From Deltaproteobacteria bacterium (lineage in GTDB: Bacteria; Bdellovibrionota; FAC87; UBA2466), in the NCBI GenBank assembly GCA_043776735.1, contig JAYVQZ010000109.1, positions 1 through 35,597 of the forward strand: DNA of 35,597 nt. Direction: 5' to 3'. Below the pieces are notes generated by a model. The model was given only the letters and a program-made list of their open reading frames with translations. It ran no database searches and was not told the origin of the DNA. Position numbers and translations under genes: made by a program. Below, piece after piece: positions 1 to 35,597 of this stretch (the first letter of the stretch is position 1; the number at the start of each line of letters is the position of its first letter).

Positions 1-136
1 GTCCTAGTCTCAATCCATTATTTAAGTATAAATATCAACGGAGTAGTCAGTCACGAGCAGTTACCACTATTCACACTCTAAAAGGACCCCGGGGTAAACG
101 AGCGCTTTTTAGAAACTTGAAATTTATAAGAAAAAG

Positions 137-170
137 AGGACCTTAAGTCATACAGGACCTTAAGTCGTAC
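137..170. repeat. Tandem 17-bp direct repeat upstream of the efflux operon
   Basis: AGGACCTTAAGTCATAC (137-153) is followed directly by AGGACCTTAAGTCGTAC (154-170), one mismatch. TTAGAAACTT occurs at 109-118 and 171-180. Confidence 0.85.
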
Positions 171-258
171 TTAGAAACTTACGATAAGAGACAGGGGGCC
201 CGCCCAACGGTTTTAACGATTGGCAAAGCGGGTGTTTTAAATAGGTTGAAGGCGAATC

Positions 259-1563
259 ATGAACGCGCATCACGTGACCTTCAGTTCCTTACTCATCAGC
301 GTCAGCCTTTTTGCCGGTAGCATAAATTTAACGCCGCTCACGTGGGAAGCCTGCTTGAAAGAGGCCGCGGAAAAAAACCCTGATGTCGCCGCAGCCGAAC
401 AAGCAGTTAAGGCAGCCGACGCTCAAGCTAAAGGTGCTTATAGCGGTTTTTTTCCTCAGCTAAGTGCTACTGGTGGATACACCGAGTCTAGTAGTGGTGT
501 TATCACCAGCACGGGAGCAGGCGGAGCGGTGGTTGGCGGCGTTGGATCGGCAAGTAATCAGAAAACTTTTTCTGCAGGAATCACGGCAACAGAAAATCTA
601 TTCAACGGGTTCCAAGATCTGGGCAAAATTCGGCAGAGTAGGGCTAACCTTGAAGTGGCTCGGGCCCAATGGCAGCTGGCCAAAGCAACGCTCAGTGCAA
701 ATCTTAAAACAGCCTTCGCCGAACTATTGTTTGAGCAAAAAAGTGTCGAGCTCACCGCTCGACTTCTAAAACGACAAGAGACGAACCTTCGGCTTGTAAA
801 TCTACGCTTTGAAGGAGGACGAGAGAACAAAGGGAATTTACTCTTCCAGCAAGCCACGGTTTCACAAGCTCGCTACCAAAACGCGCACGCCATACGGAAC
901 GTTCGTGTGGGAATCAAACAGCTTGCAGCACTTCTTGGACGACCGGATACTGAAGAGTTACAGGCGAGTGGTGAACTCGCCGTCCAAGCGCCTCCGGTTA
1001 AGCTCGATGCGCACGCGCTTGCTACGAAGCATCCTACGCACACGCAGGCCTACTTCCAGCAAGCGGCTGCGGATGCTGGAATTATGATTGCCGAGCAGGG
1101 TTGGTATCCGGAATTAAACGTCACGGGTTTCGTAGGAAAAACAGGGCCTGACTTTTTTCCTCAAACCAACCGTTGGTCAGTAGGCGCTCAAATTGTGTTT
1201 CCTTTTTTTCCTGGGACCTCACATATTTTTTCGGCCGAGACGGCACGCGCGCAGAAAAACCAGACTGATCATCAGCTCAGAAGCACCGATTATAAGTTGA
1301 TTGCCGCTTTGGAACAGACCTACTCCGCGGTAAAAGACGCTATCGAAACGGTGAAAGTCTCCTCCGATTTCGCCGAAGCGGCAAAAGCTCGCTCTATTAT
1401 TTCCACAGAAAAGTATAATACAGGATTGATGGCGTTCGAAGACTGGTCGGTGATTGAAACCGACTTGGTCAACCGCGAGCAAACTCTGTTAGTAAACCAA
1501 CGAAATGCCATGCAGGCCGAGGCGAATTGGGAAGCCGCGCAGGGTACAGGGGCTATTCCATGA
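259..1563 (+). CDS. tolC: TolC-family outer membrane efflux protein
   Basis: 434 aa with a signal peptide. LTWEACLKEAAEKNPDV start, two OEP half-repeats (FFPQLSATGGY / WYPELNVTGFVG) and helical tips (LRFEGGRENK, EKYNTGLMAF). First gene of the adaptor/ABC operon. Confidence 0.93.
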   Translation: MNAHHVTFSSLLISVSLFAGSINLTPLTWEACLKEAAEKNPDVAAAEQAVKAADAQAKGAYSGFFPQLSATGGYTESSSGVITSTGAGGAVVGGVGSASNQKTFSAGITATENLFNGFQDLGKIRQSRANLEVARAQWQLAKATLSANLKTAFAELLFEQKSVELTARLLKRQETNLRLVNLRFEGGRENKGNLLFQQATVSQARYQNAHAIRNVRVGIKQLAALLGRPDTEELQASGELAVQAPPVKLDAHALATKHPTHTQAYFQQAAADAGIMIAEQGWYPELNVTGFVGKTGPDFFPQTNRWSVGAQIVFPFFPGTSHIFSAETARAQKNQTDHQLRSTDYKLIAALEQTYSAVKDAIETVKVSSDFAEAAKARSIISTEKYNTGLMAFEDWSVIETDLVNREQTLLVNQRNAMQAEANWEAAQGTGAIP

Positions 1564-2558
1564 TGTGGGCGAGAAGAAAAAAAATTGCCGGCGGCATACT
1601 GCTGATTGCCTTTGGGGTAGGGGCTTACCTGAAAATGGGGAGCAGTCGCCAGCGCGGAGTGACTTATCAACTCTCTAAGGTCACCCGAGGGGAGGTAAAA
1701 AGCACCATTCTTAGTACCGGCGTGGTTGCTCCCGTGAATCGTCTGGATCTTAAGCCGCCGGTTACTGGGCGTATCGAGAAGGTTCTCGTTGCTGAGGGGC
1801 AGATAGTCAAAAAGGGGCAGATACTCATTTGGATGAGTTCTACCGAAAGAGCCGCCCTTATCGATACGGCGAGTTCTAAAGGCCCCGAAGAAATGAAGTA
1901 TTGGGAAGACTCGTACAAAATGACGCCGATACTGGCCCCAAAACGTGGTCTTATCATTTTAAAGAATGCAGACAGTGGTCAGACGGTAACGCAATCCGAT
2001 ACGGTACTCTCGATGTCTGACCGCTTAATGGTAAAAGCCAACGTCGATGAAACCGATCTCGCCTTAGTGAAATTAGGTCAAACTGTGACGCTCCAACTGG
2101 ATGCCTTTCCCAGCAATCCAATGCCTTCCAAGGTCATCCGAATTGGGTACGACGCCAAAACCGTGAGTAACGTAACCACCTATGAAGTGGATGTGATGGC
2201 CGACGACATTCCTGACTTTATGAAAAGTGGAATGACCGCGAATCTGACGTTTTTGATCGCTGAACAAAAGAACGTACTTTTGGTTTCTGCGGCCTCGGTA
2301 CGGCGCGAAAAAGGTAAAACATTTGTACTAATTCCCAATCCGGAAGCTCCGGAGGAACCGCTGCAGAAGGAAGTGAAACTAGGAATCACAGATGGGAAAA
2401 AAGTTGAAATTTTGGACGGGGTCACTGAGGGGCAGGAAATTATGACGGCGGCATTGCGATCGTTTGCAGGGAAACCAGGAGAGCGAGGCAACAACCCCTA
2501 TTCCCCTTTTGGAGGAAGCCCTCCGGGTGGCGGTGGTCAGGGAGGACCTCGGCATTAG
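1560..2558 (+). CDS. macA: MacA-like periplasmic adaptor (membrane fusion protein) with a very short alpha-hairpin
   Basis: ATG at 1560 overlaps the tolC TGA (ATGA coupling). N-terminal TM anchor, lipoyl halves (VTGRIEKVLVAEGQIVKKGQIL ... ILAPKRGLI), beta-barrel motifs (VKANVDETDLALVKLGQ, KSGMTAN) and MP-domain motif (VKLGITDGKKVEILDGV). Confidence 0.9.
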   Translation: MMWARRKKIAGGILLIAFGVGAYLKMGSSRQRGVTYQLSKVTRGEVKSTILSTGVVAPVNRLDLKPPVTGRIEKVLVAEGQIVKKGQILIWMSSTERAALIDTASSKGPEEMKYWEDSYKMTPILAPKRGLIILKNADSGQTVTQSDTVLSMSDRLMVKANVDETDLALVKLGQTVTLQLDAFPSNPMPSKVIRIGYDAKTVSNVTTYEVDVMADDIPDFMKSGMTANLTFLIAEQKNVLLVSAASVRREKGKTFVLIPNPEAPEEPLQKEVKLGITDGKKVEILDGVTEGQEIMTAALRSFAGKPGERGNNPYSPFGGSPPGGGGQGGPRH

Positions 2559-2585
2559 TTAAGCTCGATTGGGTCACCACCACAC

Positions 2586-4544
2586 ATGATTGAAATAAAA
2601 AACATTCATAAGACCTATCGCATGGGCGGGCAAGAGGTCCGCGCCCTTGAGGGCGTCTCATTGAAGATTGAGCCAGGAGAGTTTGTCGCTATTATGGGAC
2701 CTTCGGGCTCTGGTAAATCGACGATGATGCACATCTTGGGACTCTTGGATGTTCCTGATCAAGGTTCCTATCAGCTTTACGGGAAAGAAGTTTCCCAACT
2801 GAGCCAGGACCAGCTCGCCGTACTCCGCAGGAAAGCTATTGGCTTTGTCTTTCAGCAGTTCAATCTTTTGGCCCGCACCTCAGCCCTCGAGAATGTGGCG
2901 CTTCCGCAACTATACTCTCAAAAAAAAAGGGATCTTGAGAAGTCTGGGAGGCATTTGGCTCAGGTAGGACTTGGAGAACGGGTTCACCACAAACCGAATG
3001 AACTCTCCGGAGGGCAGCAGCAACGAGTTGCTATTGCCCGATCCCTTATCAACGATCCGCGCATTCTTTTAGCCGATGAGCCTACGGGAAATCTCGATTC
3101 CAAAAGTGGAAAAGAGATCATGGCCATTTTGCAAGATTTAAATGCTCAAGGCATAACGGTAATTTTGGTAACCCATGAGGAATCGATCGCTAACCATGCT
3201 AAGCGCATCATTAGGATGCGGGACGGATTGGTTCACTCAGACATAAAAAAGTCTAATTCCGAAGTTTTGAAAACTCCACCGCAGACCGTTTTCGAGGTCG
3301 AGGCCGAAGTCGGGACGAAAGTTTTTCTTGGGGAACTTGCGACCCATTTTAGAGAGGGGATTCACTCTCTAATGGCCAACAAGGTAAGATCTGGGCTCTC
3401 CATGTTAGGCATCTTAATCGGAGTGGCTGCGGTAATCGCTATGCTGGCTTTAGGGCGAGGGGCGCAGCAATCGATTGAAGCTCAACTCGCCTCCCTCGGC
3501 TCTAATCTCCTGATACTTCGCTCTGGTGCGGTTCGAGTGGGTGGCGTCTCCATGGACGTTGGCGCCGTTACACGACTAACGGCGGATGATGCCGACAGTG
3601 TTGCTCAAGGGTTCCCAGAAGTTAAAAGGATCGCTCCCGTTGTAAATGGGAAGGGACAGGTTACCTACGGGGATAAGAACTGGAGCACCAGCGTGATGGG
3701 CACGCTTGCTGACTATGCGCCCATGAGAGCCTATGAGCCGCTTATCGGACGATTTTTTGACGCCGAAGAAAATAGAAAGCGAGTTCGAGTGGCCCTTCTG
3801 GGCGTGACAGTGGTAAATCAAGTTTTTGGAGATACCGATCCCATCGGCGAATATATAAAAATAAACAAAGTGGCTTTCCAGGTGATTGGAATTTTACCGG
3901 AGAAAGGGTCCAACGGATTTAGAGACAACGACGACATCGTCATGATCCCCTTGCTCACCGCTATGAAACGGCTTTTGGGTAAGACCTACGTCGATGAAAT
4001 CGATATGGAGATCGGTAAGCCTGAGGATTTAGAAATGGTAGCGGCGGGAGTCAAAGATTTGATGATCAAGCGGCATCGTGTGCCAACCTCACAGAGTGAA
4101 CCCTTTCAAGTTCGTAATATGGCCGACGTTCAAGCGGCTTTGAGCGAAAGCAGCAAAACTATGGGATGGCTCTTGGCCTCCATCGCTGCCATTTCCCTAC
4201 TCGTTGGGGGAATTGGAATCATGAACATCATGCTGGTCTCCGTTACTGAACGGACGCGAGAGATTGGCCTTCGCAAAGCCGTAGGGGCAAGACGTCGCGA
4301 CATCATGTCTCAGTTTCTTATTGAGGCCATGGTAGTAAGTTTATCGGGCGGAATCATTGGAATCCTCTTAGGTTGCGCTATCACTTTTGCGATGTCCTAC
4401 CTTGCCAATTGGGCGACCTCGATTTCATTAGACTCTATCGTACTCTCCACGGTGTTTTCAGCGACAATAGGAGTGGTTTTTGGAATCTGGCCCGCCCGAA
4501 AAGCCTCAGAGCTAAGCCCGATAGTCGCCCTTCGCTATGAGTAA
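2586..4544 (+). CDS. macB: MacB-family ABC transporter, fused ATPase and permease
   Basis: Walker [11 protein letters not shown]-loop GFVFQQFNL, signature [13 protein letters not shown], Walker [14 protein letters not shown]-loop VTHE. MacB permease motifs [17 protein letters not shown] and [28 protein letters not shown]; ends ALRYE. Confidence 0.97.
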
Positions 4545-4654
4545 GCGCCCACAGATCTCAAAACACGGTAAATACATTGCACTGCGTTACGGTTCTCGAT
4601 AGACCTTCCTTATCGGGTGTTAAAACCGCGTTTCTCAATCAAGGAGTGGAAGTG

Positions 4655-5290
4655 ATGAAGAGGTCCCTATTTGCGATCCTGCTATTGGTCTGTGCGGCTA
4701 GCTATGGAGAAATCAGTGAAATGGATCGGCTGGAGTATCAAAATCGCGCTCACGAGGCCTCAAACCAGAGGTTTTTAGCGCTAGTGGAACTAGGGGGAGC
4801 AAAGAGCGAAACCGCGGGGGCTCAGTTTAGCTACGATATTGCGGTGAAGCTGAGAGCTCGTAATTCGGCGTCCGCTTTTGATTATTCGAATGCTTTGATG
4901 AAGCTCATGCGGTGCAAGTTTGCCGAGCAGCGGGCTCAATTTCATTTGGAGGCCGCCGGGGTCTACGAACAAATTGCCAATCTTAGAAAAACAGCCGTTG
5001 AGACAGGGAGAGAGACCCCTAAAGAACAGGCTGTTCTCAATTTAACCCTCTCTAGGAAACGCCATGCCCTAATTGAGGAACTGGACCGTTCCTTGGTTCC
5101 TTTTGCTAAGGAAATTGAGTTCCAGTTTAATTCTGAAAAAAGTTTGCTGGCGAAAGCGGACGTCAGCGCTGAGGAGTTCAATAAAATGAAATTGGTTCAC
5201 GATGATGTCGTAGGACTAGTCGCCGCAACTAAGGCGGAATTGATTCAAAGTCAGAAGCAAAAAGAGGAATCAGAAAAAGAGATTAAGTAG
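4655..5290 (+). CDS. Secreted all-helical hypothetical protein with two adaptor/TolC-like hairpin-tip repeats
   Basis: RBS AAGGAG at 4641 and ATG at 4655 (GTG 4652 is an alternative). Signal peptide MKRSLFAILLLVCAASYG. Two repeats: YDIAVKLRARNSASAFDY and FNSEKSLLAKADVSAEEF. Confidence 0.8.
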   Translation: MKRSLFAILLLVCAASYGEISEMDRLEYQNRAHEASNQRFLALVELGGAKSETAGAQFSYDIAVKLRARNSASAFDYSNALMKLMRCKFAEQRAQFHLEAAGVYEQIANLRKTAVETGRETPKEQAVLNLTLSRKRHALIEELDRSLVPFAKEIEFQFNSEKSLLAKADVSAEEFNKMKLVHDDVVGLVAATKAELIQSQKQKEESEKEIK

Positions 5291-5386
5291 ATTTTGTCGT
5301 GATTCGAAGAATTGCGGAAAAAACTATCCTGAGGCAGTAGCCAAAGGTTCGCGTGAAAGTCAGCAGAGACTAAGTGTTCCACTGGC

Positions 5387-6625
5387 TTAATTCGCCGCCG
5401 GTTTTGAATAATGGCGCGACAGCGTATCGCAGGCACCTTTGAGCGTCCTATGGTCGTACAATCTTACAAGATCATCTAATTCGGTGGCTCGGGGGCGATC
5501 TAAAGGGTCGTCTCCGAATCTTTTTTCTATCCATCTGGCATGTTTAAAATACGGTTTTAGCTCGCTAATTTCTTGAGCCATCTCTTGCATCATTCGGGCC
5601 ATCAGCAGATCGGAAAGTTCAATCACTCCCTCTTTCTCATCCAGTAGGTTTTTAGGAATACCAGAATGGAAAAAGTAAGGATCCGCTTTAGGATCTTCGT
5701 TCACTAAGAGAGCCGTCTTAAATTTCTTTTCCGAGATACCAGCCCCTCGCAGGATGTAGGCGTGAATGTTAGTAAGGACCGGAGCTTCCCACGGTCCCAA
5801 GGGACCTGCGGCGTTCTCTCCGAAAAGTTGTTTTAGCTCCATCTCAAAGTTTAGTTTCACTCCCTCGCATTTAAGGCGGCCCAACGCAAAGAGGATTTGA
5901 AACTTTTGGTACTGCGGGTGCCTTTTTAAGAGCGCCTTCAGCGCGTCGGCTTGGTACGCAAAAGTAAGAACCGCCAGTTGGAAGTTGGGCCGAAACCGCA
6001 AACGGCCTCGCCTCTTGGTCTCAAAGGGGGTGGCCTGTGAACCTTCCCGTGTTTTGAGAAACCGATAGCGGCCCGTAGGCATGACCTTCTCCCGAAAATC
6101 TTTGAATTGAGCGAGTTCGTCGCCGGTGGGGTAGTCATCGAGAGAACCATAAGCCCCCGGCCACTCGGGATACTTTTCCCAATTAGGTCTGGGGTGGGTG
6201 CTGTGGCAGCTGAGGCAAGCGGATGGATTTTTCTCCGAAAACTGTACCGTAGATCGTCGGCCAATTTCCTGTGGAAAGCTGATCTGACGCATTTCAAACT
6301 GTTGGGTGTCTTGCCGAAACTGCATAACTTCTAGTGCTGCGTAATTTCCTAAATGAGGAGCCCCGGTGAAGGCGATGATGAGTTTGGCGTCCTTTCCAAA
6401 AAGAAGGGCTCTAGGCGCCTGGGGAGACGCCCCTTGAAGGCTCCGAGACGTGTGCATTAGGCAGTAGTGAGAGTTAAACTCTGCTGGCAATTGCTCGATC
6501 ACGTCTTCTATTCGGGTCAGATTGTTGGTCTCAATTAAGGCCTTTAGGTCCTCGTAAGTGAAGCCCCAACCGAGCTGAGACAAGAATATTGCTGCCAGAA
6601 ACGCAAAACGTAAAAACAAAGCCAT
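5387..6625 (-). CDS. Secreted hypothetical protein with one CxxCH motif (putative monoheme c-type cytochrome)
   Basis: 412 aa with signal peptide MALFLRFAFLAAIFLSQLGWG, the CLSCH heme-attachment motif and a GGGGGA RBS-like site upstream. Confidence 0.75.
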   Translation of the reverse strand: MALFLRFAFLAAIFLSQLGWGFTYEDLKALIETNNLTRIEDVIEQLPAEFNSHYCLMHTSRSLQGASPQAPRALLFGKDAKLIIAFTGAPHLGNYAALEVMQFRQDTQQFEMRQISFPQEIGRRSTVQFSEKNPSACLSCHSTHPRPNWEKYPEWPGAYGSLDDYPTGDELAQFKDFREKVMPTGRYRFLKTREGSQATPFETKRRGRLRFRPNFQLAVLTFAYQADALKALLKRHPQYQKFQILFALGRLKCEGVKLNFEMELKQLFGENAAGPLGPWEAPVLTNIHAYILRGAGISEKKFKTALLVNEDPKADPYFFHSGIPKNLLDEKEGVIELSDLLMARMMQEMAQEISELKPYFKHARWIEKRFGDDPLDRPRATELDDLVRLYDHRTLKGACDTLSRHYSKPAAN

Positions 6626-6803
6626 GACCGATATCCCCCAAACGTGAGGGAAATATTCTCGCTCTGCGCCCTGCTAGCGGGCAAGGCGGAGCGCGGTGAA
6701 GTCCTTGATAGCGTTGGGATCGGGGGGCATTTTGAGCGGGCCTAAGGGGCTGCTTGGAATTGCTCGGCCGCTGTGCTAAATCCAACCCTTCGTTGTCAGG
6801 TTT

Positions 6804-6879
6804 GCCCTCATCGTCTAGAGGCCTAGGACAGTGCCCTCTCACGGCACAGACACCGGTTCGAATCCGGTTGGGGGTACCA
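6804..6879 (+). tRNA. tRNA-Glu (anticodon CUC)
   Basis: 76 nt. Acceptor GCCCTCA/TGGGGGT, D-arm TCGTCTAGAGGCCTAGGAC, anticodon stem GTGCC/GGCAC with loop CT-CTC-AC, T-arm ACCGG-TTCGAAT-CCGGT, discriminator A and encoded CCA. Confidence 0.97.
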
Positions 6880-6925
6880 AAAATTATTTCAATCGTTGTC
6901 CAAGGTTTTGTTTAGCGAAAGCGTT

Positions 6926-7504
6926 ATGATTAAATCAATGGTGAATTGGATCCCCTTTTTTTGCATTCTCCTGATTTCGGACAGGGGAGTGGGCGCAGAA
7001 GATAGCCTAAACGTTTTCGGCAAAGACAGGTTTGGGGCGGATGGCGCCCCTTCTAAATCGTCCCCAAGATATTTCGCGCCCAGGACGGATCGTAAAAGTG
7101 GAGTAGGTCTACAGTCGAAAGACGACTGCACGGCCAAGGAGATCGATTCCACCGAAGCCAAAGGAATCTGGAAGCTTCCTGCCGGTTACTGTGAAGCTGC
7201 GGTGACGAAAGCTCACTGCGTCTGGGATGCCATCGAGGCAAGGTGGTCGGTGGTGAAACATGAAAAATCAAAGTTTTGCCGGACCATAAACTACTTAGGT
7301 TTTGAAATAATCACTCCACCAGAATTCTTAGGGCTTGGGGTGACTCGCGTTTTCCCCTTTTTTCTATCAAAGTTATTAGAAGATCATGGACCATTCAATT
7401 CCATTGTCTTGTTGATTCCCTGTAATGGCTCACGAAATGAATTGAAAGAGATCCCTTCAGCAGAAGTGCTTGCTACAGTTAAGGCCGTTAATTGCCCCCT
7501 CTAA
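6926..7504 (+). CDS. Hypothetical Cys-containing exported protein
   Basis: ORF open from 6896 (TTG); ATG at 6926 or 6938 is more likely. Hydrophobic N-terminus ending GVGA-EDS and several Cys. No recognisable family. Confidence 0.55.
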   Translation: MIKSMVNWIPFFCILLISDRGVGAEDSLNVFGKDRFGADGAPSKSSPRYFAPRTDRKSGVGLQSKDDCTAKEIDSTEAKGIWKLPAGYCEAAVTKAHCVWDAIEARWSVVKHEKSKFCRTINYLGFEIITPPEFLGLGVTRVFPFFLSKLLEDHGPFNSIVLLIPCNGSRNELKEIPSAEVLATVKAVNCPL

Positions 7505-7600
7505 CGAATTTAAGTTAACCTAGCGGGCCAGTTTGCAGGGCCGTCTTCTGCTTTCCTTTTTTTCTTACCAAAAACCTCCCATTCCATGATTTAACCACCC

Positions 7601-8830
7601 ATGCTTTTGAGTTATTGCGACCCTCAATTTTGGAAGAAGTTCCAGGCCCAACACTGGCTACCGCGAGTGCCTACCGTCATTCGGCAACCGTTTAAGGTCT
7701 TCCCCTTCTCAGAAGCTTTTCTCCTTGGAGCGTTGAATTCTTTTGAGGAGGGCCTTCGCGGTGGCGACTTACGCGCTCAGTGCCTGGTCTCGGTCGGTGA
7801 TTCGGAACGGGCTCCGCACCCGCCGCTTAAGAAGCTCTTTCGAAACAAAAGCCAATCCCTAGCCCAACTCGAAGAGGCCTGTGACAGAGTATTTCCCAAA
7901 AAGAGATTTGGATTGATGGTCACTAATCTGCAGTCTATCGATCCCGAAATTTGGAGCGCCATCACAACCTTCCTCCAGGATGCCCATCAAGGCATGGACT
8001 TCCACGCTCCACGCGCCTTTTTGGACCTTTTCTATGGGAACTATTTAAGTACCTTCACCGGGCTTCACAAGGACACCCAAGAGATCTTCGCCTTTGTAAT
8101 TAGAGGAGAAAAAAGAATACTGGCCTGGCCGTTTGATTATTTTCTCTCGAAAATGGAGGGGCTTAGTCCCGGAGCCAGGTATCTTCATATGCGGCTTCCC
8201 ATAGACCACAGAAAGTACCGCAAGGATGCGGTGGTTTTGGATGCCCAGGCAGGCGATGTCATCTATTGGCCATCTGACTATTGGCACGTGGCCGAGCCTC
8301 GATCCGAAGGCTCCTCGGCGATGCTCAGTTTGGGTCTCTTTCGGCAGGACGTCGTGGCTCCCCAGCCGGTCCAGGTTCCCAGCGGTGCTCACAAGCTTGA
8401 AAGCGCTCAGCAGTTACGCTGGTTGACCGGTTTCGGTTTTGAGTATGGTGGCCCAATTGTGGAAACTCCTGGCGGAAAGCGCGACGAGCCATTGGGGACG
8501 GTGACGGTGGTAAAGAAAAAAAACAGCCTTTTACTTTGGGCGGTAAACGTCGCTAGCCGTCGGGTATGCGTGGCTACTAATGGCCACTCCGTGACTCTCC
8601 CTCATTCCGCTGGGCTCGTAAATCTCCTGGAACGCATCGCCCAGGGTAAACCGGTTTCCGTTTCCCATTCGCCCAACCGCATGCGCGGTGTGGGCTCCCT
8701 GATCTTTGAAACTAACTGGAACCGGCAATGCGAACTTAAAACGCGCAAGCAGGTGTCTAAGCGCGATCCTGGTTTGTCCCTCGTTGCTTGGCTCCTTCGG
8801 GTTTACGCCGTCGATTTAATTAAAATTTAA
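7601..8830 (+). CDS. JmjC/cupin-like 2-oxoglutarate/Fe(II) oxygenase (YcfD/RoxA-like superfamily)
   Basis: HxD...H facial triad: TGLHKDTQEIFAFVIRGEKR and AQAGDVIYWPSDYWHVAE. Confidence 0.82.
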   Translation: MLLSYCDPQFWKKFQAQHWLPRVPTVIRQPFKVFPFSEAFLLGALNSFEEGLRGGDLRAQCLVSVGDSERAPHPPLKKLFRNKSQSLAQLEEACDRVFPKKRFGLMVTNLQSIDPEIWSAITTFLQDAHQGMDFHAPRAFLDLFYGNYLSTFTGLHKDTQEIFAFVIRGEKRILAWPFDYFLSKMEGLSPGARYLHMRLPIDHRKYRKDAVVLDAQAGDVIYWPSDYWHVAEPRSEGSSAMLSLGLFRQDVVAPQPVQVPSGAHKLESAQQLRWLTGFGFEYGGPIVETPGGKRDEPLGTVTVVKKKNSLLLWAVNVASRRVCVATNGHSVTLPHSAGLVNLLERIAQGKPVSVSHSPNRMRGVGSLIFETNWNRQCELKTRKQVSKRDPGLSLVAWLLRVYAVDLIKI

Positions 8831-9080
8831 TTCAACGCTTGGAATTAAAATTAGCCCGAGCAGTCGTCCCGCTGCCGTTTTCGGCGAGTCGTGCCTAAGG
8901 CTCAGTTGGTTTAGATGTTTCTCCCACGTTCGGGGGAGATTGAAATTCATTAATACGCCAGGGTCTTTATAGATTGTGCTTTTTGCTGATTCCCCACTTT
9001 TGAAGGAAAGGTTGAGGGAAGGGTTTCGTCCATTCTTTCCGATAGGATTAGAGACGTACTAAGAAGACCTTTGAATCCTT

Positions 9081-9104
9081 ATCCTTAATTCTTTCATTAA
9101 GGAT
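9081..9104. terminator. AT-rich inverted repeat between convergent genes (possible terminator or binding site)
   Basis: ATCCTTAAT (9081-9089) and ATTAAGGAT (9096-9104) form a perfect 9-bp inverted repeat about 30 nt past the nuclease stop. Weak stem and no clear U-tract. Confidence 0.3.
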
Positions 9105-9136
9105 GATGGCTCAAGCATTTCCTCTGTGCCCGGCCA

Positions 9137-10000
9137 CTAATGGGGAGGACGCGGTAGCATTTTTATCGTCGTCGTATCAATTTTTAACTTCTTCGGGCCG
9201 ACGACCTCTTTCGGAGCGGCACTAAAAAACTTCAATCCCGCTTTTTTCTCCACAGCATCGACGGTGGTTCGGTACTTTCCCCAATTGTTGGCATCCACAG
9301 ACTGGTCATTGGGCATGATCACGGCGATGAGGCGTGTGTTTTCATTCACCCACTCTGTAGGTTGGGATTTTTCATCTCGGTTGGCCACCAAAATGACTTT
9401 AAAAATTTCGTTTGGGACGACCACTTTACCTTTGCCGACGGTATCGGCCGCCCCATGAAGTCCAGTGCCTCCCTGCCCAATGGGGCCGGAGACGATGAAA
9501 AGATCCTTGTGGTCAGTCGTCGCTAGGTCTCGGCTATATATTTCAAGCATTTCCCAGGCGCCGGCATTGTTGACGTGAGTTTGGGGCACGATGTTGGTCG
9601 TAAGGAACGTTGCAAAGCTCATCTCCTGATCGAGAGTGCGATCTCCATGAGGGCACATATGTCCGCGGTCGAATCCCGATCCTGAATAATCCGAATGGGA
9701 AACTTGGTGAAATCCGTGTGGCAAATCCGTGTCCGAATCAAACGATGGTTTTCGAGGCGCATCGCCAAGGTATTCCGAGGAAAGGTGCCAACTCACCCAG
9801 TTTGGTATCCCTTTTTGATCGTTGTAGGAAAGCGCGTAGTAGCGTTTTTCCATCAGGTAATTGGATTTGTTAGTTGCTTCTTTCGTGGCGTTGCTGGGGT
9901 TTCCCATGATCAGTTGCCATTCCTGAGGCGGAAGGCCTGCTTGGGAGAGAGTTGAAAAGACTAGGGTAAGTCCTAGGATTAACGAGCATATATGGTGCAT
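9137..10000 (-). CDS. Secreted DNA/RNA non-specific endonuclease (NucA/Serratia nuclease family)
   Basis: Probable ATG at 10000 with GGGAGA RBS, then a signal peptide. Motifs GNPSNA, NWVSWHL, DYSGSGFDRGHMCP, TFLTTNIVPQ and NAGAWEMLE. Confidence 0.93.
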   Translation of the reverse strand: MHHICSLILGLTLVFSTLSQAGLPPQEWQLIMGNPSNATKEATNKSNYLMEKRYYALSYNDQKGIPNWVSWHLSSEYLGDAPRKPSFDSDTDLPHGFHQVSHSDYSGSGFDRGHMCPHGDRTLDQEMSFATFLTTNIVPQTHVNNAGAWEMLEIYSRDLATTDHKDLFIVSGPIGQGGTGLHGAADTVGKGKVVVPNEIFKVILVANRDEKSQPTEWVNENTRLIAVIMPNDQSVDANNWGKYRTTVDAVEKKAGLKFFSAAPKEVVGPKKLKIDTTTIKMLPRPPH

Positions 10001-10383
10001 GGAAAGTCTCCCGGGGAAGAAAAGTCGACCCAAGGCATCATTGGTGGATTTGCCCGCACCGCACAAGGGGGGAGTTTCCAGCGCGTTTGGTTTTTGGTGC
10101 CAAGTGTTAAGGGCGGTTACGGAAAAGAGTTTTGTCGAGGGAGGCGTCAACCGGACCTTTGCCTTTTTCTGGGACGCGATTCCATTTGATAAAGTTCTTT
10201 TTTTTGGGCCCTCCTGCAATTATCAGCTTGATATGTTTACGCACTGCCAAGGCAGCAGCGCTAATTGCAATGCACAACAAGGTGCGTTGTCCGTTGATCG
10301 TCGAAACACCTTCCGACGTAGTGGTCTTTTCACCTAATTCGACGCTCCAAATCGGCGGAACCTATTTTTTAATGAAAACTTCT

Positions 10384-10412
10384 TTGACGACAGCTGGCCC
10401 TCCCTTCACAAT
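10384..10412 (+). promoter_or_regulatory. Putative sigma70 promoter for the ompA-like / IPT-Kelch / foldase operon
   Basis: TTGACG(10384)-N17-CACAAT(10407), about 75 nt upstream of ATG 10486, which has RBS GGAG at 10477. Confidence 0.45.
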
Positions 10413-10485
10413 AATTTCTTCCAATTAATACCTTCGACAATTTTTTAGCAAAAACAACGCGGTATTTTCAATCGACGGAGTAATT

Positions 10486-11532
10486 ATGAGAAGACTAGGC
10501 TCATTGCTGCTTTTCCTGTCCTTATTCTCAATGATGGGCGTTGCCGATGAACTTACCTTTCATATGCAAGTGCAGTTTGCCGTCAATTCGTCAGTCGTTG
10601 ATGCCAAATATGATGATCAGTTGAAATGGATGGCTCGCTTCATGGAGCGGTATCCTAACTGTAGCGTTGTCGTTCATGGCCACTCCGACAGCTCTGGAAA
10701 TAAGAAAAAAAACCTGGCCTTGTCGTGGGAACGGGCCGGAGCGGTGAGAAAGTTCATTCTGGAAAAATACGGCGTGGCAGCCGAACGCATTGCAGCCGAG
10801 GGTCATGGGGATTCGGTGCCGGGCATTGCGGACAATACCCCGGCTGGGCGTGCGGCGAATCGACGCGTTACGATGGCGGTGGCCAAGGATAAACCGGGCG
10901 CTTTCAAAGGTTTGAAAAAAGATATCGTGCTTTACGATACTCCCGCGGTTGTCTTTGAAGAGGTACCAAGCAAGATAGCCGACGTCGAAAAGCCAGCGTC
11001 AGCACCGGTCAGGGAAGTGGCAAACTTTACTCCGACAAGCACGTCAAAATTTGAAGTGAGCCGAGCTAGAGAACGCTGTCCTTTATTGTCGAAGACCTGC
11101 ATTAATCAATTTGAATTTGGTCTGTTTGCCGCCCATCACTCCGCCCGCACGAGTCAATTTATTTCAGGTTCAGTGGTAAGCCTTTCGCTTGATTGGACGC
11201 CTCAGTGGTATCGATGGGATCGCTTGGCGATCTCTAGTCGGATCGGCGAACTTTTATTGCACGATCAAGACGGAGGGAGCTTCATTGCCCTCGAGACGGG
11301 ACTGCTGTTTGGTTACGATGTAGCGGAGCGATGGACGATTCTCGCAGGACCTCTTTTCGGCTATTGGACGCAATCTGAGGTAAAGGGTTTTAGTCCAGGC
11401 ATTTCCCTCGGAGCACAATGGTTTGTTGGACTCGACGCCGCCTTTCCCAAGGTGGGTGTTGAATACGTTTATTGGTATCAAAATGTGGCCTCCGTGCATC
11501 TGTTTCGGTTTAATCTCGGCGTGGCACTCTAA
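10486..11532 (+). CDS. OmpA-family protein: N-terminal OmpA_C-like peptidoglycan-binding domain and C-terminal predicted beta-barrel
   Basis: Signal peptide, then VQFAVNSS..VVVHGHSDSSG..NLALSWERAGAVR..GHGDS..GRAANRRV. A linker with a Cys pair is followed by about 8 amphipathic strands ending HLFRFNLGVAL. Confidence 0.88.
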   Translation: MRRLGSLLLFLSLFSMMGVADELTFHMQVQFAVNSSVVDAKYDDQLKWMARFMERYPNCSVVVHGHSDSSGNKKKNLALSWERAGAVRKFILEKYGVAAERIAAEGHGDSVPGIADNTPAGRAANRRVTMAVAKDKPGAFKGLKKDIVLYDTPAVVFEEVPSKIADVEKPASAPVREVANFTPTSTSKFEVSRARERCPLLSKTCINQFEFGLFAAHHSARTSQFISGSVVSLSLDWTPQWYRWDRLAISSRIGELLLHDQDGGSFIALETGLLFGYDVAERWTILAGPLFGYWTQSEVKGFSPGISLGAQWFVGLDAAFPKVGVEYVYWYQNVASVHLFRFNLGVAL

Positions 11533-11576
11533 TTTTTGAAAAAGATATATTGGGATTTTAATTTCAGGGGGAAATC

Positions 11577-14500
11577 GTGAATCATCGTGTATTGGCGGGG
11601 TATCTATTAGCTACTTTGGTTCTGAGCGGCTGCGGCAACGGTTTAGCAAAGAGGGCAAGGGCGTTTCTCGGCGTCTATCCAACCATCCGCGAAATATCCC
11701 CGATCGCGGGCGCCATTTCCGGTAAGACCAAGGTAGTCATTACCGGAACCGATTTTTCGGATGACTCTATTGTTCTTTTCAATGAGGTTCCCTGTACCTC
11801 TATTGTCGTGAACTCTCCAACCACGATACATTGTGTCACTCCTGCAAACCCCGCAGGACGAGTTGACCTAAAGCTCGTCACCGGCAAAACCACTTTTCCT
11901 GGAATTAACCTTTATACCTACGAGCCCATTCCCACGGTCGTAACCGTATCCCCGTCCGCTGGAAGTCCGGGCGCCGGAAATAATATCGTCATTACGGGAA
12001 CCGGATTGCTTTCCGCTCAGTCTGTCACCATAGGCGGAAACCTCTGCACGAATTTATCGATCATCAGTGCGACGAAGATCTCATGTACCGTTCCTGCCGG
12101 AGTGTTAGGAACGTTTGATCTTGTGGTGACGAACGATGAAGGTGTTTCCACTACTACGGGAACCTACTCTTATTCTTCAACCGCCTCTATCTCTGCTATC
12201 TCACCGAGCGGCGGTCCGATGTCAGGCGGCACTTTAGTTACGATTACTGGAGATGGCTTCCGGCCTAAAGCCACAGTCAAGGTTGGTGGAATTGTCTGCT
12301 CGACGGTTACCGTGGTGTCGCCTACCTCAATCACCTGCACCGCCGGAGTCTCAGCCAACGAGGGATTTTCTGATGTCGAAGTCACTAACGCGGATCACCA
12401 AACCGCTGTGGGCGCTGGACTCTTTTTCTACGAAGGGGCTCCCACGGTAGCGTCGGTCACCCCTTCGGGCGGCCCGACTGCCGGTGGCACGACCATTACA
12501 CTTACCGGAACTCGATTTCTTACTGCCACGGGAATTACCGTGGGCGGAGTGGCTTGCACTAGCTTGAATATCATTAGCAAGACTTCAATAACTTGCGTTA
12601 CACCAGCTGTCGCGGCCGGGGCTGCGGATATCGCCGTTACTAACGGGGGAGGCCCAGGCATTTTGGCAGGAGCTTTTACCTATGCGCCAAATCCTACGGT
12701 CACGTCTATTAGCCCCGCCTTTGGAGGGATTGCCGGAGGAGCAATTGTTACGATTACTGGAACTAATTTTCAAACTGGCGCCACCGTTACGATTGGCACA
12801 ACGGCTTGTGCTGGATTTAGCGTGGATTCCAATACGCAAATCACTTGCACCACTCCGTCCGGCTCTGCTGGCGTGGTGAGCGCCAAGGTTACAAATCTCG
12901 ATGCGCAAAGCGGGACTGGGGGAAGCTTCACCTATGACGCCGCGCCAACGTTAGGGGCGGTTTCTCCAACCAGCGGCCCCCTTCCTGGGGGTACCACGAT
13001 TACATTGGCTGGCACTGGATTTCTTTCCACGACCGAAGTTCGGATCGGTGGCAACTTGTGCGGCAGCTTAAGTGTTACTAACGACATTTCCCTGACGTGC
13101 GTCACTCCGGCAAGCACCATCGCCGCACCTGTTGGCATTGCGGTGACCAATGCCTCAGGAACTTCGACTTCGGCTGGTGCGTTTACCTACAATCCGCCGC
13201 CTACTATTGCTTCCGGGATCTCTCCCTCGGCTGGCAGCGCGCTGGGCGGCACAGTGATTCGGGTGGCGGGGACTAATTTCGGCGCGGGAACCACAGTTAC
13301 AGTGGGGGGGAATATTTGCACCGGAGTCAGCGTGGTTTCGTCGGCCGTGCTTACCTGTTCTACCTCGGCGCATGCTTCCGGACTAGCTGCTGTGGTCGTT
13401 ACAAATGCGGATGGCCAATCAGCCACTGCAAGCAACAGCTTCACATTTGAAAACAACGCCACGCTCACCTCGATTTCACCCGTCTACGGCAGCCCGAGCG
13501 GCGGTCTCACAGTGACATTGACCGGCACCGGTTTTCTCACCGTATCTCGGGTCACGCTCGGCGGCGCAGAGTGCGGATCTCTTAACTTAGTAAACGCAAC
13601 TACGGTGACTTGCGTAACTCCTTCGCACGCGGCTGGAGTCGTCGACGTCGTGGTCATTAATGGGAACGGCCCCACGACATTATCTCAAGCCTTTACCTAC
13701 GCGGACCCCGCTATTGCGAGCGTGACTCCAGTGGCCGGTACCACTGGGGGAGGAAATACGATCACAATTACCGGTACCGACTTCCGACCAGGAGCCACCG
13801 TGACGGTCGGGGGAATTCCGTGCACTTCAATTACCGTCGTTTCTTCAACCTCGATCACTTGCGTGACCCCGGCGGTTGCTGAAGGGCCTACCACTATTGT
13901 CGTTACCAATGTTTCTGGTGGTTCGGGCACCAAAGCCGCAGCTTTCACGTTTGAAGCCTCACCCACACTGACCGCGGTTTCGCCGAACGTTGGGCCTTTG
14001 GGGGGCGGTACTACAATCACTCTCACCGGCACGCGATTTCTTTCCGTAACAGGAGTCACTGTCGGTGGTAATCCGTGTTCGTCAATCAGCGTGGTTAGTC
14101 CGACAAGTCTTACGTGTATTAGTCCGGCCGGAATTGCCGGAGCCAAAGATGTGGCCGTGACGAACGCCACAGGGATCATCGCCATGATCGGAGCATTCAC
14201 CTACGCTCTACCTCCGACGATATCCAATGTTTCTCCATCCGCAGGCGCTACTGGCGGCGGCACCTTGCTTACCATTACTGGTACGGGCTTTGCGGCAACG
14301 CCTACGGTGACCATCGATGGGTTTGTTTGTGGCTCCCCTTCCTTCATCAATGCCACCCAAGTAACGTGCACCACTCCGGCCCATGTGCCGGGAGCGACAA
14401 CCATTGTCGTGACCAATCCGGACGGCCAGATAGCAACGGGAACCAATCTGATTACGTATGAAGGCGTCCCCACGGTGGGTAGCCTTGCCCCTGCCAACGG

Positions 14501-17500
14501 GCCTAAAAGTGGGGGTACGACAGTCACCCTTACGGGCACCGGATTTTTATCGGCAACTACCGTCCGTATTGGCGGTGTGGTATGCGGCAGCTTGAGTTTG
14601 GTAAGCGCTACAAGCGTTACCTGTGTTACCCCGGTGGGACTCGTATCGGGGGGTGTTGACGTCGCTGTGACTAACGCCGCCGGAAGCGGCAGCCTGATCA
14701 ACGGATTTTCTTACGATGCTCCCCCAAGCCTCACCTCCAATGTATTGCCACTTGCCGGCACTACGGTCGGGAGCACTCGCTTACAGCTAACGGGACTAAA
14801 TTTCGTCAACGGATTGGGAGTCCTTGTCGGCGGCGTTGCTTGTACGTCAATTAATTTCGTTTCCAGCACGAGCATTACTTGCCTCACGCCATCACACGTT
14901 GCTGGTTTGGTCGATATCGTTGTGACAAATCCAGATGGGCAATCGTATACGGCAATTGGCGCCTTTACCTACGAAGGCTCTCCTACCGTATCCGCTATTT
15001 CCCCGTCCTCAGGGCCAGTGGGAGGCGGAAAACTTGTCACGCTTACGGGAACCAATTTTCTCACGGTATCTGGCGTGACCATCGGAGGAAGCACTTGCAC
15101 TGGTTTGATTTCTTTGTCGGCGACAAGCCTACGGTGTTTTACCCCCGCACACGCCGCGGGTACGGTAGATGTGATAGCAACGAACACCACCGGATCTGGC
15201 TCGCTTTTAGCTTCTTATACCTTTTCGGGGGTTCCGACCGTCACCGAGATCTCGCCCAAAGGGGGCGGAATCGGCGGGGGCACTGCCGTTACCCTCAGTG
15301 GAACCAATTTTGTGTCGGGAGCCACGGTAACTATCGGCGGCATTACCTGCACCTCACCTACGGTGGCAACGTCAACGCGGATCACCTGTAGTACGGGCGC
15401 TGTTGCCGCTGGAACGTATGACGTAGTAGTTACCAATCTCGACACTTCAACGGGTACCGGCACGAATTTATTTGTCTATGAGAACGCACCGACTCTGGCC
15501 TCGGTTTCTCCGACCACCGGCGCGACGGCGGGGGGAACGACTCTCTCGCTGACGGGCACCGGCTTTCTTTCCGCCACAGGGGTAACCATTGCCGGAGTGG
15601 CCTGTACTTCGTTAGTAAAAGTGAACGCCGGCAAAGTGACGTGCATTACCCCCGCACACGCGGCAGCCACCGTTGATGTGAACATCGCCAATGAGACGGG
15701 GAATATTACCCTTGCAGCAAGTTTTACTTATGCCAATCCGCCGACAGTAACTTCCGTTTCACCAAGTGCTGGAAAAATCGCTGGAGGCGACGATATTTCT
15801 ATTACCGGGACCAATTACGCCGCCGGAGCTACCGTGGCCATTGGTGGCGTTCCGTGCGGTAATGTCACGGTGGTGTCGCCCACCCAAATAACCTGCACCA
15901 CGTCGGCCACAGCGGCGGGAACGTTATCCATTGTCGTAACAAACACTGATGGCCAAACAGGAACGGGAAACAATCTTTTCACCTATGAAGGCGCCCCCGT
16001 ACTTATATCGATTTCCCCCTCAGGCGGACCGACCGCAGGAGGAAATTCGATCTCATTAAATGGATCCGGGTTTCTCACCGCAACGGGGATAACGGTGGGT
16101 GGAGTGGCTTGTAGCGCGATTGGTTTATCAAGTAGCACAGTAGCCACTTGTGTAGTGCCGACGGCGTTAGCCGGCGCGGCAGATGTGGCGATTACCAATA
16201 CGACGGCCACGGCGACGCTTGTAGGCGCCTACACTTATCGGGCGGCTCCGACCGTCGGATCCGTAGCGCCAGGCAATGGACCCATCGGTGGCGGAACTAC
16301 GATTACCCTAACGGGTACTGGTTTTGTGGCGGGCGCTGCGGTTACCGTGGATGGAAATTCCTGCGCTAACGTCAACGTTACCTCCTCAACTACAATCACC
16401 TGCTTAACGCCTTCGGGAACGGCGGGATTAAAAAGTATCGTTGTCACTAACGCTGACAAGCAATCGGTTACGGGAGCGAATCTTTTTACTTACGTGGGGG
16501 CTCCGACCATTACCACCGTCTCTCCCACGGCTGGACCAGTGGGCGGCGGAACGTCTCTTACCGTGAATGGCACCAATCTTTCCACTACTGTTTTAGTTAA
16601 GGTTGGCGCGATCACGTGCACCGGCTTGGTCGTTGTGGGTCCAACGCAAATCACTTGCAACACGCCGGCCAGCGCTGCCGGTGCCGCGGATGTGGTGCTT
16701 ATCAATTCGGGTGGGACTGCAACTTCTATTGGGGCATATACCTATCGCAACGCTCCTACAGTGGCGTCCGTTTCCCCGTCTAGCGGATCTTCGGCTGGTG
16801 GAACCACACTTACCCTAACCGGAACAAATTTTCTTGCGGGGGCCACAGTCACCGTTGGCGGCAGTGCTTGTACCGCCGTGGCGATCGTCTCTTCGACCTC
16901 AATCACCTGTACCTCTCCAGCGCATGCGGCGGGAGCGGTCAACGTGGTCGTTACTAGTACCGAAGGGCAAACGGGAACCGGTACCAATGCCTATACGTAT
17001 GAAGGAACGCCGACATTGTCGTTGGTCACCCCCAATACAGGATCATTGGCAGGAGGAACGTCGATTACTGTTTCGGGAACTAATTTTCTTTCGGCCACCG
17101 GGGTAACCATAGGAGGCGTAGCTTGTACCTCGCTAAAAATTACGAACGCCGCTTCACTAAGTTGCGTCACTCCAGTGGGCAGCGCCGGAGCAAAAGCTGT
17201 GGCCGTGACTAATCCTTCGGGAACAGGAACCTTGCCTAGCAGTTTCACCTACCAAGCGCCGCCAGTGATTAATACCGTGACACCTACTGCAGGTGCCATA
17301 GCCGGAGGCGATTTAGTAACGATCAGCGGAACTGGATTTTTGGCTGGCGCTACTGTGCTCTTTAACGGTGTCGCGTGCACGGCGGTTACTGTGGTTTCAG
17401 CGACCTCCCTTACTTGCACTACGCCTGCGAACGCGGCTGGCTCGGTCATCATTAAAGTGACGAATACTGATACGCAGTCGGGAATGTTGAACTCTGGATT

Positions 17501-19502
17501 CCGCTACGAAGGCGCTCCAACGCTATCGTCGATCACGCCGGCGTCGGGAAGCATCACCGGAGGCAACACGGTGACTTTGGCGGGAACTCAGTTTGCTACC
17601 GCCACGTCGGTGAGTATTGGGGGTAACGCCTGTACCTCGCTTGTAAAAGTGTCACCGACTTCGCTAACTTGCACCACGCCAGCCAAAGCAGCTGCCAGTT
17701 ATAACGTAGTAGTGACCAATCCTACTGGTAGCGCGACACTTATTAACGGATTCACCTATTATCCTGGACCTACGGTAACAGCCATTAGTCCGACAACGGG
17801 CGGTACGGCTGGAGGTGCGGCGGTAACGGTTACAGGAACAAACTTCCGTGCAGGGGCGACCGTAAAGATCGGATCCGTGGCGTGTGGAACGGTAACGGTA
17901 GTTTCTGCAACGTCTATAACCTGCACGACGGGCGCGGCAGTGGCGGGATCGTACAACGTAGCAGTAACGAACACCGGTGGGGATTTCGCCGAAAGCCCCA
18001 CCAATCTCTTTACCTACGAGGCCGTTCCGACAATCACGACGATCTCACCCAGTTCGGGCTCCGCTCAAGGCGGGCTTAAGATTACGATCACGGGAACTGG
18101 ATTTTTGTCAGCCACCGGTGTGACTATTGGGGGAACCTCCTGTGGCACTTTCGTTCCGATGAGCGCAACCCAAGTGACCTGTGTCACTCCTGCAAAATCA
18201 GGGGGCGCTTACACCGTAGCAGTCACCAATGCCGCTGGTATTGGCTCAAAGGCAAGCGGCTTTTCCTACAACACTTTCGCCGCCCGAGCGTACTATGCCG
18301 CGCATCCCACCGGTGATGGAAGAATCTTCATTTGGGGCGGCATTGCCGGAGGCGCCGCTGCTAACAATGGAGAGATTTATGATCCTGTCACCAATAGCTG
18401 GGCAACGGTAAGTGCGACGAATGCCCCTTCGGCCCGCTACCGGGCAGTTTCAGAGCTCGTAAATGGAAATAAGATTTTCATTTGGGGGGGAACCAATGGT
18501 GCCACGTACCTAAACGATGGCAAGTTGTATAATCCTGCAACCGATACGTGGACGAACGTTTCCGCAACTGGAGCTCCTGCGGCAAGGTCATTGGCTAGAT
18601 CTGTTGTGCATGACGGTAAGTATGTACTCATTGCCGGCGGCGTAGTGGCAAGTAACGCGCTCGTGAGCGGTGCTTCGTTCTATAATGTTGCTGAAGATAC
18701 CTGGATCACTCCCGCTGGTGGCGACAAGGTTAAGGGCTATGGAGCTTCGGCGTTCGTAGCGAACTGTTCCGGTAGCAATAGAAAGCGGGGCAGCAGTTAT
18801 ACCGACGATGATGACCATGAAGACAATTCTGCTTACGCGGTATTTTGGGGCGGGGCTACCTTCTCGCCCAGCTTTTCAACTTTTTCCAATGGCTTTCGTA
18901 CTGCGGTGCCGCCTAAGGCCGCTGAATCATGGGCGGCCTCGGGTTCTACGGCATTCCCTCTGGATAAGAAAAGCACAACTCCGGGATTCATTGACGCGGC
19001 AGTGATTAATCGCTCCCTCACCGAGCCCAAGGTTTGGGGCGGGCAAGATTCAACAACCTTCTCGGGCTCTCTGCAAATGCATACTTACACCTGCGTGGGG
19101 AACGGTCGGGCGATGTGGGCATCGGAGGCCTCAGGAGCGGCGATGGGTAAGTTTCTTCTTCCTCCGGGGCTGCAGGCTATTTTTCAAACCACGGGAAGCA
19201 ATCCCAATTATCAGGAAATGCTTCTCTGGGGCGGCGGCTTTAACAATGCCATTTACTCAAGTGGAGGATTTACTATCACTTCCGTCAATGGCAAGAAGAT
19301 GGACTTCCAGCCTGCGGTATCAACCATTGGCGCGCCGAGCTCTCGTGGCGGCCATGCCATTGTGACCTCGTTTGTCCCTGGTGTCGGCGTTCACGATCGT
19401 AAGTTCTACGTTCTGGGTGGCATTGGTCCGGGTGGTTATGATGCTACGGCAAGTATGTACAATGCTGCGACAAACACCTGGAGTGCTATTGCGACGCCGT
19501 AA
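11577..19502 (+). CDS. Giant lipoprotein with 26 IPT/TIG repeats and a C-terminal Kelch beta-propeller (putative adhesin)
   Basis: GTG start with AGGGGG RBS and lipobox LVLSG-C19. There are 26 repeats of about 84 aa (PTxxxxSPxxGxxxGGTxxTxTGTxF..C-x12-C..VTN..FTY), then seven Kelch-like GG motifs with YxPxTxxW blades. Confidence 0.93.
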   Translation: MNHRVLAGYLLATLVLSGCGNGLAKRARAFLGVYPTIREISPIAGAISGKTKVVITGTDFSDDSIVLFNEVPCTSIVVNSPTTIHCVTPANPAGRVDLKLVTGKTTFPGINLYTYEPIPTVVTVSPSAGSPGAGNNIVITGTGLLSAQSVTIGGNLCTNLSIISATKISCTVPAGVLGTFDLVVTNDEGVSTTTGTYSYSSTASISAISPSGGPMSGGTLVTITGDGFRPKATVKVGGIVCSTVTVVSPTSITCTAGVSANEGFSDVEVTNADHQTAVGAGLFFYEGAPTVASVTPSGGPTAGGTTITLTGTRFLTATGITVGGVACTSLNIISKTSITCVTPAVAAGAADIAVTNGGGPGILAGAFTYAPNPTVTSISPAFGGIAGGAIVTITGTNFQTGATVTIGTTACAGFSVDSNTQITCTTPSGSAGVVSAKVTNLDAQSGTGGSFTYDAAPTLGAVSPTSGPLPGGTTITLAGTGFLSTTEVRIGGNLCGSLSVTNDISLTCVTPASTIAAPVGIAVTNASGTSTSAGAFTYNPPPTIASGISPSAGSALGGTVIRVAGTNFGAGTTVTVGGNICTGVSVVSSAVLTCSTSAHASGLAAVVVTNADGQSATASNSFTFENNATLTSISPVYGSPSGGLTVTLTGTGFLTVSRVTLGGAECGSLNLVNATTVTCVTPSHAAGVVDVVVINGNGPTTLSQAFTYADPAIASVTPVAGTTGGGNTITITGTDFRPGATVTVGGIPCTSITVVSSTSITCVTPAVAEGPTTIVVTNVSGGSGTKAAAFTFEASPTLTAVSPNVGPLGGGTTITLTGTRFLSVTGVTVGGNPCSSISVVSPTSLTCISPAGIAGAKDVAVTNATGIIAMIGAFTYALPPTISNVSPSAGATGGGTLLTITGTGFAATPTVTIDGFVCGSPSFINATQVTCTTPAHVPGATTIVVTNPDGQIATGTNLITYEGVPTVGSLAPANGPKSGGTTVTLTGTGFLSATTVRIGGVVCGSLSLVSATSVTCVTPVGLVSGGVDVAVTNAAGSGSLINGFSYDAPPSLTSNVLPLAGTTVGSTRLQLTGLNFVNGLGVLVGGVACTSINFVSSTSITCLTPSHVAGLVDIVVTNPDGQSYTAIGAFTYEGSPTVSAISPSSGPVGGGKLVTLTGTNFLTVSGVTIGGSTCTGLISLSATSLRCFTPAHAAGTVDVIATNTTGSGSLLASYTFSGVPTVTEISPKGGGIGGGTAVTLSGTNFVSGATVTIGGITCTSPTVATSTRITCSTGAVAAGTYDVVVTNLDTSTGTGTNLFVYENAPTLASVSPTTGATAGGTTLSLTGTGFLSATGVTIAGVACTSLVKVNAGKVTCITPAHAAATVDVNIANETGNITLAASFTYANPPTVTSVSPSAGKIAGGDDISITGTNYAAGATVAIGGVPCGNVTVVSPTQITCTTSATAAGTLSIVVTNTDGQTGTGNNLFTYEGAPVLISISPSGGPTAGGNSISLNGSGFLTATGITVGGVACSAIGLSSSTVATCVVPTALAGAADVAITNTTATATLVGAYTYRAAPTVGSVAPGNGPIGGGTTITLTGTGFVAGAAVTVDGNSCANVNVTSSTTITCLTPSGTAGLKSIVVTNADKQSVTGANLFTYVGAPTITTVSPTAGPVGGGTSLTVNGTNLSTTVLVKVGAITCTGLVVVGPTQITCNTPASAAGAADVVLINSGGTATSIGAYTYRNAPTVASVSPSSGSSAGGTTLTLTGTNFLAGATVTVGGSACTAVAIVSSTSITCTSPAHAAGAVNVVVTSTEGQTGTGTNAYTYEGTPTLSLVTPNTGSLAGGTSITVSGTNFLSATGVTIGGVACTSLKITNAASLSCVTPVGSAGAKAVAVTNPSGTGTLPSSFTYQAPPVINTVTPTAGAIAGGDLVTISGTGFLAGATVLFNGVACTAVTVVSATSLTCTTPANAAGSVIIKVTNTDTQSGMLNSGFRYEGAPTLSSITPASGSITGGNTVTLAGTQFATATSVSIGGNACTSLVKVSPTSLTCTTPAKAAASYNVVVTNPTGSATLINGFTYYPGPTVTAISPTTGGTAGGAAVTVTGTNFRAGATVKIGSVACGTVTVVSATSITCTTGAAVAGSYNVAVTNTGGDFAESPTNLFTYEAVPTITTISPSSGSAQGGLKITITGTGFLSATGVTIGGTSCGTFVPMSATQVTCVTPAKSGGAYTVAVTNAAGIGSKASGFSYNTFAARAYYAAHPTGDGRIFIWGGIAGGAAANNGEIYDPVTNSWATVSATNAPSARYRAVSELVNGNKIFIWGGTNGATYLNDGKLYNPATDTWTNVSATGAPAARSLARSVVHDGKYVLIAGGVVASNALVSGASFYNVAEDTWITPAGGDKVKGYGASAFVANCSGSNRKRGSSYTDDDDHEDNSAYAVFWGGATFSPSFSTFSNGFRTAVPPKAAESWAASGSTAFPLDKKSTTPGFIDAAVINRSLTEPKVWGGQDSTTFSGSLQMHTYTCVGNGRAMWASEASGAAMGKFLLPPGLQAIFQTTGSNPNYQEMLLWGGGFNNAIYSSGGFTITSVNGKKMDFQPAVSTIGAPSSRGGHAIVTSFVPGVGVHDRKFYVLGGIGPGGYDATASMYNAATNTWSAIATP
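11676..18272 (+). repeat. Intragenic array of 26 IPT/TIG units (about 255 bp each)
   Basis: Counted by eye in the translation. Units are diverged at the DNA level and each carries a Cys pair. Confidence 0.88.
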
Positions 19503-19503
19503 A

Positions 19504-20325
19504 ATGTTTTTTTCGGTGGCACTGCTGGGTTTGGTAAGTACGAATTGCACGAGATCGTCTAAAGAGATCGCCAGCGTTGGCTCCTACAAGCTTAATTCGA
19601 GGGAGCTGGAAATGGCGCGAGAGGTGCGCCGTTTGCTAAATCGAAACGACGAAGAATCGAAAGTGGCAGACGAGATCTGCCTTGCCTTTTCGTCAGCTGA
19701 AATTTTGGTTCGTTTTGGTATCCCACTTACGCCTCAAGAGATAAAAGACGAAGCCAAACGCATCGAAAAGGAGTCGGTTCAGCCGGAGCTTTTGAATCAG
19801 GTAAAAAAGATTTTAGGAGACGGAACCTCCGAGTATTTGAAACTTTTTGTCCTTCCCACGCTGGCGCAGCGGCGTCTTCAACGGGACTTCTTCCGATTTT
19901 CTCCCCAGACCCAAGGGGAGATAGGAAAACTTGCCGACACACTTTCAAAAAAAGCAAAGTCGAACAAAAAACCGTTTTCCTCCTGGCCTTCCCGTGAAGG
20001 GGTTACGGTCTCCGCTTTTTACTTAGGACCGTTGGGAGAGGTAACGGACCAAGAGAGTGACATTTCTCTTCCCGCTGGTATCAAGGAAAAAACGGCATTA
20101 GACAGCGAAACGACAGGAAAGTTACAGAGATTGGGAGAGGGCGCCTCGTTGCCCGAAGCTCTTGAATCAGGCGATCAATTTCTCATCTTCCGCCGAATCT
20201 ATAACTTCAAAAAATTCCGTGGGTGGAAAAAGTTTGAAGTTCTCACTGTCTCCAAACGGAAGTGGGAACCGTGGTTAGCCAACCAGTCTTCTACACTTAT
20301 GCGCAGTGGACTTTGTGCCCCGTAA
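19504..20325 (+). CDS. Putative lipoprotein resembling SurA/PrsA foldases (SurA_N-like plus degenerate parvulin)
   Basis: ATG 1 nt after the giant gene stop. Signal ending LVSTN-C (imperfect lipobox), then IASVGSYKLNSRELE, AEILVRFGIPLTPQEIKDEAKRI and GEGASLPEALESGDQFLIFR, which recall foldase consensus segments. Confidence 0.65.
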   Translation: MFFSVALLGLVSTNCTRSSKEIASVGSYKLNSRELEMAREVRRLLNRNDEESKVADEICLAFSSAEILVRFGIPLTPQEIKDEAKRIEKESVQPELLNQVKKILGDGTSEYLKLFVLPTLAQRRLQRDFFRFSPQTQGEIGKLADTLSKKAKSNKKPFSSWPSREGVTVSAFYLGPLGEVTDQESDISLPAGIKEKTALDSETTGKLQRLGEGASLPEALESGDQFLIFRRIYNFKKFRGWKKFEVLTVSKRKWEPWLANQSSTLMRSGLCAP

Positions 20326-20405
20326 GAGGCGCCCCTTTTGTCCTGACATTTCACTGTGCGCTGCGCCCGCGTTGCGGCCAAATAGTAAACGTAATATTAA
20401 GCCCG

Positions 20406-21029
20406 TTAACCTGCGCTATTTTTTACCATCGTAAAAGGAACTACCAACTTACCCGGAGGTCCGGGGAGTAGAAAAATACGATCTTTTTCAATTTCGATAA
20501 GTGGCGTTCCCGGAAAAAGAATCACGTCGATCCAGGGATTGGCAAAAACCCCCACGTGTTCCGCCTCTTGTTCTGGTTTGGTAAGAAAAATTCCAGTCAA
20601 GTCGTGAAAGGCTTCCTTGTACCATTTTGGTGGGTAATCGGACTTCACGTAGGGCGTAGGACCAGCTACCAACCGCCGATATAGATGGAGCGATTCCAAT
20701 ACCTCTTGTGCGTTGAAATGCTGCTTGTCTTGGTACCTACCCGAAATAAAGTGACGAAAAATTTGGCCTGGTGTGGATTGGATCAACGAGAGGTGAGAAG
20801 GAACGCCATAGGTATCTAATCGCAACTTCCCTCCCTGAAACCCTCCTGGATCAGGAGTCTTAAGAGAACCTTGCCGTTCCATTAGTTGGGCGGCGTACCC
20901 TCTTGCCGCCCGCAACAATTCTTCCTCAGTACTTTCCTCGTTTACTAACGTTTTTAGGCAGATTTGGCCAAAAATCGGGGGTGAGCAGAATGTTAAAACC
21001 AGTACTAGCGCTAACAAATTACTTCGCAC
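20406..21029 (-). CDS. Secreted hypothetical protein, possible ADP-ribosyltransferase-like fold
   Basis: GTG start with AGAGGG RBS and a signal peptide. Motif order IFRHFIS ... RLVAG ... TGIFLT ... WIDVIL ... IEIEKDRIFL. The CDS is credible; the fold call is tentative. Confidence 0.7.
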   Translation of the reverse strand: MRSNLLALVLVLTFCSPPIFGQICLKTLVNEESTEEELLRAARGYAAQLMERQGSLKTPDPGGFQGGKLRLDTYGVPSHLSLIQSTPGQIFRHFISGRYQDKQHFNAQEVLESLHLYRRLVAGPTPYVKSDYPPKWYKEAFHDLTGIFLTKPEQEAEHVGVFANPWIDVILFPGTPLIEIEKDRIFLLPGPPGKLVVPFTMVKNSAG

Positions 21030-21052
21030 GTTAAATTCAACCCTCTTTTGTT

Positions 21053-21102
21053 CTTAAGCCTTAGCTTAATTAAGGAGGAAGGCTCAAGGATAAAGGCTTA
21101 AG
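21053..21102. promoter_or_regulatory. Inverted repeat in a divergent intergenic region
   Basis: CTTAAGCCTT (21053-21062) and AAGGCTTAAG (21093-21102) enclose the palindrome CTTAATTAAG (21065-21074). Confidence 0.4.
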
Positions 21103-21147
21103 GATTAGTGCAGGGGGTTGCTTAAAAGGGAGATTTTGCGCTATGAG

Positions 21148-21444
21148 ATGCCTTCAATGGACACCAAAGACCTAATCCACTGTGCCGTTAGCTACGAGCT
21201 CACCCGTATATATTTGGGCGGGGATCCTGAGGATCGTCCCAGCTTTTGGAAAGCCTACGCTGAGATGCTGGCGCACAACCAAAAGACAGGTTACCAAAAC
21301 GCCCGCATCCGAACCTGCTGGTCGCAGCTAGAGGCTTTGGGCCTGGTGAGCTCAGCGCCCGAAATTGCTTCGAACTCTTTTTCCTTCGGACAGCCTTTAA
21401 AAAAGGCTCCCTCCCTACCAAATGCCGAAATTGATGCTTTTTAG
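21148..21444 (+). CDS. Small hypothetical protein
   Basis: ATG at 21148 or 21157, about 95 aa, protein-like helical composition. Fills the gap between two genes; no family recognised. Confidence 0.55.
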   Translation: MPSMDTKDLIHCAVSYELTRIYLGGDPEDRPSFWKAYAEMLAHNQKTGYQNARIRTCWSQLEALGLVSSAPEIASNSFSFGQPLKKAPSLPNAEIDAF

Positions 21445-21586
21445 GTCCCTACCGGCCTGGGTCTGTGGTATTTCAGCCCCAGCATTCGGGGTAAAAACAC
21501 CCGGTTTAAGGCGAACCAAAGCGGCCTCACCCTTGCAATTTGAGAGTGAGAAATAAGCCTTAATTAAACGTTTTAAAGGAGTTCCT

Positions 21587-22381
21587 ATGTTTTCCCGTAA
21601 CTTATCCATTTTTGCCATCGTCGGCCTATTATCCTTTCCTTGTTTCGGTGAGTCGGCAGCCTCAAAGAGCGAACAAGCTGACAAGGACGAGGCACGAGCC
21701 GAAGAACGGGCTAATGAAAAGTTTAAGAAGCGCGATGAGGCTCTAAAAAAGCGAGAATCAGAGGTTGGTGATTGGGAAAGCAAATCCCGGGATGAAAAGA
21801 AAAAAACCGATGAGGCCATCAGCGAGGCTTCCCACAAGGTCGATCCCTATAAGATGTCCTTTGGATTTCACGCAGGAATCAACTTTGCCAACGCCAATTT
21901 GGTCCCGACGGTGGCGACGTCAAACAAAGTAGGGCTTACTTTGGGCGCCTTTTTTGAAACTCCAGTAATGCCTGGATTTTTATTTCTTCAGCCAGAATTT
22001 GATTTTGTCCAAAAAGGATCCGAAAACACTCATTTTGGGCCCAATGCGAATGTCCGACTCAACTATCTTGAAATCCCCGTTTTGCTAAAAGCGAAGTTTG
22101 CCCTTCCTAAAATTAAGCCGTTTGTATTGGGCGGTATTACTGCAGGCTATCTGTTGAGTGGGAGTGTCGACGGAGCTCCGGGTGTGACGCTTTCTCGATT
22201 TAAAAGTTTAGAGATTGGTTACGTCTTAGGTGTCGGCTTTAGTTATCTCTTGGGCGACAACCTTAATTCTCCAGAATTTACCCTGGAAGCACGAATGGGT
22301 TCTGGCTTTAGTAATTTAGATTCCGTAGCCGGCGAATGGACCAACCGGAACTTTTCCCTGCTTGCAGGAATCCAGTTTTAA
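21587..22381 (+). CDS. Outer-membrane beta-barrel protein (porin-family / OMP_b-brl_2-like) with N-terminal charged coiled coil
   Basis: AAAGGAG RBS and signal peptide. E/K/D/R-rich segment, then FGFHAGINFAN, FLQPEFDFVQKG, RLNYLEIPVLLK and PFVLGG; terminal beta-signal LLAGIQF. Confidence 0.88.
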   Translation: MFSRNLSIFAIVGLLSFPCFGESAASKSEQADKDEARAEERANEKFKKRDEALKKRESEVGDWESKSRDEKKKTDEAISEASHKVDPYKMSFGFHAGINFANANLVPTVATSNKVGLTLGAFFETPVMPGFLFLQPEFDFVQKGSENTHFGPNANVRLNYLEIPVLLKAKFALPKIKPFVLGGITAGYLLSGSVDGAPGVTLSRFKSLEIGYVLGVGFSYLLGDNLNSPEFTLEARMGSGFSNLDSVAGEWTNRNFSLLAGIQF

Positions 22382-22390
22382 TGGGCAGTT

Positions 22391-22419
22391 CGCAGAAGGG
22401 CAGTAAACGCCCTTCTGCG
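22391..22419. terminator. Hairpin between convergent genes (probable bidirectional terminator)
   Basis: Perfect 11-bp stem CGCAGAAGGGC / GCCCTTCTGCG with a 7-nt loop, lying between stops at 22381 and 22424. No long U-tract. Confidence 0.7.
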
Positions 22420-22423
22420 CTGC

Positions 22424-24358
22424 TTAATCCAGCATCGCAGCGCTCTGTTCTAGCCCGATACCGGGGCTCACAGAGTCTGCCAATGCCTCGGCACACATCG
22501 AGGCCACACTAGTTCTATTCGAACGCGAGGGATTTTTCTCTCGTAGTTCCCAAAGATGATGGACGATTCTCGGCGATACCTTCTGAAGTCCCGCAATTTC
22601 GATAAACTGCTCTAACGTGAGTGCAGTGCGCGACCGCAATACGTCGTGATTACGTGCCGACCAGACGGCTCGCACCACAGATACGTCGGCATCCATGAGA
22701 TTGAGCCACTTTACGAATTCCGCTCTGGTTAATGACGGATCGGCCTCAATTCTCTTTTTCTGCTCGTCCTTAAGGTTGAGATTCCAAACTTCATCCAAGC
22801 CAAAGTTCTGCAGGACCATGGTGTGATCGGAGAGTGTAAATTTGCCTGAGTGCCAGTTTTTCATCTCTTGGACCGAGTCACTGACAAGCCGGGCAAACCA
22901 CCTAAAAAAACCGGGACCCTTTACGACTTGCCCTGCCGCCTGAGCCTCTTTCAACTTCTTTTGCTCATCCGCATGAAGCACGGCATTGGCCTGTTTGGAA
23001 ACGTCCTCGGAAACGAAAACAAAACGTTTGGGACCTGCTGGTAAAAAACGACCAGCTGCCCAAATGGCCAGTTTGCTTCCCCAACTTACCGTCGCTACGG
23101 CGTAGGCGCCTTTGACGGCTCCTGCTCGAAACAGCGAATGCATGGTGGTGTCGATGAAGCTCACGCCCCATAAAATATAAGAACGCGATTGGTGGTTGAG
23201 CAGTCCCTTAAGTTCCAAGGCGCGCATGCTGTCGTCCATCAAACCATCTAGCCAAACCTCAGGAATAGTTAGGCCTAGACCTCCAAATAAAAAGTCCCAG
23301 GAATTGGGAGAGGGCACTCCGTGGCGTTCTCCGTCTGAGCCGACGATTGTTTGTCCAGAAGCCACAGCTAGGCTTCTCAAAACGTAGCTGATTCCCAGGG
23401 ATCTAAAAAAGTTGATGTTTGCAGACTTGAACCAACCGGTGCGGTTGTAGAGAGCCACTGGCCAAAATTCTTTGAAAAAGGGAAAGGTATGGGACGTACA
23501 GAAATTGGACCATTTTTTTGCGTTGTAACCAAACGCGGCGCCTACTCCGCCGGCAATTGCGGCGATAGCGGCACTGGTGGGATTTAGTCCGTATTTGGTG
23601 AGAATTACCATTCCCGAAGTTGTAAACTTCGCTAAGGCCACCAAACGTGCGGCGACTACGACGTTATAGGGATGGCTGCGGTTCAACCAACCGACCACTT
23701 GACCACTACCGTTGTAAACGGCCATAGCCGCGCCAACCGCCACAGCTTCGGTAGCTGCAAAGGGATGGCGGGAGGCTCTAGCTACTGTGCGAACCGAGCG
23801 ACCCACACGGTTTCTGGCTTTTCCAAACCAACTCAGGCGAAATTGTTCATTCTCTACTAGACCGGTTTGGATTTTAGCTTCAACGATATCGGCGACGTCG
23901 GCTTCTATACTTCCCGGAGCTAGCTTTGGCTGGACTGCATGAACGTCGGCAAGCTGATCCTCTAGAACCTTAGAGTCGGCGTCGAGGTCGACGAAGGACT
24001 CCTGAATCTCGAGTTGCATGTTGGGATAGCGAGCGCCCACCACATCGCGGACCTGTTTTTCGAAAGCCTTCCTGGTCTCGATTGAGGCGCCCTTAGGCAC
24101 CACCACGACGACCAGTACGGGTTCGTTGGAGGCGGGCAATACGGAAACGCCATTGGAGGTATTGAACTCGTCGAAGAGCGTGGGCATGTCCTCAACGTTC
24201 ATCTCACCGGCATCCACCATGATATTGGCCCCATAACGATTGGTGCCCTCAGTGGTGAGATAAACGGTAAATCCTTTTCCCTTGGGGTCCGCTTTGAGGG
24301 GAGACGCCAGGAATAGAACGGCCGCTGCTACGACAAAAAACAGAGAAGTGAGTTTCAT
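22424..24358 (-). CDS. Secreted/membrane hypothetical protein with central Gly/Ala-rich hydrophobic helices
   Basis: 644 aa with signal peptide MKLTSLFFVVAAAVLFLASPLKA, several hydrophobic segments and two short C-terminal helical repeats. Confidence 0.85.
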   Translation of the reverse strand: MKLTSLFFVVAAAVLFLASPLKADPKGKGFTVYLTTEGTNRYGANIMVDAGEMNVEDMPTLFDEFNTSNGVSVLPASNEPVLVVVVVPKGASIETRKAFEKQVRDVVGARYPNMQLEIQESFVDLDADSKVLEDQLADVHAVQPKLAPGSIEADVADIVEAKIQTGLVENEQFRLSWFGKARNRVGRSVRTVARASRHPFAATEAVAVGAAMAVYNGSGQVVGWLNRSHPYNVVVAARLVALAKFTTSGMVILTKYGLNPTSAAIAAIAGGVGAAFGYNAKKWSNFCTSHTFPFFKEFWPVALYNRTGWFKSANINFFRSLGISYVLRSLAVASGQTIVGSDGERHGVPSPNSWDFLFGGLGLTIPEVWLDGLMDDSMRALELKGLLNHQSRSYILWGVSFIDTTMHSLFRAGAVKGAYAVATVSWGSKLAIWAAGRFLPAGPKRFVFVSEDVSKQANAVLHADEQKKLKEAQAAGQVVKGPGFFRWFARLVSDSVQEMKNWHSGKFTLSDHTMVLQNFGLDEVWNLNLKDEQKKRIEADPSLTRAEFVKWLNLMDADVSVVRAVWSARNHDVLRSRTALTLEQFIEIAGLQKVSPRIVHHLWELREKNPSRSNRTSVASMCAEALADSVSPGIGLEQSAAMLD

Positions 24359-24540
24359 TATTTAACCTGAATAAGTTGAGGGAATGGTTATAGGATAAAT
24401 AACGCATTGCGTCTACGGAAAGGTACCTTTCCGTAAATTTCTAGGGAGTTAGCACAAGACCCTGACCCTGTGAAAATGGGGTGTTGGGGGCTGAACGAGA
24501 GGCAATGAGGGAACCTCCAAAAAGCTTAGTTCCCCATTTT

Positions 24541-24569
24541 TTGACGGTTTATCGTCGCGACAGTATCGT
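24541..24569 (+). promoter_or_regulatory. Putative sigma70 promoter immediately before the GT-C gene
   Basis: TTGACG(24541)-N17-TATCGT(24564). Confidence 0.45.
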
Positions 24570-24578
24570 TTGGCGTTC

Positions 24579-26045
24579 GTGAAATCCTATTTTGACCTTA
24601 AATCGAAGGGTAATCCAACGGCCCAGGGTTGGTTTTGGGCGTTTGCCGCCTTCCTCTTTGCTTCAGCAAGACTCTTTGAGCAGGGGCTGTCGCTAGATCC
24701 TGCCATCTACTCCACGATGGCCCGTAATTTCGCCGAATCAGGCGGCTGGCGCATTGGGGTGGGTAAGTACTTTTTTCAAGATTTCCCCGATCATCCCTAT
24801 CTCTTTGCTTGGCTACAGGGGCTTTTCTTTCGGGCCTTTGGGGCCTCGGATTTCACGGCCCGGGTGCCAAGCCTGGTGATGGGGTGTTTGACCCTTTATT
24901 TCTTTCATCAATTTCTCTACAGAAACTTTGGAGAGAAGAGGGCAAATCTTTTTTGCCTACTCACCGTATTAAGCCCCCCCTTTGTAGGACGCTTTGCTAC
25001 GCCTTATCTAGAGATCTCCTATTTTTTCTTCTTTGTGGTGAGTCTGGATTACCTAGATAGGTCTCTTCAGAGCGGGCGGATTTCCCAGTTATTGGTTTCC
25101 GCTCTTTTATTCGTTGGCGCCTTTTTCACAAAAGGCATCGCGTTGCTTCCGGCACTGGCCCTTCTTGGCTATTGGAGCTGTTTTGGTGTTGATCCAAAAT
25201 CGCGCAGTGTGAAATGGTTTCTTTTTTGGTTGTTGGTCACCGTAATAACGGGCACGGCCTTAATTGGGGTTCAGACCCATTTCTCAGAGTTCCCCTTTTG
25301 GAGAGAGTATTTTTACCGCGCTTTTTTTAAACGGGCGACGCAATCTCATAATTTATTAGAGGGTGAAATCAGTTTCTTTCTCTTGATATTCAAACTCCAC
25401 CCCTTGCACTCCTTTTTGGCTCTGGCTGGATTTGGTTGGGGGCTAAAGAAAAGGGACGAGCGCTCACTGCTAACTTTTGGATCGGCGGGGCTGATTCTGT
25501 TTGGGGCGGCAAATGGTGTTTTGGGAAAGGGCTACCATCATTACACCTATCCTACGTTTCCCTTTGTAAACTTTTTGGCCGTGGTCGGATTAAGCCAGTG
25601 GGCGGTCGCCCAACGGTGGCGTCCTGAGACAGTTCGGCAATGGGCATTACGACTAGGCCTTTTTTACCAACTCCTGTGGAATCTGTTGCCCATTCCCCTG
25701 CGAAGAAAACCCTATGTAGATTTTTTTCAGTTCCGTCCCAAAATTGCGGCGATGAAAAACAGCGGGCTTAAGGAACTTCAGGGGTTAAACCTCTCTGACA
25801 CCGACTGGCTATATCCAGCAGTTTCCCTTTGGTACTGGCAAGCCGACACCCGCCTAATTGAATCTGTGAAATTGCTGGAGAAGGGGGCACTTCTCACTGA
25901 GGTCACAAAGACTTCCGATGAACTGCGCAGTTCATTAAGGCAACAAGGTTTCACCCTTTGCGACTCAGCCGACCATTATTTGCTATGGACAGTGGAGGAA
26001 TACCGAATTCCCTGTCTTCAGGCCCACCGGAAGGTTTGGCCGTAG
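24579..26045 (+). CDS. ArnT/PMT-like (GT-C fold, GT39/GT83-type) membrane glycosyltransferase
   Basis: LDPAIYSTMARN, FPDHPYLFAWL, FGASDFTARVPS, FFTKGIALL and many TM helices. Start is TTG 24570 or in-frame GTG 24579. Confidence 0.87.
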   Translation: MKSYFDLKSKGNPTAQGWFWAFAAFLFASARLFEQGLSLDPAIYSTMARNFAESGGWRIGVGKYFFQDFPDHPYLFAWLQGLFFRAFGASDFTARVPSLVMGCLTLYFFHQFLYRNFGEKRANLFCLLTVLSPPFVGRFATPYLEISYFFFFVVSLDYLDRSLQSGRISQLLVSALLFVGAFFTKGIALLPALALLGYWSCFGVDPKSRSVKWFLFWLLVTVITGTALIGVQTHFSEFPFWREYFYRAFFKRATQSHNLLEGEISFFLLIFKLHPLHSFLALAGFGWGLKKRDERSLLTFGSAGLILFGAANGVLGKGYHHYTYPTFPFVNFLAVVGLSQWAVAQRWRPETVRQWALRLGLFYQLLWNLLPIPLRRKPYVDFFQFRPKIAAMKNSGLKELQGLNLSDTDWLYPAVSLWYWQADTRLIESVKLLEKGALLTEVTKTSDELRSSLRQQGFTLCDSADHYLLWTVEEYRIPCLQAHRKVWP

Positions 26046-26098
26046 GACACCAAAGGTAAGGCTCGATTTTTTACCTAAGTTATGTGAAAGAGAAGGGG

Positions 26099-26488
26099 AT
26101 GTCTTCTCCTAAGCCACCGTCTGACAAAGCCTCTGCCGACAAATTCGTCGCCGAAGTCCGCCGCCATCAAGAATCCCAAGAGAAGACCTACCGATCCAGG
26201 GCTTTGGCGATGTATCCGCATATTTGTGGAAGGTGCACGAGAGAGTTTAGCGGAAAAAAGCTTCGAGAATTAACAGTGCATCATCGAAATCATAATCATG
26301 ACGATAATCCCTCTGATGGCAGCAACTGGGAATTGCTCTGTATTTATTGCCATGAAAACGAACACGCCCGAAACGCGGTGGCCGATTCTTACCTGGGTGG
26401 CGCTGATTCTCCTGGCGGCATTCCTAAACCAGAACTATCCCACAATCCGTTCTCGGCGCTTTCTGATCTTTTGAAGAATAAGAAGTAG
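26099..26488 (+). CDS. yajD: YajD-family HNH nuclease
   Basis: YRSRALAMYPHICGRCTREF, LRELTVHHRNHNHDDNPSDGSNWELLCIYCHENEH and C-terminal HNPFSALSDLL. AAGGGG lies just before ATG 26099. Confidence 0.92.
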   Translation: MSSPKPPSDKASADKFVAEVRRHQESQEKTYRSRALAMYPHICGRCTREFSGKKLRELTVHHRNHNHDDNPSDGSNWELLCIYCHENEHARNAVADSYLGGADSPGGIPKPELSHNPFSALSDLLKNKK

Positions 26489-26647
26489 ATTGGTATATTG
26501 TGCGAGCTCTCGATCGGGGTGGTTCTCCACTCAAATATTGCCTGCGGCTATCTTGGGAATGCGATGTCCCCTTGGGGGGCACTTTCCTTGCGGGATGCGT
26601 TACCGGAGGATTCTCCCGAACTGATCCGTCTATAAAAAAAGAGGGCT

Positions 26648-27976
26648 ATGACCATCGCGTTCTCCAATAGGCTTATTTTTTTTCTCGGTGGTCTGGGACT
26701 TATCGTCATCGCCGGGTGTTATGTCGCCACTCAGCCGACGATCTCAGTCAATCACGGCACCGGTTGGGATGGGCGCTACTATTTTGAATTGGCAAGCCAG
26801 TTCGCCAGGCATCTGCCTCTGATGGGTCGCAAGCCCTTCGTGTATCGGCTTGGACTGCCGTGGTTGGTGGGTTGGCTGTTCCCTGAAAATCTCCTGGTCG
26901 GTTTTTGGATCCTTAATGAGCTCTTCAGTTTTTGTTTACTCATCTGTTTTATTGTCTTTTTGAAGGCCACTGGCTTACGACCATTCACGATAGGAATAGT
27001 CACCCTGTTTTTTATTGGCAATCCCTGGGGACCGGTCCGATTTTCGGCGTACTATCCTGCCAATGTTGATGCTCCGGCCCTTTTCTTTTTTTCCCTCTTC
27101 TTTGCGCTAATGACTAGGCGGCGGTCGTTCACGCCAGGCACGGTAGCCCTGGTTAGCCTGATCACTTTGGGGGGCGTTTTCTTTCGGGAGATCCTGCTAG
27201 TAACCGCCGTTGCTTTTCTATTTGTCAGGAAAAACGGCGCGACCGCTGGCGCCGTCCCATCGCGGTTCCCCGCACTGGCGCATCTCGGAGGGAGGAGAGT
27301 TCTGCCTCTTTGCCTCGGCGTCTTGGGTACGATCGTCGCTCATGAGATGGTGGTTGTGACTCCCTCTGCCTTTTCGTTTGGAAAAGTTGCCCTGATAAAT
27401 ATAGTCGTAAGCTTAAAAGATCCTCTGCGCTTAGTAATGGCGTCTTTCAATGCTTACGGCCCCGTCCTTGGTCTGGCCGGAGTGGGGCTGACCTTACGGT
27501 GGGGACATTGGCGGCGGGAGCGCCCGGAATTCTTAGCCTTCGGATTGATCGTACTGTTTCTCTCTTTGATCGGGGGCGGGGACCTCGAGCGATTTGCGCT
27601 GTGGGCCCATCCCCTAGTTTATCTGGCCATTGGAGAGGGGCTTGAACACGTATGGAGAGCGCTTGGCAAAACCGGCGTCGCCGCAATCCCGTTTTTTACG
27701 CTGCTGCTGTTAGCCCAAATAATGGGGCAGCGTCTCTTTTGGAATCTGCCGCCGGGTTCCGCCGAGCTTCTTTCAAGGGGCCCGGAGATTACCCTTTGGG
27801 CGCCCTATGGTTCCCACGTGAACCTCGGACAATGCTGGATTTCCTATATGGACCGGGCAACTCGGCACTTGATTGAACTCCAATATTTGGGACTGTTTGT
27901 GATTTTGGGAGCCTTAGCAAAAGGGGCCGTTCGACGTAAAAATAGCCAACGTCACCGACCAATCGGCGTCGCCTAG
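26648..27976 (+). CDS. Polytopic membrane protein, probable GT-C-fold glycosyltransferase-like
   Basis: GAGGG RBS. First loop GWDGRYYFELA..PFVYRLGLPWL, later NVDAPAL, FFREIL and DLERF; about 10 TM segments. Confidence 0.7.
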   Translation: MTIAFSNRLIFFLGGLGLIVIAGCYVATQPTISVNHGTGWDGRYYFELASQFARHLPLMGRKPFVYRLGLPWLVGWLFPENLLVGFWILNELFSFCLLICFIVFLKATGLRPFTIGIVTLFFIGNPWGPVRFSAYYPANVDAPALFFFSLFFALMTRRRSFTPGTVALVSLITLGGVFFREILLVTAVAFLFVRKNGATAGAVPSRFPALAHLGGRRVLPLCLGVLGTIVAHEMVVVTPSAFSFGKVALINIVVSLKDPLRLVMASFNAYGPVLGLAGVGLTLRWGHWRRERPEFLAFGLIVLFLSLIGGGDLERFALWAHPLVYLAIGEGLEHVWRALGKTGVAAIPFFTLLLLAQIMGQRLFWNLPPGSAELLSRGPEITLWAPYGSHVNLGQCWISYMDRATRHLIELQYLGLFVILGALAKGAVRRKNSQRHRPIGVA

Positions 27977-28046
27977 CCGTATTCCTGTGGTCCACGACCA
28001 GGAATTGGCCTCACTCCAGGGTACGCCGATTGCACAAATACACGCC

Positions 28047-30191
28047 ATGGGCCGAGGCGGAATTTCGTCATTTTTTTCAATAATTTTGGGTCTCCTTGGC
28101 CTGTTGGCGCCAACTCTCCTTTTTGCCGAACCGGTCTCCATCACCTGGATGATCCGACGCCATATTCCGGCGGTGCTTTCTATTGCGCAGGAATCATTTG
28201 AAACGCCGTGGTCTGAAGATGAATTTCTTTTCAATCTCCGAAAGACTGACGTTGTCGGCATGGTAGCCGAACGCAATGGCAAGGTTGTTGGCTACATGGT
28301 GTACGATCTTAGCGCTACGAAGGTCGTGCTTTTAAATTTTGCCGTCGCCTCTGAAGCCCGAAACACCACTGTGGGGTCTCAGATGCTGGAGCGGGTTATC
28401 AGAAGACTTTCTGGACTTCGCCGAGACGAAATCATTCTCGATATTCCTGCAGATATCCAAGAAGCCCAGGGCTATTTCGAAGCAAAGCGTTTTAGAAAAG
28501 TGATCAACCCAGAAGAAGGTTACGGACCTTTAAAACCGAACGAAACCAGAATGCGTTATCGGATTCCCAAGGTCGGCACGACGAAGAATCTTGAGCAGCT
28601 TGAGCAGAGGGATTTTTATGAACAACTAGACATCCCCATGCATGCCACTTTGGAACAGATAGAGGCGGCGTATAAGGCGAGCCGTACTCTTTCCAAAGGT
28701 AAGCCCGAGGCACAAAGAATTTTCGAACAGGCGTATCTGACGCTGAAGGACCCGGTGAGGCGTGCCAAATACGACGATCATCCGGCCAGTCGGCCAGCGG
28801 CACGGGAGTTACCCGATTCGGTAATGGAGGAGTACGCCCCTTCCGAAAATCTGGCAGTTATCAGCGCCCAACCAGAAAGTGAAAACTACTACCAACGTTT
28901 TGGTCTTCCTGAGAACATCGACCAGAGCAAAATTATTGATCGATACATCACATTGGCCAACCAATTTAATACGGATCCGCAGGCCCTGGTAAAACTTGCA
29001 GAGGCATTCGCTGTGCTCAGACACCCCATCACGCGCGCCGCCTATGACAGGCAAGAGAGACGACGGCAGCAACCTGGTGGAAATGAATTGGTGGAGAGTC
29101 TGAGAGCTGCTGCAAAACTGGCGAAACCGTCCTCGAGCGATCTTTATGAACGAACAGGAATTCCGCCAGAGTCTCAGATAGAAAAATTCCCCGAGTATCT
29201 CGATAGCGCCCTGTTGGAGCACGCAGCCGACGGCGCCGCACGTGGTAGGTTAGTTGATGCTCGTGACCGCCTTGATACTCTGCAAAAAAAGGTCACCTAC
29301 GATCTTTTCCGTCTCAACCTAAAAGCAGTGGCCGACGCGTTTGCCGCTATTAGTCCAGAGGAGTCAGTACAGGATTACCTGCGCCGAATGTTAGAGATTC
29401 TCCCTTTGTTAAAGGGCCGACCGATAGAGGCTAAGCTTTTCTTAAAGCATCTTGAGCAGAAAACGGTGACACTGCTGAATAAACCGCCGTCAGCTGACGA
29501 AGTGGAAGATCTTGTAAGGCTAGTTGAACTGTTTTACTTTGGCGCAAAAATTCCAGCGGGGGATTTTAGTAAATCATTGCGAACTTATCGTTCTCGCCTG
29601 GCCACAGTTCTTTTTGGAGAGGTAGCCCAGAGTCGCCAGGCGCAACTCAAGATTAAAGGGTTTTATGGTCGGTTAGTAGAGGGAGAGCCTATTGAATGGC
29701 TTTTTATTCATGCCCCAGTAAAGCCGGTCGTCAGCAAAACCGCTTTAGCTCAGTCAGGTTATCATATCAAAACGCCCAGGGAAGTGGAGCGGGCACGAGT
29801 CGAAAAGCTGCTTGATAGCACTTACCATTATAATGGGTGGAAAAATGTAGGGCTTTTGGAAAACCCAGAACGGCCAGGTACGATCATGCCGTTTAAAGCA
29901 ATCGCCGCCGCCTCTCTTGGACTTTGGACCACGGCAATTGTTTTTCCCGAACAAATTGGCATGCCCCTTTTAGAGTGGGGAAATAGCCATTTGCTTATGG
30001 GCATTCCTCTTTATACGTCGGTTAGTCTAGCCGGAATTTATGGCATCTATGCCGGCGGCCATCTACCGAACCTGATTCGCCGAGGTCTGCTCCAGGCTAG
30101 ACTCAAATGGATGAATGCTGTGGATCAACCTGTTGAAGTAAAAAAGGGAGATTCGTGCGGTGGTTTGTTTAGCCGGCTTTTTGGCCGCTAG
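28047..30191 (+). CDS. Exported multidomain protein: RimI-like GNAT, three J-like domains and C-terminal TM segments
   Basis: Signal peptide ending LLFA-EP. RimI-like ITWMIRRHIPAVLSIAQESFETPWSEDEF..VGMVAERNGKVVGYMVY..LLNFAV, then J-like repeats DFYEQLDI..RRAKYD, NYYQRFGL..TRAAYD and DLYERTGI..KKVTYD. Start is ATG 28047 or GTG 27987. Confidence 0.85.
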   Translation: MGRGGISSFFSIILGLLGLLAPTLLFAEPVSITWMIRRHIPAVLSIAQESFETPWSEDEFLFNLRKTDVVGMVAERNGKVVGYMVYDLSATKVVLLNFAVASEARNTTVGSQMLERVIRRLSGLRRDEIILDIPADIQEAQGYFEAKRFRKVINPEEGYGPLKPNETRMRYRIPKVGTTKNLEQLEQRDFYEQLDIPMHATLEQIEAAYKASRTLSKGKPEAQRIFEQAYLTLKDPVRRAKYDDHPASRPAARELPDSVMEEYAPSENLAVISAQPESENYYQRFGLPENIDQSKIIDRYITLANQFNTDPQALVKLAEAFAVLRHPITRAAYDRQERRRQQPGGNELVESLRAAAKLAKPSSSDLYERTGIPPESQIEKFPEYLDSALLEHAADGAARGRLVDARDRLDTLQKKVTYDLFRLNLKAVADAFAAISPEESVQDYLRRMLEILPLLKGRPIEAKLFLKHLEQKTVTLLNKPPSADEVEDLVRLVELFYFGAKIPAGDFSKSLRTYRSRLATVLFGEVAQSRQAQLKIKGFYGRLVEGEPIEWLFIHAPVKPVVSKTALAQSGYHIKTPREVERARVEKLLDSTYHYNGWKNVGLLENPERPGTIMPFKAIAAASLGLWTTAIVFPEQIGMPLLEWGNSHLLMGIPLYTSVSLAGIYGIYAGGHLPNLIRRGLLQARLKWMNAVDQPVEVKKGDSCGGLFSRLFGR

Positions 30192-30544
30192 CCTTTCGTG
30201 CGCACTCCCATGGTGGTAAAGAATTGGCGAATTTCTTCCCGCCTATCCCCCTGAATTTCAATGAGCCCCTCTTTGCCGTCTAACCGGTAAGTTCCCCCGG
30301 TTCCGCACCTGTTTTTTAACTTCTTGGTCCAGTCTTTAAGGAAAATTTCCACTTTAGGAAGTCCATCGGCGATGGTTACTGTTTTTCCTCCTCGCCCCGC
30401 TTTTTCAATTCGTAGAACCGCAATAAACTTTTTACCGGTATCCGGCTCCTTGGCGCAGGTGCATTCGGAAATCAACTCCTTACAGCGCGAACATTTCTGA
30501 TTGAACTTGGGATCGGTAGAAAAGACGAGGCGACTGTCTGACAT
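30188..30544 (-). CDS. yciH: Translation initiation factor SUI1/eIF1 homolog (YciH family)
   Basis: SRLVFSTD, CxxC-x5-CxC, LRIEKAGRGGKTVT, KKLKNRCGTGGT and IEIQGDRRE. Its stop overlaps the convergent gene stop (CTAG 30188-30191). Confidence 0.92.
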   Translation of the reverse strand: MSDSRLVFSTDPKFNQKCSRCKELISECTCAKEPDTGKKFIAVLRIEKAGRGGKTVTIADGLPKVEIFLKDWTKKLKNRCGTGGTYRLDGKEGLIEIQGDRREEIRQFFTTMGVRTKG

Positions 30545-30570
30545 AGTGGGCAAACATTACCGAATCCGCT

Positions 30571-30611
30571 AAATAAAACAACCCCGGGAGGTCGTCGCTC
30601 AACCCCCGGGG
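30571..30611 (-). terminator. Rho-independent terminator-like hairpin just upstream of yciH, on the yciH strand
   Basis: Minus strand: CCCCGGGGGT-TGAGCGACG-ACCTCCCGGGG, a 10-bp stem with one bulge, followed by TTGTTTTATTT. Confidence 0.65.
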
Positions 30612-30735
30612 CCGTATTAGGAAAATAAGCTGAGCTCTTGTTAGAGGGGCTAAACCTAGATTTCCTACCCCAATCATCACCTGTCTGAAAAAATTGTCGA
30701 ATTTATAAGCGGAATCGGTGTAATAAGGAAAAACT

Positions 30736-31620
30736 ATGATGCCTTCTCCTCATGATCTTGCGTATTTTATCGAAGTAAGTCAGACGCTCAACGTCTCTCG
30801 TGCCGCTGAGCGTTTGGGAATCAGCCAACCGACATTGAGTTTGGCCATTCAGCGTTTGGAGAAAAACCTCGGCGCCAACCTGCTAATTCGAACTAAATCG
30901 GGAGTTCACCTAACCCATGCGGGCCTGAAGCTGGTCGCACAAGCTCGCTTGCTTTTACTTGAATGGGAAAAGATTCGTGAGGACGCCCTTCGCGATGAGA
31001 ATGAGATTCGCGGGCGGTACGTGATTGGCTGCCATCCTTCTGTTGCGCTCTACTCGTTGCCCAGTTTCATAAGCGAACTGCTGGTGAATAATCCGGAGCT
31101 CGAGATTAAACTAGTCCACGATTTGTCTCGTCGTATTACTGAAGACGTTATTAGTTTTAAAGTTGATTTCGGAATTGTCGTCAACCCGTGGCAGCACCTT
31201 GATCTGGTAATCAAGCCGCTGTGCCGCGATGAAGTTACCCTTTGGGTGGGCCCCAAAGAGACCAGGCTTACGGATCCCTATTCCGGGGATGCCGTATTGA
31301 TTTGCGACGATGACTTGGCCCAAACGCAACACATTCTCAAGCAGCTGGCAAAAAAGGGAATGGGATTTAAGCGCGTTATTAATTCGGCTAATCTCGAGGT
31401 GGTTACCGCTTTGGTGGCGTCGGGGGCCGGAGTGGGAATTCTTCCAGGGCGAGTGGCCACCCGAATAAAGGCCCAGAAACTGCGTCCCGTAGCTGAGGAG
31501 AGCCCCACCTTTTCTGATAAGATTTGTCTCGTCTTTCGTGCTGACGTTCAAAAATCCAAAGCAAGTCGTATGCTGGCTAAGATAATTGAAAAAACAATGA
31601 ACCCCGAATTCGAGGGGTAG
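30736..31620 (+). CDS. LysR-family transcriptional regulator
   Basis: HTH LAYFIEVSQTLNVSRAAERLGISQPTLSLAIQRLEKNLGANLLIRT, substrate-binding domain ending VASGAGVGILP, 294 aa, AAGGA RBS. Confidence 0.96.
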   Translation: MMPSPHDLAYFIEVSQTLNVSRAAERLGISQPTLSLAIQRLEKNLGANLLIRTKSGVHLTHAGLKLVAQARLLLLEWEKIREDALRDENEIRGRYVIGCHPSVALYSLPSFISELLVNNPELEIKLVHDLSRRITEDVISFKVDFGIVVNPWQHLDLVIKPLCRDEVTLWVGPKETRLTDPYSGDAVLICDDDLAQTQHILKQLAKKGMGFKRVINSANLEVVTALVASGAGVGILPGRVATRIKAQKLRPVAEESPTFSDKICLVFRADVQKSKASRMLAKIIEKTMNPEFEG

Positions 31621-31638
31621 TTTGAGTTTTAATTTGCG

Positions 31639-33318
31639 CTAATTTCGTCTGGCATAGACCAGGACAGGCGCCAGCTCATGGGGCGTCTTAATTTCTGCAA
31701 TTCGGTCGTAGCTTCCCTTTTCGCAACTTTCAAAGAGCTCCCTTGGGGTTCCGTAGTGGGTATTTTGAATAAAAATGACGTCATACTCGCCGCTTTCAAT
31801 CCGATGGCGTAACTCGGTTGTCTTGGGTCCGAAAAGAGTAATCCCACTATGAAACCACAACGGCACTCCACGGGCAGGGACAAAGTTTAAATCTGCTGCC
31901 AATGGGGTTAGCTCAGACATGTTAAGGGCACCAATGGCTTGGGCGGGAAACCGTTTTTTTAGATCCAAGTTTAGTTTTTGCATTTGCCTTAGAAAGCCAC
32001 CGTTGACGTAGGCGCCCTCAAAGGCGCCGGTGGGCACTCTCGTGTATTTCTGATTCTTATTCACATCAAGATCATTTAACACGCCTGGGGGATGGTGACT
32101 CCAGGACAAAAAAAGCCTGGGTTGTCGCATGGCCCGATAAAGGCTTCCAAAACTGAACTGACATGACCAAAGCAATGTGCCGATCGTCAATAGATGGACA
32201 GGCCACCGCTTTCCCCGACAAAGAAAAAATAGGACGGCAAAAAAAAAGGGTAATGCATACTCGTTAGTAAAGCTTAAACCACTGGTCTGACTAAGAATAC
32301 TCCCTTGAAAGGCAAGTGAGAAAGCTACGAATCCGAAAGCAAGAAAGACTCTGGGTAGTGTTTCTTGCTTATTTCGATTTAGGAAAAGGATCACTGCGAT
32401 GCCGGAAACCAAGCTCGGAAAGAAATTTATAGCTCTACCCAGATATATCGAACTGGCCCTGGAGTAGTGGGGACCGAGTCCAAAATTGAACGATTGGAAA
32501 ATGCTGTACTTCGCAAACGGGAGGAAAAGAACAGCAGAGGCTACGAGAAGGGATCCCAGGTAGATCAACAGTGCGTTCTTTCTATTCTTCCTGTGAACCA
32601 ACAGTACCAAAGAAAGGTTAATGGCAGCGGCAAAGACTCCACAATCCTGTTTTGTCATGAAGGTCAGCATCGACAGCGCGCCGGAAGCGGTGACGAGAGA
32701 TAGAAAACGGCGACTGTTTGGAGAGTGTTCCGCGCTGGAAAGCATGGCTAAGAGGGAGAGCATTTCAAAAAGGAATGCGGTGGAGTTGTACCAGGGGAGA
32801 GTGAGCGAAGAGCAATAAGACAGCGTGAAAAAGAGAGCCGATAGAATTCTGGTCGTCCAGATTGAGAGCGGCGGAAAGGTAACCTTTGAGTGCTTCTCTG
32901 GGCGGCAAAATAGGCGAACCATCCGGTCTAGTATCAGCAAGAAAAGGAAATTCAAAAAGACCTGACAGAGAACCAGAGCCTTCATCGTCGGTCCGAATGC
33001 CTTAAAGAACAGTGCGGGAAAAAGGAGAGATCCATAGCCTACGGGCATGTCAAAATCTCGATAAGGGATCTGTCCCAGGTAAAGTCGATACGCCCCTTCC
33101 CAAATAATGGAATAGTCGCGAAAATAGATTCCCTTATAAAAAAGGGGGGGACAAGCCAGGGCGACAAGGAATGCCAAGAAAAAAAACTCGGGCAGATATT
33201 GGCGTAGGCTTAGCGCCCGTGATTGAGGCGTGCAGCGGCGTCCAAAACCGAAAGGCGTGTTTAAAGCGATCTCGCCTGGCGCCGTTCCAAAGCTGAGTTG
33301 CCGGATGGCGCGTAGCAT
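31639..33318 (-). CDS. Polytopic membrane protein, GT-C-fold glycosyltransferase-like
   Basis: RDYSIIWEGAYRLYLGQIPYRDFDMPVGYG, FMTKQDCG, about 11 TM segments and a soluble C-terminal domain. Start position uncertain. Confidence 0.75.
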   Translation of the reverse strand: MLRAIRQLSFGTAPGEIALNTPFGFGRRCTPQSRALSLRQYLPEFFFLAFLVALACPPLFYKGIYFRDYSIIWEGAYRLYLGQIPYRDFDMPVGYGSLLFPALFFKAFGPTMKALVLCQVFLNFLFLLILDRMVRLFCRPEKHSKVTFPPLSIWTTRILSALFFTLSYCSSLTLPWYNSTAFLFEMLSLLAMLSSAEHSPNSRRFLSLVTASGALSMLTFMTKQDCGVFAAAINLSLVLLVHRKNRKNALLIYLGSLLVASAVLFLPFAKYSIFQSFNFGLGPHYSRASSIYLGRAINFFPSLVSGIAVILFLNRNKQETLPRVFLAFGFVAFSLAFQGSILSQTSGLSFTNEYALPFFFAVLFFLCRGKRWPVHLLTIGTLLWSCQFSFGSLYRAMRQPRLFLSWSHHPPGVLNDLDVNKNQKYTRVPTGAFEGAYVNGGFLRQMQKLNLDLKKRFPAQAIGALNMSELTPLAADLNFVPARGVPLWFHSGITLFGPKTTELRHRIESGEYDVIFIQNTHYGTPRELFESCEKGSYDRIAEIKTPHELAPVLVYARRN

Positions 33319-33364
33319 AAACAGGAGGCTCCTGATTCACTACACACATCGGCAGAAACATAAA

Positions 33365-33417
33365 TTTTCTTTAATCGCTTTTTCTTTTTTTTCTTTAATC
33401 TTTTTCTTTAATCGCTT
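33365..33417. repeat. Three copies of TTTTCTTTAATC(GCTT) in a pyrimidine-rich intergenic tract
   Basis: Copies at 33365-33380, 33389-33400 and 33402-33417. Confidence 0.75.
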
Positions 33418-33438
33418 AAAGCGGCGCAAATTAGGGAG

Positions 33439-34122
33439 TTATCGATTTGGCCGCAGCACGATATCAAAGACGCCTGCTTTAGTTGCGGTGCGCCCGGCCG
33501 CGATGGGGCTAAACGGAATAATGAGCGACTTGGGTACTCGCTCGTAGTCATTCCACTTTTTTACAAAGGCTGCAGTTTCGCTGTTATCAAAGGTCGTAGG
33601 ATCGAAGTACATCTGAGTTGTCAGCGCAAGGTGCCCCTTGGCGTGCGTCTTAAAATGAATATGGGGCGGACGGTATGTTGTGGGAGTATTGGGGTAGTAA
33701 CCAGGGACGACAGAACGAAATTTGTATTTCCCCTGGCTGTCTGTGTGAGCGCGGCCCCAGTATTGAAAATTGGGATCTAACTCTAGGTTATTAGGGTCTT
33801 CAGAATGGCTGTATTTCCCGCTAAAGCAGGCTTGCCAAATCTCAACCAAAGCCCCGGAGAGCTTTTCGCATTTCTCATTGGTCACCGTTCCTGTCAGGTA
33901 AATGATCTGTCCCTTTGCCTGAGGATCGCCGGAATGAATGACAACGAGGTCACTGTCTCTTTCAAGATCACCTTCTGGATAATAGGGGCCTTCCTGCTGT
34001 GGTAGGGTGAGCCCACATACGGCAGCAAAACTTGGTGAGCTGGCTAGGAGTGCGGTGAGTCCGCCTCCCATTTTAAACCCAGAAGTTATTAATTGGCGTC
34101 GGCTTAATTTTGAGTCGATCAT
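33439..34122 (-). CDS. Tat-exported intradiol ring-cleavage dioxygenase family protein (protocatechuate 3,4-dioxygenase beta-like)
   Basis: AGGAG RBS and ATG 34122. Tat motif SRRQLI, EGPYYP, VEIWQACFSGKY, PGYY and RPPHIHFK (Tyr/Tyr/His/His iron ligands), LTTQMYF. Confidence 0.9.
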   Translation of the reverse strand: MIDSKLSRRQLITSGFKMGGGLTALLASSPSFAAVCGLTLPQQEGPYYPEGDLERDSDLVVIHSGDPQAKGQIIYLTGTVTNEKCEKLSGALVEIWQACFSGKYSHSEDPNNLELDPNFQYWGRAHTDSQGKYKFRSVVPGYYPNTPTTYRPPHIHFKTHAKGHLALTTQMYFDPTTFDNSETAAFVKKWNDYERVPKSLIIPFSPIAAGRTATKAGVFDIVLRPNR

Positions 34123-34210
34123 GTTTTCTCCTAATTCCAAGTCCCATCGTAGAGGAGCTTAGGAATAAGAAAAAATAATTAAGCAATATAACAGCAATAG
34201 AAAATTCCTA

Positions 34211-35413
34211 TTACTCGGTTGGCGTGACCTCCGTTGTGGGGAGAGTCGTTGGCGCGGCGATTTTTTGATTGTCGGCCTGAAAGAACGCGCTCTTTTGCAT
34301 TCCTTCAGAAATCTTCTTATTGCTGATCCCCATTCCATGAAGCACAGCGAACGTATCGCCGCCCAAAACAGGAGTTGGTCGTAGCGTTTCATTAGGAAGG
34401 AAGCCGGCCCATGTCAGCGGATCGGTGGCTAACTGCGGCCTGGCTTGGGAAAACCCAAGATGCTCAGTCCAGGGCACCACCCGGTTTAGACAGATATCCC
34501 TCTCTGCCACCAGAGTTTCCCAATACGAGGCGGGGGCATCGAGAAACAGCGTTTCGATTTCAGCAACCAATTCTTTATCCCACATGCGATCTTTCCAGGC
34601 GGCACGGTCGACCACTTCGCAAAAACCAGTCCAGTGTTTTTCCTGAATAGTATTGAGCGCCACCCACTGGCCGTCGCGGCAGCGATAAAAGCGGGAATGA
34701 GGGTACGTGCCATCCATTGAAGCCTGAGTGCCAAAATCGGCTCTCTTGTCCTCGCCAAGTGATTCTGCCTTAAACGCATCGAAGGCTCTTCCAAGGTAAA
34801 GCGTGCGAAATCCTTCATCCATATTCGAAATCAGATGCATTCCCCTTCGGGCGGGGTTGGCTAGATGGGAAAGTAGTTTCATGGCGGGGACCATCATGCC
34901 TCCCACAATGTCACCAAACTGGCTGCTGTAATTGGGAATTCCGTTTTCAATCCACCAGTCACCGACTCCAGAGGCAGCGATAAAGTTGAGATCATGGCCG
35001 GCCTTTTTTCCTTTTTCACCGGCAAAACCGCGAAGCGACAGATAAAGGAGATCAGGGTTTTTTTCTGAGAGCTCGGCATAGCCAAGGCCAAGAGCGTCCA
35101 TTACGCCGTCACGAAAATTTTCGACAAAGACATCTGACTCTACGATGAGCTGATGTAAAAATTCGATCGCCTCTCTTTGTTTGAGATCGAGCGCCATCGA
35201 TCGTTTTCCCTGGTTCATCAGTTCAAAGGCCGCCGATTGAGGGAGGGTGCGAAGCGGATCCCCATGGGGGAGGGCTTCGATCTTCACCACGTCGGCGCCA
35301 TACTGGGCAAGAAGACGAGTAAGAAACGGTCCCGGTAGCATAACCGTTAAGTCCACGATCCGTAGGTGCTGAAGTGGTTTTTCAGGCTCGTCATTCCACA
35401 AGATGTTGCTCAT
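34211..35413 (-). CDS. Family III CoA-transferase (CaiB/BaiF; alpha-methylacyl-CoA racemase-like)
   Basis: AAGGAG RBS and ATG 35413. PLQHLRIVDLTVMLPGPF, GADVVKIE, NQGKRSMALDLK, DVFVENFRDGVMDALGLGY, AGHDLNF and FGDIVGG. Confidence 0.94.
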   Translation of the reverse strand: MSNILWNDEPEKPLQHLRIVDLTVMLPGPFLTRLLAQYGADVVKIEALPHGDPLRTLPQSAAFELMNQGKRSMALDLKQREAIEFLHQLIVESDVFVENFRDGVMDALGLGYAELSEKNPDLLYLSLRGFAGEKGKKAGHDLNFIAASGVGDWWIENGIPNYSSQFGDIVGGMMVPAMKLLSHLANPARRGMHLISNMDEGFRTLYLGRAFDAFKAESLGEDKRADFGTQASMDGTYPHSRFYRCRDGQWVALNTIQEKHWTGFCEVVDRAAWKDRMWDKELVAEIETLFLDAPASYWETLVAERDICLNRVVPWTEHLGFSQARPQLATDPLTWAGFLPNETLRPTPVLGGDTFAVLHGMGISNKKISEGMQKSAFFQADNQKIAAPTTLPTTEVTPTE

Positions 35414-35597
35414 CGCCAAACTCTCCTTGAGCGGTTCCCTTGAAAACCCCATTCTAACCCGGACCGAAGTAGATGAAATCCTCCTATTTTTAGAAGAATA
35501 GTCCCCTTGTCGGTGCCCCCCCGATTGGGTAGAAGGTGGGAATGCTAAAAAGACCGAGTAAATGCGTGAAGTCCGGCCTGTTTCTGGTGACTATCTG

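What the first reader, a model, noticed from the sequence alone, without database searches (positions are those of the whole stretch)
10486..20325. Candidate dedicated surface-display system: inverted OmpA, giant IPT/Kelch lipoprotein and SurA/PrsA-like foldase
Seen: three co-directional genes with gaps of 44 and 1 nt behind one putative promoter. They encode a PG-binding domain plus small beta-barrel, a 2641-aa lipoprotein with a 26-domain Ig-like stalk and propeller tip, and a translationally coupled foldase-like lipoprotein. The giant protein has no autotransporter barrel, RTX repeats, TPS domain or T9SS CTD that I can see. Established: Ig-like domains are about 4 nm each, so an extended stalk (about 100 nm) would exceed the periplasm. 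Inference: it is surface-exposed, the small barrel acts as its wall-anchored export or anchoring partner, and the third gene is its private chaperone. I do not recognise this triad as a named system, and it is the best candidate for a novel one here.
Basis: partly seen in the sequence, partly recalled or inferred. Interest (0 to 1): 0.82.

Follow-up and report, generated by a model that had tools for sequence, protein, structure and literature searches.

The report
Giant TIG–Kelch lipoprotein with partner chaperone
A sediment bacterium encodes a 2641-residue lipid-anchored stalk-and-propeller protein followed directly by a small SurA/PrsA-like lipoprotein predicted to grip its propeller tip; this pair recurs in related genomes, but the proposed three-gene surface-display system does not.

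Summary
The three co-directional genes exist as described, with gaps of 44 and 1 nt. Gene 1 is a permuted OmpA-family protein: an N-terminal peptidoglycan-binding domain, then a small outer-membrane barrel of a lineage-specific family. Gene 2 is a lipoprotein with 26 TIG domains and a C-terminal Kelch propeller. Gene 3 has no Pfam hit itself, but its family and its predicted fold are SurA/PrsA-like.

The triad is not a recurring system. Gene 1 has one full-length homologue among 5.8 billion clusters. No other barrel of its family shares a contig with a Kelch match.

The gene 2–gene 3 pair does recur. Five of 28 gene-3-family loci, in four genera, directly adjoin TIG+Kelch proteins, three of them tightly coupled on the same strand. 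A complex prediction of the Kelch domain with gene 3 scored 0.73, against 0.00 for the best control.

One relative has a canonical-order OmpA-like gene, carrying the same barrel family, overlapping a 4364-residue lipoprotein gene. That keeps a barrel-partner idea alive with only two cases.

Surface exposure and export route are untested. Verdict: a new variant of a known kind (client plus dedicated chaperone or partner), of moderate interest.

The parts
10486..11532 (+). Gene 1: permuted OmpA-family outer-membrane protein, 348 aa, with a cleavable signal peptide (residues 1-20, ending G-V-A before D-E).
   Evidence: ORF and translation. One full-length homologue, P0005, 59% identical.
10576..10863 (+). 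Gene 1 OmpA_C-like peptidoglycan-binding domain (residues 31-126).
   Evidence: Pfam PF00691, E 7.8e-17, 61.9 bits against cut-off 27.2. The NCBIfam OmpA/Pal/MotB-type hits are all below their cut-offs. The D...N-L-x-x-S-x-x-R-A motif is conserved between P0001 and P0005; the role of that motif is recalled.
11104..11529 (+). Gene 1 C-terminal small beta-barrel domain (residues 207-348). It belongs to a lineage-specific family and ends in H-x-x-R-x-x-x-G-x-x-L.
   Evidence: Alignment A5. Its profile finds 59 matches in 30 of 34 family genomes. The Atlas model of a stand-alone member matches OMP_b-brl clusters at TM 0.75-0.85. hhalign gives 91.8% to the N-terminus of a canonical OmpA-like protein. 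The domain has no direct Pfam or PDB sequence hit.
11577..19502 (+). Gene 2: 2641-aa lipoprotein. GTG start behind GGGGGA; lipobox L-S-G-C with Cys19 at 11631-11633.
11679..18269 (+). Array of 26 TIG/IPT domains with an 82-89 aa period, a two-domain super-repeat and two Cys in nearly every domain.
   Evidence: Pfam TIG x26. CoaZ_rpt_PGGG x26. Coordinates. Mean identity is 46-47% at even offsets and 40-41% at odd offsets.
18282..19499 (+). C-terminal Kelch beta-propeller domain (residues about 2236-2641), with a divergent insertion in the middle.
   Evidence: Kelch Pfam families. Alignment A6 with four other gene-3-linked Kelch domains, 29-30% identical.
19504..20325 (+). Gene 3: 273-aa SurA/PrsA-like probable lipoprotein (Cys15), 1 nt after the stop of gene 2.
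   Evidence: Family alignment A1. Six of 15 members hit SurA_N_3. AF2 pLDDT 86.6. The top 14 structural matches are SurA, PrsA, PpiD, PEB4/Cj1289, LIC12922 or other PPIase entries. Complex with the Kelch domain scored 0.73 against 0.00.

Best explanation
Gene 2 is a Sec-exported, N-terminally lipidated giant adhesin-like protein. It has a long stalk of 26 disulfide-capable TIG (Ig-like) domains carrying a Kelch beta-propeller as the distal binding module. Gene 3 is a lineage-restricted SurA/PrsA-type lipoprotein made in step with gene 2 (1-nt gap). I propose that it binds the Kelch domain at its first blade and its C-terminal closing strands, between its own helical chaperone domain and its small alpha/beta domain. 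It would act as a private holdase, folding helper or docking partner for the propeller, the last part to leave the Sec channel.

Gene 1 is a domain-permuted OmpA-family protein: a wall-binding domain followed by an 8-strand-class barrel. It is probably co-transcribed. Most likely it tethers the outer membrane to the wall at the site where the giant lipoprotein is anchored. An export role is not supported.

What is shown: gene structure, domain content, the fold class of gene 3, the barrel class of gene 1 (by transitive homology), and recurrence of the gene 2/gene 3 type of pair.

What is inferred: binding (model only), the chaperone role, co-transcription, surface location, and a stalk length of about 90-100 nm (26 domains at 3.5-4 nm each, a figure from general knowledge).
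For: Fold of gene 3.
- Six of 15 family members hit SurA_N_3 (best E 8.3e-9), 3 of 15 hit SurA_N_2 and 1 of 15 hit Rotamase_2.
- The family profile hits the PrsA parvulin domain 2jzv at E 0.017.
- The AF2 model has pLDDT 86.6 and pTM 0.76.
- VIA-align ranks 1-14 are all SurA, PrsA, PpiD, PEB4/Cj1289, LIC12922 or other PPIase entries, Z 10.2-5.7.

Adjacency.
- The A1 profile finds 28 gene-3-family matches in 16 of 34 family genomes.
- Five of them directly adjoin a protein with both TIG and Kelch domains (Pfam).
- Window: same strand, 1-nt gap.
- G010:C387: 3572 aa with 30 TIG plus Kelch, same strand, 15-nt gap.
- G019:C6: 912 aa, same strand, 4-nt overlap.
- G000:C132 and G016:C70: convergent.
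- In the window's own genome, the only two ORFs that hit both my TIG and Kelch profiles (C109, C132) each have a gene-3 paralogue beside them. There are 3 paralogues, 4 TIG ORFs and 8 Kelch ORFs in all.
- My rough expectation by chance is about 0.003 adjacencies, assuming about 4000 genes (not computed by a tool).

Complex. Kelch domain (A6) with mature gene 3 (A1, residues 17-273) scored 0.73 (runs 0.71, 0.73, 0.74). The best of 3 controls scored 0.00. That mark was reached by 58 of 80 solved complexes and 2 of 110 mismatched pairs. The runs agree in at least 73% of contacts, and the partner's pLDDT is at least 83.

Gene 1. OmpA domain. Barrel family.

Extracytoplasmic state of gene 2. Lipobox, two Cys in nearly every TIG domain, and NCBIfam's 'choice-of-anchor' repeat name. 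The meaning of that name is recalled, not looked up.
Against: - Gene 3 itself has no Pfam or NCBIfam hit and no word-index homologue. It has the longest branch in the family tree (2.34), so its placement is uncertain.
- The tree does not resolve a clade of Kelch-linked members.
- G006:C105, the sister of Kelch-linked G016:C70, lacks the TIG-Kelch neighbour.
- Most TIG-Kelch genes have no gene 3 beside them. For example, G015 has Kelch matches on at least 12 contigs but its single gene-3-family gene is elsewhere, on C39.
- 23 of 28 gene-3-family loci are not next to TIG-Kelch. Seven of the 23 examined adjoin an exosortase-family gene (one of these, G016:C70, also adjoins TIG-Kelch), and three in genus g7 adjoin a small barrel.
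- The family therefore has other or broader clients.
- The complex model docks a folded propeller, whereas a foldase should bind unfolded chains.
- My own shallow alignments were used, so the calibration of that score holds only roughly.
- Foldseek gave no match at E<=0.001. Whole-chain rmsd values are large (14-19 A), and the tool warns that Z under 8 can be a common arrangement.
- No PPIase family hit on gene 3.
- The gene 1-gene 2 link is unique to this window.
- There are no data on expression or localisation.
Confidence: 0.55

Rival explanations
1. One reading: all three genes form one dedicated surface-display system. The gene 1 barrel, tied to the wall, would export or anchor the giant lipoprotein across the outer membrane, and gene 3 would be its chaperone.
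For: - The block of three co-directional genes is bounded by opposite-strand genes, with a 44-nt AT-rich gap and no terminator-like hairpin listed in it.
- A second case exists in G015:C16. A 352-aa OmpA-family protein has the same barrel family at residues 40-139 (hhalign 91.8%, E 7.5e-7) and OmpA at 222-319. It overlaps by 4 nt the start of a 4364-aa lipoprotein with GLUG motifs.
- In G010:C387 the 3572-aa TIG-Kelch lipoprotein is preceded by P0039, a secreted 336-aa protein with a beta-rich C-terminal half.
- No Slam (SlipAM) match was found in this 90.5%-complete genome, but the control rang nowhere, so this is inconclusive.
Against: - The triad was found nowhere else. Gene 1 has one homologue among 5.8 billion clusters, on a 3.2-kb contig that I could not fetch.
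- Scans for gene 1 relatives found none.
- Of 59 barrel-family matches, none but the window's lies on a contig with a listed Kelch match.
- P0039 is unrelated to gene 1.
- The other four gene-3-linked TIG-Kelch genes have no OmpA-like gene upstream.
- The barrel is of the about 140-aa OMP_b-brl/OmpA_membrane class. By general knowledge this class has no lumen for a polypeptide.
- The known lipoprotein exporters named in a 2026 review are Slam/T11SS, T2SS and T5SS (passages read, PMC13721041).
Confidence: 0.13
2. The genes are ordinary neighbours. Gene 1 would be a general OmpA-like envelope tether and gene 3 a general periplasmic chaperone paralogue, serving, for example, small outer-membrane barrels. 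Neither would have a specific tie to gene 2.
For: - The gene-3 family has 1-5 paralogues per genome in varied contexts.
- In genus g7 it sits beside small barrels of the gene 1 C-terminal family (G018:C42, G009:C2, G028:C81). SurA's classical clients are barrels (recalled).
- Most TIG-Kelch genes lack a gene-3 neighbour.
- The barrel family is widespread and mostly stand-alone.
Against: - There are five direct adjacencies to TIG+Kelch proteins in four genera, three with gaps or overlaps of 15 nt or less.
- Both TIG+Kelch genes of this genome have one beside them.
- The complex prediction passed with controls at 0.00.
Confidence: 0.2
3. The gene-3 family is an accessory of an exosortase-like sorting pathway. 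It would present the C-terminal end of TIG-Kelch (and other) surface proteins to a membrane transpeptidase for attachment. The window's copy would be a paralogue that moved next to its cargo.
For: - An exosortase/archaeosortase-family protein (TIGR04178: 42 and 33.7 bits, cut-off 23) lies within two genes of a gene-3-family gene in 7 of 23 examined loci, across three genera (tblastn).
- In G016:C70 the TIG-Kelch gene, gene 3 and the exosortase-like gene are contiguous.
- The predicted interface includes the last residues of gene 2 (chain residues 407 and 409-410 of 412).
- Gene 2's repeats carry NCBIfam's 'choice-of-anchor' label.
Against: - Gene 2 and the other linked proteins end in a Kelch blade, with no hydrophobic helix or basic tail of the PEP-CTERM type (the motif definition is recalled).
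- No exosortase-like gene was found in the window, L036 or L037.
- Gene 2 already has an N-terminal lipid anchor.
- Only two of the seven exosortase-like neighbours were checked against NCBIfam.
Confidence: 0.1

Closest known systems
PrsA, SurA, PpiD, PEB4/Cj1289 and LIC12922 periplasmic or lipoprotein chaperones
   Same: Gene 3's model has an N-terminal helical chaperone domain, a small alpha/beta domain and a C-terminal helix packing back. The top 14 structural matches are these proteins or related PPIase entries. Six of 15 family members hit SurA_N_3. Like PrsA, it is lipid-anchored; PrsA is described as a lipoprotein PPIase foldase in PMC13721041 (passages read).
   Different: Gene 3 itself matches no Pfam family. 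No parvulin catalytic domain is recognised: Rotamase_2 hits 1 of 15 members at E 0.032. The family is almost confined to one bacterial family (14 of 32 genomes there, against 5 of 168 elsewhere in the phylum). It is genetically coupled to a specific class of client, and it is predicted to bind a folded propeller.
OmpA/OprF-type proteins (N-terminal 8-strand barrel plus C-terminal OmpA_C wall-binding domain)
   Same: Both modules are present in gene 1. A relative, G015:C16, has the same barrel family in the canonical order.
   Different: The order is inverted: the wall-binding domain comes first and the barrel last. About 70 residues separate them, including a Pro/Ala-rich stretch and a conserved C-x6-C. 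The barrel belongs to an unannotated lineage-specific family. Only two sequences with this architecture were found.
Inverse autotransporters (type Ve: intimin, invasin)
   Same: The overall parts list is shared: a wall-binding module, an outer-membrane barrel, a stalk of Ig-like domains and a distal binding domain. The topology is described in PMC13721041 (passages read); the LysM and lectin details are recalled.
   Different: Here the barrel and the stalk are separate genes, divided by a stop codon and 44 nt. The stalk protein has its own signal peptide and lipid anchor. The barrel is of the small OMP_b-brl class, not the 12-strand translocator. No homology was detected.
Slam / type 11 secretion of surface lipoproteins
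   Same: The concept matches: an outer-membrane barrel with a periplasmic domain is encoded next to the lipoprotein it puts on the surface (PMC13721041, passages read).
   Different: No SlipAM (PF04575) match was found in the genome, though the control was silent, so this is inconclusive. Gene 1's barrel is about 140 aa and its periplasmic part is an OmpA domain, not TPR (the TPR detail is recalled).
Giant repeat adhesins with a co-encoded small outer-membrane partner (SprB/SprF of gliding Bacteroidota; Lig lipoproteins of Leptospira). Recalled; not checked in any call.
   Same: A very long repeat-domain surface protein, lipid-anchored in the Lig case or paired with a small barrel gene in the SprB/SprF case.
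   Different: Different domains and secretion signals. No T9SS CTD was seen in gene 2. No homology was tested.

Membership tests
OmpA family (PF00691 peptidoglycan-binding domain) | Match to the OmpA_C-like domain above Pfam's gathering score. | tested here: met
   Gene 1 residues 31-126, 61.9 bits against 27.2.
OmpA/OprF-type two-domain outer-membrane proteins | A small outer-membrane beta-barrel in the same chain. | tested here: met
   Met by transitive evidence only. Profile A5 links gene 1 residues 207-348 to stand-alone members. The Atlas model of one member matches OMP_b-brl/OmpA_membrane clusters at TM 0.75-0.85. Gene 1's own single-sequence model failed, pLDDT 36.7. A crude strand-amphipathicity test was not significant.
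OmpA/OprF-type two-domain outer-membrane proteins | Canonical order: barrel N-terminal, wall-binding domain C-terminal. | tested here: not met
   In gene 1 the OmpA domain is at 31-126 and the barrel at 207-348.
SurA/PrsA/PpiD chaperones | SurA_N-type chaperone domain recognised by sequence. | tested here: inconclusive
   Gene 3 has no hit at E<=0.01. Six of 15 aligned family members hit SurA_N_3, best E 8.3e-9.
SurA/PrsA/PpiD chaperones | Fold of the chaperone module. | tested here: met
   Model pLDDT 86.6. VIA-align ranks 1-14 are SurA, PrsA, PpiD, PEB4/Cj1289, LIC12922 or other PPIase entries, Z 10.2-5.7. Foldseek E-values are only 2.4e-3 and weaker.
SurA/PrsA/PpiD chaperones | Parvulin PPIase domain with catalytic residues. 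| tested here: inconclusive
   Rotamase_2 hits 1 of 15 members at E 0.032. The profile matches the PrsA parvulin 2jzv at E 0.017 in two short stretches. Catalytic residues were not examined.
Bacterial lipoproteins | Signal peptide ending in a lipobox with an invariant Cys. | tested here: met
   Read from the sequence. Gene 2 has L-S-G-C at residue 19. Gene 3 has S-T-N-C at residue 15, with an atypical -1 residue; the Cys aligns with G/S-C lipoboxes in 8 of 14 relatives. No dedicated predictor was run.
NCBIfam NF058597, CoaZ_rpt_PGGG (choice-of-anchor Z repeat) | Score above the curated cut-off. | tested here: met
   596.9 bits against 30, in 26 stretches.
Slam / T11SS | SlipAM (PF04575) barrel encoded in the genome or locus. 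| tested here: inconclusive
   No match in G000, which is 90.5% complete. The family rang in none of the 14 control genomes.
Type Ve inverse autotransporter | Barrel and Ig-like passenger in one polypeptide. | tested here: not met
   A stop codon at 11530-11532 and a 44-nt gap separate the genes, and gene 2 has its own signal peptide.
Exosortase / PEP-CTERM-type sorting | A C-terminal sorting signal on the cargo and an exosortase gene nearby. | tested here: not met
   Gene 2 ends in a Kelch blade (...A-I-A-T-P) with no hydrophobic tail. No exosortase-like match was found in the window. The motif definition is recalled.

The most novel reading that the evidence does not exclude
In this bacterial family, giant surface lipoproteins are installed by a previously undescribed modular route. 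A small OmpA-class barrel with a wall-binding domain, in either domain order, would be co-translated with the giant lipoprotein and serve as its outer-membrane docking or export partner. A SurA-like lipoprotein would clamp the closing seam of the distal propeller and hand it to the envelope machinery, possibly an exosortase-like enzyme. This would amount to a 'split inverse autotransporter' built from a lipoprotein, a barrel and a private chaperone.
Probability: 0.1. Interest if true: 0.8.

Novelty: new variant of a known kind. Interest (0 to 1): 0.45.

Why it matters
How most surface lipoproteins cross or settle in the outer membrane is still an open question. A 2026 review says so in its summary (PMC13721041, passages read).

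This locus does not answer that question, but it offers three concrete handles:
- a lineage-specific SurA/PrsA-like lipoprotein that is genetically coupled to TIG-Kelch giant lipoproteins and predicted to grip their propeller;
- a rare permuted OmpA architecture built on an unannotated small-barrel family;
- a recurring link of the chaperone family to exosortase-like genes.

If binding is confirmed, it would be an example of a private periplasmic chaperone or partner for a beta-propeller-tipped adhesin. It would also give a simple pair (Kelch domain plus a 27-kDa lipoprotein) that can be tested in vitro without cultivating the organism.

Tried and rejected
Attempts that led nowhere.
- Single-sequence AF2 of gene 1 gave pLDDT 36.7 and was unusable.
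- A strand-amphipathicity count on the gene 1 C-terminus gave 7 windows against 6.3 +/- 4.8 in shuffles. It neither supports nor opposes a barrel.
- phmmer of the gene 1 C-terminus against 1.84 billion representatives found only itself plus four long repetitive proteins at E 2.7e-9 to 6.9e-4. I took these as compositional.
- Profile A5 against PDB sequences gave only lamin tails at E>=0.69.
- Pfam on the A4 members gave nothing but the known OmpA domain.
- P0039, upstream of the G010 giant gene, was tested as a gene 1 analogue. BLASTP gave E 1.4 and hhalign 0.6%, so it was rejected as a homologue.
- The gene 2 Kelch domain has no orthologue in the 33 other family genomes; the best match was partial, at E 8.8e-22. 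In the large protein database only generic giant Kelch proteins of many phyla appeared.
- Promoter and terminator scans were not above shuffles.
- The gene-3 family tree had an unresolved backbone, so it gives no inference on one or several origins of the Kelch link.
- The PMT_2 thread: a glycosyltransferase lies at 24570-26045, and a weak PMT_2-like neighbour of a gene-3 homologue lies in L015 (25.2 bits against 26.1). The two are not similar by BLASTP, so I dropped it.
- No RNA holder was listed for the stretch, so nothing can be said on expression.
- Literature searches found no paper on a TIG-Kelch lipoprotein with a SurA-like partner, nor on 'choice-of-anchor Z'. This absence rests on those three searches only.
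- I did not determine the organism's taxonomy.
- Five of the 28 gene-3-family matches were not fetched: G009:C2, G025:C172, G028:C218, G028:C81 and G022:C43, all in genus g7. That genus had 0 of 5 genomes with a Kelch match at E<=1e-10. The TIG listing is truncated (330 matches not shown), so TIG neighbours there are not excluded.
- Paper supplements were closed and were not needed.

Full report
**1. Observation**

The window holds three co-directional ORFs:
- 10486-11532 (348 aa);
- 11577-19502 (2641 aa, GTG start behind a GGGGGA Shine-Dalgarno-like run);
- a third ORF whose longest frame starts at 19372.

The signal peptide of the third ORF, and its alignment with relatives, place its start at ATG 19504. 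The gaps are then 44 nt and 1 nt.

The neighbours on both sides are on the opposite strand: Endonuclease_NS at 9137-10219, and an unassigned 207-aa ORF at 20406-21029. The block therefore looks like a three-gene unit.

The promoter-like site at 10384-10415 and the weak terminator-like site at 20315-20332 are no more than shuffled sequence gives.

The window is contig C109 of a 4.1-Mb, 539-contig genome that is 90.5% complete. Contigs from four sediment-metagenome runs of one study cover 10400-20399 without joints or indels. Pieces bridge both junctions, though two of the runs may be the source sample. The TIG repeats are old: 27-61% identical in protein, with DNA repeats of only 38-42 nt. A repeat mis-assembly is therefore unlikely.

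**2. Gene 2**

Pfam finds 26 TIG domains and several Kelch families from residue about 2236 onward. All ten families listed are TIG or Kelch types. NCBIfam labels the repeats CoaZ_rpt_PGGG, 'choice-of-anchor Z', 26 times.

The N-terminus has a basic n-region, a hydrophobic core and L-S-G-C. The domains have an 82-89 aa period and form a two-domain super-repeat: 46-47% mean identity at even offsets against 40-41% at odd offsets. Nearly every domain carries two Cys. This is consistent with a disulfide-bonded extracytoplasmic stalk.

Nothing here tests it.

No orthologue of the Kelch domain exists in the 33 other genomes of the bacterial family. Giant Kelch proteins as a class are common in many phyla.

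**3. Gene 3**

Gene 3 has no Pfam or NCBIfam hit, and no relative was found by the word-index search. Searching relatives' genomes found homologues in 14 of 33 genomes of the same family and 0 of 27 outside it.

Evidence from an alignment of 15 members (A1):
- six members hit SurA_N_3 (best E 8.3e-9), three hit SurA_N_2 and one hit Rotamase_2;
- the profile touches the PrsA parvulin domain 2jzv at E 0.017;
- AF2 gave pLDDT 86.6;
- Foldseek's top rows are LIC12922, PpiD, PrsA, a PPIase complex (8hm3), PEB4/Cj1289 and, further down, SurA, but only at E 2.4e-3 or weaker;
- VIA-align puts SurA, PrsA, PpiD, PEB4/Cj1289, LIC12922 or other PPIase entries in ranks 1-14, Z 10.2-5.7.

PPIase activity is open.

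With the profile, the family has 28 matches in 16 of 34 family genomes. Outside that family it occurs in only 5 of 168 genomes sampled from the phylum.

**4. The gene 2-gene 3 link recurs**

Five of the 28 loci directly adjoin a protein with both TIG and Kelch domains:

| Locus | TIG-Kelch protein | Arrangement with the gene-3 homologue |
|---|---|---|
| Window (C109) | 2641 aa, 26 TIG | same strand, 1-nt gap |
| G010:C387 | 3572-aa lipoprotein, 30 TIG | same strand, 15 nt downstream |
| G019:C6 | 912-aa lipoprotein, 6 TIG | same strand, 4-nt overlap |
| G000:C132 | at least 1192 aa | convergent |
| G016:C70 | 1552 aa | convergent |

In the window's own genome, my profiles find 3 gene-3 paralogues, 4 TIG ORFs and 8 Kelch ORFs. 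The only two ORFs with both TIG and Kelch each have a paralogue beside them. I estimate about 0.003 such adjacencies by chance; this is my arithmetic and assumes about 4000 genes.

A complex prediction used the Kelch domain (A6, five rows) and mature gene 3 (A1). It scored 0.73, with the best of three controls at 0.00. That mark was reached by 58 of 80 solved complexes and 2 of 110 mismatched pairs. The runs agree in at least 73% of contacts, and the partner's pLDDT is at least 83.

The interface joins the first Kelch blade (the D-P-V-T-N-S-W loop) and the last residues of the protein to two parts of gene 3. These are the helices at 86-100 and 119-127, and the alpha/beta domain. The model supports binding; it does not show it. 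My own alignments were used, so the calibration holds only roughly.

**5. Limits of that link**

- Most TIG-Kelch genes of the family have no gene-3 neighbour. G015, for example, has Kelch matches on at least 12 contigs and one gene-3 gene elsewhere.
- G006:C105, the sister of G016:C70, lacks the neighbour.
- The tree backbone is unresolved, and the window's copy is the longest branch.
- The family also sits beside other genes.
- Seven of the 23 examined loci adjoin an exosortase/archaeosortase-family membrane protein (TIGR04178 confirmed on two). One of the seven is G016:C70, where it is contiguous with the TIG-Kelch gene.
- In three genomes of genus g7 the neighbour is a small barrel of the gene 1 C-terminal family.
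- Gene 3 is thus one paralogue of an envelope-biogenesis chaperone family that has several kinds of partner.

**6. Gene 1**

The OmpA domain is N-terminal, at residues 31-126. The C-terminal 140 residues are an orphan by direct search. Weak hits in relatives allowed a profile (A5). That profile finds 59 matches in 30 of 34 family genomes; five of the matches were its own seeds.

Many of the matches are stand-alone secreted ORFs of 155-230 aa ending in H-x-x-R-x-G-x-G-x-x-F. One such member is in the ESM Atlas. Its model (pTM 0.71) matches OMP_b-brl, Opacity and OmpA_membrane clusters at TM 0.75-0.85.

In G015:C16 the same barrel family lies N-terminal to an OmpA domain, the canonical order.

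The architecture is very rare. There is one full-length homologue (59% identity) among 5.8 billion clusters. Targeted scans of genome and metagenome contigs found none.

**7. Is there a triad?**

No other locus was found with all three parts. None of the other 58 barrel-family matches lies on a contig with a listed Kelch match.

Two observations keep a weaker 'barrel partner' idea alive:
- The G015:C16 OmpA-like gene overlaps by 4 nt the start of a 4364-aa GLUG-motif lipoprotein.
- The G010 giant gene is preceded by an unrelated secreted protein with a beta-rich C-terminal half.

A barrel of the OMP_b-brl class is unlikely to conduct a polypeptide (general knowledge). The known routes for surface lipoproteins are Slam/T11SS, T2SS and T5SS (PMC13721041, passages read). 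SlipAM was not found in this genome, but the control was silent.

**8. Verdict**

The best reading is a giant lipid-anchored TIG-Kelch adhesin-like protein with a translationally coupled SurA/PrsA-like lipoprotein that binds its propeller. A permuted OmpA-family tether lies upstream, and its tie to the other two is unproven.

This is a new variant of a known kind (client plus private chaperone or partner), not a new named system. Interest is moderate. The exosortase link and the second OmpA-like/giant-lipoprotein pair are the leads most worth following.

Noticed in passing
L045:11347-12306 (G000:C318), L014:3615-4556 (G016:C70), and L023, L021, L025, L019, L017: A polytopic membrane protein of about 315-335 aa, of the exosortase/archaeosortase family, lies within two genes of gene-3-family genes. 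NCBIfam TIGR04178 scores 42 and 33.7 bits against a cut-off of 23. This holds in 7 of 23 examined loci across three genera. In G016:C70 it is contiguous with the TIG-Kelch gene and the chaperone gene.
   Followed up: partly
L062:5678-19827 (G015:C16): A canonical-order OmpA-family protein of 352 aa overlaps by 4 nt the start of a 4364-aa lipoprotein with GLUG motifs and an M26-N-like region. It has the gene 1 type of barrel at residues 40-139 and OmpA at 222-319. This is a second 'OmpA-like, then giant lipoprotein' pair.
   Followed up: partly
G018:C42:8835-10313; G009:C2:63704-65180; G028:C81:5-915: In genus g7, a stand-alone barrel of the gene 1 C-terminal family (open frames of 188-228 aa) lies divergently next to a gene-3-family gene. 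No Kelch match was found in those genomes at E<=1e-10.
   Followed up: partly
L036:11618-12628 (G010:C387): P0039 is a secreted 336-aa protein with a helical N-half and a beta-rich C-half. It lies directly upstream of the 3572-aa TIG-Kelch lipoprotein. It has no Pfam or NCBIfam hit and is unrelated to gene 1.
   Followed up: partly
window 11679-18269: The 26 TIG domains alternate between two types, forming a two-domain super-repeat. Nearly every domain keeps two Cys.
   Followed up: yes
window 24570-26045: A PMT_2-type (GT-C) glycosyltransferase lies 4 kb downstream of gene 3. A weak PMT_2-like protein adjoins a gene-3 homologue in L015:3811-5274. The two are not similar by BLASTP. I recall, without checking, that eukaryotic IPT domains are O-mannosylated by a related enzyme class.
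   Followed up: partly
window 21587-22381 and 22424-24358: An OMP_b-brl_2 outer-membrane protein that ends in a terminal Phe, and a 644-aa unassigned protein with a signal peptide and hydrophobic segments, lie just downstream on opposite strands.
   Followed up: no
G000 contigs C8, C98, C416, C132, C109: Kelch-ended proteins of this genome mostly end in (Y/L/A)-x-P, and many have lipoboxes. The organism carries a large repertoire of Kelch or TIG lipoproteins.
   Followed up: partly
L038:3300-6746 (G016:C44): An HTTM/DCC1-like membrane protein and an M14 carboxypeptidase lie between a gene-3-family gene and a 3306-residue ORF on whose contig Kelch matches fall (its locus copy reads X at the C-terminal end); a second gene-3-family match lies just upstream.
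   Followed up: no
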